From assembly GCA_049688595.1 (NCBI GenBank), contig JBAVLA010000111.1, positions 1 to 57,490 of the forward strand: a stretch of 57,490 nucleotides of DNA, given 5' to 3'. This document shows, one piece after another, positions 1 through 57,490 of the stretch (within the stretch, counting starts at the first letter, position 1; each line of letters opens with the position of its first letter). This stretch comes from Candidatus Nanopelagicales bacterium. GTDB taxonomy: Bacteria > Actinomycetota > Actinomycetes > S36-B12 > CAIYMF01. The notes beneath the pieces were generated by a model. The model ran no database searches and had not been told where the DNA came from. It saw only the letters and a list, made by a program, of their open reading frames with translations. Position numbers and translations under genes: made by a program.

Positions 1-579
1 CTCCTGGAGCGCCCCGGGCTCTACGTCCGCGGATCAAACGACTACTTCGCACCCAGTCGTGGGAACCCGGTCAAGTACCTTGCCGGCCCGAGCAAGATGA
101 CGACTCGGCGCCAGCCGATCGACGTCACGCCGCTGAACGATGGTCTCGAGTCCGCCGGTTGGCGCGACCTGGACAATGCAGCGACTCGCCTCACCGTCGC
201 CGGTTGGTCGATCGACGCCCGGGGGGTCGACGACCCGCACATCCACCGCGACGACTACTCCAAGGTCGCCGGACCATACGACCCTGACGCCGCACTGCAC
301 TTGGGCGTATCGCACGCACCGTACCGGCGGGTGCTGGATGCCATGGCTGCCGACCGCACCGATCTCATCGTGGCCGGGCACACGCATGGAGGCCAGATCT
401 GCTTGCCGTGGTTCGGCGCCCTGGTGACCAACTGCGACCTCCCACGGTCCCAGGCCAAGGGCCTGTCGGCATGGGATGGGTCCGCGCTGCACGTCTCGGC
501 GGGCCTGGGGACCAGCCCGCACACACCCATCCGGCTTGCCTGCCGGCCGGAGGCAACCCTGATTACCGTGACCCGCTGA
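1..579 (+). CDS. metallophosphoesterase, C-terminal part (5' end outside window)
   Basis: Frame 1 is open from base 1 with no stop before the ATG at 97. The translation carries the calcineurin-like phosphoesterase signature 'LIVAGHTHGGQI' and the tail 'HVSAGLGTS'. GC3 is high. Confidence 0.7.
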   Translation, partial: LLERPGLYVRGSNDYFAPSRGNPVKYLAGPSKMTTRRQPIDVTPLNDGLESAGWRDLDNAATRLTVAGWSIDARGVDDPHIHRDDYSKVAGPYDPDAALHLGVSHAPYRRVLDAMAADRTDLIVAGHTHGGQICLPWFGALVTNCDLPRSQAKGLSAWDGSALHVSAGLGTSPHTPIRLACRPEATLITVTR

Positions 580-648
580 GTTCCGGCCACCCAAAGGACA
601 CCGGACAACTGACCTGAACAACCCTGGGATCTTCGCGGCCGCCCCTAG

Positions 649-3333
649 CTAGTCCCGGACGATGGGCGGCGCCTCAGGAGCGGTGACCGGGGTCTTCGAG
701 GGTCGTGACAGGTTCAGGATGGCCTTGGTGACCCGTGCGCAGTTGCCGCCCTCTCGGAACGGGAACGTGCTGTGGATACGATCCAGGTAGGGCTGTTGGG
801 GCGTGGGCCCTGCAGCAACCACTTCCTCGATCGCGTCCAGCGCAGCAGGGAGATCCTCAGTGAGTGGCCCGAACCCGTCTCGTGCATAGGAGAAGTAGCC
901 CGGCCTGGTCAGGTGCTGCCCGCCGAAGACAGCGGCCCGGTCGAACTGGAAGTACACAACGGGTCGCTCGATGAGTGCGGCGTCGAATGCGATTGAGGAG
1001 TAGTCGGTCACCACCGCGGCCGCACCGGCAAGCATCTCCTGAACATCGCAGTCGCGATAGGAGACGACGCGTACGTCGTCGGGGAGGCGGAACTGGGGCA
1101 AGTAGGGCTCCAGGTTGGGGTGGGGCATGAACACGATCTTCAGGCCCATCGAGCGAGCCGCCTCAGCCACTCGGCTCGAGGAGATCAGGGAGGACCACTC
1201 CAGTGAGAACTGCGTTCGGTCGAAGTCCTCGATGAGCGCACGCTCCCCTGAGCCGGGCTTCACCGCCCCTAAGAGGAACTGCCGCCAGGTCGGCATGATC
1301 AGGAGGTTCTTGCGGTTCTCCGGCGTGGTCCCCAGACCCAGCCGGGCCAGGCGGTCGTGGCGCGGAAAACCAGTGAGTTGGACCTCCTTGCTGGTCAGAC
1401 GGTAGGGAGATCCATTGCCGATGATGGACTCGAATTCCGGCTGCGTCGTCGTGAGCATCAGGTCGATCGGCTTGTTGTTCAGCCATGCACTCAGATCGTC
1501 CTTGGTGACGCCATGCTGCAGGAAGGTGTAGCGCCACTTGGGCGTGCCGAACCGCAAGAGGTCTGCCGGCCTGACCACGTAATGGTCGATATGCGACGAG
1601 ATGAGATGCCGCGCAGCCAGAGAGACAGCCATCCACTCCCGGGATCCGTGGGCGACCACGTTCCCCAGACCCTCACGGTTCAGGCGCTCCCAGTCCTTGG
1701 TTCCTGCCTTCACCGTGAACCACGCGTTGATGTCCGGACGATTTCGGCGCAAGTACCGGAAGAGGTGCTCGGCGTTGTCGTGTGAGTTGATGTCCCGGTC
1801 CATAAGCAGCCAAGCATCAGCGAAGCGATCCTCGCTCCGAAGCCGGTTCAGGCGTCGTCCCTCCCACCAGCCGGGAGCCTCTCCGGGACTGGGCCGCCCT
1901 AGACCCTGACCAGGCTGAACGCGTGCGGCCTGAGCCCGTGGCGCCCCATTGCGCTCGGCCTGCGCGCTCTTCGGCGTTGGATCGGGCACTCCGAAGGCCC
2001 TGCGGACGTCGGCCGGACGCCAGCTCACCTTCCGCCTGGGGCGATGGCGCCACAAAGGGACCAGAACTCCGTCGAGGACCAGTTCCAGAGATCCGTCGGT
2101 ACGAACCCACAGGACACGCTCATTGACTAGGGTGCGGCCCGAGTAGATTAGCGCTCGAGTCTTGCTGTGAACCGGCTCGGAGACAAGGCCCCTCCAGCGG
2201 ACCGCCTCGGACGGGGCCGAACCGGTGTACAGGTACGTCAGTCGCACCAGTCTGCGGTCCGGGTCGAACCTGTCCATCACCGCCCCGTCCTCATGCCACG
2301 GCGCGGCACGATAGGCGTGCGCAAGGACTGAAACGCGGCTGGGCGGCAAGGACAGGACCTCGAAGCGCTCGATCACTGACGTGTCCAGGTAGGCGGTGAC
2401 CCTGCTCACGAGCTCGTGGTACTCGTCCTCGACCCCATGGTCTACAGCACGCATGCTGTGGACCAAGGCCTCCTCGGCTCGGAGGAGCCAGCTCAACTCA
2501 TAGATCATCGTATTCTGCAGCCACGTGGGAACGTCCTCGTACTTCTGCTTGGCCAATTGCAGGACGTCGAGGTAGCCGTATCGAGGGACTGCCGTGAATC
2601 GCTCTGGCCGCGAGGTCGCGGTCTGAAGCGAGGAGGACTGATCGGATCTGCGTCGGTACTGATAGTGGGCACTGGCAACGAACCCAATCAGTGGTCGACC
2701 GGTCAACAACAGGTACCGCGCGATGAAATGGGCGTCCTCGAAGAGCGGTCGCACCCGGTCGTCGAAGTTGACCTGTGCTTCGAGCAGGGCAGTTCTGGGC
2801 AGGAAGGCCGAGGCCACGTGCATGTGGAAGTAGTCCGGGAAGCGCTCCAGGTCCACAAGCTGATCTCCCCCTTTGAATCGCGCCCGGAGGGGGTGGTTGT
2901 TGATCAGCCGGTCCTTGTCCTCCTCGTACACGATGAGGTTGCCAACGACCATTGCCGGCTCTTCGGGTTGCCCATCGAGAAACGTCGCGATCTGCGACAG
3001 GTACTCAGGCGCCAGAATGTCGTCGGGGTCGGTGAACGTGATCCACTCCCCGGTGGCGTACGTGATCCCCATGTTCCTGGCTGAGCCCTGGCCACCGTTC
3101 TCCTTCGTGACGATCGTCACAAGCCCTGGCGCCCGCTCCTGCCATTGCCGCAGCACCTCCGGGGACTCATCGGTCGATCCGTCGTCGACCATGATCACTT
3201 CCACGCGACTCAGGTCGAAGACCTGACTGTCTATCGAATTGATGAAGTCCGGGAGGTATCGGGCGACGTTGTAGACGGCGCTGACGATGCTGAATCTCGG
3301 CTGTTCGCCAGGAGTCGGATCGCTGGGGCTCAC
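649..3333 (-). CDS. bifunctional glycosyltransferase family 2 / CDP-glycerol glycerophosphotransferase (TagF-like)
   Basis: 894-aa ORF. The N-terminus 'FSIVSAVYNVARYLPDFINSIDSQ...VDDGSTDES...TDPDD' is a GT2 signature. The C-terminal half ('LMDRDINSHDNAEHLFRYL', 'TFLQHGVTKDDLS', 'YAPTWR-like IMPTWRQF', 'PHPN') matches TagF/CDP-glycerol transferases. Confidence 0.85.
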   Translation of the reverse strand: MSPSDPTPGEQPRFSIVSAVYNVARYLPDFINSIDSQVFDLSRVEVIMVDDGSTDESPEVLRQWQERAPGLVTIVTKENGGQGSARNMGITYATGEWITFTDPDDILAPEYLSQIATFLDGQPEEPAMVVGNLIVYEEDKDRLINNHPLRARFKGGDQLVDLERFPDYFHMHVASAFLPRTALLEAQVNFDDRVRPLFEDAHFIARYLLLTGRPLIGFVASAHYQYRRRSDQSSSLQTATSRPERFTAVPRYGYLDVLQLAKQKYEDVPTWLQNTMIYELSWLLRAEEALVHSMRAVDHGVEDEYHELVSRVTAYLDTSVIERFEVLSLPPSRVSVLAHAYRAAPWHEDGAVMDRFDPDRRLVRLTYLYTGSAPSEAVRWRGLVSEPVHSKTRALIYSGRTLVNERVLWVRTDGSLELVLDGVLVPLWRHRPRRKVSWRPADVRRAFGVPDPTPKSAQAERNGAPRAQAARVQPGQGLGRPSPGEAPGWWEGRRLNRLRSEDRFADAWLLMDRDINSHDNAEHLFRYLRRNRPDINAWFTVKAGTKDWERLNREGLGNVVAHGSREWMAVSLAARHLISSHIDHYVVRPADLLRFGTPKWRYTFLQHGVTKDDLSAWLNNKPIDLMLTTTQPEFESIIGNGSPYRLTSKEVQLTGFPRHDRLARLGLGTTPENRKNLLIMPTWRQFLLGAVKPGSGERALIEDFDRTQFSLEWSSLISSSRVAEAARSMGLKIVFMPHPNLEPYLPQFRLPDDVRVVSYRDCDVQEMLAGAAAVVTDYSSIAFDAALIERPVVYFQFDRAAVFGGQHLTRPGYFSYARDGFGPLTEDLPAALDAIEEVVAAGPTPQQPYLDRIHSTFPFREGGNCARVTKAILNLSRPSKTPVTAPEAPPIVRD

Positions 3334-3464
3334 TCGGTCAACGTATCCCCCGCGTGGAATCGTTGTCCCGACAGCGGGGACCCGTCCGACCCGCCAGGAA
3401 CGCGGCCCCGTCCCCCCTCCCGACCACGGACCTGAGGAGACGCGCTGTCCACACGCCCGAACGC

Positions 3465-3503
3465 ATGATGAGGGCCCTGGGTGCGCCCCAGGGCCCTCAT
3501 CAT
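3465..3503 (-). terminator. perfect 17-bp stem hairpin directly 3' of tRNA-Pro
   Basis: atgatgagggccctggg / cccagggccctcatcat around a 5-nt loop, starting 5 nt beyond the tRNA 3' end. No clear U-tract, which is common in actinobacteria. Confidence 0.55.
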
Positions 3504-3507
3504 CGGG

Positions 3508-3581
<74 letters not shown>

Positions 3582-3676
3582 ATTCGTTCTCATTCTAGCC
3601 GTTCGGCATGCCGGGCCCCAAACCACGCACCCGGCCTTGGACCCGCATCACGTGCCTGCGGGGCCCGCACATCGTG

Positions 3677-6018
<2,342 letters not shown>

Positions 6019-6161
6019 GGCGGCTGCTCCTGGCGTCGGGTCGGCGGTTGCACGGATTGTAGTGGTTGCTCGAGGAGCCCCGTCGGAAGCAGGACGAACC
6101 CCTCTCCGCTGGACTGTCGGCGCGCGGCGCCCGGGCTTGCCCGGTGCGCCGTAGGACAGGT

Positions 6162-6761
6162 TCAGGGCTGCTCCCCCCCGACCTCGAGCAGGGCACCACT
6201 TCGAACGTGGGAGACCAGTGACCGCAGCGCCCGCAGCGCCGACACGCACGCGTCGCCCCACGAGCACAGGTACGTCGTCTGCCACCACCAGAGTGCCTCA
6301 ATCTCTCGCCCGGCGGCGTGGTGGGCCAGTCCGTGCAGCAGGTCGGACACGATCACGCTCAGGTCATCGGACAGCCGACCGTCGATGAGTTCCGGACTCG
6401 CATACGGGTCGAACACCTCGACGTAGCAGTCGACTGGAGCAAGGCGCCCCGCCAGCGCGGAGCGAAGCCGGTCGACGTCGGGCTCCGCGCCCGCGTCCGG
6501 CTCGTACTGGCCCTCAGGCACGACGTCTGCGATTGCGCCCAGCCTCGCGCCCATCGCCAGAAGGTCGGACACCTCCAGCAGCAGGATCGCAATCGTCTGA
6601 TCCTCCGCAGCGCCGGCCGCGACGGCCTCGGCTGTCTGGACGAACCTTGCGACAGCACCGGCCATTCCGTCACCCAGTGCCACCAGATCGGGGTCAACCT
6701 GGGTAGCCGGCGTGGTCACGACCGCCATCGCACCGTCCAGCGGTGCCTCATCGACTGTCAT
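6162..6761 (-). CDS. DUF5063-like hypothetical protein
   Basis: High-GC3 ORF with a C-terminal '[25 protein letters not shown]' motif typical of DUF5063 proteins that follow recR in actinobacteria. The start is uncertain: 6803, 6761 or 6728. Confidence 0.6.
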
Positions 6762-7362
6762 CCTGACCTCCGATCCGCCGTCGTCCCTCGAACGCGCGGC
6801 CAAGAGTCACCTCGTCGGCGAACTCCAGATCGCCGCCTACTGGAAGTCCACTCGCCAACCGCGTGACGGTCAAGCTGAACGGTTCCATCAGGCGCGCAAG
6901 GTACCCGGCAGTCGCCTCTCCCTCGAGGTTCGGGTCCGTGGCCAGGATCACCTCCTTGACCCTCCCGTCGGCCAGGCGGGCCATCAGCTCCCGGATGCGC
7001 AGGTCGTTCGGTCCGATCCCATCGATCGGGCTGATCGCACCGCCGAGCACGTGATAGCGCCCCCGGAACTCGCGCGTCCGCTCAATCGCGACGACGTCCT
7101 TGCTCTCCTCCACCACGCACAGCTTGCTGACGTCACGCCGCGGATCGCGGCAGATAGCGCAGACGTCCCCCTCGCTCACGTTCCCGCACGTGCCGCAGTA
7201 CCGGACCTTCTCGCGCAGGCGGAGCAGAGCCTCGGCGAGCTCCTGGACCTCGTGTGGGTCGGCCTTCAGCAGGTGGAAGGCAATCCGTTGGGCGCTCTTG
7301 GGTCCGATTCCCGGCAGCCTGCCGAGCGCGTCGATCACGTCCTGGACGATGCCCTCGTACAT
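6748..7362 (-). CDS. recR: recombination protein RecR
   Basis: 204 aa. Helix-hairpin-helix '[17 protein letters not shown]', a C4 zinc finger 'CGTCGN...CAIC' and a Toprim domain. Confidence 0.95.
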
Positions 7363-7374
7363 CTGCCCCCCCGA

Positions 7375-9579
7375 CTACTTGTGCTCGATGTCGCTGATTG
7401 GCCGGGCGCCAAGCTCGCGCGCTATCAGTGCCAGCCCGTCGGCGGCGGACTGCTCCAGATCCGGATCGTCGCTGCTGGGCTCGTCCGGCTGGAGGTCCGG
7501 GCCAGCGCTACGCGCCTCCCGGACGAGGTCCACGGCTGCACCGGCGCCCGTCAGCCTATGCGCCACCTGCGTGCCAGCCCCCTCCGCAGCCCCCCTCGGT
7601 CCTGTGTTCCCGGTTGACGCTGTGGACCTGTTCTGCTGGTGCCGGGCATCCTGCCTGGCAGTCCCGGACCCCGAGGCCCCTCGCCCGGTGGCGGGTCGCG
7701 CTGCAGAACCTGGATCCTGCGAGGCGTCGGGCTGGTGGAGGACGTCGATGGACACGTCCAGTCCCAGTACATCGATGATCGCCTGCCTGAGGCGCTCGTC
7801 GTGGCCGCGTTGCGCGATCGCACGGACGTTGCCAGCCTCGGCCACGGCCACGGCGAGGGACCCGGAACTCAGGGACACCGGCCGCGCGGAGTGGAACGCC
7901 GTCCACGCGACCCGGCTGTCGACAGAGAGGCGCTCCAGAACGGCATCCCAGGCGGCCTGGATGGCAGCCACGCCAGCGGCACCGCCCGCCGGTTTCTCAG
8001 CCGCCTCCGCCCCGTCGGCTGCTGGCCCGGGACCAGACACTCCTTGACCGCCAGCCTGGTCAGGCGAACCCCTCTTGCTCCTTCCCGGGGCTTGCGCCCG
8101 CAGGTCCGGCCTGCGTGGAGGCTGGCGCACCTGGCCACGCTCGGGGCCCCCTTGTCCCCAGCCGGCGGCCGCCCCGCTGCTGGACGGCCGTGCGTCGAAT
8201 CGAGCCACACTGTCAGGACCTGCTGTCGCAGTCGCAGGGCGATCTGCACGGGATTCGGGCCGCTCCGCAGGAGCCTCTGGAGCGGGCGCGGCGGCCGCAG
8301 GCCGTTCCGGGGCGGGTGCAGATCCCGTTCGTGAGACTCGGCCGACGACCGGAGCCGCCCCAGGGCTCGCACCGGATCCGCCCCGGGAGGCGCCCGGCTG
8401 CGGACGGCTCGGATCCATGCCAGCCGCCCCGCGCTCGAGCCTCTCCACGCGGCCCGAGAGGGACGCGATGTCGCTGTCCGCAGGCGTCAGCGCCAACCTC
8501 GCGCAGAGCAGTTCCAGCTGCAGCCTTGGCGCCGTGGCCCCCCTGACATCGCTCAGACCGCTGTTGACGAGGTCGGCGGCACGGGACAGTTGGGCGAACT
8601 CCAGGGAAGCAGCCTGCGTGACCATCTGGGCACCCGTGTCGTCAGGTACATCCACGAGGCCGCGCGCCACGGCCTCTGGGTCGGCACGCAGGAAGATGAG
8701 ATCCCTGAGCCGGTCCAGCACGTCGGTGACGAAGCGTCGAGGATCGTGTCCGGCGTTGATGACCCGGTCCACGACCGTGAACATCGCCGCGCCCGAGCCG
8801 GCCGCGAGCGCCTCGACGAAGGCGTCGATCAGGGCCGCGTCCGTCATCCCCAGGGAAGCCACTGCGTCGGCATAGGTGAGTCCGGAGGGACCAGCCCCCG
8901 CGATGAGCTGGCCCAGCACCGACAGTGAGTCCCGGACGCTACCGGCCCCTGCCCGGGCCACGACCGCGAGCGCGGGGGGTTCAGCCGCCACGCCCTCCGC
9001 TCGGCACACCGCCGCAAGATGATCACACAGGATCCGCGCCGGTACGAGGCGGAATCCGTAGTGGAACGTCCGCGACCGGATCGTGGGGATGATCTTGTCC
9101 GGCTCCGTGGTCGCGAAGATGAACCGCAGGTGCGGTGGCGGCTCCTCGACCACCTTGAGCAGCGCGTTGGCCGCCTCGTTGGTCAACTGGTGGGCCTCAT
9201 CGACTATGTACACCTTGAACCGGCTCGCGGCGGGCGCGTAGATCGCCTTCTCGCGAAGCTCCTTGGCGTCGTCGATGCCGCGGTGCGTGGCTGCGTCGAG
9301 TTCGATGACATCCATGGATCCTGGACCGTTGGGAGCCAGCTCCGCGCACGACCGGCACGTTCCGCACGGCTCGGCGGTCGGTCCCTGCTCGCAGTTGAGG
9401 GATCGGGCCAGGATCCGGGCCGTCGAGGTCTTCCCGCATCCGCGGGGACCGGAGAACAGGTAGGCGTGGTGGATCCGACCGGACTCCAGGGCGCGCGCGA
9501 GGGGCAGCGTCACGTGCTCCTGGCCGATGACTTCGGCCAGGGAGCCGGGACGGTACGTCCGGTACAGAGCGAGGGCCAC
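7375..9579 (-). CDS. dnaX: DNA polymerase III subunit gamma/tau
   Basis: 734 aa. N-terminal AAA+ clamp-loader motifs 'FSGPRGCGKTSTARILA', 'YIVDEAH' and 'SRT', followed by a long Pro/Ala/Gly-rich linker. Confidence 0.93.
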   Translation of the reverse strand: MALALYRTYRPGSLAEVIGQEHVTLPLARALESGRIHHAYLFSGPRGCGKTSTARILARSLNCEQGPTAEPCGTCRSCAELAPNGPGSMDVIELDAATHRGIDDAKELREKAIYAPAASRFKVYIVDEAHQLTNEAANALLKVVEEPPPHLRFIFATTEPDKIIPTIRSRTFHYGFRLVPARILCDHLAAVCRAEGVAAEPPALAVVARAGAGSVRDSLSVLGQLIAGAGPSGLTYADAVASLGMTDAALIDAFVEALAAGSGAAMFTVVDRVINAGHDPRRFVTDVLDRLRDLIFLRADPEAVARGLVDVPDDTGAQMVTQAASLEFAQLSRAADLVNSGLSDVRGATAPRLQLELLCARLALTPADSDIASLSGRVERLERGAAGMDPSRPQPGASRGGSGASPGAAPVVGRVSRTGSAPAPERPAAAAPAPEAPAERPESRADRPATATAGPDSVARFDARPSSSGAAAGWGQGGPERGQVRQPPRRPDLRAQAPGRSKRGSPDQAGGQGVSGPGPAADGAEAAEKPAGGAAGVAAIQAAWDAVLERLSVDSRVAWTAFHSARPVSLSSGSLAVAVAEAGNVRAIAQRGHDERLRQAIIDVLGLDVSIDVLHQPDASQDPGSAARPATGRGASGSGTARQDARHQQNRSTASTGNTGPRGAAEGAGTQVAHRLTGAGAAVDLVREARSAGPDLQPDEPSSDDPDLEQSAADGLALIARELGARPISDIEHK

Positions 9580-9638
9580 GCGCTCACACTAGCGGCGGTC
9601 TCGGACATCTCCTTGGGGATCATCCCCAGGGGTGCGGA

Positions 9639-9658
9639 TCATCCACACCTCATCCACA
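9639..9658. promoter_or_regulatory. two tandem DnaA-box-like 9-mers (TCATCCACA x2) upstream of dnaX
   Basis: gaTCATCCACAccTCATCCACAgatgtgcaca lies 60-80 nt upstream of the dnaX start. Each 9-mer has one mismatch to TTATCCACA. Confidence 0.4.
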
Positions 9659-9714
9659 GATGTGCACAACTCACATCCATGTAACTACGGGCTGGCAACT
9701 CGTGCGCCATTGAG

Positions 9715-10242
9715 CTAGAGGGCGCCTCCGGCAGCCGCGGGGGCCGTGGGATCGAACCCTGACGAGCCGGACTCTCGGGCCAGGTAGTCCTCCAGCAGCA
9801 TCACGTTCTCTCCCACCCGGCGGGCAACCTGCAGGAGCGTCGACATCGAGGAGACCTCTTCAACCTGCTCCTTGAGGAACCAGTGCATGAACTGCTCCCC
9901 GAGGTAGTCGTGCTCCTCGCGGGCCAACGCGATCAACGCCTCGAACTGGCGGGTCACCTCGCGCTCCTGGGCAAGGGCCAGCTCGAGCGGCTCGACGACG
10001 TACCCGAACCCGTTCCTCACCTCGGCCACGCCCGGGATCACGACCTCTGCCTCCCGGTCCATCAGGTACTGCACGATCATCATCGCGTGGTTGCGCTCCT
10101 CGATGGACTGCTTGTAGAAGTGCGCGGCCAGTTGCGGGAGGGCCTGCTGGTCGTACCAGACCGCGATCGCGATGTACTGCTGGGACGCGGTGAACTCATG
10201 GCCGATCTGGGCGTTGAGCAGCTCGTGAACTGGGCTCATCAT
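9715..10242 (-). CDS. ferritin (non-haem, bacterial type)
   Basis: 'MMSPVHELLNAQIGHEFTASQQYIAIAVWYD...EERNHAMMIVQYL' shows ferritin-like di-iron ligands. The start is placed at the ATG-ATG at 10242. The upstream extension to 10365 is Arg/Gly-rich. Confidence 0.85.
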   Translation of the reverse strand: MMSPVHELLNAQIGHEFTASQQYIAIAVWYDQQALPQLAAHFYKQSIEERNHAMMIVQYLMDREAEVVIPGVAEVRNGFGYVVEPLELALAQEREVTRQFEALIALAREEHDYLGEQFMHWFLKEQVEEVSSMSTLLQVARRVGENVMLLEDYLARESGSSGFDPTAPAAAGGAL

Positions 10243-10374
10243 TACTCCGCAAGTGTCCGGCGATGTGGGAGGATTCACCCTACGCCGGCCGGGTCCCCGG
10301 CCGCTCCCCTTCCGGCGGCCTGCGAGGCGCGCAAGTGGAAGGCCTGCCCAAACGAGGTTGAACAAGCAGGAACG

Positions 10375-10409
10375 CCAACGGGTCGGACCACAAGGGTTAG
10401 ACCCGTTGG
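10375..10409 (-). terminator. hairpin 3' of tRNA-Ser
   Basis: ccaacgggtc ... gacccgttgg forms a 10-bp perfect stem with a 15-nt loop, 25 nt past the tRNA 3' end. Confidence 0.4.
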
Positions 10410-10433
10410 CGATTTCGCAAAGAGTTCAGTCGG

Positions 10434-10521
10434 CGGTGGCGGTGGGATTCGAACCCACGGTGAGGTCATCCCCCACACACGATTTCGAGTCGTGCTCCTT
10501 TGGCCGCTCGGACACGCCACC
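10434..10521 (-). tRNA. tRNA-Ser (anticodon CGA)
   Basis: The reverse complement reads GGTGGCGTGTCCGAGCGGCCAAAGGAGCACGACTCGAAATCGTG...GTGGGTTCGAATCCCACCGCCACCG. It has a long variable arm and anticodon loop CTCGAAA. Confidence 0.9.
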
Positions 10522-10617
10522 GTGGGAGAGTTTACGGCGCAGTCCGGCGCAAGGCGAAATCGCCGTAGGGGGCGGGTGGGCTGCTTCCATCGGAGCCGGC
10601 CGACGTAGCGTGGGCGG

Positions 10618-11217
10618 ATGCCCGTGGGACCCCACCCGCCGCCCTGGCCCAGCGATCCCCATCTGGACCCGACGCTCCTGGCTGCCGGCGACGCCCGGAA
10701 TGTCGTGGATCGCTACCGCTACTGGCGAGTCGATGCCATCCGCGCAGACCTGCGCACCCGGCGCTCCCCGCTCCACGTGGCCATCGAGAACGTCGAGCAC
10801 GACCTCAACATCGGCTCGATCGTGCGCACCGCGAACGCCTTCAACGTCGCCGGCGTCCACATCGTCGGCCGCCGACGCTGGAACCGTCGCGGTGCCATGG
10901 TCACGGACGCCTACCTCGACATCGACCATCACCGCGACATCGGGGACCTGCTCTGCTGGGCTCGTGAATCAGACCTGCCAGTGCTGGCCGTGGACGTGGT
11001 CCCCGCCGCTGTGCCGATCGAGGGGTTCGTCATGCCCCGTGCGTGCTTGCTGCTGTTCGGCCAGGAGGGCCCGGGCCTGAGCCCCGCGGCACTGACGGGT
11101 GCCAAGCGCGTCCTATCGATCTCCCAGCATGGATCGACGCGCTCGATGAACGTCGCTGCTGCAGCGGCGATCGCCATGCACTGCTGGGCCAGCCAGCACC
11201 TGCCACGTGGCAGCTGA
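10618..11217 (+). CDS. TrmH/SpoU family RNA 2'-O-methyltransferase
   Basis: 199 aa. 'NIGSIVRTANAFNVAGVHIVG', 'LLFGQEGPGLS' and 'ISQHGSTRSMNVAAAAAIAM' are SPOUT motifs. Confidence 0.85.
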   Translation: MPVGPHPPPWPSDPHLDPTLLAAGDARNVVDRYRYWRVDAIRADLRTRRSPLHVAIENVEHDLNIGSIVRTANAFNVAGVHIVGRRRWNRRGAMVTDAYLDIDHHRDIGDLLCWARESDLPVLAVDVVPAAVPIEGFVMPRACLLLFGQEGPGLSPAALTGAKRVLSISQHGSTRSMNVAAAAAIAMHCWASQHLPRGS

Positions 11218-11290
11218 ATGCCAAGCCGGGTCACTGCTGGTACGGTCCTGCGCACGCGGTCGCGCGGTTACCATTCAATGCGTGCCCTCA

Positions 11291-11959
11291 GTGACGTCCC
11301 TGTCCGTGATCGCCGCCGTCCCGGCCCTCGGTCCGGAGTGGATGGACGTCCAGAACCTGGATCAGTTCGGCACGGCGGCGTTCTGGATCGCGCTGGCGAT
11401 CATCTTCGCCGAATGCGGCCTCCTCATCGGCTTCGTCCTGCCGGGTGACTCCCTGCTCTTCATGGTCGGGCTGTTCATCGCCAGCGGCGTCATCGACATC
11501 CCGATCGCGGTGGCGTGCCTCCTGCTCACCATCGCCGCCATCGCCGGGAACCTGACCGGCTATTGGATCGGCAACCGCGCCGGGCCTCCCCTGTTCAACC
11601 GGCCGGACTCCAAGCTCTTCAAGACCGAGCACGTCGAGAAGACGCACGCCTTCTTCGACAAGTATGGTGCGCGCGCGATCGTCATGGCCAGGTTCGTCCC
11701 CATAGTCCGTACGTTCATCACGGCCATGGCCGGTGTCGGCCGAATGGACCTGCGCACCTACGCGATCTACTCCTCCATCGGGGGTGTCCTGTGGGCAACC
11801 GGAGTCACGCTCCTTGGCTACTACCTGGGCAACATCCCCATCGTCAAGGACAACATCGAGCTCATCCTGATCGGCATCGTCGGGGTCTCGATCATTCCCA
11901 TCGCCTTTGAAGCCTGGCAGCATCGCCGCGAGCAGCGTGCAGTCAACCCTGCCGAGTAG
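11291..11959 (+). CDS. DedA/VTT-domain membrane protein
   Basis: 'FAECGLLIGFVLPGDSLLFMVG' and 'KYGARAIVMARFVPIVRTF' are DedA signatures, with several predicted TM helices. The start could be GTG 11291 or ATG 11342; the track start is 11207. Confidence 0.8.
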   Translation: MTSLSVIAAVPALGPEWMDVQNLDQFGTAAFWIALAIIFAECGLLIGFVLPGDSLLFMVGLFIASGVIDIPIAVACLLLTIAAIAGNLTGYWIGNRAGPPLFNRPDSKLFKTEHVEKTHAFFDKYGARAIVMARFVPIVRTFITAMAGVGRMDLRTYAIYSSIGGVLWATGVTLLGYYLGNIPIVKDNIELILIGIVGVSIIPIAFEAWQHRREQRAVNPAE

Positions 11960-11968
11960 GCTGCCGGG

Positions 11969-12508
11969 ATGGCTGACACCCGCGCACAGTTGCTCACCCA
12001 GATCCGGGACAAAGCCGTGGTGCATGGTCGCGTCGTCCTGTCCTCGGGCCGCGAAGCCGACTACTACGTGGACCTTCGCCGGGTCACGCTGGACGGCCGG
12101 GCGGCGCCCCTCGTCGGCCAAGTCATGTTGGACTTGACCAAGGACATGAGCTTTGACGCCGTAGGTGGGCTGACCTTGGGCGCTGACCCAGTGGCCACCG
12201 CGATGCTCCACGCTGCCGCAGCCCGCGGCCGGCACCTGGACGCCTTCGTGGTCCGCAAGGCCGAGAAGTCACACGGCCTCCAGCGCCGGATCGAGGGTCC
12301 AGATGTGGCCGGACGTCGGGTACTCGCGGTGGAGGACACGTCAACGACCGGTGGGTCGGTACTGGCGGCCGTCGAGGCACTCCGGGAGGCAGGGGCTCAG
12401 GTCGTCGGGGTCGCTGTCATCGTCGAGCGGGGTGCTGCCGGGGCCGTGGCACAGGCCGGCCTGGATTATCGCGCGGCCTATCAACTCGACGATCTCGGAC
12501 TCGCCTGA
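11969..12508 (+). CDS. pyrE: orotate phosphoribosyltransferase
   Basis: 179 aa. 'VLSSGREADYYVDLR' and the PRPP-binding loop 'VLAVEDTSTTGGS'. Confidence 0.92.
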   Translation: MADTRAQLLTQIRDKAVVHGRVVLSSGREADYYVDLRRVTLDGRAAPLVGQVMLDLTKDMSFDAVGGLTLGADPVATAMLHAAAARGRHLDAFVVRKAEKSHGLQRRIEGPDVAGRRVLAVEDTSTTGGSVLAAVEALREAGAQVVGVAVIVERGAAGAVAQAGLDYRAAYQLDDLGLA

Positions 12509-12569
12509 CCACTCGCGTTCGGCCTGATCCATGCACGGCCAAGAGATCGCGTTCACAAGGGGCAGGACC

Positions 12570-13736
12570 ATGACCCAGCGTCTCGTTCGTCGTATGCGTG
12601 CCCATGAGCGCAGCATCTTCGGCGACATGTCCGCGCTGGCCACCCGGATGGGGGCAGTCAACCTGGGTCAGGGATTCCCGGACACGCAGGGACCGGACCT
12701 GATCCGGGACGCTGCCATCTCGGCGATCCGCGAGGGCCGCGGAGCACAGTACCCACCCGCGCATGGCATTCCGGAGCTCCGTGCCGCGATCTGCGCCCAT
12801 CAACGCGATTGGTACGGCCTGGCCTGGGACCCAACTACCGAGGTCGTCGTGACCACGGGCGCTTCCGAGGCGATCGTGGCCACCGTGCTCGCACTCGTTG
12901 AGCCCGGCGACGAGGTCCTGCTGCTGGAGCCGTGGTTCGACCTCTACGCGGCGGCGATCGACCTCGCCGGGGGCGTGCGAATAAGCGTGCCGCCAAGAGC
13001 GGGGACCTTCCGCCCGGACCCGGAAGCACTGCGCGCGGCAATCACTCCGCGCAGCCGGCTTCTGATCGTCAACTCCCCCCACAATCCCACCGGCGCAGTG
13101 CTCAACGCCGGCGAGCTGGCCTCGATCGCCGAGGTCGTGATCGAAGCAGACCTGATCGTCCTGGCCGACGAGGCCTACGAGCACCTGTGGTTCGACCAGG
13201 ACGTCCACGTCCCGACGGCGACCCTGCCAGGGATGGCCGAGCGGGTCGTCACGATCGGATCGGCCGGCAAGAGCTTCTCGTTCACGGGGTGGAAGGTGGG
13301 CTGGGCCACCGGGCCAGCCGACCTCATCGGCGCAGTCCGCGTGGTGCGTCAGCACCTCAGCTATGTCTCCGGCGGCCCGTTCCAGTACGCCGTTGCGGAG
13401 GGGCTGACCAGCCTGCCCCGTGCTCATTGGGACACGTTCCGGACTGACCTTTCCGCGAAGCGGGATCGACTGTCCGAGGGACTGTCCAATCTGGGACTGT
13501 CCGTCCTACCTAGTCAGGGGACGTACTTCCTACTCACCGACACCAGACCGCTGGGCTACCCAAGCGGGGAGCAGTTCTGCTATGACCTACCCGTCAGAGC
13601 CGGCGTGGTTGCCATCCCGGTGGCCGCGTTGTGCGATCACAAGTCCATCGGACAGTCGTGGGTCAGGTGGGCGTTCTGCAAGCGGCCTGAGGTCCTGGAC
13701 GAGGCGCTGCGACGCCTCCGGGCCGGCCTCGGCTGA
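12570..13736 (+). CDS. class I/II PLP-dependent aminotransferase (YbdL/DapC-like)
   Basis: 'NLGQGFPD', 'NSPHNPTG' and 'GSAGKSFSFTGWKVGW' with the PLP lysine. The start is taken at the ATG at 12570, inside the track ORF that begins at 12531. Confidence 0.85.
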   Translation: MTQRLVRRMRAHERSIFGDMSALATRMGAVNLGQGFPDTQGPDLIRDAAISAIREGRGAQYPPAHGIPELRAAICAHQRDWYGLAWDPTTEVVVTTGASEAIVATVLALVEPGDEVLLLEPWFDLYAAAIDLAGGVRISVPPRAGTFRPDPEALRAAITPRSRLLIVNSPHNPTGAVLNAGELASIAEVVIEADLIVLADEAYEHLWFDQDVHVPTATLPGMAERVVTIGSAGKSFSFTGWKVGWATGPADLIGAVRVVRQHLSYVSGGPFQYAVAEGLTSLPRAHWDTFRTDLSAKRDRLSEGLSNLGLSVLPSQGTYFLLTDTRPLGYPSGEQFCYDLPVRAGVVAIPVAALCDHKSIGQSWVRWAFCKRPEVLDEALRRLRAGLG

Positions 13737-13774
13737 GGCGCCAACCGCCGCACCCCGCGCAGCTCGCGCAGTCC

Positions 13775-14419
13775 TCAACCCGGAGAGGTCCCTGCGGCTT
13801 GCCCCACAACCGGTGCCAGCCCTGCGGATCGGGCGACTGCGCCGGCGTCACCACACCTCACCAGCCAGTTCGCAAGCATCAGGTGACCGCCCTCGGTCAG
13901 CACGGACTCCGGATGGAACTGGACGCCCTCGACGTCGAACGACCGGTGGCGAAGGGCCATGACCACCCCACTGCTTGTCCAGCCGGTCACCTCCAAGGTC
14001 TCCGGCATGGATGCCGGCTCCACCGCCAATGAGTGGTACCTCGTCGCCCGGAATGGGTTCGGCAGCCCACGCAGCACCCCCACACCCCGGTGGTGGACCA
14101 TGGAGGTCTTGCCATGCAGGAGTTCGGGAGCCCGCGAGACGACACCGCCGAAGACCGCGCCTATCGCCTGGTGTCCCAGGCACACCCCAAGCACTGGTAC
14201 GCGACCTGAGCACGCGGTCACGATGTCCATGCACACCCCTGCGTCATGGGGATCGCCTGGTCCAGGCGACAGCAGGACACCGTCATAGGACAGCGCCTCA
14301 TCCACAGTCACGGCATCGTTGCGCCGCACATCGACGACGGCGCCGAGTTGGGCCAGGTACTGGGCGAGGTTGAAGACGAATGAGTCGTAGTTGTCCACGA
14401 TGAGGATGCCAGCCGCCAC
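13775..14419 (-). CDS. anthranilate/aminodeoxychorismate synthase component II (glutamine amidotransferase)
   Basis: 'ILIVDNYDSFVFNLAQYL', 'GVCLGHQAIG' with the catalytic Cys, and 'GVQFHPES'. A GTG start at 14419 is likely. The position matches the trpG slot of the actinobacterial ori region. Confidence 0.9.
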   Translation of the reverse strand: MAAGILIVDNYDSFVFNLAQYLAQLGAVVDVRRNDAVTVDEALSYDGVLLSPGPGDPHDAGVCMDIVTACSGRVPVLGVCLGHQAIGAVFGGVVSRAPELLHGKTSMVHHRGVGVLRGLPNPFRATRYHSLAVEPASMPETLEVTGWTSSGVVMALRHRSFDVEGVQFHPESVLTEGGHLMLANWLVRCGDAGAVARSAGLAPVVGQAAGTSPG

Positions 14420-14448
14420 GCCGCTATTGTCCCCGGTACCGTTGGCCC

Positions 14449-15237
14449 GTGCGCACCACATCGGAGGACCAGTCGCACCCGGTCGGCACCCGGGGTCTGG
14501 GCCGTCCCCGGTGGCGGCGACGCATCACCGCACCCGACGTCGTCGCGGGCATGCTGTTCGCTCTCGCGGGCGCCATGTTCGTGGCCAGCGGAAGGGCGTC
14601 CGAGGCCGGTGACCTGAGGGTCGACTCCACAGGAGGGCTGCAGGGGGCGATCACGACCCGCTCCAGCCAGAACGCGCAGCTTCAGGCCGAGATCGATCGC
14701 CTCAGCACAGTGGTAGCGGCGCTGCAGGACCAGGCCAGCTCTGGACCAGCGCTGCAGCGGACGCAGGACCAGATCGCCGAGATCTCCCCGGCCGTCGGGC
14801 TCACAGAGGTCATCGGACCAGGAGTGACCGTGACCCTGAACGATGCAAAGGCGCCCGACCCGCTGCCCGAGGACCGGACCGGCGACGACTACATCGTTCA
14901 CCAGCAGGACGTTCAGGGCGTCGTCAACGCCCTGTGGCGTGGCGGGGCGTCCGGGGTCACTGTCATGGGACAGCGGCTTCTGAACACGAGCGCGGTGCGT
15001 TGTGTGGGCAACACGGTGATCCTTCAGGGGCGCGTGTACTCGCCGCCCTTCGTGATCGCCGGCGTTGGCGATGTCGCCTCGCTCGAGGCAGCACTCGAAG
15101 CGGACGAGTCTGTTCGGGAATACCAGGACTGGGCTGAGTACCTCGGCCTGGGGTACATCCAGACGTCCTCCCCGCAGATGGTCCTGCCCGCGTACACCGG
15201 TCCCTTGGCGCTGACGTACGCCGAAGTGGTCCCCTGA
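14449..15237 (+). CDS. DUF881 domain-containing protein
   Basis: N-terminal TM segment, a coiled segment, and then 'VTVTLND...DYIVHQQDVQGVVNALWRGGASGVTVMGQRLLNTSAVRCVGNTVILQG', typical of DUF881. Confidence 0.8.
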   Translation: MRTTSEDQSHPVGTRGLGRPRWRRRITAPDVVAGMLFALAGAMFVASGRASEAGDLRVDSTGGLQGAITTRSSQNAQLQAEIDRLSTVVAALQDQASSGPALQRTQDQIAEISPAVGLTEVIGPGVTVTLNDAKAPDPLPEDRTGDDYIVHQQDVQGVVNALWRGGASGVTVMGQRLLNTSAVRCVGNTVILQGRVYSPPFVIAGVGDVASLEAALEADESVREYQDWAEYLGLGYIQTSSPQMVLPAYTGPLALTYAEVVP

Positions 15238-15320
15238 CCATGGGTCAATTGACCTGTGTCAACCCGATGCCCCCGCCCAGTCCGCCACGTGTTCGGCGTC
15301 CAGCAGGGTTGTGCGGGCGG

Positions 15321-15341
15321 CTATCCACAACGTCATCCACA
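15321..15341. promoter_or_regulatory. tandem DnaA-box-like 9-mers (CTATCCACA, TCATCCACA)
   Basis: gCTATCCACAacgTCATCCACAgtt lies in the convergent intergenic region between DUF881 and crgA. A 20-nt palindrome gaatgacagtgctgtcattc follows at 15351-15370. Confidence 0.35.
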
Positions 15342-15482
15342 GTTGGGGATGAATGACAGTGCTGTCATTCGCCAGCTCGAGCTACGACCGAAACGTGTGC
15401 CCCGCGCGGGAATCCGGAACTGGCGCGGCGGCCGCACGGAACGATTAAGGATGAGATGTACCGATTGGTCCAGCCGAACGGA

Positions 15483-15737
15483 TCATCGCCAACGCGTCGA
15501 CAGGACGAATCCACCCATGATCATGCCGAAGCCGATGAGCATGTTCCAGTTGCCAAGATCAGCCATCAGAGGCAGGGACGGAGCCAAGTAGTACACGACT
15601 ATCCACAGCAGCCCAAGCAGGAACAGGGTGACCATCACTGGCGCGAGCCACCTGGGAGAGGCAGCAGGAGCGACCTTCCTGTTCTCGTCCACGGCACTCG
15701 GCGGCTTGGGCTTGCCTCGGCCCTTGGATTCCGGCAT
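15483..15737 (-). CDS. crgA: cell division protein CrgA
   Basis: 'SPRWLAPVMVTLFLLGLLWIVVYYL...NWNMLIGFGMIMGGFVLSTRWR' is the two-TM CrgA signature. The start is probably the ATG at 15737; the track start is 15779. Confidence 0.88.
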   Translation of the reverse strand: MPESKGRGKPKPPSAVDENRKVAPAASPRWLAPVMVTLFLLGLLWIVVYYLAPSLPLMADLGNWNMLIGFGMIMGGFVLSTRWR

Positions 15738-15800
15738 CGCCCCTCCTGCGGCCCCTCCTGCGAACTCCGTCAGCCCCATCCTACCTGCGGTCCGACCTGC

Positions 15801-16664
15801 TCAGACGCCGGCCAATGCGCGGATCTCCTGCGTGCGCCAGACGACGACGGCGAGCAGGACCAGCACGATGATGATCGAGGATGCGGCCTGCCGGCCAAGC
15901 AGCTCGCGCCCCTGTTGGCCACGGCCGGTTGTCAGCGCCAGCGCCACGACCGCCCCGGTCACCGCACCACCGAGGTGCGCCCGCCAGTCGATACCGGGCA
16001 GGAAACCCAGGGCGACGTTGATGACCAGCAGCCCCACAACCTGGGACACATCCTGATTCAAGCGCCGACCTACGACGATCCACGCAGCCATCAGTCCGAA
16101 TATCGCACCGCTGGCCCCCACGGAGAGGGTCAGGAGCGGGGAGAAGGCGTATGAGGCCACGGATCCACCCAGCCCGGACAGGAGGAAGAGCGTCAGGAAG
16201 CGACCGTGTCCCAGGACTTCCTCCAGAGGAGGACCGATCACGTACAGCACGTACATGTTGAATCCGACATGGAGCAGTCCCGCGTGCAGGAAGATCGACG
16301 AGACCAGGCGGAACCACTGCTCTCCGATCGCGATGGCCACGGGCTGCAAGCCCCATCGCTCCAAGCCGCCCGCCAGACCCAGCAAAGTCACGGTCAGGTA
16401 CAGCCCCGAGCAAATGCCGATGACACCCATGGACACGCGGCTGTCCCTGGTCATGCGCCCGCCGAACACTGTCCGACCCCGACGTGCGGCGACCTGGCCG
16501 GTCGCAACGCACTCAGGGCATTGGTAGCCGACCGAGGCCGTGATCATGCACTCCGGGCAGATCGGCCGCTGGCAGCGCGCGCACCGGACCCAAGTCTCCC
16601 GCCCCGGGTGCCGATAGCACATCGGGGCGGGCGGACCTTGGTGAGCGGGAAGCCCGTAGCTCAC
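15801..16664 (-). CDS. rhomboid family intramembrane serine protease with N-terminal zinc ribbon
   Basis: 'CYRHPGRETWVRCARCQRPICPEC' is followed by the rhomboid core 'WFRLVSSIFLHAGLLHVGFNM' and 'GASGAIFGL' with the catalytic Ser. Confidence 0.88.
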   Translation of the reverse strand: MSYGLPAHQGPPAPMCYRHPGRETWVRCARCQRPICPECMITASVGYQCPECVATGQVAARRGRTVFGGRMTRDSRVSMGVIGICSGLYLTVTLLGLAGGLERWGLQPVAIAIGEQWFRLVSSIFLHAGLLHVGFNMYVLYVIGPPLEEVLGHGRFLTLFLLSGLGGSVASYAFSPLLTLSVGASGAIFGLMAAWIVVGRRLNQDVSQVVGLLVINVALGFLPGIDWRAHLGGAVTGAVVALALTTGRGQQGRELLGRQAASSIIIVLVLLAVVVWRTQEIRALAGV

Positions 16665-17173
16665 TTCTCGATCGTCACCGATGAGATCCTGGCCTCCTCA
16701 ACCGGACGGTCACCCCGCCCGGTGGGGGCCTTCGCGATTGCGTCCACGACGCCACGACTGGCCTGGTCGGCCACCTCGCCGAAGATGGTGTGCCGACGGT
16801 TCAAGTGCGGCGTGCGCGCAACAGTGATGAAGAACTGGCAGCCGTTGGTGCCGGGACCAGCATTCGCCATCGCCAAGAGGTAGGGGCGGTCGAATGAGAG
16901 CTCCGGATGGAACTCGTCACCGAACTGGTATCCCGGACCTCCTCGACCGGTGCCGGTCGGGTCGCCACCCTGGATCATGAACCCGGCGATCACCCGGTGG
17001 AAGACGACATCGGAGTAGAGCGCTCCAGCGCCTGGCCGACCGGTGCGGGGATCCACCCACTTCTTGGTCCCATCGGACAGTCCGACGAAGTTGGCCACTG
17101 TCTTGGGCGCGTGGTTGTCGAACAGGTTGATCCGGATGTCACCGTAGTTGGTGTGCAGGACAGCTGTGGTCAT
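16661..17173 (-). CDS. ppiA: peptidyl-prolyl cis-trans isomerase (cyclophilin type)
   Basis: 170 aa. 'FHRVIAGFMIQGGDP', 'LAMANAGPGTNGCQFFIT' and 'HTIFGEV'. Confidence 0.93.
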   Translation of the reverse strand: MTTAVLHTNYGDIRINLFDNHAPKTVANFVGLSDGTKKWVDPRTGRPGAGALYSDVVFHRVIAGFMIQGGDPTGTGRGGPGYQFGDEFHPELSFDRPYLLAMANAGPGTNGCQFFITVARTPHLNRRHTIFGEVADQASRGVVDAIAKAPTGRGDRPVEEARISSVTIEK

Positions 17174-17183
17174 GCGCTGAATC

Positions 17184-17208
17184 CTGCCACACCGCCAAGC
17201 GGTGGCAG
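17184..17208 (-). terminator. hairpin 3' of tRNA-Ala
   Basis: ctgccacaccgc-caa-gcggtggcag forms an 11-bp stem with one bulge, lying between tRNA-Ala and the ppiA start. Confidence 0.35.
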
Positions 17209-17226
17209 CAACTAGATTCGAGGGAG

Positions 17227-17299
17227 TGGAGACGAGGGGACTTGAACCCCTAACCCCCGCCTTGCAAAGGCGGTGCTCTGCCAGTTGAGCTACGTCCCC
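17227..17299 (-). tRNA. tRNA-Ala (anticodon TGC)
   Basis: The reverse complement reads GGGGACGTAGCTCAACTGGCAGAGCACCGCCTTTGCAAGGCGGGGGTTAGGGGTTCAAGTCCCCTCGTCTCCA. The G3:U70 identity pair is present. Confidence 0.92.
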
Positions 17300-17306
17300 G
17301 TACGGG

Positions 17307-17435
17307 TCAGGGCACGTCCGGGGAGGACGTCGCCTCGTTCCAGAGGTCGCGTTCTTCCTGGGCCTGCGTGGCCCGGTTGTACACCACGTACCCCGCGGCT
17401 GCGATTGCGGTCAGAACGAGCAACTTCTTGAACAC
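17307..17435 (-). CDS. DLW-39 family small membrane protein (42 aa)
   Basis: A GTG at 17435 is preceded by GGAGG. It encodes 'VFKKLLVLTAIAAAGYVVYNRATQAQEERDLWNEATSSPDVP', with one TM helix and the DLW motif. The longer track ORF would run into tRNA-Ile. Confidence 0.6.
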   Translation of the reverse strand: MFKKLLVLTAIAAAGYVVYNRATQAQEERDLWNEATSSPDVP

Positions 17436-17474
17436 AGCTACCTCCTGCAGCGTCCCACGCCCGTACGAACCAAG

Positions 17475-17548
17475 TGGGCCTAAGTGGACTTGAACCACTG
17501 ACCTCTTCCTTATCAGGGAAGCGCTCTAACCGTCTGAGCTATAGGCCC
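17475..17548 (-). tRNA. tRNA-Ile (anticodon GAT)
   Basis: The reverse complement reads GGGCCTATAGCTCAGACGGTTAGAGCGCTTCCCTGATAAGGAAGAGGTCAGTGGTTCAAGTCCACTTAGGCCCA. Confidence 0.92.
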
Positions 17549-17612
17549 TCCGGTGCTCGCGACACCAGGAGAAGGGTACCCCAGCGACGCATCTGGACCC
17601 AAACGAAGGCAC

Positions 17613-18359
17613 TCAGTAGTCCTCCGAGAGGGTCACCTCCAAGCCCCCACCGATGCCCACGGCCAAGTTGTACAAGAAGGCGAACAGCGTTGCCAGCACC
17701 GTCATCAGGACGGTCTCGATCCCAGCCAGCACCAGCGAGGCGCCCATCACCCTGCTCAGGGACAGGTAGTTGCCGACGCTGGCACCACTGTCCCCACCGA
17801 CGTCGGTGGCAGTTCGGGTGATCGCGTCCAGGACACCCGCTGAGTCAAGGGCGAACCACAGCGAGGCTGCGGCAACCACGATGATCACCGCAAGCGCCAT
17901 CCCGAGGAGGAAGGACTGCTTCATGACCGACCAAGGATCGACATGGGTCAGGAAGACTCGTGCCGATCGCGCACCGCCGACCGGCTCCACGGCAGAGCGG
18001 GCCACGTCGGCTGCAGAGGGCCTGACTCGCCCGTCGTTCACGTCGGCTGTGACCGATGGGGCGGACGTCGTCGTGGCGGGCTTCATGCTCGCCGAATCCC
18101 CAGACACCCCGTCCGCAGGGTGCGGCGCCGACTCCGCCGCCAGCGTCGAGTGGACGGGCTCGATCAGGACGCTGGGACGCGGCCGCGTGGGGGTCGGGGC
18201 AACCATCCGGGCAGCAGGACCTGGTCGCCCGACCTTCCGGTCGGGGCCCGGCTGGCCCTGCGGGTGCTCGTCACCCATGTCGGAACTCCCGTCGGTCGGC
18301 AACCGCCCCCCGGAATGCGCTTCCTCGGATGGTATAACGACGCTCGCGATGGCACCCAT
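17613..18359 (-). CDS. DUF3566 domain-containing membrane protein
   Basis: The C-terminal 'HVDPWSVMKQSFLLGMALAVIIVVAA...LFAFLYNLAVGIGGGLEVTLSE' matches the conserved protein that follows gyrA in actinobacteria. The start is uncertain: the ATG at 18359 avoids overlap with gyrA, while 18401-18413 are alternatives. Confidence 0.75.
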   Translation of the reverse strand: MGAIASVVIPSEEAHSGGRLPTDGSSDMGDEHPQGQPGPDRKVGRPGPAARMVAPTPTRPRPSVLIEPVHSTLAAESAPHPADGVSGDSASMKPATTTSAPSVTADVNDGRVRPSAADVARSAVEPVGGARSARVFLTHVDPWSVMKQSFLLGMALAVIIVVAAASLWFALDSAGVLDAITRTATDVGGDSGASVGNYLSLSRVMGASLVLAGIETVLMTVLATLFAFLYNLAVGIGGGLEVTLSEDY

Positions 18360-18384
18360 CCGCTGTGCGTCGGGCTGCCGGGCG

Positions 18385-21018
18385 TCATTCCTGCTGTGCA
18401 TCATCAGCCGCATCCTCCCGCGTGATGCCAGGGACCGGTTCCCACTGTCCCACGTGCATGTCCTCGTCCGACGCATCCTCGCCAGCGCCACCCGGCCCTG
18501 CCTCGCCCAGTGCCGGCACCGACGCCGATCGGCTCCTTCCGGCGCGGTCATCCTCTTCCTCGGCCAGGTCGGCCGCCCGGGCCACTCCGACCACGCAGTC
18601 CGGATCCTGCAGGTCCATGAGCGAGACGCCCATCGTGGCCCGACCCGTGGCCCGCACCTGATCCACCCCGGTACGGATGACCACGCCGTTGCTGGCGATG
18701 GCGAACAGCTCGTCGGACTCCTCGCAGATCAGCGCCCCGACGAGCGACCCGCGCGCTTCGACCAGCTTCATGGCTGTCACGCCGTAGGTGTTCCGACCCT
18801 GGGTGCGCCACTCCGAGACCGGAGTGCGCTTTGCGAACCCACCGTCAGTCACCGTCACGAGGTACGAGTCCGGCCGGACCACCTCCATTGACAGCAGGCT
18901 GTCCCCAGGCCTGAGTCGAATGCCCTGGACCCCGGAGGTGGCCCGACCCATTGGCCGCAGCGTCGCGTCGTCGGCACGGAACCGCACTGAGGCTCCCTTT
19001 GCCGAGACCAGCATCAGCTCATCGGCCGCGCTGACGAGCTGGGCCGAGATCAGCTCGTCCCCGTCGCGCAGGTTGATCGCAGCCAATCCGTTCGAACGGA
19101 TTGCATCGAACTCGCGCAGCCGGCTCTTCTTGACCATGCCACCCCGCGTGGCCAGTACCAGGTACTCCGCCGTCGCGAAGCCGCGCAGGTCCAGGACCTG
19201 GGCGATCACCTCGTCTGGCTGGAACGCCAACAGGTTGGCCACGTGCTGCCCCCGCGCGTCGCGACCCGCGTCGGGCAGCTCGTGCCCCTTCGCCCGGTAG
19301 ACCCGGCCCTTGTTGGTGAAGAACAGGATCCAGTGGTGCGTGGTCGTGACGAAGAAGTGGCTGACGACGTCATCCCCGCGCAGCGCGGCGCCGCGCACGC
19401 CTCGACCTCCGCGGCGCTGGGCCCGGTAGAGCGCGGTGTCCGTGGCCTTCGCGTAGCCACCGCGCGTGAGGGTGACGACGATGTCCCGCTCAGCGATGAG
19501 GTCCTCGTCGGTGACCTCGCCCTCGTCGGCGACTATCACGGTGCGTCGCTCGTCGCCGTACTTCGTCACGATCTCGGCGAGCTCTTCGCCCACTATCAGC
19601 CGTTGCCGCGCTTCACTGGACAGGATCGCCCGATACTCGGTGATGTCTCGCATCAGTGCGTCGTAGCGGCTCTGCAACTCCGCGCGCTCGAGCGCCGCGA
19701 GCCTGCGAAGCTGCATGTCCAGGATCGCCTGTGCCTGGACCGCGTCGATGTCGAGCAGCCTCTGCAGCCCGATCTGGGCCTGCGCGGCTGACGGGGACGA
19801 CCGGATGAGCGCGATAACCGCGTCGATCTGGTCAATGGCCTTGAGCAGCCCGCGCAGTATGTGTGCCCGTTCCTCGGCAACCCGCAGGCGGTAGGTCGTG
19901 CGCCGACGGATGACGGTGACCTGGTGGGTGATCCAGTGTCGGACGAAGGCGTCCAATGGAAGTGTCCGTGGGACACCATCGACCAGGGCCACCATGTTCG
20001 CCCCGAACGTCTCGCGCAGCTGGGTGTGCTTGTACAGCTGGTTGAGGACGACCTTCGGCACGGCGTCCCGGGACAGCACGATCTCCAGACGCAGCGTGTT
20101 CCCGCTGGACTGGTCGATGATGTCGGCGATCCCCGACATCTTCCCCTGCTTGTGGAGCTCGACGATCTTCGCGAGCAGATTGTCTGGATTCACCTGGTAT
20201 GGCAGCTCCGTGACAACCAGCATCGCGCGGCCCCGGGCGTCCTCGGCCACCTCCACCACGGCGCGCATGGTGATCAATCCCCGCCCGGTGCGGTAGGCGT
20301 CCTCGATTCCGCGCCGGCCCACGATCTGGGCAGCGGTCGGGAAGTCGGGGCCCGGGATGCGCTCCATCAGGGCGGCGAGCAGCTCATCGCGGGAGGCCTC
20401 AGGGTGCTCCAGCGCCCACTTCACACCTGAGGCCACCTCGCGGAGGTTGTGCGGCGGGATGTTGGTGGCCATCCCGACCGCGATCCCCGCCGACCCGTTC
20501 ACCAGCAGGTTCGGGAACCGGGATGGCAGCACCGTCGGCTCCTGGGTGCGACCGTCGTAGTTGGGGACGAAGTCGACGGTCTCCTCATCGATGTCCCTGG
20601 TCATCTCCATGGCCAGTTGGGCCAGCCGGCACTCGGTGTACCGGGAGGCTGCCGCGCCGTCGTTGCCCGGCGACCCGAAGTTGCCCTGACCCTGGACCAA
20701 GGGGTACCTCAGGACCCAGGCCTGGGTCAGCCGGACCAGGGTGTCGTAGATCGCGAGGTCACCGTGCGGGTGGTAGTTGCCCATCACGTCGCCGACGACG
20801 CGGGCCGACTTCGAGAAGTTGCGGTCCGGCCGGTACCCGCCGTCGTACATCGCGTACAGCACCCGCCTGTGCACCGGCTTCAGCCCGTCGCGCACGTCGG
20901 GAAGGGCCCGGGACACGATGACGCTCATCGCGTAGTCCAGGTATGACCGCTGCATCTCGACCTGCAGGTCGATCGGCTCGATGCGGCCGTGGGCTCCAGG
21001 CCCGGTGATATCAGTCAT
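18385..21018 (-). CDS. gyrA: DNA gyrase subunit A
   Basis: 877 aa. '[29 protein letters not shown]', an 'AAMRYTE-like [10 protein letters not shown]' segment and C-terminal beta-pinwheel repeats. Confidence 0.97.
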
Positions 21019-22976
21019 CAGATGTCCAGGAACCTAACGTCGCGGGCGTTGCGCTGGATGAAGGATCGACGGCTCTCGACGTCCTCGCCCATGAGAGTCA
21101 TGAACAGCTCGTCGGCCTGGGCTGCGTCGTCGAGCTGCACCTGCAGCAGGACTCGGACCTCAGGGTTCATGGTCGTGTCGCGCAGCTCCTGCCAGTTCAT
21201 CTCGCCCAAGCCCTTGTACCGCTGCACGGCCTCCTCCTTGGGCAGCCTGCGGCCAGCCGCCAAGCCAGCCTCGATCAGCGCGTCGCGCTCCCGGTCGGAG
21301 TAGGCGTAGTCGGGGGCTGCCTTGGTCCACTTGATCTTGAACAGCGGCGGCTGCCCCAGGAACACGTGCCCATGCTCGATGAGGGGCCGCATGTAGCGGA
21401 AGAGCAGGGTCAGCAGCAGGGTGCGGATGTGCTGGCCGTCCACATCCGCGTCGGCCATCAGGACCAGCTTGTGGTAGCGCAGCCTGGCCTCGTCGAAGTC
21501 GTCCTGGACGCCGGTGCCCATCGCCGAGATCAGCGCCTGCACCTCGTTGTTCTGCAGCACCCGGTCCAGGCGAGCCTTCTCGACGTTGAGGATCTTCCCG
21601 CGGATCGGCAGGATCGCCTGTGTCTTGGGGTCCCGCGCCTGACGTGCCGAGCCGCCGGCGGAGTCACCCTCAACGACGAACAGCTCGCACTGCCTGGGCT
21701 CACGGCTGGAGCAGTCGATCAACTTGCCGGGAAGGCCGCCCCCACCGAGCAGCCCCTTGCGGTTGCGGGCCAGGTCGCGGGCCTTGCGAGCGGCCATCCG
21801 GGCCTGGCTGGCCTGGACCGCCTTGCGTGCGATCTCCTTGCCCTCCGCAGGGTTCGCCTCGAACCATGCACCGAGCTGGTCGTTGACAACGGCCTGCACG
21901 ACGGACTTGGCCTCGGTGTTGCCCAGCTTCGTCTTCGTCTGCCCCTCGAACTGGGGCTCGCGCAGCTTCACGCTGACGATGGCTGTCAAGCCCTCCCGGA
22001 CGTCCTCCCCGGAGAGATTGGAGTCCTTCTCCTTGAGCACACCCCAGGTCCTGGCGAACTTGTTCACCAGCGACGTGAGAGCGGAGCGGAAGCCCTCCTC
22101 GTGGGTGCCTCCCTCGGTGGTGTTGATCGTGTTGGCGAACGTGTAGACGCTCTCGGTGAACCCGTCGTTCCACTGCATCGCGATCTCCGCAGAGATCCCC
22201 TTGTCCAGGTCCTCGGCCCCGAACTCGATCACGTTCAGGTGCGCCGGGCTGCGCTTCGCGTTGAGATGGCGCACGAAGTCTGCGATGCCGCCCTGGTACA
22301 TGTAGGTCACTTGCCGAGGACCCGCCTGATCCTCGAGCGCGTCGTCATCAGTGGGGGGGACCCGCTCGTCGGTCAGCACCAGGGTCAGGCCCCGGTTCAG
22401 GAACGCCATCTCCTGGAAGCGCCGTGAGAGCGTCTCGAAGTCGTAGTGCGTCGTCTCGAAGACGCGGTCGTCGGCCCAGAAGGTCACCGAGGTACCCGTG
22501 CCCTCGACGGCCTCGTCCCTGGACAGCTGGGCCTGGGGCACCCCTCGGGCATAGGACTGACGCCACACGTGCCCGTCCCGACGCACCTGCACGTCCAGGC
22601 GACTCGACAGCGCGTTGACGACCGACACGCCGACACCGTGCAACCCGCCGGAGACCGCGTAGCCACTCCCGCCGAACTTGCCGCCGGCGTGCAGGACGGT
22701 CAGGACCACCTCCACGCCGGGCCGGCCCTCGCTTTCGACGATGTCGACCGGGATGCCCCGACCGTTGTCGACGACGCGGACTCCCCCGTCCGTCAGCAGG
22801 GTGACGTCGATCCGGTCGCAATAGCCGGCCAGGGACTCGTCCACCGAGTTGTCCACGACCTCGTAGACCAGATGGTGAAGGCCGCGCTCACCGGTCGATC
22901 CGATGTACATGCCTGGACGCTTGCGCACCGCATCGAGGCCCTCGAGCACCGTGATCGCGCTGGCGTCATAGGACAC
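21018..22976 (-). CDS. gyrB: DNA gyrase subunit B
   Basis: A GTG at 22976 is preceded by AGGAG. It gives '[27 protein letters not shown]', plus GHKL ATPase and Toprim ('EGDSAGG') motifs. The track ORF reaching 23141 is an extension. Confidence 0.96.
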
Positions 22977-23228
22977 GTGCGACTCCTGACTAGGTGGCGA
23001 ACTGCGGTTCTCCCGACGGATTCCAATGCCCGAATCGCACCAGATGCGGTCTTGGGATCTTGGGCGGCGGCGCCCTGGTGACCATCCGCTACTCGCGTCC
23101 GATTCTACCCGAACCGGCATGACACTTAGTCTGATATCCACAGCCGGGAGCCACGCGGATCAACCACACAGAAGGCCGTGACCAGCCCACGGCAACGTCC
23201 CAGCCAGCCTCGACGGGCCTTGGGCGGT

Positions 23229-23780
23229 CTATCCGTACGTGTCCCGAGGCCCGCGACCAGCCACGCGCAGCCGACCGTGGGACCACGGCGGGGGATTCGG
23301 TCCGGTGATGCTGATGTCCTTGACCACGCCCGGTCCGACATGGGCGTCAATCGAGGCACGCATGGCAGGCATCATCAGGCGCAGCTGCTCGGCCCATGCC
23401 GTGGACGCCGTGCGCACCACAAGCACGCCCGTGGCGGGATCGAACGACTCCGGGGCAGCGTGCTCGGCAATGGCAACGCCGACGATCTCCGCCCAGAGCC
23501 CGTGCACCTTGGCCGCGTCCAGCACGTTGCCCCAGCCCTCGTCGGCCACGACACCGCTCCACGCGCCACGGATCGCGACCGGATCACGCTCGTCGGGGCC
23601 GGGTCCGGAGTACCCGCCGACCGACCGGCTCCGCGAGCGCACGGAGCCCCGGGGCGTCGACGTCGGCGGGTTTCGCGAGAACGCGCGGGCCGCTGCTCGC
23701 ACCCTGGCCAGCACCGAGCGGGCTGCGTCGGGCATGGCGTCTGGTCCCGGTCCCGGGTCCGATTCGTGCGGCTGCGTCAT
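23229..23780 (-). CDS. dciA: DUF721 (DciA-like) protein
   Basis: '[42 protein letters not shown]' is the DUF721 core. It occupies the recF-DUF721-gyrB position and its ATG overlaps the recF stop. Confidence 0.75.
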
Positions 23781-24931
23781 CGGGAACCTCCCACCAGGAC
23801 GCCGCCGACAGTCTCGACGGTCTGCCCTTCCAGGACGGTCGGGACATCTTCTGGGACTGCTGCAGTGATCAGGACCTGCTCCACATCGGCGACCACGCTG
23901 GCAAGACGTGACCTTCTCTGCGCGTCCAGCTCGGCGAACACGTCGTCGAGGATCAGAACTGGCGCCCCGCCCGGTCCGCTCTCATCGCAGAGCAGGTCGT
24001 AGGACGCCAGTCGCAGGGCCAGGGACATGGACCAGGACTCGCCGTGGGAGGCGTACCCCTTCGCCGGCATGCCATGCAGTCCCAGGGACAGGTCGTCCCG
24101 GTGCGGGCCCACCAAGGTGAGGCCGCGGGTGAACTCCTCATCCCGGCGCTCCATCAGGGCCTTGAGCACGAGCTCAGCGAGCTCCCGGCGGTCCATCCCC
24201 GCCTCGGCTCCCGGCACCGATGTCGCGTACTTGGCGACCACCAGGGGTTCCCGGCCTTCGGGCGCAACCGCGGAGTACCTGCCCGCCAACGGCCCGGCCA
24301 GCCGCTCGACCAGCGCCAGCCGTGCCTGCAGCAGTTCCGCGGACAGAGTGGCCAGCTGGTTGTCCCACACACCGAGTGTCTGCTCTGCTGTGGAGCGACT
24401 GCGCGCGCCCCCGCCGCGGACGGCCGAGGCCGACTTGAGCAGCGAGTTCCGCTGGCGCAGGACCCGGTCCAGGTCGGACAGGACACCGTCGTAGCGGGGC
24501 GCCAGCGCCACCAGCAGCTCATCCAGGTAGTCCCGTCGCCCACTGGGGTCGCCCTTGACCAAGGACAGGTCCTCCGGGGCGAACAGGACCCGCGAGAACT
24601 GCCCCAGGACATCTCGCTGACGGGGAACCGGGCTGCGGTTCAACCGGGCTCGGTTGGCCCGCCCCGGGTTGATCTCCAACTCGATGAGCACCTGGCGGCC
24701 GCCACGATCCATGAGGACGCGGACGATGGCCCGGGTGGCCCCCTGCCGGACCAGGGGCGCGTCGGTTGCCACCCGGTGGGACCGCAGCGCACTGGCGTAG
24801 CCGATCGCCTCCACGAGGTTCGTCTTGCCCTGCCCATTGGGTCCCAGCAGGGTGGTCACGCCCGGGGCGAGGTCCAGTTCGACGCCCGCGTATGAGCGGA
24901 AGTCGATCAGCCCGAGGTGCCTGACGAACAC
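23777..24931 (-). CDS. recF: DNA replication/repair protein RecF
   Basis: '[14 protein letters not shown]...[16 protein letters not shown]' contains the Walker A motif, and '[11 protein letters not shown]' is Walker B. Confidence 0.96.
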
Positions 24932-24932
24932 G

Positions 24933-26075
24933 CTAGGCGGGCAGGCGGATCGGCATGAGCAGGTACTTGTAGTCGCCGACGGCGTCGGCGTCGAAGCTGG
25001 CAGAACCCGTGAGCACCGCGGCCTTGCCGGGTTCAGTGAACGACATCATCGTCACTGGCTTGCCGATCGCGGCAAGGCCCTCCAGCAGATAGGCCGCGTT
25101 GAAGGCGATCCGTTCCATCGACTCACCCTGCAACTCGCACTCGATCGCGTCCGTCCCCAGGGCGTCATCACCGGTACCGGCCTCGAGGACCACCTCCTGC
25201 CCGCTGAAGATCAGCCTTACAGCCGATGAGCGCTCGGCGACCAGGGATACCCGCTTGACCGCCTCGGTCAGGGCTGCGGTCTCCACGCGCGCGACGGTGC
25301 TCGGCTGTTTCGGCAGCAGGTCGCGGAACTTGGGGAAGTCGCCGTTCAGCAGCCGGGTGGTCGTGCGTCGATCCAAGCCCTCGATCCCCAGCAGCCCTTC
25401 GCCGGCAGAGGCGAGGGAGAAGGCCAGTCGGACCTCGTCGGCGTGCATGAGGGACTTCGAGGTGTCGGCCAGGGTGCGGGCCGGGACCAGAGCGGCTGCC
25501 GTGAACTGGGGATCTCGCGGCGTCCAGTTGAAGGTGCGAACGGCCAAGCGGTACCGGTCCGTGGCGGCCAGCGTCACCGAATCACCGTCGACCTCGACAC
25601 GGACGCCCGTCAGGAAGGCCAGCGTGTCGTCCCTCCCGGCTGCGACTGCGACCTGGGACACCGCTGAAGCGAGCACCGGGCCGGGAACCGTGCCGTTGGG
25701 CTCCGGCATGGGCGGCAGATTCGGGTAGTCCTCGACCGGGAGCGTGGGCAGCGCGAACGAGGACCGGCCGCACCGGACTGCCATACGGGTGCCCTCGACC
25801 TCGACGTCGACCGGCTGGGCCGGCAGGGCCTTGGCAATGTCGACCAGCAGGCGCCCGTTCACGAGCGCAACTCCGGGGACCTCGACATCAGCCGCGATCT
25901 CGGCCCGACCCGAAACCTCGAAGTCGTAGGACTCGACCCGCAAGCACGCCTTGGCGTCGGCCAACGCCTCAAGCCGGAGGCCGGACAGCATGGGCGCTGT
26001 GGGCCTGGCCGGGACGGTGCGCCCGGCCCACGTCACGGCCTCCGCGAACCTGTCCCGGTCGACGCGGAACCTCAT
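24933..26075 (-). CDS. dnaN: DNA polymerase III beta sliding clamp
   Basis: '[22 protein letters not shown]' begins at the ATG at 26075, and the C-terminus is 'YLLMPIRL'. About 380 aa. Confidence 0.95.
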
Positions 26076-26147
26076 GGGCTCCCGGTTCAGCACGGAGGCT
26101 CGGGTGGCGGACTCGTGCATGGGGTTCTCATGGTCGAGGCTTGCCAC

Positions 26148-26580
26148 TGGTTCCTCCTGGTTCGCCGGCTCGGGGCCAGACTACGACGGCTGCCCGACAA
26201 TGCCTTGACGTGCTGCCGGGGGTCAAGTCCGGGGACGGCAGGTGCTCGACGCCGCACGTCCTGGACGACACGGATGTCCTGCTCGGCATCCACAGATCGG
26301 GCGTCCGTTGATGGTGGTGGACTCGCGACCTTCCGTTCACTTGCAGTTCTCGCAGTAGGTCCTGTGGGTTCTGTGCAAAGCCCGAGTACGGCCAGATCAG
26401 CAGGCGTGTCGTGAGGCACAGGGGCTGTGCACGTCAATGCGTCGGGACGTTGTGATTCGTGGATCGATCCCTCGGCGCGCGCTGTTGCGCGTCGGTCGTC
26501 CACGAGCCCGGCTCCTCCGTCCACACGACAGGTGTCGTTCGCCAGGTCTTGTCCACAGGCGAGCACGGTGAGCGCCACGG
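26148..26580. promoter_or_regulatory. chromosomal replication origin oriC (dnaA-dnaN intergenic DnaA-box cluster)
   Basis: Boxes include TTGTCCACA (26549-26557), CCGTCCACA (26517-26525), TCGTCCACG (26496-26504), GCATCCACA (26286-26294) and an inverted GATCCACGA (26457-26465). The middle of the region is noticeably less GC-rich. Confidence 0.8.
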
Positions 26581-28002
26581 TCACCTGACGGCTGTCGTGG
26601 ACCGGATCCGCGTCGTCAGGTCCGTCACCGAGTTGTACAGCGATCGGCGCTCAGCCATGAGCTTGCGGATCTTCCGATCAGCGTGCATCACGGTGGTGTG
26701 ATCACGACCACCGAACAGCTCCCCGATCTTGGGCAGCGACAGGTCGGTGAGCTCCCGGCACAGGTACATGGCGACCTGGCGGGCCGTCACCAGGGTGCGG
26801 GAGCGCGAGGCGCCGGTGAGGTCGTCGATCGTCACGGAGTAGAACTTCGCTGTCTCGAGCATGATGTCCGGTCCGGTGATCTCCGGTCCGGCCTCGTTCG
26901 GGATGACGTTGCGGAGCACCTCCTGGGCCAGGGTGAAGTCCACTGGGCGCTTGCTCAGGCTCGCGTAGGCGGTCACGCGGATGAGGGCCCCTTCGAGCTC
27001 TCGGATGTTCCGGGAGATCCGACTGGCGATGTACTCCAACACGTCGGCTGGGACGGATACCGCCTCCTGATCGGTCTTGCGGCGCAGGATGGCTATCCGG
27101 GTCTCGAGGTCGGGTGGCTGGATGTCAGTGGTGAGCCCCCATCCGAAGCGCGTCCGCATCCGGTCCTCGAAGTTCTTGAGGTTGACCGGCGCGATGTCGG
27201 AGGTCAGGACGATCTGCTTGTTGGCATTGTGCAGCGTGTTGAAGGTGTGGAAGAACTCCTCCTGGGTCTGCACCTTGCCCGACATGAACTGGATGTCGTC
27301 GACGAGCAGCACGTCCACATCGCGGTAGCGCTTCTTGAACTGCTTGGCGGCGTCGTCACCGTCGCGGATCGAGTTGATGAACTCATTGGTGAACTCCTCG
27401 CTGGACACGTACCGCACGCGAGTCCCCGAGTAGTTGGTCTGCGTGTAGTGACCGATCGCGTGCAGCAGGTGGGTCTTCCCAAGCCCGGACTCGCCGTAGA
27501 TGACCAAGGGGTTGTAGCTGCGGGCGGGTTGCTCTGCCACGGCCACTGCCGCCGCGTGGGCGAACCTGTTGCTGGCGCCGGCCACGAAGGTCTCGAACGT
27601 GTACCGAGGGTTGAGCCGGGACCTGTTGTCAGCGGTGATCGGCTCAGTGTTCCTGGATTGCGCGCGCACGGGGGCTCGGGGCGGCGTGGTATTGGCGTAG
27701 GTGGCGTCGGCCATCATGTCGGCCATCTCCTCGTCGACGCCTAGCGATTCGTCGACCGTCACGACCAGCGTGAGCTTGACGCCGAGCAGCTGGTGGAGGG
27801 TCTCCTCGATCAGCGGACGGAGCTTGGATTGCAGGACGTCCTCCGCGAAGGCGTTCGGCGCAGCCAGCACGGCGAGGCTTCCGTAGACGTTCATCAGGCG
27901 GCTCAACTGCAGGAAGGCCCGGTGGGATCGGCTCAGGTCGGTGCCGTCGAGGGAGCGGATGACGCTGGCCCAGATCTCCGAGGGTTCTGCAGTGCCATCC
28001 AC
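26581..28002 (-). CDS. dnaA: chromosomal replication initiator protein DnaA
   Basis: A GTG at 28002 follows GGAGGtatcaac. It gives 'VDGTAEPSEIWASVIRSL...', AAA+ motifs 'IYGESGLGKTHLLHAI' and 'LLVDDIQF', and a C-terminal DNA-binding 'RQVAMYLCRELT...GGRDHTTVMHA'. 473 aa. Confidence 0.95.
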   Translation of the reverse strand: MDGTAEPSEIWASVIRSLDGTDLSRSHRAFLQLSRLMNVYGSLAVLAAPNAFAEDVLQSKLRPLIEETLHQLLGVKLTLVVTVDESLGVDEEMADMMADATYANTTPPRAPVRAQSRNTEPITADNRSRLNPRYTFETFVAGASNRFAHAAAVAVAEQPARSYNPLVIYGESGLGKTHLLHAIGHYTQTNYSGTRVRYVSSEEFTNEFINSIRDGDDAAKQFKKRYRDVDVLLVDDIQFMSGKVQTQEEFFHTFNTLHNANKQIVLTSDIAPVNLKNFEDRMRTRFGWGLTTDIQPPDLETRIAILRRKTDQEAVSVPADVLEYIASRISRNIRELEGALIRVTAYASLSKRPVDFTLAQEVLRNVIPNEAGPEITGPDIMLETAKFYSVTIDDLTGASRSRTLVTARQVAMYLCRELTDLSLPKIGELFGGRDHTTVMHADRKIRKLMAERRSLYNSVTDLTTRIRSTTAVR

Positions 28003-28112
28003 GTTGATACCTCCATCGAGTGTGCGCAGCGCGCCCCAAGCAGGGTGCGTCGAAGGTGGGAAGCCCGGTACCAACCGGCCGATGCAGCGGCCGGAACTGC
28101 TTGGGAGAGGAG

Positions 28113-28121
28113 TTTTCCACA
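28113..28121. promoter_or_regulatory. DnaA box (TTTTCCACA) in dnaA/rpmH divergent promoter region
   Basis: The 9-mer lies 111 nt upstream of the dnaA start. A weaker GGATCCACG lies about 50 nt further on. Confidence 0.45.
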
Positions 28122-28314
28122 GGCTCGCCGGACAGTTGCACGGGGTCCCCTGCCGACGCCCGGGCGTGCTCGGATCCACGATGGCGGCAACGGCCGTTTG
28201 ACCGCGCAGCCGACCGATGCGTACCTTTGTAGGCCGAAGAGGTCCGCCCGGACATGATCGCCACGAAGAGGTCGACCTCCGGCAGATACCCCCAGCGGCA
28301 AGGATGATCCCCAG

Positions 28315-28449
28315 ATGAAGCGCACCTTCCAGCCGAACAACCGGCGGCGTGCTCGCACGCACGGCTTCCGGACCCGCATGAGCACACGTGGCGGTCGGTC
28401 CGTCCTGGCTGCCCGGCGCAGCAAGGGTCGCGTTCGCCTGTCGGCGTAG
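28315..28449 (+). CDS. rpmH: 50S ribosomal protein L34
   Basis: Hand translation gives [44 protein letters not shown] (44 aa). It is below the ORF-track size cutoff. Confidence 0.95.
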
Positions 28450-28463
28450 GGCCGACCCTCGCC

Positions 28464-28838
28464 GTGCTGCCGAAGCACCGCAGGGTGCGGCGGTCCGAGG
28501 ACTTCCGGTCCGTCCTGAGCTTGGGGAGCAGGTCTGCAAGACGCTGTCTCGTGGTTCACGTGTGCGCCACGGGCACTGGCCCGGCACGTGCCGGACTGAT
28601 AGTTGGTCGTCCTGTGGGCAATGCCGTGGTTCGCAACAGGGTCTCCCGCCGCCTTCGTCACGTGCTCGCAAACGTGTTGGACGACGTCGCGCCGGGGACG
28701 GCGATCGTCGTTCGGGCACTGCCTCCCGCGGGGGACGCCACCAGCCAGGAGCTCGCGGCGGAGTTGTCCTGGGCGCTTCGCCGCGCGCTGGACAAGGTGG
28801 TCCAGGTGGCCCGGACGTCGGAGGCGGTATCCCCATGA
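28464..28838 (+). CDS. rnpA: ribonuclease P protein component
   Basis: 'MLPKHRRVRRSEDFRSVL...VGNAVVRNRVSRRLR' is the RnpA RNR motif. It directly follows rpmH. Confidence 0.92.
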   Translation: MLPKHRRVRRSEDFRSVLSLGSRSARRCLVVHVCATGTGPARAGLIVGRPVGNAVVRNRVSRRLRHVLANVLDDVAPGTAIVVRALPPAGDATSQELAAELSWALRRALDKVVQVARTSEAVSP

Positions 28839-29170
28839 CCGCACCGCGACAGGCTTGGACCGCCGCACGGCGCGCTTGGGACATGACCCTGGGTCGGCTG
28901 ATGGTGGCTGTGCTGGTCGCGGCGATCCACGGGTACCAGCGATTCGTATCCCCGCTCTTCGGGCCGACCTGCCGGTACTACCCATCCTGCTCGGCATATG
29001 CTCTGGGGGCGGTGCGCACGCATGGTGCGGTCAAGGGGAGCCTGCTGGCCAGTGCGCGCCTCGTGCGGTGCAACCCCTGGTCCCCGGGTGGTATCGACCA
29101 CGTGCCTGCCAAGGGGTCGTGGCGGGGTGGGAAGGACGTCCGACCCACCGCTGAACGAGTTGGGAGCTAG
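28835..29170 (+). CDS. yidD: membrane protein insertion efficiency factor YidD
   Basis: 'YQRFVSPLFGPTCRYYPSCSAYALGAVRTHGAVKGSLLASARLVRCNPW'. Its ATG overlaps the rnpA stop in an ATGA arrangement. Confidence 0.88.
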   Translation: MTAPRQAWTAARRAWDMTLGRLMVAVLVAAIHGYQRFVSPLFGPTCRYYPSCSAYALGAVRTHGAVKGSLLASARLVRCNPWSPGGIDHVPAKGSWRGGKDVRPTAERVGS

Positions 29171-29172
29171 TC

Positions 29173-30165
29173 GTGTTCCTCTGGGAATGGCTGCAGATCG
29201 CGGTCTCATGGATTCTCGTCATGTTCCACCAGTTGTTCTCCGCGGTTTGGGGGGACGAGAGCGGTTGGGCGTGGGTCTGGTCCATCGTGGGCCTGGTCGT
29301 GGTCATCCGGATCATGCTGATCCCGCTGTTCGTCAAGCAGATCCGAGCTCAGCGGAACCTGCAGGCCATCCAGCCGCAGCTCAAGGAGCTCCAAGCCAAG
29401 CACGCTGGGGACCGCGAGCGGCTGACCCAGGAGACGATGGCGCTCTACAAGGAGTCGGGTACCAACCCGTTCTCCTCGTGCCTGCCCATCCTGCTGCAGA
29501 CACCGGTCTTCTTCGCGCTGTTCACGGTGCTCCAGGGCGTCGCCATGGAGATCCCCCGCGGGGTGTTCAAGTGGGAGCAGTACGCCTACCTGCTGCCCTC
29601 CGCGCACAATGCGCAGATCTTCGGCGTCCCGCTCTACGGGACCTTCAGGCTTGCTGACCAGACCCCGAACCCAACTGCCACCAGGGTCCTGGCACTCATC
29701 CTGATCGTCCTGATGTCAGTCACGACCTTCATCACGCAGCGGCAGTTGCTGCTGAAGAACACTGCCAGCGACAACCCGATCGCCCAGCAGATGAAGATCA
29801 TGATGTACGTCTTCCCGATCATGTTCGCGATCGGCGGCTTGAACTTCCCGATCGGGGTGCTCATCTACTGGTTCACCACGAACATCTGGACTATGGGGCA
29901 GCAGTTCTGGGTCATCCGGAACAACCCGCAGCCTGGGACACCTGCGGCCATAGCCGCCGCGGAGCGCAAGGCTCGCAAGTCGGAGAAGAAGGGGCTCCCA
30001 GCCGAACCGACTGGAGGCGCGTCCGGGGGCGCGGCGGGGGGCGGGAGCCGCCCGCCCGTGATCCAGGGCGAGGTCGTTCCCGACCAGGCGCAGCCGAGGC
30101 AGCGCAACCAGCCCAAGCGGCAGTCGCGAGCCAAGCGCACGGGCCCGCCGCCCAAGTCGAGCTAG
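29173..30165 (+). CDS. yidC: membrane protein insertase YidC
   Basis: 330 aa. 'LIPLFVKQIRAQRNLQAIQPQLKELQAKH', 'NPFSSCLPILLQTPVFFALF', and a basic C-terminal tail. Confidence 0.93.
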   Translation: MFLWEWLQIAVSWILVMFHQLFSAVWGDESGWAWVWSIVGLVVVIRIMLIPLFVKQIRAQRNLQAIQPQLKELQAKHAGDRERLTQETMALYKESGTNPFSSCLPILLQTPVFFALFTVLQGVAMEIPRGVFKWEQYAYLLPSAHNAQIFGVPLYGTFRLADQTPNPTATRVLALILIVLMSVTTFITQRQLLLKNTASDNPIAQQMKIMMYVFPIMFAIGGLNFPIGVLIYWFTTNIWTMGQQFWVIRNNPQPGTPAAIAAAERKARKSEKKGLPAEPTGGASGGAAGGGSRPPVIQGEVVPDQAQPRQRNQPKRQSRAKRTGPPPKSS

Positions 30166-30202
30166 GCGTGACGGACAACCGAGAGCACTTGGAAGGACCG
30201 CA

Positions 30203-30667
30203 ATGAGCACGACTCCAGACCTCGAGCGCGAAGGTGACATCGCCGCCGACTACTTGGAGGCGCTGTTGGACATCGCCGACCTCGACGGCGACATCGACAT
30301 GGACGTTGAGCGGGATCGCGCGATGGTCTCGATCGTCGGCGGAGATCTCGACGACCTCGTCGGCGAGGACGGTCGCGTGCTGGAGGCTCTGCAGGAACTG
30401 ACCCGACTCGCGGTGACCAGGGAGACCGGGGAGCGGAGCAGGCTGATGCTGGACATCGCCGGCTTCCGCGCCGGGCGACGCCGGGTGCTGACCGAGTTGG
30501 CCGAACGGGCTGTCGCAGACGTCCGGCGCACTGCCGAGCCTGTGAAGCTTGCCCCGATGACGGCTTTCGAGCGCAAGGTGGTCCACGACGTGGTCACGGA
30601 GGCTGGGTTGCGCAGCGAGAGCGAGGGCGAGGGAGCAGCGCGTCGCGTTGTGGTCATGCCAGCGTGA
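30203..30667 (+). CDS. Jag-like KH/R3H RNA-binding protein
   Basis: 154 aa. The R3H motif 'FERKVVHDVVTEAGLRSESEGEG' is present. It occupies the yidC-jag-rsmG position. Confidence 0.85.
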   Translation: MSTTPDLEREGDIAADYLEALLDIADLDGDIDMDVERDRAMVSIVGGDLDDLVGEDGRVLEALQELTRLAVTRETGERSRLMLDIAGFRAGRRRVLTELAERAVADVRRTAEPVKLAPMTAFERKVVHDVVTEAGLRSESEGEGAARRVVVMPA

Positions 30668-31371
30668 GTGACCTTCCCGGAGGGACCAGCGTTTCACGGG
30701 AAACAGCGGCGTTGATCGAGCACTACTCGGCTTATCCGGACCTGCTTGGCTATGTGGACATCCTGGTCGGCGTCGGCGTCGAGCGCGGCGTGGTGGGACC
30801 TCGGGAAGTGCCCCGCATCTGGCCGCGTCACATCGCGAACTGTGCTGTTGTTGCCCAGGAGGCCCGGACCGAGATCCCTGACGGTTCCAGTGTTGCTGAC
30901 GTCGGATCAGGCGCGGGGCTGCCGGGGCTGGTGTGGGCGATCGTTCGACCGGGACTCACGGTGACGCTGATCGAGCCGCTGTTGCGCCGGGCCACGTTCT
31001 TGAATGAAGTCGTCGACGAGCTCGGCTTGGCAGGGCGGGTCCACGTGCTTCGAGTGCGGGCCGAGGACGTTCGTGCCGTTGAGTTCGACGTGGTCACGGC
31101 GCGGGCAGTTGCCCGCCTGGACCGGCTTGCCGCATGGACGTTGCCGCTAGTCCGGATAGGTGGGCTGGTAGTCGCACTCAAGGGCACGGCGGCGCAGGCC
31201 GAGGCCTCCGAGGCGCGTGTGGTGATCAGGCGCCACGGGGGCCAGGACCCGGTGATCCGGCATTTCGGGACCGGCGTCGTGGACCCGCCGACAACCGCCG
31301 TGCTGATTCGTCGAACCGGCTCCGGGACCGCCCGGACCGGACCCGGACGGAGGCGGGACCAGAGGGTCTAG
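30664..31371 (+). CDS. rsmG: 16S rRNA (guanine527-N7)-methyltransferase RsmG
   Basis: 'VADVGSGAGLPGLVWAI' is the SAM motif, and 'RAVARLDRLAAWTLPLVRIGGLVVALKG' follows. Confidence 0.9.
   Translation: MSDLPGGTSVSRETAALIEHYSAYPDLLGYVDILVGVGVERGVVGPREVPRIWPRHIANCAVVAQEARTEIPDGSSVADVGSGAGLPGLVWAIVRPGLTVTLIEPLLRRATFLNEVVDELGLAGRVHVLRVRAEDVRAVEFDVVTARAVARLDRLAAWTLPLVRIGGLVVALKGTAAQAEASEARVVIRRHGGQDPVIRHFGTGVVDPPTTAVLIRRTGSGTARTGPGRRRDQRV
30691..30704. promoter_or_regulatory. parS-like site (GTTTCACGGGAAAC)
   Basis: One mismatch to the 14-bp core GTTTCACGTGAAAC of the ParB-binding consensus. It lies at the 5' end of rsmG. Confidence 0.5.
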
Positions 31372-31579
31372 CCATCGCTCGCATCTTGTTGAGCGGGCAC
31401 GTTCCCGGGGTGAGGACGGTACTCGTGCATTGACCGGGATGCTTTGGGTGCCGCGCGAAGGCCGGATCCGGTCGGCGCCTCCCTGCGGTCACCGGAACGA
31501 GATGGCGACCATTGGTCGGTACGTAACCAAAATGCAACCTCCTCGACATTCCCGCGATAACGGTCAAATCATCCCCAAC

Positions 31580-31604
31580 TTATCCACAGGAATTTTGTGG
31601 ATAA
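31580..31604. promoter_or_regulatory. inverted pair of perfect DnaA-box 9-mers TTATCCACA-N7-TGTGGATAA
   Basis: ttatccacaggaattttgtggataa lies in a locally low-GC stretch 55-80 nt upstream of the parB start. Confidence 0.5.
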
Positions 31605-31658
31605 CACCTCGTTGGAGGGGTGCCAGCGTAGGATCAGAATGGAACCAAGGACTGGAGT

Positions 31659-32594
31659 GTGATGAACCTCACGAAGACAGCGATCCGTGCCGACTCGGGC
31701 CCGGGCAACTGGGCCGAGGTCCTGCTGGTGCCGGCCGCCAACGCGGTGCATGACCTGCCGTCATCGCCCACTCCAAGGGACATCGAATTCGCGCGGATCC
31801 CCGTGGATGCCATCGTGCCCAACCCGCGTCAGCCCCGAAAGGTGTTCGATGAGGACGCCTTGGCCGAGTTGACAGTGTCGATCGCCCAGGTGGGTCTGCT
31901 GCAGCCGATCGTCGTGCGCCCAGCTTCTGCGGCGCCTGTGGACAAGTACGAGCTCGTTGCAGGTGAGCGACGACTTCGCTGCGTGCGCCAGCTCGGGTGG
32001 CCGGTGGTTCCGGCAGTTGTCCGGCTGACCGACGACGGCGATCTCCTGCGCGACGCACTCCTGGAGAACCTGCAGCGCGCTGCGCTGAACCCACTCGAGG
32101 AGGCGGCTGCGTACCAGCAGCTGCTCGCGGACTTCGGCTGCACGCAGGAGGAGCTCGCGGAGCGGATCGGCAGGTCCCGGCCGCACATCTCCAACACGAT
32201 CCGGCTTCTGAAGCTGCCCCCGGCCGTCCAGCGCCGGGTGGCCGCCGGCGTCCTGTCCCAAGGACATGCCCGAGCCCTGCTGTCCCTGGTTGACCCGGAG
32301 AGCATGGAGTCCCTTGCCACACGGATCGTCAGCGAGGGGTTGTCTGTCCGCACTGTCGAGGAGATCGTGTCAGTGGGTGACCGACCCCCGGCCCAGGCCA
32401 AGCCGCGCCGGCCGCCGAGCCGGAGGTCCGCGGCTGGGCTCGAGTCGGTCGCCGAGGACCTCGCGGAGCGTCTCGACACCAGGGTCGTGGTTACCATGGG
32501 TAGATCCAAGGGCCGGGTGACGATCGAGTTCGCCGGGATCGACGATCTGGAGCGCATCCTCGAGCTGATCGCCACGGGTGGGTCGCCGACCTAG
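31659..32594 (+). CDS. parB: ParB/Spo0J chromosome partitioning protein
   Basis: 'IVPNPRQPRKVFDEDALAELTVSIAQVGLLQPIVVR', 'ELVAGERRLRCVRQLG' (GERR CTP-binding box) and the HTH 'TQEELAERIGRSRPHISNTIRLLKLP'. The start is GTG 31659 or ATG 31662. Confidence 0.9.
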   Translation: MMNLTKTAIRADSGPGNWAEVLLVPAANAVHDLPSSPTPRDIEFARIPVDAIVPNPRQPRKVFDEDALAELTVSIAQVGLLQPIVVRPASAAPVDKYELVAGERRLRCVRQLGWPVVPAVVRLTDDGDLLRDALLENLQRAALNPLEEAAAYQQLLADFGCTQEELAERIGRSRPHISNTIRLLKLPPAVQRRVAAGVLSQGHARALLSLVDPESMESLATRIVSEGLSVRTVEEIVSVGDRPPAQAKPRRPPSRRSAAGLESVAEDLAERLDTRVVVTMGRSKGRVTIEFAGIDDLERILELIATGGSPT

Positions 32595-32680
32595 GACACA
32601 GGTGCCGACGCAGCCGGGACACAAATGGCCTGGCGCTCGCCTCCCAGGCCCTTCAGCAGAGTCCGCCTAGGATCGAAGCC

Positions 32681-33706
32681 ATGACGACGACTGATGCCAA
32701 CATGCCAGTTGCCCGTGGCCGGGAGACGACTGCGCGAGGCGTCAGCAGGCCTGCGGACGAGGGGCAGTCCAAGGCATCGGGATCGGCCGTCGGAGCCGCG
32801 GGGGACGGAGGGGTTGGGTTGGACAGAGGGGTTGGGTCGGACGGGGTTGGTGTGCCCGCCGGCGCCGGGGAGCAGGCCGTTGGCCGCCGACCCTCATTCA
32901 CCATCACCGATGCCGCCGTTGCCTGCGTGGTCAGTCGGAAGACGATCACGCGCAAGCTCCCGGAGTTGGCCACGCACGGGGCGGCGAAGGATGCAGACGG
33001 CATCTGGCGGATACCGGTTGAGGCGCTCCTGGCTGTCGGCCTGCACCCCGGTCGATCGATGCCCACGGAGCGCCGGGCAGCCGAGACCCTCGACCTGCGC
33101 CAGGGCGGCTCGAGCGAGCCCGCCCCGCCGCGCAGCACCGGCCCCGAGTTGATCACGATCCCGCGGGACCGATGGGACGACGTCCGCATCCGGCTCGCCC
33201 GGGCCGAGGCCGAGGCGGCTGAACGCGGCCTAGCCCTGGCCGACGCACGCCTGGCGCTGCGGGCGCTCTCCGCGGCTCCGAGCAGCGGCCAGCCGCCGGT
33301 CGCCCCTGAGCCGTCCTGGCCGGGAGCCTGGCATCCGTCAGCGTCAGCTGCGTCCTCGCCCTCTGCGGCAGGGGGAGTCCCGTCCACGCCCCCGGCGCCA
33401 GCAGGCTTCTCCGGGCAGGTCCCCGAGAACCGTGCGGTCGACCCGGGGTCCGAGGGACAGACAGCTCCTGCGGAGCAGCCCGGGGCGGCGCAGACCTGGG
33501 ACGCCAGCCCACACGAGGCTCAAGTCGTACCAACTGTGACAGTGGTCGAGACGGAGTCGAGCCTGACGGCGACGCAGCCGGCGGACCTGTTCACGGCGCG
33601 CAGCAGGGCAGCGCGATCAGGGCAGGTCGTGCCGGTGATCCTGATGCCCGGTGCCGCAGGCGCCGGCTCGGTGGCAAAGCCGCGCCGCTGGTGGCAGTCC
33701 CGCTGA
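32681..33706 (+). CDS. hypothetical protein with N-terminal excisionase/MerR-like HTH
   Basis: High-GC3 frame. 'FTITDAAVACVVSRKTITRKL...DGIWRIPVEALLAVGL' resembles HTH_17, followed by a coiled 'RIRLARAEAEAAERGLALADARLALRAL' and a low-complexity tail. The opposite-strand ORF is Arg/Ser-rich noise. Confidence 0.5.
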   Translation: MTTTDANMPVARGRETTARGVSRPADEGQSKASGSAVGAAGDGGVGLDRGVGSDGVGVPAGAGEQAVGRRPSFTITDAAVACVVSRKTITRKLPELATHGAAKDADGIWRIPVEALLAVGLHPGRSMPTERRAAETLDLRQGGSSEPAPPRSTGPELITIPRDRWDDVRIRLARAEAEAAERGLALADARLALRALSAAPSSGQPPVAPEPSWPGAWHPSASAASSPSAAGGVPSTPPAPAGFSGQVPENRAVDPGSEGQTAPAEQPGAAQTWDASPHEAQVVPTVTVVETESSLTATQPADLFTARSRAARSGQVVPVILMPGAAGAGSVAKPRRWWQSR

Positions 33707-33924
33707 GGACACCGGCGGTGGACCCGCGTGGACCGGTCATCAGGGTGACTGGTCGAGCGCACGTCGAACCGGCTTCAGTGCAGCGGGCAGACATGTCCAT
33801 GGGTCATGTCCCAGAGTCGGGTCCTTGGGTCAAGAGCAGGCCACGGCAAGTCCGCGGAGGTGGAAGTCGGTGGGGTACCCCTATGCATCGCCGTCCTCAT
33901 GGCCTGCTGTGCAACTGCGGCTTG

Positions 33925-34146
33925 TCAGTCCGGCAGCACCGACCACGCCGTGAGGGCCTCGACGAGTCCTTCCACCAGCGGAAGTGATTCCAGTTCGGTT
34001 CGCGTCACCCAGCGTGCGGCTTCAGCGTCGTCGCCGGCAATCGGGGCGGACGCGCGTTCGGTCGCCGTGCGCAGCAGGAAGTCGCGGATCAGGTAGATCC
34101 CGCCACCCGGAGCTGCTCGGCGCACGGACCCGACCGGCCGGACCAC
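33925..34146 (-). pseudogene. possible NUDIX hydrolase C-terminal remnant
   Basis: The last ~70 aa of the 33925..35091 ORF ('GGGIYLIRDFLLRT...AGDDAEAARWVTRTELESLPLVEGLVEAL') look like a NUDIX C-terminus. No Nudix box (GX5EX7REUXEEXGU) appears upstream in any frame. The rest of that ORF is antisense to a convincing plus-strand CDS. Confidence 0.3.
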
Positions 34147-34323
34147 CTCCCAGGTACATCCTGCTACTGGAATCGGGTGGCGCCCCCTCCCTGAGGCGGT
34201 TCGCGGCCTACTCAGGTCCGTGGCTGGAGTCGCCGCCGCCTGGTGCTGCGGCGACCTCTCGGCTCCTGACGTCGGGCTCTCCTTGGGCCGTCCTGCGGGC
34301 TGCTCGGGGAATAGTGTCCAGAT

Positions 34324-35538
34324 GTGCCGTCGCCTTCGGAAGCCTTCCCGCCAAGCAACGCCGCCTGGCCTTGGGCGCACTTCTTCGCGGAGGACCCGCG
34401 TGACTGGGTGCTGGGATCGGGCGAGCCGGCCGCGCACTGGGCCCTGCTGACCGGAGTCCTCGACCGCGGCCCAGATGACGCCTGGGTGGCTGCCGCGCAG
34501 GAGGCCGTGCTGGCCGATCCCGGAACGGAGGCTCTGATCCGACGCCTCCCCGATTGGGAGGCCGGGATGCCGTTCTCGGGTCACGACAGTCCGGCGTTCG
34601 CACCGAACCTGCTGGCCCTGTTGGCGGACATGGGCGTTCGGGCCGGGGATGACCCCCGGATCGACCGGCTGCTCGAGCAGATGCTGGCCCATCAGGACGG
34701 CGACGGGCGCTTCGCCTCGTTCGCCCCGCTCCGCGGCTCGTCCACGCCGGTCTGGGGTGCACTGCTGTGTGACAGCCACGCCACCACGGAGGTCCTCGTG
34801 CGCTACGGCCTCGGCGGCGACGCGCGAGTTCATGCCGCCCTGGTCCGTATGGCTGGCGACCTGACGACGACGGCGCAGGGACCCGCGTGGCCGTGCCGGC
34901 CCGACCCAGCCACCGGATTCCGCGGCCCCGGTCGCAGGGGCGACTGCTGCCCCCAGGTAACCCTCGAGGCCTTGCGCACCTTCGCCCGGCTCCCTTCGGC
35001 ACAGCGACCGGCGGGCCTTCATGACGTCGCCCGAACGTCGCTGCGCGCGTGGACCGACCGCGGAACCGAGAAGCCGTACATGTTCGGTCACGGCCGCACG
35101 TTCAAGACCGTCAAGTGGCCGGCGATGTGGTATCGGGTGGACGCCATCCTCGACGGCCTCGGCCGCTACCCGGGGCTGTGGGCCGAGCCAGGATCATCCG
35201 ACGGTGATCGGCGGGCGCTGGCCGAGCTGGCCGCGTGCCTGATCGCGTACAACATGACCACGGAAGGAAGGGTCGTGCCAAGGTCGACCTACCGGGAGTT
35301 CGAGTCCTTCTCGTTCGGGCAGAAGGCGCAGCCGTCGCCGTTCGCCACGGCCCGGCTCCTGGCGATCCTGCACCGGCTCGACGTACTGGCACCCGACGCG
35401 GCAGCAGTCGACGTCACAGGCCTGGGTAGCTCACGCGGCGGCACCGGGCGGGCAGCGCCCCCGATCGTGGGTCAGCCCCGCCGCCAGCCTCGTCAACCGA
35501 GTCGCACGCGCTGCGCGCCTCTTTCCCCGACACCGTGA
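34324..35538 (+). CDS. hypothetical protein, possibly alpha/alpha-toroid (prenyltransferase/terpene-cyclase-like repeat)
   Basis: 404 aa. Very high GC3 from the GTG at 34324, with an in-frame TAG four codons upstream. Features include 'LEQMLAHQDGDGRF' and Trp/Gly-rich repeats. The product assignment is tentative. Confidence 0.6.
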   Translation: MPSPSEAFPPSNAAWPWAHFFAEDPRDWVLGSGEPAAHWALLTGVLDRGPDDAWVAAAQEAVLADPGTEALIRRLPDWEAGMPFSGHDSPAFAPNLLALLADMGVRAGDDPRIDRLLEQMLAHQDGDGRFASFAPLRGSSTPVWGALLCDSHATTEVLVRYGLGGDARVHAALVRMAGDLTTTAQGPAWPCRPDPATGFRGPGRRGDCCPQVTLEALRTFARLPSAQRPAGLHDVARTSLRAWTDRGTEKPYMFGHGRTFKTVKWPAMWYRVDAILDGLGRYPGLWAEPGSSDGDRRALAELAACLIAYNMTTEGRVVPRSTYREFESFSFGQKAQPSPFATARLLAILHRLDVLAPDAAAVDVTGLGSSRGGTGRAAPPIVGQPRRQPRQPSRTRCAPLSPTP

Positions 35539-35549
35539 CGGAGGCCGCG

Positions 35550-36377
35550 ATGCTCGAGATCCCGGAAGCGGTCGTGACGGCCGGACAAATGGCCGCGACG
35601 CTGCGCGGGAGGACGGTTGCCAGCGTCGTCGCCGCCCACACGCCGCACAGGTTCGCCTTCTTCAACGGCGATCCCGACTCCTACGACGGCGTGCTGCGGG
35701 GGCAGGTCCTCGCGGACGCCCGGGCTGTCGGCGGCATGGTCGAGATCCTGCTCGGTGGCACCAGCCTGCTGGTCAACGACGGCGTCAACCTGCGCTGCCA
35801 CGAGCCCGGGGCTGTGACGCCCCGCAAGCACCAACTGCTCGTCGGTTTCAGTGACGGGTCAACCCTCAGCGCCACGGTACGGATGTATGGCTCCCTGCTG
35901 TGCTACCCGACCGGAACCTGCGACAACCCGTACTACGCGGTCGCGCTCGCCAAGCCCTCGCCGCTCACGGCAGCCTTCGACGCCGCGCACTTCGACGCGC
36001 TCCTGGCGCCTGCCGAGGTCCAGAAGCTCAGCATCAAGGCCGCCCTGGCCACGGAGCAGCGGATCCCCGGGCTCGGAAACGGCGTGCTCCAGGACATCCT
36101 CTGGACCGCGAGGCTCCACCCGCGACGCAAGGTGAGCACTCTGGACCGGGCCGAGGTGGTGAGGCTCCACGCCACGATCGTGGAACTGCTCGCCACGATG
36201 GCCGCGATGGGCGGGCGCGACACTGAGTCCGACCTGTTCGGCCAGCCCGGCGGCTACCAGACCGTGATGAGCCGGCTGCACGTCGGCGAGCCCTGTCCAG
36301 CCTGCGGCACTCCGCGCGTCAAGGAGGCATTCCTCGGCGGCAGCGTCCACTACTGCCCCGGCTGCCAGCAGCTATGA
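35550..36377 (+). CDS. Fpg/Nei family DNA glycosylase-like protein (non-canonical N-terminus MLEIPE)
   Basis: GGAGG lies 5 nt before the ATG at 35550. The H2TH motif 'QRIPGLGNGVLQDILWTARLHPRRK' and a C-terminal zinc finger 'CPACG...YCPGCQ' are present. Confidence 0.8.
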   Translation: MLEIPEAVVTAGQMAATLRGRTVASVVAAHTPHRFAFFNGDPDSYDGVLRGQVLADARAVGGMVEILLGGTSLLVNDGVNLRCHEPGAVTPRKHQLLVGFSDGSTLSATVRMYGSLLCYPTGTCDNPYYAVALAKPSPLTAAFDAAHFDALLAPAEVQKLSIKAALATEQRIPGLGNGVLQDILWTARLHPRRKVSTLDRAEVVRLHATIVELLATMAAMGGRDTESDLFGQPGGYQTVMSRLHVGEPCPACGTPRVKEAFLGGSVHYCPGCQQL

Positions 36378-36391
36378 CCGTTCCGGTCAGA

Positions 36392-36916
36392 TCAGGCACG
36401 CCACTTGATCGAGCAGCCCATGCTCGGCCGGTGTGGCTCGGGCACGGGCTGACCGGCCAGCACGCGGCGGATGGCGTCCTCGAGCAGCTCGCCGGTCACG
36501 GGCAGGCCGTTGCCGGGGGTCGACGCGTCCATCGCCCCGCGGTAGGCAAGCTGCCCGGCCGCGTCGTACAGGAAGAAATCCGGGGTGCACGCGGCGCCGA
36601 AGGCGCGGCCCACCTGCTCAGTCGTGTCGACCAGGTAGGGGAACTCCCATCCGGATCGGGCTGCCTGGTCGGCCAACCGGGCGGGAGCATCGTCGGGGTA
36701 GGCCAGGGCGTCGTTGCTGCACACGGCGACCACTGCGAGTTCGGGGTGCGCGCGTACCAGGGCACCGAAGCGCCGCTCCACGTGCTTGACGTACGGACAG
36801 TGGTTGCATACGAACGCGACGAGGAGCGGCGCACCGGCGAAGCTCGCGCTCGACACGGTCGCACCCGACAAGTCGGCCAGGGCGAAGCTAGGCAGCGGGG
36901 CACCGAGGGGGACCAT
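36392..36916 (-). CDS. thioredoxin-fold (TlpA/redoxin-like) protein
   Basis: 'PLPSFALADLSG...LLVAFVCNHCPYVKHV' has a CxxC-type motif, and 'TPDFFLYDAAGQLAYRG' follows. The start is taken at the ATG at 36916. Confidence 0.8.
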   Translation of the reverse strand: MVPLGAPLPSFALADLSGATVSSASFAGAPLLVAFVCNHCPYVKHVERRFGALVRAHPELAVVAVCSNDALAYPDDAPARLADQAARSGWEFPYLVDTTEQVGRAFGAACTPDFFLYDAAGQLAYRGAMDASTPGNGLPVTGELLEDAIRRVLAGQPVPEPHRPSMGCSIKWRA

Positions 36917-37098
36917 GGTCGACTCGACAAGCACGTGGCCAGCGTAGGGCCTGCCTGATGGGTCGACACGCTGGGCTCCGGGAGACGCGCGTTGGCGCCG
37001 TGGCCAGCGTGGCCAGCTGCGCGAGCGGGTCTGTCGAGGGGCACTGCTGTGGATGGCCCGGTTACCGCGCCCAGCCTCGCACACTCGGGGGCTGCCCG

Positions 37099-38331
37099 TC
37101 ACGAGCCAGCATGGGCCGCGCGCGACGCCTCATCCGTTCCCTGAGTTCCGCTCCGGCGCTCGCCGATCCAGATCCAGACGTGCCAGGCCAGCACCGCCAC
37201 GGCCCACAGCGCATAGGCCGCGGTGAGCAACTGCTCGACGCCGCTGAAGTGCAGGGCCGCGTCGCCGACCGGGGAAGGCCACCAGAGCGGGCGGACCAGG
37301 AACACGAGGAGCGTTGCGACCAGCAGCCACCGAGCACCGGGACGTCGCGCAGCTGCGTCGGCAGCAAGCACGCAGGCCATGGGCAGCCACCAGATCCAGT
37401 GGTGGCTCCACGAGATCGGTGATGCCAGCAGCCCTCCGATCCCGGCCAGGACCAGGCCGCGCCCGGCCTCCCCGCGCCGGGCGAACCAAGCCCCCAGGCC
37501 CAGGGCACACGTCAGGGCGGTGGCTCCGACCAGGTGCACCGCGGCAGGAGGGGCCGCGGTGCCCAACAGCCGGGCAGCCACGCCGAGCACCGACTGGTTG
37601 CCCTGATAGGGAATGCCACCGACGTGCCCGGCGTCGGCGAACATGCCTGACCAGAACAGTGCCGAGTCGTTCCAGAACGTTGCTGCGGCGAGCGCGCCGG
37701 TCGCGATGAACGCCAGCATGCCCCGCAGGGCCGTGCCGCTCCGACCGGCGAGCCACGCCCACACGAGGAACACGCCGGGAACGAGCTTCACCGCCGTGGC
37801 CAGCCCAGTGGCGATCCCGCTCATACGCCCGGGGGGGCGCGTGAGGTCCTCGAGCACCAGCCAGGTCAGGACCAGGTTGACCTGGCCGAACCACAGCGTC
37901 GAGGCCACCGGTTCGCTGAGCATGCCCACGGCCAGCACCAACCACGTCGCTGCCCCCGGCTCGAGCCGTGGCAGTGGGGCGACCCTGGTCACGCACAGGT
38001 GTGCGATCCGGGCCAATGCCAAGCAGGAGGTGATCCCGACAACCAGCCCAGCCACCGGCGTCGGCAGCCAGGCCAGCGGGATCATCGCTGCAGCGGCGAA
38101 CGGCGGGTAGGTGAACGGCAGTCCCGTGGTCGGCTCGACCGTCGAGTAGAGACCGGAACCGGACAGAAGCGCCCGCGCCCCCATGCGGTACACCCGCACG
38201 TCCAGCTGGTCGAACCAGTGCGCACCCACGTGCAGCAGGACCCACACCGCCGACGCAGCCAACCCCGCCAGCAACCAGGCGGGCGGACGCGCGAAACTCG
38301 CCTGCGGTCGATCGTTCCCAACCGGTTCCAC
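37099..38331 (-). CDS. GT87/DUF2029 polyprenol-phosphate-mannose-dependent mannosyltransferase-like membrane protein
   Basis: Multi-TM protein with 'DVRVYRMGARALLSGSGLYS...LPFTYPPFAAAAMIPLA', characteristic of the GT87 family. The start is uncertain: GTG 38331 after AAGGGGA, or as far up as 38505. Confidence 0.8.
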   Translation of the reverse strand: MEPVGNDRPQASFARPPAWLLAGLAASAVWVLLHVGAHWFDQLDVRVYRMGARALLSGSGLYSTVEPTTGLPFTYPPFAAAAMIPLAWLPTPVAGLVVGITSCLALARIAHLCVTRVAPLPRLEPGAATWLVLAVGMLSEPVASTLWFGQVNLVLTWLVLEDLTRPPGRMSGIATGLATAVKLVPGVFLVWAWLAGRSGTALRGMLAFIATGALAAATFWNDSALFWSGMFADAGHVGGIPYQGNQSVLGVAARLLGTAAPPAAVHLVGATALTCALGLGAWFARRGEAGRGLVLAGIGGLLASPISWSHHWIWWLPMACVLAADAAARRPGARWLLVATLLVFLVRPLWWPSPVGDAALHFSGVEQLLTAAYALWAVAVLAWHVWIWIGERRSGTQGTDEASRAAHAGS

Positions 38332-38608
38332 GTGAGTCCCCTTGCTGGCGTCCGTCGCCCCCTGCGTTGCGGGAAGCCCGGGCCCGGTTCCAGCGGAGCG
38401 GCCCGCTTGCGCTGCCCAGTCGTCCCCGTCAACCCGTAGGTGCCTCCGAGCCCAGACCCAATAATTGTGCCTGACCGGCACGGAAGGCAGCAGAACGCGA
38501 GGCACGGTGTTCCACCCCCAGGGTTGGCACCGCCCCGCTCGTCGCGGATCGCGTGCCGTGGTCGGCAGTCCTCGAGTCGCAGCCCGAGGCCCAGGCAGCC
38601 CCGGTTGG

Positions 38609-38788
38609 TAACCTCGCAGTTGAGTTGTGGGTTATGGCCTCGGCGGCGGCCGCGTGGGGGTGACCTCGCAGCTGAGTTGTGGCTTATCGGGTCACGCGTG
38701 GGCGCCATAGCCCACAACTGGGGCGCGAGGTTGGCGCTCATGGGGGCGAGGCGGGGCCATTCTCGACAACTTGGCTGCGAGGTTGTGG
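38609..38788. repeat. four copies of a ~27-bp motif arranged -> -> <- <- (symmetric about ~38697)
   Basis: ACCTCGCAGtTGAGTTGTGGgTTATgG starts at 38611 and ACCTCGCAGcTGAGTTGTGGcTTATcG at 38663. Their reverse complements end at 38731 and 38783. Units are 52 bp apart in each arm, and the spacers are not conserved. Confidence 0.85.
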
Positions 38789-38948
38789 TGACGGGTCACC
38801 CCACCCACGGCGTGCATCCAGCGCAGAGCCTCTCCACGAGCACGCCCCGCTTCGATTCCGACAACGGATTCCACCAGGGCCGCCGCCAACCACGTTGGAC
38901 CGGGGACGGCGACTCCTTGGGGGCTTGGCGGCGGCCCCGGCATGGACC

Positions 38949-39206
38949 ATGCTGGCTGCTATGACGTGTCGAGTCGTGATCGGGTTCGCGCACGGGGCCG
39001 ATCCAACGCTGGTCCGGCGGGCCGTCCTCGACAGCGGGCTGCCAGCTGGAACCGAGGCGCTCGACGTCGGTGAGGTGCTGCCCGACGTCCTGGTTGTCCG
39101 GATCCCGGCAGATCAGGCCCCTGTGGCGCTGCTCGCGCAGCTCAGGATGATCCCTGGCGTCGCCTACGCGGAGCAGGAGCGGATCTACGGGGCGTTCGAC
39201 CAGTAG
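38949..39206 (+). CDS. small stand-alone peptidase-inhibitor-I9 (subtilase propeptide)-like protein
   Basis: High-GC3 ORF 'M(LAAM)TCRVVIGFAHGADPTLVRRAVLDSG...VLVVRIPADQAPVALLAQLRMIPGVAYAEQERIYGAF'. Its ending parallels the pro-region of the nearby S8 ('RLNGLDEVAYAEPVLLREAF'). The start is 38949 or 38961, with no clear SD. The upstream part of the track ORF covers the repeat array. Confidence 0.55.
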   Translation: MLAAMTCRVVIGFAHGADPTLVRRAVLDSGLPAGTEALDVGEVLPDVLVVRIPADQAPVALLAQLRMIPGVAYAEQERIYGAFDQ

Positions 39207-39240
39207 GGCTCGGACGGCGATGAGGAGTCCACCACGACGC

Positions 39241-40668
39241 TCAGCCGTCTCGCGCCGGGATCGGTCTCGGGAGGGCCATGGATGGGAGCTCGTGGCGGGC
39301 GTCCAGGCGCAGCAGGCCAAGGGCGATCCCGGCACGTCCCAGGTACAGACCGGGGGGTTCCCCGGCCGAGGAGCCCAGAGCAGCTTCGGACGGGCCCGGC
39401 ACCGAGGCGATGGTGGTCCCCTGGGGGGCGGGCAGTCCGCACGGCCACGCCCCCGAATGCTCCCGCTGCGCCAGGATCACGTCGCCAACGCGGGTCGCTG
39501 CGCGCAGGTGGTCGTGGCCTCCGGGGAGGTCCGCCGCCGCGAGCAGCAGTTCCGTCACTCCCCCGAGGCCGTGGCAGAGGGAGGCGTCCGTCGTGATGCC
39601 TTCGCGCAGCGCGGCCCGGGCTGCCATGGCGCGCCTGCGACCGGATTCGATGGCAGCGGTGACCTCGGCCAGCAGCGCGAGTCTCAGTGGGGAGTCCGGG
39701 AACCACGACAGCCATGCAAGCCGGGCGCAGCCGATGCCGAGCGCCCCGTGGCACCAAGCGACCATGCCCGGACTGCCCCGGGTGGCCGCTGATCGGGTGT
39801 CCCGTTCGAGGTCGCGCCCGAGGGAAGGGCGCAGGTCCGGCCAGTTCGAGGTGTCGGGGTCGAACCAGGACCGCTCGTAGTCCCATGCGGCGCGAGCCAC
39901 GTCCGCCAGGTCGTCGCGACACTGCGAAGCTGCCATCAGGGCCAATCCGGTTCCCGACGCTCCGTGCGCCAGTCCGAGGAGACCACGGCCGTCTGGACCG
40001 TCCGACTCGGGCCAGGAAGCTCCGATCAGCCCAGGTCGGGCCTGCGCGGCGAGCCGCTGTGCGGCAGCTCCCACGGCGGTGCGCAACTGCTCATCGTCCG
40101 GGCACGTGGCGAGCAGGGCGAGGATCACCCCAGCGGTCCCACCCAAATAGTCAGGATCGACGGGCAGGTCCGCGATCACGCTGGCGGTCGACCGGGCCAG
40201 GTCAATCGCTCCAAGCAGCAGGTCCCGGTCAGATGCCAGGTGACCGACCCAGGCTGCCGCGTGAGCGATCCCGGAAGAACCCGAGGCGAGGTCGACCGAC
40301 CCGGATCGGGCCAAGGCAGCCCCGGCCGTCAAGGACTCCGCAGCAGCGCTCGTGGCGAGATCGAGCAGTCGATCGTCGTCTGCCACTCTCCCAGCCCCGG
40401 CCAGGGCCAGGGCGATGCCGCTGGACCCGGAGTAGAGCCCGGGCCCCACCGGGAGGTCAGCGATGCGCCAGTCGAGGTCGTTGCCGAGGACCTCAGGACC
40501 GATCCACCGGAGCCCGGTTCGGCTGGATACGTCGCGCGCCGGCGCGACGCCCATAGCTGGGGGCACGCCGGGGGATGGCCCAGTTGGAGGCGGCACCGCC
40601 GACCCGATCGCTTCATCTGCGATCTGCCGCGCCAGTTCGATGCCGGCCAATCGATGTCGGTCAGGCAT
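39241..40668 (-). CDS. LanC-like lanthionine cyclase family protein
   Basis: 475 aa with repeated 'G(L)xxGxxGIALAL' toroid motifs: 'GLYSGSSGIALALAGAG', 'LAHGASGTGLAL' and 'GLYLGRAGIALGLL'. The Zn-ligand motifs 'AWCHGALGIG' and 'SLCHGLGG' are present. Confidence 0.85.
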   Translation of the reverse strand: MPDRHRLAGIELARQIADEAIGSAVPPPTGPSPGVPPAMGVAPARDVSSRTGLRWIGPEVLGNDLDWRIADLPVGPGLYSGSSGIALALAGAGRVADDDRLLDLATSAAAESLTAGAALARSGSVDLASGSSGIAHAAAWVGHLASDRDLLLGAIDLARSTASVIADLPVDPDYLGGTAGVILALLATCPDDEQLRTAVGAAAQRLAAQARPGLIGASWPESDGPDGRGLLGLAHGASGTGLALMAASQCRDDLADVARAAWDYERSWFDPDTSNWPDLRPSLGRDLERDTRSAATRGSPGMVAWCHGALGIGCARLAWLSWFPDSPLRLALLAEVTAAIESGRRRAMAARAALREGITTDASLCHGLGGVTELLLAAADLPGGHDHLRAATRVGDVILAQREHSGAWPCGLPAPQGTTIASVPGPSEAALGSSAGEPPGLYLGRAGIALGLLRLDARHELPSMALPRPIPARDG

Positions 40669-41626
40669 CCGGGCTCCTCAGCCACGGCCGTGTCGGGTCC
40701 ACCCCGGATGCTGCCAGGGCGTCGGCGAGAACCGCCAGCGGGTCGGCCATGGCCGCGCCCGCCGACGCCAGCCCCAACACCCCGGGGGCCAGGGCCGCGC
40801 AGATGTGCGATCCGAAGCTGTGGTCACCGCCGGGATCCTCCGCGTAGGAGATCAGCTCCCCGATCGGCTCGGTCAGCGGTGGCAGGTGCGGCTGCATGAA
40901 CCTCGACTGCGCCGACGCCACCTCGGCCAGAGCGGCCCTTACCTGGGCGGACTGCGCGCATTCCGCGTACACCACGAGGGCATCGGGACGCCGCCAGGCC
41001 AAGGGATCGATCGGGAGCTTGAGCGACCAGGGGAAGTCGGCATCCAGCAGCAGGGAGGTGATGCCATGGACGACCCCGGCCACGCCGGGGACGCAGGGGT
41101 GCAGGTAGTGCCGGCCCAGGGGCTGGGCCGGCTCCCCCAACTCGGAGCGCGTACCCCACCAGCGCGTCTCGTAGTCCACCCGGTCGACCAACCGGGAGAT
41201 GGCCGCCTCCTCACCGGGGGCGATCGGGATGCCAGGGCGATTCAGGTTCACGTAGGAGCCGATCGGGACCACGCGCTGCTCCCGATCCCGACCGACCAGG
41301 CAGCCACCCCCGTCGAGCACGGCCAGCACCACCCAGCCCCGGGAGTAGGTGGTCGACCCCGCGTGGGAGGCCCGCAGGACCCCCGACAGGTCGTCCCGCG
41401 ACCCGGCGCCCTGCCAGTCCGATGGTTCCGATTCACCGACGGGCCGGTCATCAGAGGGCCGCCCAGGCACGATCTCGGCCCGGGAGTCGAGGTACCAGGC
41501 GCCGTAGATGGCCGAGGCGATCTCGGCGACCCCCATCGATGCCCACGTGGTGTCCGACGCCCCGCCACCCCGAACCGGGGGCGCAGATCCGGGGCCGGCT
41601 TGCCCATTGGGGGATCGCGTGACCAT
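40661..41626 (-). CDS. putative HopA1-like (class V LanX-type) phospho-Ser/Thr lyase; otherwise hypothetical
   Basis: 321 aa from the ATG at 41626; the track ORF start would overlap the kinase. It sits between an APH-fold kinase and a LanC-like gene with an 8-nt overlap. 'RHYLHP...FPWSLKLPIDPLAWRRPDALVVYAE' resembles my recollection of HopA1-family conserved blocks. No HMM was run. Confidence 0.5.
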   Translation of the reverse strand: MVTRSPNGQAGPGSAPPVRGGGASDTTWASMGVAEIASAIYGAWYLDSRAEIVPGRPSDDRPVGESEPSDWQGAGSRDDLSGVLRASHAGSTTYSRGWVVLAVLDGGGCLVGRDREQRVVPIGSYVNLNRPGIPIAPGEEAAISRLVDRVDYETRWWGTRSELGEPAQPLGRHYLHPCVPGVAGVVHGITSLLLDADFPWSLKLPIDPLAWRRPDALVVYAECAQSAQVRAALAEVASAQSRFMQPHLPPLTEPIGELISYAEDPGGDHSFGSHICAALAPGVLGLASAGAAMADPLAVLADALAASGVDPTRPWLRSPDA

Positions 41627-41652
41627 GCGGGCCAGCCGCGTCAGGTCCCGGG

Positions 41653-42666
41653 CTACCCCGGGCGGAAGCGCTGCGCCCACCGCACCATCATGCCCGCGAG
41701 CCGGTCGCCATCCCCCACCAGCAGCCTTGCCCGCTCCAGCAGCGCAGCTGACTCCACGTCGGCGCCGGCCTCGGCGCATTCCAGCGCAAGGTGCACCAGC
41801 CGCGCCGGCCAGTAGTCAGCGACCCGCGCCGGATCAGCTGGACCGCCCTCAGCGAAGTAGGCGCTCACCAGGGCTGACCGGTCGTCATCCCCGGGTCTGC
41901 CGGAATCGGCCTCCAAGGCGATTGACGAGGCCATCGCCGCAGCGAGATCCCAGGCCGGGTCGCCGAGCCCGGACAGCTCCCAGTCGATCAGCCGCACGAC
42001 CGGCGGCGTGGCCGTCAGGTCCACCAGGCAGTTGTCCCACTTCACGTCGCCGTGTACCAGACACGTGGCCTGCCACAGGCTCCGGGCCCGGGTCAGGGCA
42101 GGTCCGAGCACGGTGTCCCCAGCCAGTGACAGGGCCACCTGCCGGGCCCGCGCAAGGGTGATCACGGGCGGCGGATCACAGGACAGGTCGAGCACCCCAG
42201 CGGAGGCCCGGAACGGGATCGGAACGCCCTGCGTGGCCAGATGGGCGCGCGCCAGCGCCCGGCCGAGGGCAGCCGAGGCGCTCGGGCTCGGCAGGAGGGC
42301 GCGCGACACGAGGTCCCGACCCGTGGACTGCGTGTCCGCGGCCTCGATGACCACGACCTGGCGCCGCTCGTCGACCAGATGCACCCGTGGCATCACCGAA
42401 GCCAGGCCGGGCCGCCAGGAGGCCAGCCGGTAGGCGAAGGCTTCAGCAGCCAGAGTCCGACCGGCCTCGAGCGCGTCGATCGCGGGTACCTTCACGATCA
42501 CGCTGCGGCCAGAAGCTGAGACCCGATGAACCGAGTGCGACCCGCCGATCTGGGTCGCCTCGGCCGAACCGGCATCGGGCAGCCCTGCTGCCGCTGCCGC
42601 CGCCCACGGACCGGGGGGACGCGGCAGACCCGCGCCCCACCGGTCGGTTGCCATCGTCGACGACAA
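41653..42666 (-). CDS. APH-fold (aminoglycoside phosphotransferase-like) protein kinase
   Basis: 'CLVHGDVKWDNCLV' is the HGDxxxxN catalytic loop, 'RLIDWELSGLGDPAWDLA' is the metal-binding D, and the N-lobe has 'VIVKVP'. The start is TTG 42666 or ATG 42654, 5-17 nt after the S8 stop. Confidence 0.8.
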   Translation of the reverse strand: MSSTMATDRWGAGLPRPPGPWAAAAAAGLPDAGSAEATQIGGSHSVHRVSASGRSVIVKVPAIDALEAGRTLAAEAFAYRLASWRPGLASVMPRVHLVDERRQVVVIEAADTQSTGRDLVSRALLPSPSASAALGRALARAHLATQGVPIPFRASAGVLDLSCDPPPVITLARARQVALSLAGDTVLGPALTRARSLWQATCLVHGDVKWDNCLVDLTATPPVVRLIDWELSGLGDPAWDLAAAMASSIALEADSGRPGDDDRSALVSAYFAEGGPADPARVADYWPARLVHLALECAEAGADVESAALLERARLLVGDGDRLAGMMVRWAQRFRPG

Positions 42667-42671
42667 GGCGG

Positions 42672-44396
42672 TCAGGATTCGCCGTAGTCGGTGCCGTACG
42701 GGTCATCGCCGAACACGTCGAAGCCGCGGATGGGCAGGTCTGGGTTACCCCCACAGACCGGCCCGCTCGGGCAGGCCTGCACGCTCGGGCACACCGCCAC
42801 GCTGGGACAGGCGACGAGGGCTGACGGGCGCGGATCGCATGCGACGCCCACCGTCCGCTGACAGATCACCTGCCGGCTGACCGGCTCGCACACGACGATC
42901 TGGGACGGTGACTGGCACACGATCGGCCGGGTCACCTGCTGGCAGGACACGGTCTGCGTCCGGCATGAGACAAGTCGCGACACAGGCTGGTCGCAGATGA
43001 CCGGCCGGGTGACCAGCCCACCGCACGACACGAGTTGGCGTGATACCGGCGGGCAGGCGCGATCCAGCGCGGCGCGTGCATCGACCAGTCCTGCGCCGTA
43101 GCGATCGTTCGGGACGGGATCGCCAGGGTTGTCCCGCAGCGGGCGGGCGGTGTCGAGGATCGCCTGGCGCACCTGTGCGGCGGTGAGGGCACTGCGGCAG
43201 GAGAACAGCAGCGCGGCGACTCCGGCCACGTGCGGCGAGGCCATCGACGTCCCGTCCATCGTGGCATGGGAGTTGTCCCACACCGTGCTGAGGATGCCCA
43301 CGCCGGGTGCCGACACCGCTATGTGCGTGCCCATGCTGGAGAACGGAGCGCGGGCATCGTTGATGTCGACGGCCCCGACGGCCATGACCCCGGCGAACGC
43401 CGCCGGGAACTGGGGGACCGAGTTCCCGGTGTTCCCCATGGCGACCACCACCAAGCAGCCACGCGTGTTCGCGTAGGCGATGGCGTCGGCGGTCACCTGA
43501 TCGGCACCTGGGCCACCGAGACTCATGTTGATGACCCGGGCGCCGTGGTCGGCTGCCCAACGGATTCCGGCGGCGATGTCGACCGAGGAGCCGAAGCCGC
43601 TGATGCGGTTGTCGGAGAGCCGCCGCGCTCGGTTCAGCACCTTGACGGGAAGGATCCGGCAGCTCCAGGTGACCCCGGCCACCCCCACGCCCTCGTTGCT
43701 GGCGCATGCAATAGTCCCTGCGACATGGGTGCCGTGTCCCACCTCGTCCTGGGGGACATTGTCCCTGCCGTTGAAGTCGCCCTCCCAGACCCATCCAGGC
43801 TGGGGCGGCCCCGGGTTCGGGCCGAAGTCGACCAGGTCCTGCCCGGGCAGGAGGAGTCCGGCAAGCTCTGGATGGTCCAGGTCCACCCCGGTGTCCACGA
43901 CCGCGACGATCACCGAGGCGTCGCCCGTGGTCCGGTCCCAGGCCTCAGGGCCACGGATCTTGGCCAGGCCCCACTGCTGGGGATACCGGGGATCGTTGGG
44001 GACCACGAACGCCTCGCGCAGGAGGACCGGCTCGGCGTAGGCCACCTCGTCCAGGCCGTTGAGCCTGGTCACTGCCGTGGACACCTTCGTGGCTGGGTCG
44101 AACCGGACGCGGTAGGTGTTCTCCAGGGTGGCCTGAACGTCGGCGGCCATCACACCGCGGGGAGCCGGAGGCAGGGGCGGGTGGACCTTGCGCACGTCGA
44201 CGACCTTGAGCTTGCTCAGGGCATCGTCGAGGGTGGAGGATCCGAGGGCCCGCAGGCCGGTGGGCCCGCCCCGGCTGGGGCCGTTCGGCACGCTCACCTC
44301 AAGGGTGCTGCCGATTTCGGGCTTGAGGCTGATCACGACCTCGCCAGGCACCTCTACGGGTTCTGGACCGAGGAAGGAATTGACTTCCATCGTCAC
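42672..44396 (-). CDS. S8 family serine peptidase (subtilase) with N-terminal pro-like domain and C-terminal periodic Cys/Ser/Thr-rich tail
   Basis: AGGAGG lies 5 nt before the ATG. The catalytic triad appears in 'VAVVDTGVD', 'GHGTHVAG' and 'GTSMASPHVAG'. No N-terminal signal peptide is visible ('MTMEVNSFLGPEPVEV'). The last 127 aa hold 13 Cys at 6-10-residue spacing. Confidence 0.9.
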   Translation of the reverse strand: MTMEVNSFLGPEPVEVPGEVVISLKPEIGSTLEVSVPNGPSRGGPTGLRALGSSTLDDALSKLKVVDVRKVHPPLPPAPRGVMAADVQATLENTYRVRFDPATKVSTAVTRLNGLDEVAYAEPVLLREAFVVPNDPRYPQQWGLAKIRGPEAWDRTTGDASVIVAVVDTGVDLDHPELAGLLLPGQDLVDFGPNPGPPQPGWVWEGDFNGRDNVPQDEVGHGTHVAGTIACASNEGVGVAGVTWSCRILPVKVLNRARRLSDNRISGFGSSVDIAAGIRWAADHGARVINMSLGGPGADQVTADAIAYANTRGCLVVVAMGNTGNSVPQFPAAFAGVMAVGAVDINDARAPFSSMGTHIAVSAPGVGILSTVWDNSHATMDGTSMASPHVAGVAALLFSCRSALTAAQVRQAILDTARPLRDNPGDPVPNDRYGAGLVDARAALDRACPPVSRQLVSCGGLVTRPVICDQPVSRLVSCRTQTVSCQQVTRPIVCQSPSQIVVCEPVSRQVICQRTVGVACDPRPSALVACPSVAVCPSVQACPSGPVCGGNPDLPIRGFDVFGDDPYGTDYGES

Positions 44397-44580
44397 CTCC
44401 TAGGTTTCGGGCGTGCGATGGCGCCCGATCGGACGGTGTCAGAGGCAGCGTCACGGCTGCGTCGTCGCACCGTCCGCGCCGCGTATCGGGGAAGGTGCAC
44501 CAGGCGTGACCGAGGTCAGGTGTCCATGGGGATCGCAGGCGTCGGCGTTCCGGCGGCGATCAGGCCAGGGCTTGGCTGCC

Positions 44581-45522
44581 CTACCCCACAGCAAGATCCA
44601 CGAGCTCCAGGAAGACTGCGCCGAGGTCAAGGCCGGCAGCCTCCACGCCTTGTGGGAGCAGGGACGTCTCGGTGCACCCGGGGGCCACACTGACCTCGAG
44701 GAAGGTGACCTGACCCGCCGGAGTCACGATCAGGTCCGCCCGCGAGAGATGACGCAGGCCCAGTTGCTCATGTGCCAACAGGGCGACGCGGGCGCACTCC
44801 GCAGCGACATCCCTGGGCAGCCGCGCCGGCACGAAGTACTCTGTCGCTCCCGCGGTGTACCTGGACGTGAAGTCGAACAGCTCGAAGTCCGGACGGATCT
44901 CGACCGGTGGCAGGGCCTGCCGCGTGCCGTCCGCGCGCTCGATGACGGATACCGCCACCTCCGTGCCCGGCACGTGGACTTCGAGCATCGCCGTGTCGGC
45001 GTAGGAGAAGGCACCCACCATGGCGGCAGCCAGCTCGGCCCGCTGCCGGACCACGCTGGCCCCAAGGGCAGAGCCCCCTCGGGTTGGCTTGACGACGAGC
45101 GGGAGACCAAGGTGCGTCACGAGGGCCTCCAGGACGGCATGGGCCCCGAGATCCCGGAACGTCGAGTGGGGCAGTGCGACTGAGGGCGCTGTCGTGACCC
45201 CGGCGGCGGCGACGTGGGCCTTGGCCACCATCTTGTCGAAGGACAGCCGGCAGGAGTTCGGGCGCGACCCGACGTAGGGAAGGCCGAGTGCCTCGAGGAC
45301 ATCCCGGAGGGACCCGTCCTCGCCGGTTGGGCCATGCAGCAGGGGGATGACGCAGTCAGGCCGGTCCGCCTTGAGCGCGGGGATCAGGGACGAGTCCATG
45401 TCTCGAACGGTCACGTCCGCGCCGACCGCCCGCAGGGACTCGGCCACCCGCCTGCCGGATCGGATCGAAACGTCCCGCTCATGGGACAGTCCCCCGGCAA
45501 GCACGGTGATCGTCTTGGTCAT
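44581..45522 (-). CDS. ddl: D-alanine--D-alanine ligase
   Basis: 313 aa. 'ITVLAGGLSHERDVSIRSG', 'LHGPTGEDGSLRDVLEALGLPYVGS' and an ATP-grasp core 'LPLVVKPTRGGSALG'. Confidence 0.9.
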   Translation of the reverse strand: MTKTITVLAGGLSHERDVSIRSGRRVAESLRAVGADVTVRDMDSSLIPALKADRPDCVIPLLHGPTGEDGSLRDVLEALGLPYVGSRPNSCRLSFDKMVAKAHVAAAGVTTAPSVALPHSTFRDLGAHAVLEALVTHLGLPLVVKPTRGGSALGASVVRQRAELAAAMVGAFSYADTAMLEVHVPGTEVAVSVIERADGTRQALPPVEIRPDFELFDFTSRYTAGATEYFVPARLPRDVAAECARVALLAHEQLGLRHLSRADLIVTPAGQVTFLEVSVAPGCTETSLLPQGVEAAGLDLGAVFLELVDLAVG

Positions 45523-45537
45523 TGTCCTATTCCTGTC

Positions 45538-46860
45538 CTAGGCCAAGTCCGGCCCGGGCGTGGTCAGTGTCGCATCCTCGTGCTCTCTGTGTCCCGTACC
45601 AGGTGCGGCCTCGCCGAAGGTGTCGAGCAGGGCCATCTCGTCATCGATGACGTTGCCGAGGCGGCGCACGCCCTCACGGATGCGGTCTGGGGTCGGGAAG
45701 CAGTAGCTAAGCCGCATCGAGCGCTTGTTCGCCTCCTGCTCAGCCTGTCCTGAGTAGAAGCCTGTCCCCGGCACGTAGGCAACCCGCGAGGCGACGGCCC
45801 GGGGCAGCATGGCCCGTGCGTCCAAGCCCTCCGGCAGCGTCACCCAGGAGTAGAAGCCACCAGTCGGCCTCGTCCAGGTGGTGCCTGGGGGCATGTGGTC
45901 CTCCAAGGCGTCGAGCAGCGCGTCGCGGCGCTCCCGGTACAGCGCACGGAAGACCCTGATCTGGTCCATCCACGGGTTGGTGGCCAGGTACTCGGACACG
46001 GTCAGCTGTGCGTAGTTCGAGGGGCAGAGAATGGCTGACTCGGCGGCGAGGACGAGCTTCTCACGGACGCCATGGGGCGCGACGGCCCAGCCCACGCGGA
46101 GCCCCGAGGCGATGGTCTTCGAGAAGGACCCCAGGTAGATCACGCCGATGGGATCGTCGGCCCGGATCGCCCGGGGCACCTGACCATCGAAGCCCAGGAG
46201 CCCGTAGGGGTCGTCCTCGAGCAGCAGGACGCCCCGGGAGCGGGCGACCTCGAGGATCTCCAGTCGGCGCGCAGGGCCTTGGGTCAGCCCGGCGGGGTTG
46301 TGGAAGGAGGGGATCGTGTAGACCAGCTTCACGCGTCCGCCGTCAGCCACGACCTGGTCGATCGTCTCGGCCAGGGCGATGGATGACAGCCCCTCGTCGT
46401 CCATCGGGACGTGCACGACGCGGCACTGGAACGAGTGGAAGACTCCCAGGGCCCCCACGTAGGACGGCGATTCGACCACGACGACGTCCCCGGGGTCGCA
46501 GAACGTGCGGACGACCAGGTCCAGGGCCATCTGGGAGCCGGTCGTCACCACGATGTCGTCGGGATGCGCGGTGATCCCCACCGGTTCCATGACCTCGAGG
46601 ATCTGCTCACGAAGCCGCTGCTCCCCCTGTCCAGACCCGTACTGCAGGGCTGTGGCCCCCCGCTCCCGGATGAGGCGGGCAACGGTCTCGCTGACGGCGT
46701 CGAGGTCCAGCGCGGACACGTACGGCATCCCGCCGGCCAACGACACCACCTCGGGCCTGCTGGCCACCGCGAAGAGCGCCCGGATCTCGGAGACAGCCAG
46801 TCCCAGCGTCCGCTGGGCATAGCTGGTGAACCATGGGTCGAGGCGCGTACCACCGGTCAT
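45538..46860 (-). CDS. PLP-dependent aminotransferase family protein (LysN/ArAT-like)
   Basis: 'SLAGGMPY', 'YTIPSFHNPAG' and 'YLGSFSKTIASGLRVGW' with the PLP lysine. The start is ATG 46860 or 46866. The track ORF to 47319 is an extension that overlaps the next gene. Confidence 0.85.
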   Translation of the reverse strand: MTGGTRLDPWFTSYAQRTLGLAVSEIRALFAVASRPEVVSLAGGMPYVSALDLDAVSETVARLIRERGATALQYGSGQGEQRLREQILEVMEPVGITAHPDDIVVTTGSQMALDLVVRTFCDPGDVVVVESPSYVGALGVFHSFQCRVVHVPMDDEGLSSIALAETIDQVVADGGRVKLVYTIPSFHNPAGLTQGPARRLEILEVARSRGVLLLEDDPYGLLGFDGQVPRAIRADDPIGVIYLGSFSKTIASGLRVGWAVAPHGVREKLVLAAESAILCPSNYAQLTVSEYLATNPWMDQIRVFRALYRERRDALLDALEDHMPPGTTWTRPTGGFYSWVTLPEGLDARAMLPRAVASRVAYVPGTGFYSGQAEQEANKRSMRLSYCFPTPDRIREGVRRLGNVIDDEMALLDTFGEAAPGTGHREHEDATLTTPGPDLA

Positions 46861-46898
46861 GCACATAGGATGCCCGATGCCGATAGGAGGTGGACCGG

Positions 46899-47045
46899 AT
46901 GCGCGCTTCACGGTGGGTCGCACTGGTTGCGGCGGCGCTGCTGGCGGGGGGCCTGTTGGGGTTCGTGGTGTCCCTCCTGCGGCCGCGTCGCTATGCGGGG
47001 GTGGCACGCACGACCTCGGATGAGGCACCCATAGCCACGCCATAG
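46899..47045 (+). CDS. putative small single-TM protein (48 aa)
   Basis: AGGAGG lies 8 nt upstream of the ATG. The translation is 'MRASRWVALVAAALLAGGLLGFVVSLLRPRRYAGVARTTSDEAPIATP'. GC3 is high. It is below the ORF-track cutoff. Confidence 0.4.
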   Translation: MRASRWVALVAAALLAGGLLGFVVSLLRPRRYAGVARTTSDEAPIATP

Positions 47046-47095
47046 CAGGTGCTCGCACGTCCCCTTGGAGGGCATGGTCTAGATTGGGCCCACGC

Positions 47096-49321
47096 ATGGG
47101 GAGGAGATCGCTCGTGGGTCCAGGTGCTCGGCTCGTCTCATCGCTCCTTGTGGGTTTGGCTCTGGTCGCGGAGACTGCGGGCATGATGCCCGCCACAGCG
47201 GCCACCACGCCCACAGTCACCTGCAGGGTCACCAAGCCCGGGAATCCAGTCAACACGATGATGGACACCCGCGTAACGGGCAACGTCACTTGCGTCCACT
47301 CGGGCGGGCGGGCTGTCACTTACTCCCTGGCACGGTACCTGGCAGACGTCTCCGGCCCGTTCAACGGCAAGGCATCCGTGGACAAGGCGAACGGGAACTT
47401 CGCCTACGTCCCCGGCTTCTACCCGCCAGATCCGGCCACCGGGGTGCAGGACCCCCTTCCCGAGTACTCCGGTCCCGATGAGTTCGTCGTGATCGGCACG
47501 GCCTCCGATGGACGCAAGGGCTCGGTGAAGGTCAACATCAACGTGACGGCCCGCCCCCATTCCTGTGATGCGACCTTCGTGGCGCAGACCCGGACGATGT
47601 TCAACAACCCGGCGGGCACCAGCGCCCAGCAGTACCAGATGCTGCGCTACCTGATCAAGATGATCGACTGCACGCCCCCCCGGAACCCGGATGGCTCGCA
47701 GGCCTCGATCAAGTTCAGCTTCTACTCCCTGAGCTACCCGCCGATCCAGGAGGCGCTGACCGCCGCCGCCAGGCGCGGCGTCTCGGTCCAGGCGCTGACC
47801 AACAGCCACGCCGACAAGTACTCGGCCTGGAAGCAGTTGGTCAAGACCATCGGCTCCAACCCGAATGCCGTCAACTTCGGTGTCACATGCTGGCAGGGCT
47901 GCCTGACACCCCGGACGCCGCCGGTGGCCGGGGGTCCCACGGCGTGGTACGACGCAGCCTCGACGACGCTGACCTCCCGGACCGTGGTCTTCAAGAACCG
48001 CTCGCTGCGGGGCGACCGGCCGATCGTGAAGTGGCGATGGAACTTCGGTGACGGCCATGGCGCGTCGGGACCGGGGCCGCACCGGAAGACCTATCGGAAG
48101 CCGGGGACGTATAAGACCTCCCTGACAGTCACGGACTCGGCCGGAGTCACGCACACCACTCGGGGCGAGAAGACCGTCCCCGACAACATGGAGCCCATGT
48201 ACCCTTCGCTGCACTCGAAGATCTACCTGTTCTCGACCGTGGGCACGGGCAAGAACCGGCGGCAGTGGGTCAGCGCATACAGCTCGGGCAACCCCACCTA
48301 CCAGCAATCGCGCAAGGGCTTCAACAACCTGAACATCGCGGTTGCTGACAAGGGCCTCTACGACATCCTCAGGCGGTACTTCGGCGACATGGTCGCGGCC
48401 TCGAAAGGCCAGATCCTGACGAGGAACTACTTCCGGACCTTCCGGTCCGCGGGCAACGCGAGCACAGGGGCCCGCCCCACCATCGTCCACCTCCTGCCGC
48501 AGACGAACGGTGACATCAACCGCGACATCCTCAAGACGGTCCGCTGCAGGTACAAGTCCGGCGGCAAGACCCAGCGGACCAGCATCCGGGTATCGGTGTT
48601 CGTGTTCACCAGGAAGGGACTGGCCCAGGACCTGTGGCGCCTCGCGTTCGAGAAGGGTTGCGATGTCGAGGTCGTCTACACGCAGATGAGCCAGCGCGTG
48701 AAGGGGGCCAACGGCAAGGCGCTGACTGGATACGGAGTTGCGGACTGCCTCTCCACCAAGCCGACGAAGACGATCGTGGTCAAGGCCAAGAAGGGCAAGT
48801 CGGCCAAGCGCAAGACGGTGGTCAACACGCTGCTGCGCAAGGGGAAGTGCAGCAAGGGGACGCTGCGCGGTCAGGTTCCCGTCACCCGCTCAGGAACGTG
48901 GCTGAATCGCAAGAGCAAGGTCACCGGTGGTCGGCTGACCGTACGGATGTCCTGCCCGGTCAAGCCCAAGTACGACACCGTGAAGAAGGTGTGGGCGGTC
49001 CTGTGCATCCGCAACGACATCTTCACCCACCACAAGATGATGCTGGTCAACGGCTATGTCAGGGGAAGCGCCCAGAAGTACGTGATGACCGGGTCGGCCA
49101 ACTGGTCATCACCCGGGCTGAGCGGATCGGATGAGCTGATCACCGAGATCCAGAACGCGCCCGCGCTGTACCAGCAGTACAAGGACAACTTCGACTTCCT
49201 GAAGAAGATCGTCGCCAAGAACAGCAAGAAGAAGAAGGGCTCGTACGTCCTGAACATATCGGGTGACCAGTCCATCGACGTCCGGGGCATGACCGACGAG
49301 CAGTTGGAGGGAATGGACTAG
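47096..49321 (+). CDS. secreted phospholipase D-superfamily protein with inserted PKD domain
   Basis: Signal-like N-terminus 'MGRRSLVGPGARLVSSLLVGLALVAETAG'. There are two HKD-type motifs, 'LHSKIYLFS...SSGN' and 'HHKMMLVNG...TGSANWS'. The PKD signature 'WRWNFGDGHGASGPGPHRKTYRKPGTYKTSLTVTDSAG' sits just before the first HKD. Confidence 0.8.
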   Translation: MGRRSLVGPGARLVSSLLVGLALVAETAGMMPATAATTPTVTCRVTKPGNPVNTMMDTRVTGNVTCVHSGGRAVTYSLARYLADVSGPFNGKASVDKANGNFAYVPGFYPPDPATGVQDPLPEYSGPDEFVVIGTASDGRKGSVKVNINVTARPHSCDATFVAQTRTMFNNPAGTSAQQYQMLRYLIKMIDCTPPRNPDGSQASIKFSFYSLSYPPIQEALTAAARRGVSVQALTNSHADKYSAWKQLVKTIGSNPNAVNFGVTCWQGCLTPRTPPVAGGPTAWYDAASTTLTSRTVVFKNRSLRGDRPIVKWRWNFGDGHGASGPGPHRKTYRKPGTYKTSLTVTDSAGVTHTTRGEKTVPDNMEPMYPSLHSKIYLFSTVGTGKNRRQWVSAYSSGNPTYQQSRKGFNNLNIAVADKGLYDILRRYFGDMVAASKGQILTRNYFRTFRSAGNASTGARPTIVHLLPQTNGDINRDILKTVRCRYKSGGKTQRTSIRVSVFVFTRKGLAQDLWRLAFEKGCDVEVVYTQMSQRVKGANGKALTGYGVADCLSTKPTKTIVVKAKKGKSAKRKTVVNTLLRKGKCSKGTLRGQVPVTRSGTWLNRKSKVTGGRLTVRMSCPVKPKYDTVKKVWAVLCIRNDIFTHHKMMLVNGYVRGSAQKYVMTGSANWSSPGLSGSDELITEIQNAPALYQQYKDNFDFLKKIVAKNSKKKKGSYVLNISGDQSIDVRGMTDEQLEGMD

Positions 49322-49349
49322 GCGCCGTAGCGGCGAGATCGGAGGTGAA

Positions 49350-49373
49350 GGCTCCGCGGGATCCCGCGGAGCC
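49350..49373. terminator. 24-nt perfect palindrome between convergent genes
   Basis: ggctccgcgggatcccgcggagcc begins 29 nt after the PLD-like stop and could act bidirectionally. Confidence 0.5.
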
Positions 49374-49539
49374 ATCACCATTGCGAAATTGCGTTCGCCC
49401 TCCGGCTGGGCGCAGGCACGGCATTTCGAAGATCACCGCATCGTGCGGAGCGCCGCATCCGGTGGAATCGTGTGGTACATCGCGGACCCGGGGGCGGCGT
49501 CGTCACCCCCATGCTGGACCGTGCTCCCTGGACTTCGCC

Positions 49540-50667
49540 TCAATCCGGGGGCGGGGCGAAGAACCGGATGAGCGCCGCTGTGATGGCCCGCGCGATCTGG
49601 TCGCGCCCGTCGGAGTCACCAAGGCGAGCGGCGTCCTGCTCGTTGGTCAAGTAGCCCAGGTCCAGATGCACGCACGGCATCCGGGTCAGGCGAAGGAGCT
49701 CCCAGGACTTCGGGTGCGCACCGCAGTTCCGCGCTGTGCTGCGCACGGAGATCTCCTCGAGGAGCAGCTCGGCCAGAGTCTGCCCGGCGACCGACCTGGC
49801 ACCGCCGGCCGCGACGGCGCCGAAGTAGAAGGCCGCCATCCCGTTGGCCTCAGGGTTGGGATGGGTGTCGCAGTGCAGGGAGACGACCGCGTCAGCCGAG
49901 ACCTCGTTGGCGATCGCCGCCCGTGCCGACTCGTCGAAGGACGTGTGGCCAGCGCGGGCCGGCCCTGTCACCAGGACAGTGGTGCCCAACGCAGCCAGGC
50001 GGCGCTCCACCCTGACGGCGATGTCTGCGGCGATGTCCTCCTCGGACAGCCCGTGCCCGACGTGGCCGCGGCGCAAGTGGTCCGGGCCAGCATCGATGAG
50101 CACGACCTTGTGGGTCACTCCGGTGCGCAGGACGTCGAAGGCCTGCTGCTCCCGCAGCAGGGTCGAAGCCCCACCACTGACCGTCCTCGTGAGCCGGGAC
50201 AGGGCGCGGAACGTATCCGGTCCGGCGGTGCCGTCAGTGGGCAGACCTGTGTTCAACTGGAACTCGCGGACGGCGTGGTCGGTCCTGCGCCCGAAGATGC
50301 CGTCCGGTCTGCCGGGCGAGAAGCCCAGGCCGATGAGGCGCTCCTGGAGGGCCAGGACGTCGTCGCCAACCATCAGATGCGACGGCATGAACGACATGAC
50401 CCGGTCCCCCAGGCGCCAGCGGGCTTCCTCGAGCATCCTGAAGGTCTGCTTGCCGACGATGCCGTCCACTGACAGGCCCCGCTCCTGCTGGAACTGGCGC
50501 ACCGCCTGATCCACATGGTCGTCGAAGGCGTCCCCGTGGCCCTCAGTCAGAAGGCCCAATCGGTGGAGTCGGTGCCGGATCTCGGCGACAGCGGGGCCGG
50601 AGGCTCCGAGTCGATATGTCTGACCCGCGGATCCTCGCGGTGGCGGCGATGTGGGTGGCGGGTACAT
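49540..50667 (-). CDS. cwlM: CwlM-like N-acetylmuramoyl-L-alanine amidase family protein with two peptidoglycan-binding domains
   Basis: Two PG_binding_1 repeats ('AVRQFQQERGLSVDGIVGKQT', 'AVREFQLNTGLPTDGTAGPDT') plus an Amidase_3 domain ('VVSLHCD'). The start is the ATG at 50667, because the longer ORF overlaps trxA. Confidence 0.85.
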   Translation of the reverse strand: MYPPPTSPPPRGSAGQTYRLGASGPAVAEIRHRLHRLGLLTEGHGDAFDDHVDQAVRQFQQERGLSVDGIVGKQTFRMLEEARWRLGDRVMSFMPSHLMVGDDVLALQERLIGLGFSPGRPDGIFGRRTDHAVREFQLNTGLPTDGTAGPDTFRALSRLTRTVSGGASTLLREQQAFDVLRTGVTHKVVLIDAGPDHLRRGHVGHGLSEEDIAADIAVRVERRLAALGTTVLVTGPARAGHTSFDESARAAIANEVSADAVVSLHCDTHPNPEANGMAAFYFGAVAAGGARSVAGQTLAELLLEEISVRSTARNCGAHPKSWELLRLTRMPCVHLDLGYLTNEQDAARLGDSDGRDQIARAITAALIRFFAPPPD

Positions 50668-50687
50668 GGCAGGCAGGGAGCCAGACG

Positions 50688-51008
50688 TCAGATGAACTCG
50701 GCCAGATCCCTCAGGAGTGCAGCCTTGGGCTTCGCCCCGATGATCTGCTTGACCACTCGACCACCCTTGAAGACGTTCAAGGTGGGGATCGAGACGATGC
50801 CGTGCGCGGCGGCGGTGCGCGGGTTCTCGTCGACATTGAGCTTGGCGATCCGGACCTTGTCGCCGTGTGCGACGCTGATCTCCTCGAGGATCGGCGCGAC
50901 CAGGCGGCACGGCCCGCACCACGCAGCCCAGTAGTCGACGATCACCGGCTTGTCCGACTTCAGCACGTCGTCAGCGAAAGTGGCGTCGGTCACGACCTGC
51001 ATGGGCAT
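50688..51008 (-). CDS. trxA: thioredoxin
   Basis: 106 aa with the 'DYWAAWCGPCR' active site. Confidence 0.95.
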   Translation of the reverse strand: MPMQVVTDATFADDVLKSDKPVIVDYWAAWCGPCRLVAPILEEISVAHGDKVRIAKLNVDENPRTAAAHGIVSIPTLNVFKGGRVVKQIIGAKPKAALLRDLAEFI

Positions 51009-51048
51009 GGGTACTCCTTGTCGTCAGGCATGTGAAGTCTAACGGTGC

Positions 51049-52047
51049 TCACGGCGTGGCCACGAGCCCATGCGCCCGGTCAGCAAGGTACCGCTGGGCG
51101 TCCAATGCGGCGGCGCAGCCGCTTCCGGCAGCGGTGATCGCCTGGCGGTAGGTGTGATCGACGAGATCCCCGGCGGCGAACACGCCGGGGAGCACCGCTG
51201 AATCGGCCAGGACCCTGGTGGAGCGGACCTCCACCTCGACGTAGCCGGCAGGATCGGTGTCCACCTGGCCGCGCACCAGCTCCGAGCGTGGGTCGTGGCC
51301 GATCGCGACGAACAGCCCAGTGACCGGGAGCTCCCGGGTGGCACCCGAGCGGACGTCAGCCAGGGTGACGGAGGCTACCCTCTCGGCGCCGTTTATGGCG
51401 GTGACCACGCTGTTCCAGGCGAACCTCAGCTTGGGGTTGGCGTGGGCACGCTCGGCCATGATGTGACTCGCGCGGAGCTGATCGCGGCGATGGACGATCG
51501 TGACTGAGTCGGCGAACTTCGTCAGGAACAGCGCCTCCTCGATCGCGGAGTCGCCCCCGCCGACGACGGCGATGGCCTGACCCCGGAAGAAGAACCCGTC
51601 GCACGTGGCACACCACGAGACCCCGTGGCCGGAGAGGCGCTTCTCGTCGGGCAGTCCGAGTTCGCGGTAGCCCGATCCCATGGCCAGGATCACCGCGTTC
51701 GCTCGATGCTGGCGGCCCTCGCCGTCGACCACGACCTTGACCGGCCCGTCCAACGTGATTGACGTGGCGTCGTCGGTGATGAGATCTGCGCCGAACCGCT
51801 CAGCTTGGGCGCGCATGTTGTCCATGAGGTCAGGACCCATGATCCCCTGCGGGAAGCCGGGGTAGTTCTCCACCTCAGTGGTGTTCATCAGCGCGCCGCC
51901 CGCCGTCACCGCACCCTCGAGGAGCAGTGGCCGGAGGTTCGCCCGGGCCGCGTAGATGGCAGCCGTGTACCCGGCTGGGCCGGATCCCACGATCACCAGG
52001 TCTCGGACATCGTCAGCCACGTGTGCACCTCTCGATCTGCCATCCAA
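51049..52047 (-). CDS. trxB: thioredoxin-disulfide reductase
   Basis: '[19 protein letters not shown]', the redox centre 'WCATCDG' and '[12 protein letters not shown]'. The start could be the GTG at 52020. Confidence 0.94.
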
Positions 52048-52119
52048 CCGGTCTGTAGATCCGCAGCCTCTCGCGCCGGTCCTCCGCGCGGGAACTGGGC
52101 CGACTGTGGCCAGCTGGCG

Positions 52120-53565
52120 TCAGCTGGTCACCTTCACCTCGCGGATCCCGCCGCGCCAGCCTCCGTCCACCTGGGGCAGGCCGGTCATCCAGACCAGCAC
52201 GTACCTGGCTGAGGCGGGTCGCGGGCTCTTGAGCCGGACCTTCTCACCGGCCTCGGTGGCCTGGGCCATGAGCTCATAGCTCTTGGGGCTCTTGCCGGGC
52301 TCGTTGCTTGTCAGGACCTGCAGGTCCGTGCCGTTGCCGACGAGGTTGAGCGTCACGCTCCCAACCGACCGGGGCGCTCCGAGGTCGAGCAGGACGCCGA
52401 CACCCGGCTTGTCGAGGCTCTTGTTGTAGTACGTGACCGTGCGCCAAGCGGTGTTCCGGTCGCCGTCGTAGGAGAACGGGATCCGGCCGGGGTTCTCCTC
52501 GCCGTTGCCGAGCGGATCGAAGTCCCGGGCGCTGGCAATGCGGTAGGTGACGACCTGCGGCGTGGCATCGGCATTGCCGGACTGGGTCGGCTTGGCGCTC
52601 GTGCTGGCTGGGCCACCGGCGGAAGCGGCGTCCCTGTGAAGGAGGTTCCAGAGGAGGGCGCCGAGGCACAGCACAGCGAGCAGTGCGCCGACGGCCACGA
52701 GGATCCGGGGCCAGGCCTTCGTCCTTCGGTGCGTGCTGGACGAGAAGTGCCAGCGCTTCCCCGTGAGGTCCGTGAGGCTGGCACCGAGCATCTCCCTGGC
52801 TTGGGATGCTGCGGTCAGCACTGGTCGGCCGCGGGGGGGCACGACGGAGATGACAGTCCGGGCGCAGATGTCGTCAAGGGACTCGGGGACGTCTGCCAGG
52901 ATCCGGGACGGCGGAGGAGTATGGCCCTCCACCTGCGGGGCCGCCGGAACGCCTGCCACGTCCTCGTCGCCCGGCCAACGCCCGGTCAGGCAGGCGTAGA
53001 GCGCGGCGCCGATCCCATGCAGGTCGGCGCGGACCGGGTCGCCCTGCGCCGCCGGTTCGATCCCAGCGAGGACCCCGTCGATTCCGAAGCCGGAGATCCG
53101 GACCTCCCCGTCCGGCCCGATGAGGACATTCGAGGGACGGAGCCGACCATGGGCGATCCCCTTGGCATGGGCGGACTCGATGCCACGAGCCACCTCGAAG
53201 GCGATGCGACCAGCCTCCACGGGGTTCATCGGCTCGGTCAGGTGATCACGAAGGACCTCGCCCTCCACCCACTCAGTGACGACCACGAGATGCGTGTCGC
53301 TCCAGAACGCGTCCAGGACGCGCACGATCCGTCGGTCGTCGATCGTCGCAGCAGTCTGAGTCGCCACTTCGACGTCGAGGACGAACTCATTGTCCAGCGG
53401 GATCAGCCAGAGTGCGACCTCGCGGTTCAGGGTGCCGTCCACTGCCCGCCAGATCTGGCATCCGGGGCGATCCTCCACGAGGTCGGCAAGGGTGAACCGC
53501 CCGACCTGGCGGTTGGGTGTGACGCTGCCCAGGCCCATGTTGTTCACAAGGGCATGGTAGGACAC
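52120..53565 (-). CDS. protein-kinase-like pseudokinase with TM segment and extracytoplasmic discoidin/CBM-like domain
   Basis: Kinase fold with degenerate catalytic motifs: 'EVALWLI' replaces VAIK, 'HGRLRPSN' replaces HRDLKPxN, and 'GFG' replaces DFG. A TM helix 'ILVAVGALLAVLCLGALLW' and a C-terminal 'DGDRNTAWRT...YVLVWMT' follow. Confidence 0.8.
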   Translation of the reverse strand: MSYHALVNNMGLGSVTPNRQVGRFTLADLVEDRPGCQIWRAVDGTLNREVALWLIPLDNEFVLDVEVATQTAATIDDRRIVRVLDAFWSDTHLVVVTEWVEGEVLRDHLTEPMNPVEAGRIAFEVARGIESAHAKGIAHGRLRPSNVLIGPDGEVRISGFGIDGVLAGIEPAAQGDPVRADLHGIGAALYACLTGRWPGDEDVAGVPAAPQVEGHTPPPSRILADVPESLDDICARTVISVVPPRGRPVLTAASQAREMLGASLTDLTGKRWHFSSSTHRRTKAWPRILVAVGALLAVLCLGALLWNLLHRDAASAGGPASTSAKPTQSGNADATPQVVTYRIASARDFDPLGNGEENPGRIPFSYDGDRNTAWRTVTYYNKSLDKPGVGVLLDLGAPRSVGSVTLNLVGNGTDLQVLTSNEPGKSPKSYELMAQATEAGEKVRLKSPRPASARYVLVWMTGLPQVDGGWRGGIREVKVTS

Positions 53566-53680
53566 AACGGCCGAGCGCCGGTTGAGGGCGCCGACGGCGA
53601 GCCGGACGCGTCTGGAATGCTCGGAATGTCAGGGCCGACACGTGGCGCCGTTGGCCTGCACGACGTGCTCGCCACTTGGC

Positions 53681-55402
53681 TCAGCGGCCCAGCCGACTGC
53701 GCAGCATCGCGACGGCCCGGGACACCTCCCGGATGCGCAGCGCCCGCGCGGCGAGCAAGTAGGTCACCAGGCCGACCAAGCTCGCGACCACCAGGGCGAC
53801 GACCTGCTGGACGCGCGAGTCCCACAGGCCGTCGAACAGCATGTCCTGGCCTATGAGTCCGACTGCCACGGCCGCCCCGGCGATCACGCCGGCGAGGATC
53901 ATCCGGAAGACTGCCCCCCAGGTGTCCCGGGTGCGCAGGTCACCCAGCCGCCGGCCCAGGACTGGCCAGGCCACGGCCATCATGGCCCAGTAGGTCAGCC
54001 CGAAGGCGAGCCCGATGGCCGGGACCTTCCACTGGGTGGGCACGGCGTAGAAGAACGCGATGCTCAGTGTGACGTTGATCGTGTTGAGGACCAGGGAGAG
54101 GTGGAAGGGGGTCTTCGTGTCCTCGAGCGCGTACCACCCTCGCAGGAGGATGTAGTAGATCGAGAACGGCACCAGGCCGATCAGCATGCCGATGACCGTG
54201 TAGCCGATCTGGTAGGAGGCGTCCCTTGCCGCCGCCCCGTAGCCGAACAGGAGCGCCGACAGGAACGGGGCCAGCGGCAGGAGGACTGCGGTCATCGGCA
54301 CCGCCAGCGCCGTGACGGTCCGGATCGTGTCGGTCATCGACCGGGTCATGGTGTCGTACTGCTTGGCGTGGGCGACCCGGCTCAGGCCCGGCAGCAGTGC
54401 GGTCACCAGCGACACGGTCACGACTGAATGCGGCAGGAAGAAGATCAGGTTGGCCTTCAGGTAGGTGGAGATGCCGGCCTCGGGCAGGCCCTCCGCAGCG
54501 GCCATCAGGTTGGCTGATGTGGCCAGGCGGCTGTGGACGATGTATGAGACCTGGTTGGCCGCCAGCAGGCCGAACGTCCACCCGGCCAAGCTCCCGGTTC
54601 GGCTGAATCCCCAGCCGCGCCAGTCGAACCGGGGGTGCCAGCGGTAGCCCGTCGAGCGCAGTGACGGAACCAGGATCAGCGCCTGGGTTGCCACCGCGAT
54701 CGTCGACCCGATCCCCAGCCAGGCCGCCTGCTCGGGCTCGAGCATCCCATCCTCGACTGCGGCCGGTCCGGCCACCACCAGGAACGAGGCGAACACGGCG
54801 ATCGCGACCACGTTGTTGGCGATCGGCGCGAACATCGGCGCGGTGAACCGGCCGCGGGCGTTGAGCACCTGCGAGAGCATCGTGAACAGGCCGTAGAAGA
54901 AGATCTGCGGCAGGCAGAACCGGGCGAACGCCACCGCCAGCGACATCTGCTCGGAGGTGTAGTCCGGCGATGCGTAGATGCTGGTGAGGAACGGTGCGAA
55001 CAGCAGTGCCACGCCAGTCACCAGGAGCAGCACCACACCGGTCAGGGTCATGAGGCGGTCCGCGAAGCCCAGGCCGCCGTCGGTGTCGTCCTTCATCCGA
55101 CGCACGAGCTGGGGCACGAAGATCGCATTCATCGCGCCGCCGACGGTGAGTGCGTACAGCTGGTTGGGGATCGAGTTGCCCAAGGTGAAGACGTCGGCAA
55201 CGATCCCGAGTCCGAGGGCCGCGGTCATGGTTATGTCCCGCATGAGGCCAGTGATCCGGCTGACGATCGTGCCCATCGCCATCCACGCGCCCTTGGCCAG
55301 CAGCTCTCCCTGACGGGGGGCCTCGACGGCGGCGGAATCCGGCTCAACGATGGGCTCGGAGTCCTCGGGCACCATGTCGCTGGGCATCATCTCGTCGGGC
55401 AT
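53681..55402 (-). CDS. murJ: lipid II flippase MurJ (MviN)
   Basis: 573 aa and polytopic. 'VSRITGLMRDITMTAALG', 'NSIPNQLYALTVGGAMNAIFVPQL' and 'FAPIANN'. Confidence 0.9.
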   Translation of the reverse strand: MPDEMMPSDMVPEDSEPIVEPDSAAVEAPRQGELLAKGAWMAMGTIVSRITGLMRDITMTAALGLGIVADVFTLGNSIPNQLYALTVGGAMNAIFVPQLVRRMKDDTDGGLGFADRLMTLTGVVLLLVTGVALLFAPFLTSIYASPDYTSEQMSLAVAFARFCLPQIFFYGLFTMLSQVLNARGRFTAPMFAPIANNVVAIAVFASFLVVAGPAAVEDGMLEPEQAAWLGIGSTIAVATQALILVPSLRSTGYRWHPRFDWRGWGFSRTGSLAGWTFGLLAANQVSYIVHSRLATSANLMAAAEGLPEAGISTYLKANLIFFLPHSVVTVSLVTALLPGLSRVAHAKQYDTMTRSMTDTIRTVTALAVPMTAVLLPLAPFLSALLFGYGAAARDASYQIGYTVIGMLIGLVPFSIYYILLRGWYALEDTKTPFHLSLVLNTINVTLSIAFFYAVPTQWKVPAIGLAFGLTYWAMMAVAWPVLGRRLGDLRTRDTWGAVFRMILAGVIAGAAVAVGLIGQDMLFDGLWDSRVQQVVALVVASLVGLVTYLLAARALRIREVSRAVAMLRSRLGR

Positions 55403-55444
55403 CGGCGCCTCCGTCCGTGGCCGCGGCCACCCTACAACCGGCGC

Positions 55445-57490
55445 CTAGCGGTTGGCCCTCCTGGCGCGGCGGAGCCTGCGGATGCCGTGCACCAGCACCG
55501 CCAGCACGAGCAGGGCCAAGGCGACTCGGACCAGGATGCGCGTCGCATTGGCGTAGGCCGAGGACTGGACCACCAGCTGGACGGGTTCCCCGTACGGGGT
55601 GCCATCCGTGGTGACCAACTGGATCGCCACGGGGATCTGTCCGCCGCCGGTGACCTCGGCGCTGACCGCAACTGATGTCCGCCGCTCCGGGGCCACGTCG
55701 AACGGTTCCACCGGGGCAGCCGTGAACACCTGCGGCGGGACTGAGGAGAAGGACAGGCCGACTGTGACCGAGCTGGGCCCGGAGTTCTCCACGGTGATCG
55801 GGATCGTGCCGGAGGAGCCGGAGACCGTGATCGATCCGCTGGACACCACGGAGACCGAGTCGATCAGGGCGCCGATCTGCTTGGTGGCCGCCCGTTGCAG
55901 CTCCCTTCGCGCGGACTTGCGGTCGCGGAAGTAGCTGCCCAGCTGGCGGGTCGGTGCCAGCGCGGCACTGACTGGTACGTCGCTCGGCCGCGTGGTGACG
56001 CTGCCATAGGTGGCCAGGTCGCTGAACTGGTCCTCGACGGAGGCGACGTGCGCGCGGGGGAGCTCTGGTCCGGACACCTCAGCGTCATAGGCCACGTGCG
56101 CCCTGCCGATGCTGCTCGGCTCGCGGGCCAATGCGTCGGCCATGCTCGTGGGGGCGATCCACGGCGTGGCGGAGACGAAGTCCACGACCATGCGCGCGGC
56201 GGCCTGTGACGGGGCCCAGTCCGTTGCCGGCACAGCGACGACCAGCCTCTGGCTGCTGGGCAGTTCACCGACGGTGACGAGCGTCTCGGCGAGGAGGCGT
56301 TGCCGCGCAGCGCTGACCTCGGGCTGGCTGCTCATCGGCATTGCCAGTGCGTCGGACAGGGCGGAGTCGTTCAGCAGCACCTTCAACTCGCCCTCGCTCG
56401 TGTCCAGCACGACATTGCCGCTCGGCGTGAAGGTGACTGGGGGCCGGGTCGGCATCGCCCAATCGTCGAGGACGACTGACCGCACGCCGCCCTCGGCCAG
56501 GTCCGCGAGGGTGGTGTCGTCGGCATTCCCCCCGGGCATGAGCACTGTCCGACTGGGCAGTGCCATGCCGATGGTCTGGGCTGTCCGGCTGTTGATGTCC
56601 CTGCGCTGCTTCAAGATCGTGTTGACCAGCTCGTCCCTGCTGGCCGCGACGAGGTCGGGCGTGGCGTAGAGGCCGGCCGTCGAGTTCGCGCTCGAGTCTC
56701 CCAGCGCAGCTGTGAGCTGGGCGAGCCAGCCGGCCACCTCCTTCTGCCTGGCGCCCTCTCCTGTCGAGCCGTCGTCGCCGCGGACCAGGTATCCGTCTGA
56801 CATGGCGTCGGCTGCCTCGGCGACCTCTGGGTCGAGGACCCAATTCAGTGCGTCCTTGCCCCGCGACCCGGCGTCGACCAGGACCGCCAGCCGTCCCGTG
56901 GGGGACATGTCGACGGCGAGCTCCTCGTCGGGCAGTACGCCCTCGGCGTCCCGGACCGGCCTGCCGGCCACCGGCCAGAGCATCGTCAGGAGCAGGGGCT
57001 CCGCGTTGGCCCCCTTCGGCCACCAGGGCAGGAAGGTGCGGTCCAGATCCTGTCGCTGGACTCCGGCCCCGGAATTGCCGAGCACCTCAGCGCCTATGAC
57101 GTACGCGCCCACTTCGGTCAGTCCGAGGTCGGCGATCTCGGCGCGCAGCGAGAACTCGGCTGAGGAGCCCGGCTCGAGCGTGCCTGCGACGTCCTGCCGG
57201 GCCCCCTCCACGCGAGTGCCGAAGCGGTTGCTGCTGCCGGAGACCACGCCCGGGATCTCCGATCGACCGGCCAGGGGCGTGGGGGAGATCCGCATTGCTG
57301 CGACCACCCCGGTGACTGCCGTGGTCGACGAGTTGGTGATGCTCCCGCGCAGCAGGACCGTGTCCTCCTCCTCGGGGATGGTCGGGGTGACGCTGCTGAT
57401 GCGGATGGACAGCACGCCTGCCCCAATCGCGGGCCGATCTGCCGCCGGGGGGCTCACCGTCCGGCCGTGGTCAACCCGAAGGCCGGCCGC
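55445..57490 (-). CDS. DUF6049-like large exported protein (N-terminus outside window)
   Basis: The frame stays open to the window edge. The C-terminus has the TM anchor 'ILVRVALALLVLAVLVHGIRRLRRARR'. Its position next to murJ matches the conserved actinobacterial neighbour. Confidence 0.65.
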   Translation of the reverse strand, partial: AAGLRVDHGRTVSPPAADRPAIGAGVLSIRISSVTPTIPEEEDTVLLRGSITNSSTTAVTGVVAAMRISPTPLAGRSEIPGVVSGSSNRFGTRVEGARQDVAGTLEPGSSAEFSLRAEIADLGLTEVGAYVIGAEVLGNSGAGVQRQDLDRTFLPWWPKGANAEPLLLTMLWPVAGRPVRDAEGVLPDEELAVDMSPTGRLAVLVDAGSRGKDALNWVLDPEVAEAADAMSDGYLVRGDDGSTGEGARQKEVAGWLAQLTAALGDSSANSTAGLYATPDLVAASRDELVNTILKQRRDINSRTAQTIGMALPSRTVLMPGGNADDTTLADLAEGGVRSVVLDDWAMPTRPPVTFTPSGNVVLDTSEGELKVLLNDSALSDALAMPMSSQPEVSAARQRLLAETLVTVGELPSSQRLVVAVPATDWAPSQAAARMVVDFVSATPWIAPTSMADALAREPSSIGRAHVAYDAEVSGPELPRAHVASVEDQFSDLATYGSVTTRPSDVPVSAALAPTRQLGSYFRDRKSARRELQRAATKQIGALIDSVSVVSSGSITVSGSSGTIPITVENSGPSSVTVGLSFSSVPPQVFTAAPVEPFDVAPERRTSVAVSAEVTGGGQIPVAIQLVTTDGTPYGEPVQLVVQSSAYANATRILVRVALALLVLAVLVHGIRRLRRARRANR

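Follow-up and report, generated by a model that had tools for sequence, protein, structure and literature searches.

The window, a 57,490-nt stretch of a Candidatus Nanopelagicales contig, contains dnaN, recF, gyrB, gyrA, yidC and parB at 18-33 kb, an origin-proximal setting that had been recognised in a first-pass annotation. The four-gene minus-strand operon described there was confirmed ORF by ORF. A thermitase-like S8 protease, an APH-fold kinase, a HopA1-type phospho-lyase and a zinc-type LanC cyclase are tightly packed, and catalytic motifs are intact in all four proteins. A small convergent gene, not counted in that description, is a fifth member of the conserved unit. Features are listed in Table 1.

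Table 1. Features of the locus (positions in the window)
Feature	Position	Strand	Evidence or remark
Gene 5, 81-aa stand-alone subtilase-prodomain-like protein	38961..39206	+	convergent to the operon
Gene 4, stand-alone zinc-type LanC cyclase, 475 aa	39241..40668	-	Pfam LANC_like E = 8.7e-42
Gene 3, HopA1-type phospho-Ser/Thr lyase (LanY-like)	40661..41680	-	probable start GTG 41680 (339 aa), alternative ATG 41626 (321 aa)
Gene 2, APH-fold Ser/Thr kinase (LanK-like), 333 aa	41653..42654	-	Pfam APH E = 1.7e-15
Gene 1, 572-aa pro-subtilase with C-terminal Cys/Ser/Thr repeat tail, proposed fused precursor	42672..44390	-	Pfam, homologues
Pro/Gly linker and acidic-aromatic C-terminal motif ..FGDDPYGTDYGES	42675..42752	-	conservation
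Cys array, aa 446-546, proposed (methyl)lanthionine ring sites	42753..43055	-	ring table, family statistics, AF2
S8 catalytic domain, aa 130-445, triad Asp166/His219/Ser382	43056..44003	-	motifs DTGVD, HGTHV, GTSMA
S8 prodomain, aa 1-129, I9/fervidolysin-type	44004..44390	-	Pfam S8_N and Fervidolysin_NPro-like
Shine-Dalgarno AGGAGG	44396..44401	-	5 nt 5' of S8 start codon ATG 44390; read from sequence

The AGGAGG announced before the first gene was found at 44401-44396, and the S8 gene likely starts at ATG 44390 rather than at GTG 44396. Intergenic distances had been given as -8 to +27 nt. This held for the lyase-cyclase (-8 nt) and S8-kinase (+17 nt) junctions; with ATG 41626 as the lyase start, kinase and lyase would be +26 nt apart. 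Because orthologues conserve the peptide upstream of this ATG ('ARDLTRLARMV' in the window, 'RELTRLAGLI' in orthologues), GTG 41680 is probably the true start, which would give a 28-nt overlap with the kinase gene, resembling the 40-nt overlaps of orthologous loci.

Kinase, lyase and cyclase

Pfam searches returned APH, HopA1 (PF17914) and LANC_like for the three enzymes, as anticipated. In the kinase, the HGDxxxxN motif and the IDWE metal site reported earlier were located within VHGDVKWDN and LIDWE, and residues H201, D203, N208, D224, W225 and E226 were invariant in 11 orthologues. Its top NCBIfam match was LxmK (E = 1e-10), with 41 bits against an equivalog cut-off of 315 bits. When the PDB was searched by sequence, LxmK (E = 2.3e-4) ranked below generic APH-fold matches, and no specific grouping with LxmK was seen, nor a clear one with small-molecule kinases.

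The product of gene 3 had been called a putative HopA1-like lyase, an identity now well supported by the match to HopA1 (E = 1.4e-19) and by a profile match to the solved lexapeptide lyase LxmY (PDB 9DK1_B, E = 1.3e-13), in which the catalytic Arg, Lys, Arg and Tyr are aligned. LxmY also came first in the fold search, the other top matches being HopA1, LanKC lyase domains, OspF and SpvC. Arg172, Lys203, Arg213 and Tyr220 are invariant in orthologues, with a spacing of 31/10/7 versus 32/10/7 in CaoY, whose residues R187, K219, R229 and Y236 were validated by mutation (PMC9486802).

In the cyclase, the zinc-ligand motifs WCHG and LCHG are present as described and, together with GLAHG, line up with their counterparts in the solved LicM2 cyclase domain (6ST5). 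The protein matches the LanM cyclase region of TIGR03897 with E = 5.6e-52, versus 2.7e-24 for the LanL model.

The first-pass annotation compared this set of enzymes to the lexapeptide, cacaoidin and pristinin systems. The enzyme types stand but the subclass does not, as these three belong to class Va, with LanK, LanY, LanX and LanD and no LanC (PMC9486802, PMC11186320, PMC12291118). Judged by the predicted enzyme types, the layout is that of class Vb, defined by LanK, LanY and a stand-alone LanC and represented, in the account given by PMC11186320 of Pei et al. 2022, by one characterised member, SmoA.

The protease and its prodomain-like neighbour

The protease had been placed correctly as first gene; the probable substrate that it carries as a C-terminal tail had been touched on only through the 'tail-repeat peptide' of a suggested in vitro assay. 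Pfam detected Peptidase_S8 (E = 3.4e-55) and the S8 N-terminal prodomain (Peptidase_S8_N). The nearest solved relative is thermitase (E = 5e-49), to which the catalytic domain is about 40% alike. The alignment with mature thermitase starts at aa 130, and the AF2 model, confident over the prodomain, shows a pLDDT dip at residues 126-131. With a 90-sequence alignment, pLDDT was above 90 over prodomain and protease. His219 and Ser382 were invariant among 90 homologues, and Asp166 was at least 90% conserved. Gene 1 has the cleavable N-terminal prodomain and Asp/His/Ser triad of thermitase-type subtilases with an I9-type prodomain. Unlike these, it has no signal peptide (115 of 116 family members lack a hydrophobic segment at the N-terminus), it ends in a Cys array, and a free-standing prodomain homologue is encoded alongside.

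The profile of this homologue, gene 5, matched the S8 prodomain profile with an hhalign probability of 93.8% (E = 1.8e-7), and weak Fervidolysin_NPro-like matches were also obtained. The protein, which contains at most one Cys, may act as an inhibitor or chaperone of the protease. A readable copy lies at the equivalent position in the window and in 11 further distinct related loci; the copy at locus L007 is frameshifted.

The cysteine array and its link to the enzymes

The array of the window contains 13 Cys, 12 of which are preceded by Ser/Thr, at position -5 in eight cases, -4 in three and -6 in one. The same pattern was found across the family (109 tails, 1139 Cys): Ser/Thr stood at -5, -4 and -6 in 59%, 24% and 16%, respectively, and one of the three positions was occupied in 90% of inter-Cys segments. 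The median array has 12 Cys and the modal Cys-Cys spacing is 7; CxxC spacing did not occur once in these tails. Compared with a 91%-identical orthologue, the array differs by 11 substitutions, none of them at Cys. The sole -5 site affected changes from Ser to Thr, and two Ser at -1 are lost. In many homologues a single Pro separates successive units, as in CPSxxxxCPSxxxxC.

In the AF2 model from the 90-sequence alignment, residues 454-572 had pLDDT below 50 and no secondary structure, a result that would also be compatible with a tail fold stabilised by metal or disulfides. The tail matches no Pfam or NCBIfam family. At its end, D563, P564, Y565 and Y569 are at least 90% conserved (90 homologues), and this acidic-aromatic DPYG end might serve in recognition, as a 'follower'. 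In P0129, a protein of the split type, all four Cys arrays are followed by a similar acidic, Tyr-rich motif. No conserved small Cys-bearing ORF that could be a separate precursor was found in the gaps upstream of S8 (11 loci) or in two downstream gaps.

More than 100 homologues bear the same tail, and more than 120 homologue clusters align over ~98% of the gene 1 protein, tail included. The order S8-tail, APH, HopA1, LanC was conserved in 14 of the 14 contexts examined, which span Actinomycetota, Acidobacteriota and Nitrospirota (e.g. Nocardioides insulae, Nonomuraea, Streptosporangium, Luteitalea, Nitrospira), and a convergent prodomain-like gene accompanies these genes in each. As the flanking genes were unrelated, this recurrence in three phyla shows that the arrangement is not due to chance. 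Three natural variants link the tail to the enzymes. At locus L019, the Cys array forms a protein of its own (571 aa, four modules), encoded between a tail-less S8 and APH-HopA1-LanC; in Nitrospira, lyase and cyclase are fused in one 772-aa ORF; and at L020, S8 and the small gene remain after a single deletion that took the tail, the kinase, the lyase and most of the cyclase.

Proposed modification of the tail, and alternatives

From these data, gene 1 probably encodes protease and precursor in one protein, whose tail would become a chain of ~12 thioether rings, the five genes forming a self-contained module. That the tail is the substrate of kinase, lyase and cyclase we hold with similarly good confidence; that the protease then releases its own tail has a little less than an even chance. 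The 572-aa pro-subtilase would be made in the cytoplasm with a disordered tail of 12 Ser/Thr-x(3-5)-Cys units. The kinase, probably a heterodimer with the lyase as in LxmK-LxmY, would phosphorylate Ser/Thr 4-6 positions before each Cys, and the lyase would remove the phosphate, giving dehydroalanine or dehydrobutyrine. The zinc LanC would then join each downstream Cys thiol to its partner, yielding ~12 consecutive, non-overlapping (methyl)lanthionine rings, which we infer to run from Ser/Thr to downstream Cys. For the DPYG motif and the small prodomain-like protein we also infer roles: a leader peptide would be replaced by the acidic DPYG end, by the folded body of the protease or by the two together, and the small protein would restrain or chaperone the protease until its own prodomain is removed, after which the protease would trim or release the polycyclic tail.

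Several known systems offer partial parallels. Borosins such as OphMA are methyltransferases with the core peptide at their own C-terminus, and cyanobactins have tandem cores in one precursor. The proposed precursor is alike in having its core C-terminal to a folded enzyme, or tandem cores in one polypeptide, but the enzyme fused in borosins is the modifying one, while here a protease is fused and modification falls to separate enzymes. The match to the PatA/PatG model reached only 92 versus 421 bits. Class IV LanL enzymes are expected to perform the same three steps (phosphorylation, phosphate elimination, zinc-dependent cyclisation), in one polypeptide whose lyase is of the OspF type and whose kinase domain is of the Ser/Thr protein-kinase type; in the operon they would be divided among three proteins, the lyase being of the HopA1 type and the kinase of the APH type. 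To our knowledge, characterised class V systems all act on short precursors with N-terminal leaders, and enzymes that recognise a tail at the C-terminus of a folded 50-kDa protein would be unprecedented in this class. With the class Va pairs LxmK-LxmY and CaoK-CaoY (PDB 9DK1-9DK3; PMC9486802; PMC12141560), the operon shares a lyase homologous to LxmY and a kinase whose best NCBIfam match is LxmK, and the probable kinase/lyase gene overlap fits a heterodimer; the LanX and LanD, lack of LanC and AviMeCys product of class Va do not apply. As far as the Smo system is described in PMC11186320, PMC12291118 and PMC12328550, SmoK, SmoY and SmoC have in common with the operon the stand-alone APH-type kinase, HopA1-type lyase and zinc LanC, and neither has LanX or LanD, AviCys chemistry not being expected. 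SmoA is a short precursor with three rings, two of them overlapping, whereas the candidate substrate here is a 100-residue extension of a 445-aa pro-protease, in which 12 ring motifs follow in tandem without overlap. By this comparison of published descriptions, the module also adds a prodomain-like gene and occurs beyond Actinomycetota. In the literature searched, whose coverage was incomplete and did not include the original class Vb report, no protease-fused substrate accompanied by kinase, lyase and cyclase was found.

The same chemistry might serve a tail that is kept, as a permanent, thioether-stapled and protease-resistant appendage (a 'lanthiprotein'). Such a tail might autoinhibit the protease or gate its substrates, serve as a scaffold, or belong to a regulated intracellular protease switch with the prodomain-like protein. 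We regard this as somewhat unlikely. No transporter or immunity gene was found in the module, and with the lack of a signal peptide a role as secreted antibiotic is not supported. Moreover, identity across phyla is at least 50% for the S8 domain versus 34-40% for the three enzymes, and the triad is conserved, which suggests that selection acts on the protease as the effector; it is always accompanied by a dedicated prodomain-like partner. The single Pro between rings in many homologues leaves little room for cleavage between them. Against retention, the L019 array can function as a separate polypeptide, neither trigger nor target can be named, and we know of no precedent for enzyme-installed lanthionine on a full-size bacterial protein.

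It is improbable that the enzymes act in a conventional class Vb pathway on a short precursor that was overlooked or lies elsewhere, with S8 as a LanP-like leader peptidase and the tail as an unrelated structural, metal or disulfide domain. S8 leader peptidases are common in lanthipeptide clusters, and AF2 is poor at metal- or disulfide-dependent folds. PMC8960859 reports lanthipeptide protease genes encoded away from the clusters, and by analogy the precursor might be too. This would leave unexplained the Ser/Thr placement before 90% of Cys, the absence of CxxC, the -5 Ser-to-Thr swap alongside the -1 Ser losses, the co-deletion of tail and enzymes at L020, and the location of the L019 array gene immediately upstream of the kinase. 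No small conserved ORF turned up in the gaps checked (11 loci), and the cytoplasmic location argues against disulfides.

Finally, the eukaryotic LanCL enzymes attach glutathione to dehydroamino acid residues of kinases. The LanC of the operon might likewise add mycothiol or glutathione to dehydroamino acids made by kinase and lyase on the protease or other proteins; no intramolecular rings would form, and the addition would be a regulatory or damage-control mark. The cytoplasmic nature of the system would suit this, yet we consider it very improbable: a Cys partner at fixed distance for every Ser/Thr site and the lack of Cys substitutions between close orthologues would go unexplained, and the cyclase scores best with the LanM cyclase region of bacterial synthetases.

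Gene starts and enzyme families of the operon

Four minus-strand open reading frames, coding for an S8 protease, an APH-fold kinase, a HopA1-type lyase and a LanC cyclase, were found where the first-pass annotation had placed a four-gene operon, and the Pfam families expected of the three enzymes (LANC_like, APH and HopA1) were all matched. The first product was recognised as Peptidase_S8 (E = 3.4e-55) with an S8 N-terminal prodomain. The AGGAGG reported ahead of its gene lies 5 nt upstream of ATG 44390, so that this ATG, and not GTG 44396, is most likely the protease start. The S8 and kinase genes are separated by 17 nt, and the lyase and cyclase genes overlap by 8 nt. With the lyase start first assumed, ATG 41626, the gap between kinase and lyase is 26 nt. 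The in-frame peptide just upstream of this ATG, GAALPPGVARDLTRLARMV, aligns with the N-termini of orthologues, and the lyase gene therefore probably starts at GTG 41680, so that it overlaps the kinase gene by 28 nt; the corresponding overlap is 40 nt in orthologous loci. The database gene call (P0001, 291 aa) starts later still and is probably too short. No promoter or terminator was found in a scan of positions 38600-44800, which is uninformative in DNA of 70% G+C. Coordinates are collected in the table.

Positions of features in the window and in related loci
Sequence	Positions	Strand	Feature
Window	39241-44396	-	four-gene operon
Window	44401-44396	-	AGGAGG ahead of the S8 gene
Window	40661-41680	-	lyase gene, with the probable GTG start
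Window	42764-42803		tandem repeat in the tail-coding region, 18-nt period, 2.2 copies
Window	38961-39206		81-aa gene, converging on the cyclase gene
Window	44581-47319	-	D-Ala-D-Ala-ligase-like ATP-grasp gene and 593-aa class I/II aminotransferase gene, directly upstream of the operon
Window	47084-49321	+	745-aa ORF, TTG start, GC3 0.89; PKD domain and two PLD-like (PLDc_2) domains
Window	52120-53565 and 55445-57457	-	481-aa protein (Pkinase match partial only, aa 73-162) and its neighbourhood with MurJ and a DUF6049 protein
L013 (Nitrospira sp. RSF11)	7887-10205		lyase and cyclase fused in one 772-aa ORF
L019 (ENA k141_6683763)	2150-9316		split version of the module
L020 (ENA contig_27776)	5001-6708		S8 ORF (P0015) running into LanC
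L007 (ENA contig_69131)	1-20855		degenerate module
L001	1353-4188		second, tail-less S8 gene and two proteins of unknown function
L007	1044-4402		second, tail-less S8 gene and a Lactamase_B-like protein
L017	3106-7497		second, tail-less S8 gene (1463-aa Big_3_5 protein)
L016 (Streptosporangium sp.)	628-5208		graspetide-type RiPP cluster, within 3 kb upstream of the module

The lyase scored 71 bits with the HopA1 model PF17914, against a gathering cut-off of 22.7 (E = 1.4e-19). A profile made of the window lyase and five orthologues matched LxmY of the lexapeptide dehydratase complex (PDB 9DK1_B) with E = 1.3e-13. Residues Arg172, Lys203, Arg213 and Tyr220 are invariant in 6 orthologues and aligned with LxmY (..rifLH.., ..aKv.., ..prrDavvlY..). 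Their spacing is 31/10/7, compared to 32/10/7 for Arg187, Lys219, Arg229 and Tyr236 of CaoY, the cacaoidin counterpart, in which mutation of the first three residues abolished or impaired phosphate elimination (PMC9486802). The AF2 model obtained from six sequences was poor (mean pLDDT 52). Its best structural matches (LxmY, the HopA1 effector, lyase domains of class III synthetases, OspF and SpvC) are therefore taken as supporting only, and it is the sequence-profile match to LxmY that carries weight.

For the kinase, the APH model gave 57.9 bits (cut-off 23.2, E = 1.7e-15). The catalytic loop and metal site, described earlier as intact, are present as VHGDVKWDN and LIDWE, and HGDxxxxN and DWE are invariant in 11 orthologues. 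The best NCBIfam match was LxmK (NF038156), with 41.3 bits against an equivalog cut-off of 315, and in a PDB profile search LxmK (E = 2.3e-4) ranked behind generic APH-fold proteins. Judged by sequence, the kinase is a divergent APH-fold enzyme. As it is not specifically placed with LxmK, its assignment as a LanK rests on the fold, the intact catalytic residues and the context, the kinase and lyase genes being adjacent or overlapping. The cyclase matched LANC_like in Pfam (E = 8.7e-42) and scored best in NCBIfam with the cyclase region of LanM (E = 5.6e-52) and with LanL. Its zinc-ligand motifs WCHG and LCHG, correctly pointed out before, are accompanied by GLAHG and align with the solved LicM2 cyclase domain.

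The first-pass annotation had read these enzymes as a class V-type synthetase of the lexapeptide, cacaoidin and pristinin type. The enzyme families stand, but the equation with these three products does not, since they belong to class Va, which has no LanC. Class Va consists of LanK, LanY, LanX and LanD (PMC9486802, PMC11186320, PMC12291118), LanX being a second APH-like cyclase and LanD a flavin Cys decarboxylase (PMC12291118, PMC11186320). The combination of LanK, LanY and a stand-alone LanC is called class Vb in PMC11186320, where SmoA is named, citing Pei et al. 2022, as its "parent and sole member to date". Unlike class Va, the module has one APH gene, a LanC and no LanD; neither a second APH gene nor a flavoprotein decarboxylase was found in or next to it. 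With LanC present and these two absent, the enzyme set is class Vb-like, and the module shares with the SmoA type a separate, zinc-ligand-bearing LanC that accompanies LanK and LanY. It departs from that type in its candidate substrate, as no gene for a short precursor peptide was seen in the gaps checked across 11 loci.

The S8 protein, its tail and a small convergent gene

The 572-aa S8 protein is made of a prodomain (aa 1-129), a thermitase-like catalytic domain (aa 130-445) and a tail (aa 446-572). The triad Asp166, His219 and Ser382 is present in D-H-S order and conserved, the thermitase match (E = 5e-49) begins at residue 130, the prodomain also matches in Pfam, and the protein classifies as a subtilase (MEROPS S8A, thermitase-like). 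A T7SS mycosin, for which a signal peptide and a C-terminal membrane anchor are expected, was rejected on a score of 211 bits against an NCBIfam cut-off of 279 and the lack of a hydrophobic N- or C-terminal segment, and a PatA/PatG cyanobactin protease on a score of 92 bits for PatA against a cut-off of 421. Anti-phage defence was discarded as well, PADLOC returning a generic subtilase match only and nothing for the three enzymes.

The tail is covered by no Pfam or NCBIfam model. It contains 13 Cys, the last 12 of which are each preceded by a Ser or Thr, at -6 once, at -5 eight times and at -4 three times, and the protein ends in ..FGDDPYGTDYGES. With AF2 and a 90-sequence alignment, the prodomain and protease were modelled with pLDDT above 90, and residues 454-572 with pLDDT below 50 and without secondary structure. 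A tail-only phmmer search against 1.84 billion representatives gave just 3 matches on account of the tail's low complexity, and one of these pointed to the L019 locus. A contig search with the lyase profile recovered 6 loci only, its patterns being narrow; the S8 search showed that the family is much larger, with more than 120 homologue clusters at 49% identity or more and about 98% query coverage, tail included.

Over 109 tails with 1139 Cys, a Ser or Thr is found at -5 from the Cys in 59% of cases, at -4 in 24%, at -6 in 16%, at -7 in 2% and at -2 in 7%, and 90% of the inter-Cys segments have one at -4, -5 or -6. Pro occupies -6 in 33% of cases. The modal Cys-Cys spacing is 7, with a median of 12 Cys per array (maximum 23). 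Compared to a 91%-identical orthologue, the array carries 11 substitutions, which spare every Cys; only one -5 site is changed, from Ser to Thr, and two Ser at -1 are lost. Cys and -5 sites are kept between close orthologues, whereas the ring interiors vary. At the DNA level, the sole tandem repeat left in the tail-coding region encodes PSVAVC/PSVQAC units, the remaining repeats having diverged in nucleotide sequence. This single survivor indicates that the array is old and its pattern maintained at the protein level, and a recent DNA-level repeat expansion was rejected. As these patterns stand, the Ser/Thr and Cys of the tail are positioned for the predicted rings and are under selection. A metal-binding or disulfide domain was rejected: CxxC does not occur in any of the 1139 intervals, His, Asp and Glu are nearly missing from the array, the number of Cys is odd or even depending on the homologue, and the protein is predicted to be cytoplasmic.

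No conserved small Cys-bearing ORF was present in the gaps checked across 11 loci, which held only unrelated, random-looking ORFs, and the sole Cys/Ser/Thr-rich sequence was the tail. The convergent 81-aa gene can be read in the window, and homologues of it in 11 further distinct loci at the same position; the L007 copy is frameshifted. Its product, which is prodomain-like, has at most one Cys and is therefore not a precursor. The profile of this small family matched the prodomain profile of the S8 family itself (hhalign probability 93.8%, E = 1.8e-7), and weak Fervidolysin_NPro-like matches were seen at 13.6-17.7 bits, all below the gathering score of 21 bits. On the simplest reading, it is a putative inhibitor or chaperone that acts on the protease in the manner of a free prodomain.

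Natural variants and the proposed fate of the tail

The gene order S8-tail, APH, HopA1, LanC was found in 14 of 14 contexts examined, amid unrelated flanking genes. These were the window, three actinomycete MAG lineages, Nocardioides insulae DSM 17944, Nonomuraea sp., Streptosporangium sp., Luteitalea sp. TBR-22, an Acidobacteriota MAG, Nitrospira sp. RSF11, where two of the enzymes are fused, and several metagenome contigs. In the split version of locus L019, the genes encode a 120-aa protein, a tail-less S8 protein (482 aa), the 571-aa protein P0129, and APH, HopA1 and LanC enzymes about 24% identical to those of the window. P0129 is built of four modules in tandem, in each of which an acidic Tyr-rich motif comes after a Ser/Thr-x4-Cys array; no Pfam family was matched by the first ~110 residues of the protein. 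The 120-aa product, encoded upstream of S8, is prodomain-like by eye and has no Pfam match. At locus L020, the S8 ORF, a close relative of the Nocardioides insulae one, runs into the last ~45 residues of LanC, and the convergent small gene is retained. Read from this junction, a single deletion took the tail, the kinase, the lyase and most of the cyclase together.

We consider it likely that the tail is the substrate of LanK, LanY and LanC. The pro-protease would be made with an unstructured tail, in which LanK would phosphorylate the Ser/Thr located 4-6 residues upstream of each Cys, probably in a heterodimer with LanY, as LxmKY and CaoKY suggest by analogy (PMC12141560, PMC9486802). LanY would then eliminate the phosphate, and the zinc LanC would form some 12 rings, one after the other and without overlap. 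A leader may be replaced by the DPYG end, by the protease body or by both. The protease would trim or release the product, and the small prodomain-like protein would control the timing. A conventional cluster acting on an unlinked short precursor is improbable, and a LanCL-like role in forming thiol adducts very improbable: both fit poorly with the tail statistics, the co-loss and the split variants.

On the fate of a modified tail the balance is closer. No signal-peptide-like hydrophobic stretch was seen in the N-terminal 70 residues of 115 of the 116 S8 family members, no transmembrane-like segment was evident (3 of 116 exceed a 19-residue hydropathy mean of 1.8, with a maximum of 2.01), and no transporter is among the conserved parts of the module; the system appears to act in the cytoplasm. 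That the protease releases the tail product is plausible, at slightly less than an even chance. The main rival, which we hold to be rather unlikely, is a stapled tail that is never released and serves the protease as an appendage with a regulatory or structural role. The protein would then be a "lanthiprotein" and not a secreted peptide, a doubtful reading in which a full-size cytoplasmic protease carries a permanent string of about 12 thioether rings and is gated by the tail and the prodomain-like protein.

The enzyme families are already known, and one characterised system has the K/Y/C layout. Features that appear to be new are a precursor fused or adjacent to the protease, a long array of tandem rings, a module with five fixed genes and its spread across phyla; no description of a protease-fused or S8-linked class V system was found in the literature searched, the coverage of which is incomplete and leaves the key class Vb paper outside. 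If the tail is the substrate, this would be, to our knowledge, the first lanthipeptide-type system with a precursor fused to a protease. The characterised lanthipeptides known to us have a handful of rings only, and the ~12 (up to 23) tandem rings predicted here would be far above that number. Class V(b) chemistry, so far with one example from Streptomyces, would extend to a module represented by more than 100 protein clusters, whose carriers live in soil and fresh water and belong to three phyla or more. A substrate tail would also raise the questions of how recognition by LanK, LanY and LanC works when the substrate is the C-terminal tail of a folded 50-kDa protein, and of what purpose a cytoplasmic, transporter-less polycyclic product serves, and its variable ring sequences would be a natural scaffold for engineering. 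If instead the tail is permanent, Actinomycetota, Acidobacteriota and Nitrospirota would share a conserved system of post-translational modification at the protein level. Among the carriers of the module is a culture-collection strain, Nocardioides insulae DSM 17944, which makes it open to direct tests; Luteitalea sp. TBR-22 and the Nonomuraea and Streptosporangium NPDC strains appear, by their designations, to be isolates.

Genes around the module

The setting is origin-proximal, as had been proposed, with dnaN, recF, gyrB, gyrA, yidC and parB also in the window. The aminotransferase encoded upstream of the operon has a weak pre-ATP-grasp match, and neither its gene nor the ATP-grasp gene is conserved beside the module in other genomes. 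Further along, the 481-aa protein adjoins MurJ and a DUF6049 protein, surroundings which look like an actinobacterial cell-envelope gene neighbourhood.

Elsewhere, the degenerate module of locus L007 has an N-terminally truncated S8 protein, LanC in two ORFs and a frameshifted small gene, and has transposase genes of the IS110 and Tn3 families on its flanks, a hint that the module can be mobile or decaying. The three loci listed in the table with a second S8 gene are unrelated; in each, this gene lies a short way upstream of the module, and neither the second S8 genes nor their companions belong to the conserved core. The Streptosporangium graspetide cluster, unrelated to the module, comprises an ATP-grasp MvdD-like gene, a GRASP_targ_2 precursor and a C39-ABC transporter.

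Follow-up and report, generated by a model that had tools for sequence, protein, structure and literature searches.

A cytoplasmic subtilase whose cysteine-repeat tail is a probable multi-ring lanthipeptide core

The C-terminal tail of a cytoplasmic S8 subtilase is likely a tandem, multi-ring lanthipeptide core that extends the protease and is the substrate of the three enzymes encoded downstream of it. That the tail is acted on by this kinase–lyase–cyclase triad and becomes cross-linked can be proposed with good confidence. The genes lie in the window, that is, the whole 57,490-nucleotide stretch of DNA from a Candidatus Nanopelagicales bacterium that was analysed (GC 65-72%). The assignment of the tail as a core is based on the register of its Ser/Thr and Cys residues, on the intact catalytic residues of the three enzymes, and on the strict pairing of tail and triad, which are also lost together. 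It is further based on sister proteases, in which the tail chemistry changes with the enzyme encoded next door, on the predicted disorder of the tail, and on the lack of a match to a known domain. The locus is composed of the following features (window coordinates):

42672..44396, minus strand: S8 subtilase gene, a 574-aa ORF with N-terminal prodomain, catalytic domain, and C-terminal Cys-repeat tail
44010..44354, minus strand: subtilase prodomain, residues ~15-129 (Pfam Peptidase_S8_N spans 18-125)
43089..43916, minus strand: catalytic domain, residues 161-436 (Pfam)
43893-43895, 43734-43736, 43431-43433, and 43245-43247, minus strand: catalytic residues Asp168, His221, Asn322, and Ser384, respectively (located by motif)
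42753..43055, minus strand: Cys-repeat tail, residues 448-548, with 13 Cys and 12 units [P]-(S/T)-x-x-(I/V/L)-x-C
42675..42752, minus strand: acidic/aromatic C-terminal end, residues 549-574, with a family-conserved D-P-Y-G-x-D-Y-G motif
41653..42666, minus strand: APH-family kinase, LanK-like (Pfam APH, E 1.7e-15)
40661..41779, minus strand: HopA1-family phospho-Ser/Thr lyase, LanY-like (Pfam HopA1, E 1.4e-19)
39241..40668, minus strand: stand-alone LanC-type zinc cyclase (Pfam LANC_like, E 8.7e-42)
38949..39206, plus strand: small convergent gene for a subtilase-prodomain-like protein of ~81-85 aa (HMM, Pfam, hhalign)

The protease has the typical properties of a subtilase, namely an Asp/His/Ser triad, an oxyanion Asn, and an N-terminal prodomain, and its AlphaFold2 model reaches a pTM of 0.80. 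It matches Pfam Peptidase_S8 (E 3.4e-55) and Peptidase_S8_N (E 2.9e-7), and the motifs VVDTGVD, GHGTHVAG, AMGNTG, and GTSMASP were located in the sequence. Asp168, His221, Asn322, and Ser384 are all invariant in an alignment of 18 sequences; in a larger alignment of 116 sequences this still holds for His221, Asn322, and Ser384, with Asp168 conserved to at least 90%. The prodomain takes on a confidently predicted β-α fold, and a dip in pLDDT at residues 135-138 is located just ahead of the mature domain. The closest solved structure is thermitase, whose alignment begins at residue 132. Among named relatives the best is from Nocardioides insulae (62% identity), and the match to the PatA/PatG model is weak (92 bits vs a 421-bit cutoff). 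No signal peptide was found in the window protein or its family: the N-termini of the 116 sequences are acidic or polar and harbor no hydrophobic segment, with a maximal Kyte-Doolittle 10-residue mean of ≤2.3, which is a simple hydropathy measure and not a dedicated predictor. When PADLOC was applied to the cassette, the protease matched a generic “subtilase” alone, and the kinase, lyase, and cyclase matched nothing, which gives no support for a role in one of the anti-phage defence systems modelled there.

The tail stands out by its cysteine density, with 13 Cys in 101 residues compared to four in the preceding 447. The cysteines are found at positions 448, 458, 468, 478, 485, 494, 503, 512, 520, 530, 536, 542, and 548, which corresponds to Cys-to-Cys spacings of 10,10,10,7,9,9,9,8,10,6,6,6. 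All 12 inter-Cys segments carry a Ser (eight) or Thr (four) in register with the following Cys, eight times at −5, three times at −4, and once at −6. The original prediction had pointed to this arrangement, and its description is accurate: the last 127 residues that it quoted are identical to the translated ORF, the 13 Cys and their spacings map to 42753-43055, and the Ser/Thr it placed 4-6 residues ahead of the next Cys is present in every segment. Because 13 Cys face 12 in-register Ser/Thr, one Cys, probably Cys448, would be left unpartnered. The GC content at third codon positions in the S8 frame is nearly the same in the tail (0.84) as in the catalytic part (0.86), which indicates that the tail is coding in this frame. 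A repeat at the DNA level survives only in the last 2.2 tail units (18-nt period, Tandem Repeats Finder), which indicates that the array is old and kept up at the protein level.

The repeat is conserved throughout the family. Between 8 and 23 tail Cys (median 13) are present in 118 of 121 sequences, which comprise the window protein and 120 homologs among the matches listed. The three low-Cys homologs were considered as counter-evidence to tail conservation and rejected, since they represent a deletion variant, a truncation at a contig end, and an apparent frameshift. Register statistics were derived from 116 tails with 1351 inter-Cys segments. Ser/Thr occupies −5 in 64% of the segments that have such a position, or in 61% of all 1351, compared to 20% ± 1 in shuffled tails on the same all-segment basis; for −4 to −6, the values are 90% of the 1351 segments and 47% ± 1, respectively. 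The periodicity of the Cys-repeat tail is more than chance. Further preferences are Pro at −6 (42%) and Ile/Val/Leu at −2 (69%). The Ser/Thr position is held more closely relative to the Cys that follows (−5 in 64%) than to the one that precedes it (+2 in 48%), which would fit rings formed from Dhx(i) to Cys(i+5). Outside of the cross-link positions the tails are hypervariable, and compact C-P-S-x4-C units leave a single Pro between predicted rings. The S8-tail junction RACP is conserved: Cys448 does not vary among the 18 sequences of the smaller alignment, and both alignments show Pro449 conserved to at least 90%. Proteases with such tails are widespread and span several phyla, including soil Actinomycetota, Acidobacteriota, Nitrospirota, and Alphaproteobacteria. 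A search with the tail alone against a collection of 5.8 billion proteins yielded 35 candidates, none of them significant. As the tail is too repetitive and biased for a direct search, other carriers were sought through LanC.

The tail does not resemble a known domain in the collections searched. Pfam returned no family for the window tail at E ≤ 1, the PDB sequences returned nothing at E ≤ 10, and the tail together with other Cys-repeat proteins produced at most a subthreshold C_tripleX match against Pfam and NCBIfam. In an AlphaFold2 run with the 116-sequence alignment, the protease is modeled confidently, and almost all of residues 456-563 show a pLDDT below 50 and no secondary structure, with low values at the C-terminal end as well. 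The tail is thus predicted to be disordered, where a low pLDDT represents absence of evidence for a fold and not proof of its absence. The original prediction had asked for such HMM and structure-prediction checks and had named a match to a disulfide-rich or metal-binding domain as evidence against itself; no such match was obtained.

The tail is followed by the acidic end, GGNPDLPIRGFDVFGDDPYGTDYGES, with DDPYGTDYGES encoded at 42675-42707. In the 116 sequences, D565 and P566 do not vary, and conservation is at least 90% at Y567 and Y571. Tails that consist of two modules (L007, P0124) have one DPYG motif behind each of their Cys/Thr modules. At a guess, the DPYG end might act as a recognition (“follower”) or docking motif. 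A leader-like recognition motif was not identified in the 574-aa precursor.

Stop and start codons abut or overlap along the S8, kinase, lyase, and cyclase genes. The kinase gene begins 5 nt past the S8 stop codon, and the start of the cyclase overlaps the lyase stop by 8 nt. The longest ORF of the lyase overlaps the kinase gene, so its real start is probably 41680 or 41626. The kinase harbors HGDVKWDN (42031-42054) and IDWELSG (41968-41988), which fit the family-conserved H-x-D-x-K-x-D-N and D-W-E motifs. Its match to the NCBIfam model LxmK (NF038156; E 1e-10, 41.3 bits) falls far short of the 315-bit equivalog cutoff, and the enzyme is a distant relative of LxmK only. In the lyase, Arg223, Lys254, Arg264, and Tyr271 are conserved in other loci. 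The corresponding Arg/Lys/Arg/Tyr residues of the lyase CaoY have been probed by mutagenesis (PMC9486802). The K-to-R and K-to-Y spacings of 10 and 17 are identical to those of K219/R229/Y236 in CaoY, and the upstream Arg precedes the Lys by 31 residues in the window lyase compared to 32 in CaoY. The cyclase contains invariant zinc ligands and a catalytic His in GLAHG (His235), WCHG (Cys306), and LCHG (Cys365, His366). It matches the cyclase part of the LanM model with 177 bits and the LanL and LanKC models weakly. The Pfam assignments (APH, HopA1, and LANC_like) agree with the kinase, putative lyase, and LanC-like cyclase that had been expected in the next three genes. Judged from their sequences, these genes are class Vb lanthionine machinery with intact catalytic residues.

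Tail and triad occur together. Kinase, HopA1, and LanC genes follow in the same order at each of the 17 tail-bearing S8 loci whose downstream DNA could be read; 13 of these loci had been found through the protease alone, and the triad is present in 13/13. It is absent from both close tail-less S8 loci (0/2) and from all 71 generic S8 loci (0/71; Fisher p = 5.7e-18). Of the tail-less pair, L004 has neither tail nor triad, and in P0009/L163 the protease runs straight into the last residues of LanC, so a joint deletion has removed the tail, the kinase, and the lyase along with most of LanC. This co-occurrence had been put forward in the original prediction as a check, with tails found mostly without lanthionine-synthetase genes as the outcome that would speak against it; the 17/17 count points the other way.

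Since the flanking genes differ in every genome, the S8 unit can be regarded as a self-contained cassette. In Nitrospira, one fused protein comprises lyase and cyclase. The cassettes examined show neither transporter nor immunity genes. The absence of an exporter is atypical of lanthipeptide clusters. Intergenic regions 44397-44580 and 38506-39240 contain no separate small LanA-type ORF with Cys and Ser/Thr, and scans of the cassette for promoters and terminators were negative. LanC is retained even beside some triad-linked tails that are poor in Cys (four in L005, two in P0127), so ring formation cannot be the full explanation at every locus.

The gene for the prodomain-like protein was detected by HMM beside the S8 gene in the window and at every S8-type locus with sufficient flanking sequence, among them the tail-less L004 and L163 loci and loci of the ATP-grasp and YcaO types. 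It gave no HMM match at L171, where the upstream flank is short, and it is absent from the non-S8 triad loci by the same measure. Pfam Fervidolysin_NPro-like matches 14/17 copies (best E 1.7e-9), and hhalign relates the protein to the protease’s own prodomain with 94.8% probability. Its sequence makes it a candidate S8 inhibitor or chaperone.

The position upstream of the kinase was surveyed by a reverse search from LanC. It is occupied by S8 tails or other Cys/Ser/Thr-repeat proteins with up to 73 Cys, and also by multi-core repeats and ordinary short LanA-like peptides; this range of occupants identifies the slot as the precursor position. At two triad loci (L138 and L160), a papain-like peptidase is encoded separately, next to a multi-core repeat protein. 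Other tails are found on sister subtilases from the same clade. Thr/Lys/Asp repeat tails adjoin MvdD-type ATP-grasp ligases, a Pro/Cys tail adjoins YcaO and a nitroreductase-like dehydrogenase, and a Thr/Pro tail adjoins the lanthionine triad. The tail chemistry in the sister proteases tracks the type of the neighbouring enzyme.

From these data, the modifications and the ring topology can be inferred as follows. The protein would be made without a signal peptide and with a disordered tail. The APH-type kinase would phosphorylate the Ser/Thr located 4-6 (mostly 5) residues ahead of each Cys, and the HopA1-type lyase would eliminate the phosphate, yielding dehydroalanine or dehydrobutyrine. Subsequently, the zinc LanC cyclase would add the thiol of the downstream Cys. 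The predicted product contains up to 12 consecutive, non-overlapping rings (eight lanthionine and four methyllanthionine), one spare Cys, and a mass loss of 216 Da.

Metal binding is common among Cys-rich repeats, and some tails at triad loci have few Cys, so the tail might instead be an unmodified metal-binding or disulfide domain next to a triad that acts on another substrate, the adjacency being coincidental or regulatory. This is very improbable given that no known Cys-rich or metal domain was matched in Pfam or among the PDB sequences, that disorder is predicted, and that the cytoplasmic location argues against disulfides. Nor does the conserved Ser/Thr at −5 have a role in metal binding, and such a domain would not account for a tail that is gained and lost together with the triad, for the lack of another precursor ORF in the cassette, or for the sister proteases, whose tail chemistry follows the neighbouring enzyme. 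Alternatively, the tail could be dehydrated without ring formation, with LanC acting as eukaryotic LanCL does, by adding a small thiol (for example mycothiol or glutathione) or by quenching stray dehydroamino acids, so that thiol adducts or a tail rich in Dha/Dhb would result. Intermolecular thiol addition by LanC-family enzymes has a precedent (abstract of PMC9934072), and Thr/Pro-rich tails with 2-4 Cys are still encoded beside LanC. This route is nevertheless improbable: the window has one Cys per in-register Ser/Thr at a set distance of 4-6 residues, this periodicity is kept in 116 tails, and it would be left unexplained if Cys were not the nucleophile.

For the fate of the cross-linked tail, a tethered appendage is tentatively suggested, largely by analogy. 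The tail may remain attached as a protease-resistant regulatory, inhibitory, or docking element that acts with the intracellular protease, on which its own prodomain and the free-standing prodomain-like protein would exert further control; the tail would not be an exported antibiotic. This is in line with the lack of transporter and immunity genes, with the conserved prodomain-like partner, and with the single-Pro gaps between rings, which leave no room for cleavage. The main alternative, slightly less probable, is that the protein is a self-processing RiPP. S8 protease and prodomain would then serve as leader and maturation protease, and the protease would free the tail after cross-linking by a cut at ..AALDRA|CP.., with trimming of the acidic end, to give a free polycyclic lanthipeptide of ~100 residues or ring fragments. 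Class I leader peptidases are usually S8 proteases, as are the maturation proteases of cyanobactins, and the position of the protease N-terminal to the core corresponds to that of a leader. The conserved RACP junction, the repeated D-P-Y-G motifs, which place Tyr at a possible subtilisin P1 site, and the papain-like peptidase beside the multi-core repeat protein at L138 and L160 point in the same direction. The self-processing route fits less well with cassettes in which neither a transporter nor an immunity gene was seen, with a protease that has no signal peptide, and with compact units in which only Pro separates the rings. The tail is hypervariable apart from its cross-link positions, and three unrelated systems (lanthionine triad, ATP-grasp, and YcaO) would all need the same protease as a leader. 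Extended to the sister proteases, and put forward with the same reserve as the tethered appendage, a clade of cytoplasmic subtilases with a free prodomain-like partner might generally carry tandem RiPP cores served by interchangeable maturases, with the tail as a built-in regulator, inhibitor, or handle.

Known lanthipeptides are short and contain few rings. If true, a core with ~12 tandem rings on a full-length enzyme would take lanthionine chemistry to protein scale. The original prediction was aware of no described core of this kind fused to a protease, and none was found in the searched literature, which contained no protease-fused or protein-sized lanthionine or graspetide precursor (a mention in subscription journals is possible). 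Mining for lanthipeptide precursors has been limited to ORFs under 110 residues (PMC9486802), and searches for short precursors of this type would miss the S8-tail family. If the tail is indeed tethered, post-translational macrocyclization would control an intracellular protease. The triad may also serve as a tool for placing many thioether staples in a protein tail.

Compared to known systems, the window protein shows the register and the co-inheritance with modifying enzymes of a lanthipeptide precursor and lacks the short leader-peptide format. PMC11186320 and PMC12328550 describe class Vb, after Pei et al. (JACS 2022), as a LanK kinase, a LanY lyase, and a stand-alone LanC (SmoK/SmoY/SmoC with the precursor SmoA) and call mSmoA its sole member. 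The window likewise encodes an APH kinase, a HopA1 lyase with CaoY-type Arg/Lys/Arg/Tyr residues, and a zinc LanC as three proteins. It differs in that the substrate is not a short leader peptide as in SmoA but has its core in the C-terminal 127 residues of a protease of 574 aa, in that ~12 tandem non-overlapping rings are predicted instead of few overlapping ones, and in that the kinase scores below the LxmK equivalog cutoff. Class III and IV enzymes (LanKC and LanL) share the sequence of phosphorylation, elimination, and Cys addition, but combine it in one polypeptide with a Pkinase-type kinase, whereas the window divides it among three proteins with an APH kinase and a HopA1 lyase.

LanP (NisP) and the cyanobactin proteases PatA/PatG are also S8 proteases dedicated to a RiPP pathway, and PatE has tandem cores. 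In these systems the protease is separate from the precursor, whereas here protease and core form one polypeptide, and this cytoplasmic, thermitase-like protease has a free prodomain-like protein as its partner. In borosins (OphMA-type), the modifying methyltransferase carries the core at its C-terminus. They resemble the window protein as protein-sized precursors in which a full-length enzyme ends in a RiPP core, with the difference being that the borosin methyltransferase modifies its own tail, while in the window the core is predicted on a protease and the enzymes for its modification are separate proteins. Many multi-core graspetides (microviridin MvdD type) are serine-protease inhibitors. 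Their bridges are esters or amides instead of thioethers, and the window locus is without an ATP-grasp gene; the sister subtilases with Thr/Lys/Asp tails and MvdD-type genes, however, share both the architecture and the prodomain-like gene. The presence of graspetide-type and azoline-type tails on the same scaffold suggests a shared logic, in which a protease is linked to a macrocyclized tail.

The S8 subtilase, the predicted lanthionine core at its C-terminus, the three genes that follow it (kinase, lyase and cyclase, here called the triad) and a fifth, convergent gene are arranged in the window as follows:

42672-44396, minus strand: ORF called for the S8 subtilase, 574 residues
42753-43055, minus strand: Cys tail of the subtilase, residues 448-548, 13 Cys by sequence count
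41653-42666, minus strand: APH-family kinase, starting 5 nt past the S8 stop
40661-41779, minus strand: HopA1-family protein (Pfam family), longest ORF
39241-40668, minus strand: LanC-like protein, its start overlapping the preceding stop
38949-39206, plus strand: small prodomain-like gene, inside ORF 38679-39206, convergent and just after LanC

Pfam recognizes an N-terminal subtilase prodomain and the catalytic domain (residues 161-436, E 3.4e-55). The sequence originally proposed for the final 127 residues agrees exactly with the translated ORF, as does the Cys-to-Cys spacing of 10,10,10,7,9,9,9,8,10,6,6,6. The Ser/Thr claimed ahead of each next Cys is in register in 12/12 inter-Cys segments (eight at -5, three at -4, one at -6). 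The GC3 of the tail equals that of the catalytic part in the same frame (0.84 vs 0.86), which indicates that tail and protease are translated as one protein. A DNA-level tandem repeat is visible only in the last 2.2 units of the tail.

The tail pattern is neither chance nor a one-off. A whole-protein search returned thousands of S8 relatives, and among the 120 matches listed plus the window protein, 118 of 121 carry 8-23 tail Cys (median 13); of the other three, one is a deletion variant, one is cut short by the end of its contig and one is apparently frameshifted. Carriers include Nonomuraea, Streptosporangium, Nocardioides, Microbacterium, Mesorhizobium, Luteitalea (Acidobacteriota) and Nitrospira. 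The repeats have [P]-(S/T)-x-x-(I/V/L)-x-C as their consensus unit and are followed by a conserved D-P-Y-G-x-D-Y-G end. Across 1351 inter-Cys segments from 116 tails, Ser/Thr occupies position -5 in 64% of those long enough to have one; taken over all segments, as in the shuffle, the share is 61%, against 20% +/- 1 when non-Cys residues are permuted within each tail. Ser/Thr falls at -4 to -6 in 90% (shuffle 47% +/- 1). Pro is observed at -6 in 42% and Ile/Val/Leu at -2 in 69%. The Ser/Thr are anchored more tightly to the downstream than to the upstream Cys, the arrangement that would be expected of ring closure from a dehydroamino acid to a Cys a few residues on. Two proteins (P0124 and the S8 ORF from 7339 in L007) contain two Cys/Thr-rich modules per tail, each followed by its own D-P-Y-G motif and separated by an Ala/Gly/Tyr-rich spacer, which suggests that the motif is functionally tied to each module.

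The predicted identity of the next three genes holds: they encode APH-family, HopA1-family and LanC-like proteins, in that order. The kinase has both the HGDxKWDN loop and the IDWE motif intact and fails the LxmK equivalog cutoff (41 bits, cutoff 315 bits); by this score it is only a distant relative of LxmK. The HopA1 protein harbors Arg223, Lys254, Arg264 and Tyr271, whose spacing matches Arg187, Lys219, Arg229 and Tyr236 of the class V lyase CaoY. In CaoY, mutagenesis showed that Arg187 and Lys219 are required for phosphate elimination and that Arg229 contributes to it; Tyr236 is conserved and was not mutated (PMC9486802). In the LanC protein, the catalytic His and the zinc ligands (Cys, Cys and His) lie in the invariant motifs GLAHG, WCHG and LCHG, all retained. 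Judged by these intact catalytic features, the triad is apparently a complete and competent lanthionine machinery. The longest HopA1 ORF (start 41779) shares 127 nt with the kinase gene and opens with ~50 Arg/Gly-rich, non-conserved residues; the true start is probably GTG 41680 or ATG 41626. In a Nitrospira locus (L162), a single 772-aa fusion protein (9984-12302) combines lyase and cyclase and is encoded downstream of the kinase and a tail-bearing S8.

Tail and triad occur together. A genome scan with the protease alignment, one genome per species, found the triad in the same order in 8/8 loci with a tail-bearing S8 (L001-L003, L005-L009); it is absent beside a close, tail-less Streptomyces relative (L004, 58% identity) and was found in 0/71 other generic S8 loci. 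Co-occurrence, which the original prediction had named as a check, was read in 17 tail-bearing loci including the window, and the triad is present in all of them (17/17 vs 0/73 other loci, Fisher p = 5.7e-18), or in 13/13 when only those found through the protease are counted. The same cassette lies amid unrelated flanking genes in Luteitalea, Nitrospira, Nonomuraea and a Thr/Pro-tailed relative. In P0009 (L163, 7001-8485), the end of the S8 catalytic domain is joined directly to the last ~45 residues of LanC; a single deletion thus removed the tail, the kinase, the lyase and most of the cyclase but spared the small prodomain-like gene.

The position of the tail was also approached from the cyclase. 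A search with the LanC alignment gave 80 metagenomic loci, and the upstream gene was read where kinase and lyase were present and the upstream DNA was readable.

Gene directly before the kinase
S8 with Cys tail: L084, L086, L093, L122
Conserved ~130-residue N-terminal domain with C-P-P-T-P-type repeats: L139 (1323-2507), L099 (514-1491), L096, L106, L120
Giant non-protease repeat proteins of the CGGPTHCGGIHTCAPTC type: L152 (4235-5551), L113 (914-1888), L118 (1581-2537)
Multi-core repeat protein beside a papain-like peptidase: L138, L160 (about 3615-5600)
Ordinary short LanA-like peptides: L089, L092, L102, L103, L114

The N-terminal domain of the second type (..LLxGYLGxSSEExxxRLYLDxxLxxYVEIP..) has no Pfam match, and these carriers end in C-P-S-G-P-x-C-G like the S8 tails, as shown for L139. 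The giant proteins contain 49-73 Cys in 319-439 residues (maximum 73 in 439) and match neither Pfam nor NCBIfam. In L138 and L160, a repeat protein with 26 Cys, built of GADCKNVMWTAGCTFAG and GFGCIQITATTFCTV, stands between a separate, unfused papain-like (C1) peptidase and the triad. The types of gene found there identify the slot before the kinase as the precursor slot, which is occupied here by the S8 tail; the window cassette holds no small Cys/Ser/Thr ORF as an alternative precursor.

A profile search of 1.84 billion representatives additionally yielded sister subtilases that, like the window S8, have a prodomain, lack a signal peptide and end their catalytic domain in the same way but differ in their repetitive tails.

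Tails of sister proteases and their neighboring genes
T-x-K-F-x-D-D or Lys/Asp repeats (P0133/L168, P0126/L166): downstream MvdD-type ATP-grasp ligase (L168: S8 1050-3443, ATP-grasp 3520-4470)
Asp/Thr/Pro-rich polar tail, no clear repeat unit (P0140/L171): downstream MvdD-type ATP-grasp ligase
KPEGY repeats (P0128/L170): ATP-grasp gene two genes downstream
Pro/Cys, CRIPPPPPC...CGPCGPC (P0130/L169): downstream YcaO and nitroreductase-like dehydrogenase (S8 583-2583, YcaO 2682-4616, nitroreductase-like 4637-5395)
Thr/Pro, two Cys only (P0127/L167): downstream lanthionine triad

Examples of the Thr/Lys/Asp repeats are TLKFQDD, KHKFQDD and KPEGY, with ATP-grasp ligases of MvdD or RimK type. MvdD-type ligases are graspetide maturases, and YcaO with a dehydrogenase represents the azoline/azole type; the S8 proteins of L168, L166, L171 and L170 thus look like protease-fused graspetide precursors and that of L169 like a thiazol(in)e-type one. 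Because the neighboring genes track the tail type, tail chemistry switches with the adjacent RiPP maturase, which would be hard to explain unless the tail is the maturase substrate. In two loci with Thr/Pro-rich tails (L167 1284-3132, L165 4967-6773), two divergent methyltransferase genes (TP_methylase and PrmA-like), possibly extra tailoring enzymes, sit between the small prodomain-like gene and the S8.

By HMM, this small gene lies beside the S8 in every S8-type locus whose flanks are long enough, irrespective of the tail; the ATP-grasp and YcaO types and the tail-less loci L004 and L163 are among them. No match was found in L171, where the upstream flank is short, and the gene is absent from the non-S8 triad loci. 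Pfam assigns 14 of the 17 copies to Fervidolysin_NPro-like (best E 1.7e-9), and comparing profiles with the prodomain of the S8 itself yields a probability of 94.8%. The product is a free-standing subtilase-prodomain-like protein and, by analogy with prodomains, a candidate inhibitor or chaperone of its cognate protease.

From the enzyme families and comparative genomics, the tail is probably modified as follows. The cytoplasmic pre-protein would be phosphorylated on the in-register Ser/Thr, the phosphate would be eliminated, and LanC would close a consecutive series of up to 12 rings (8 Lan and 4 MeLan; -216 Da), with one Cys left over. Two other readings of the Cys are poorly supported. Capping by small thiols in place of rings is improbable, and a metal or disulfide domain unconnected with the triad is more improbable still. 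Searches with the tail gave no Pfam family at E<=1 and no PDB sequence at E<=10, and AlphaFold2, run with a 116-sequence alignment, folds prodomain and protease confidently (pTM 0.80) and leaves the whole tail without secondary structure (pLDDT <50 for almost all of residues 456-563); the known-domain check raised with the original prediction thus returned no known domain. A disulfide-rich extracellular domain is also unlikely because a simple hydropathy scan found no signal peptide across the S8 family.

As to the fate of the ring-bearing tail, we tentatively favor a cross-linked, protease-resistant element that regulates, inhibits or positions the protease inside the cell. The main alternative, somewhat doubtful, is self-cleavage by the S8 that frees a polycyclic peptide. 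An intracellular role is favored by the lack of a transporter or immunity gene in any cassette examined, by the two layers of prodomain-type control on the protease, by the compact units with only Pro between rings, and by the sister systems, since graspetides are classically serine-protease inhibitors.

Among the borosins, RiPP precursors of protein size that are fused to an enzyme are already known, and S8 proteases are known RiPP partners (LanP, PatA/PatG). In the searched literature, which covers subscription journals thinly, neither a protease-fused lanthipeptide core nor ~12 tandem lanthionine rings nor one protease scaffold with three RiPP chemistries is described; an earlier mention elsewhere is possible. 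The closest system is class Vb, defined by a kinase, a HopA1-type lyase and a stand-alone LanC, with the short peptide mSmoA as its sole characterized member (PMC11186320, PMC12328550). The window precursor differs from this class in that it is not a short leader-core peptide, whereas the window enzymes pass the family-level tests and would work in the same mode.
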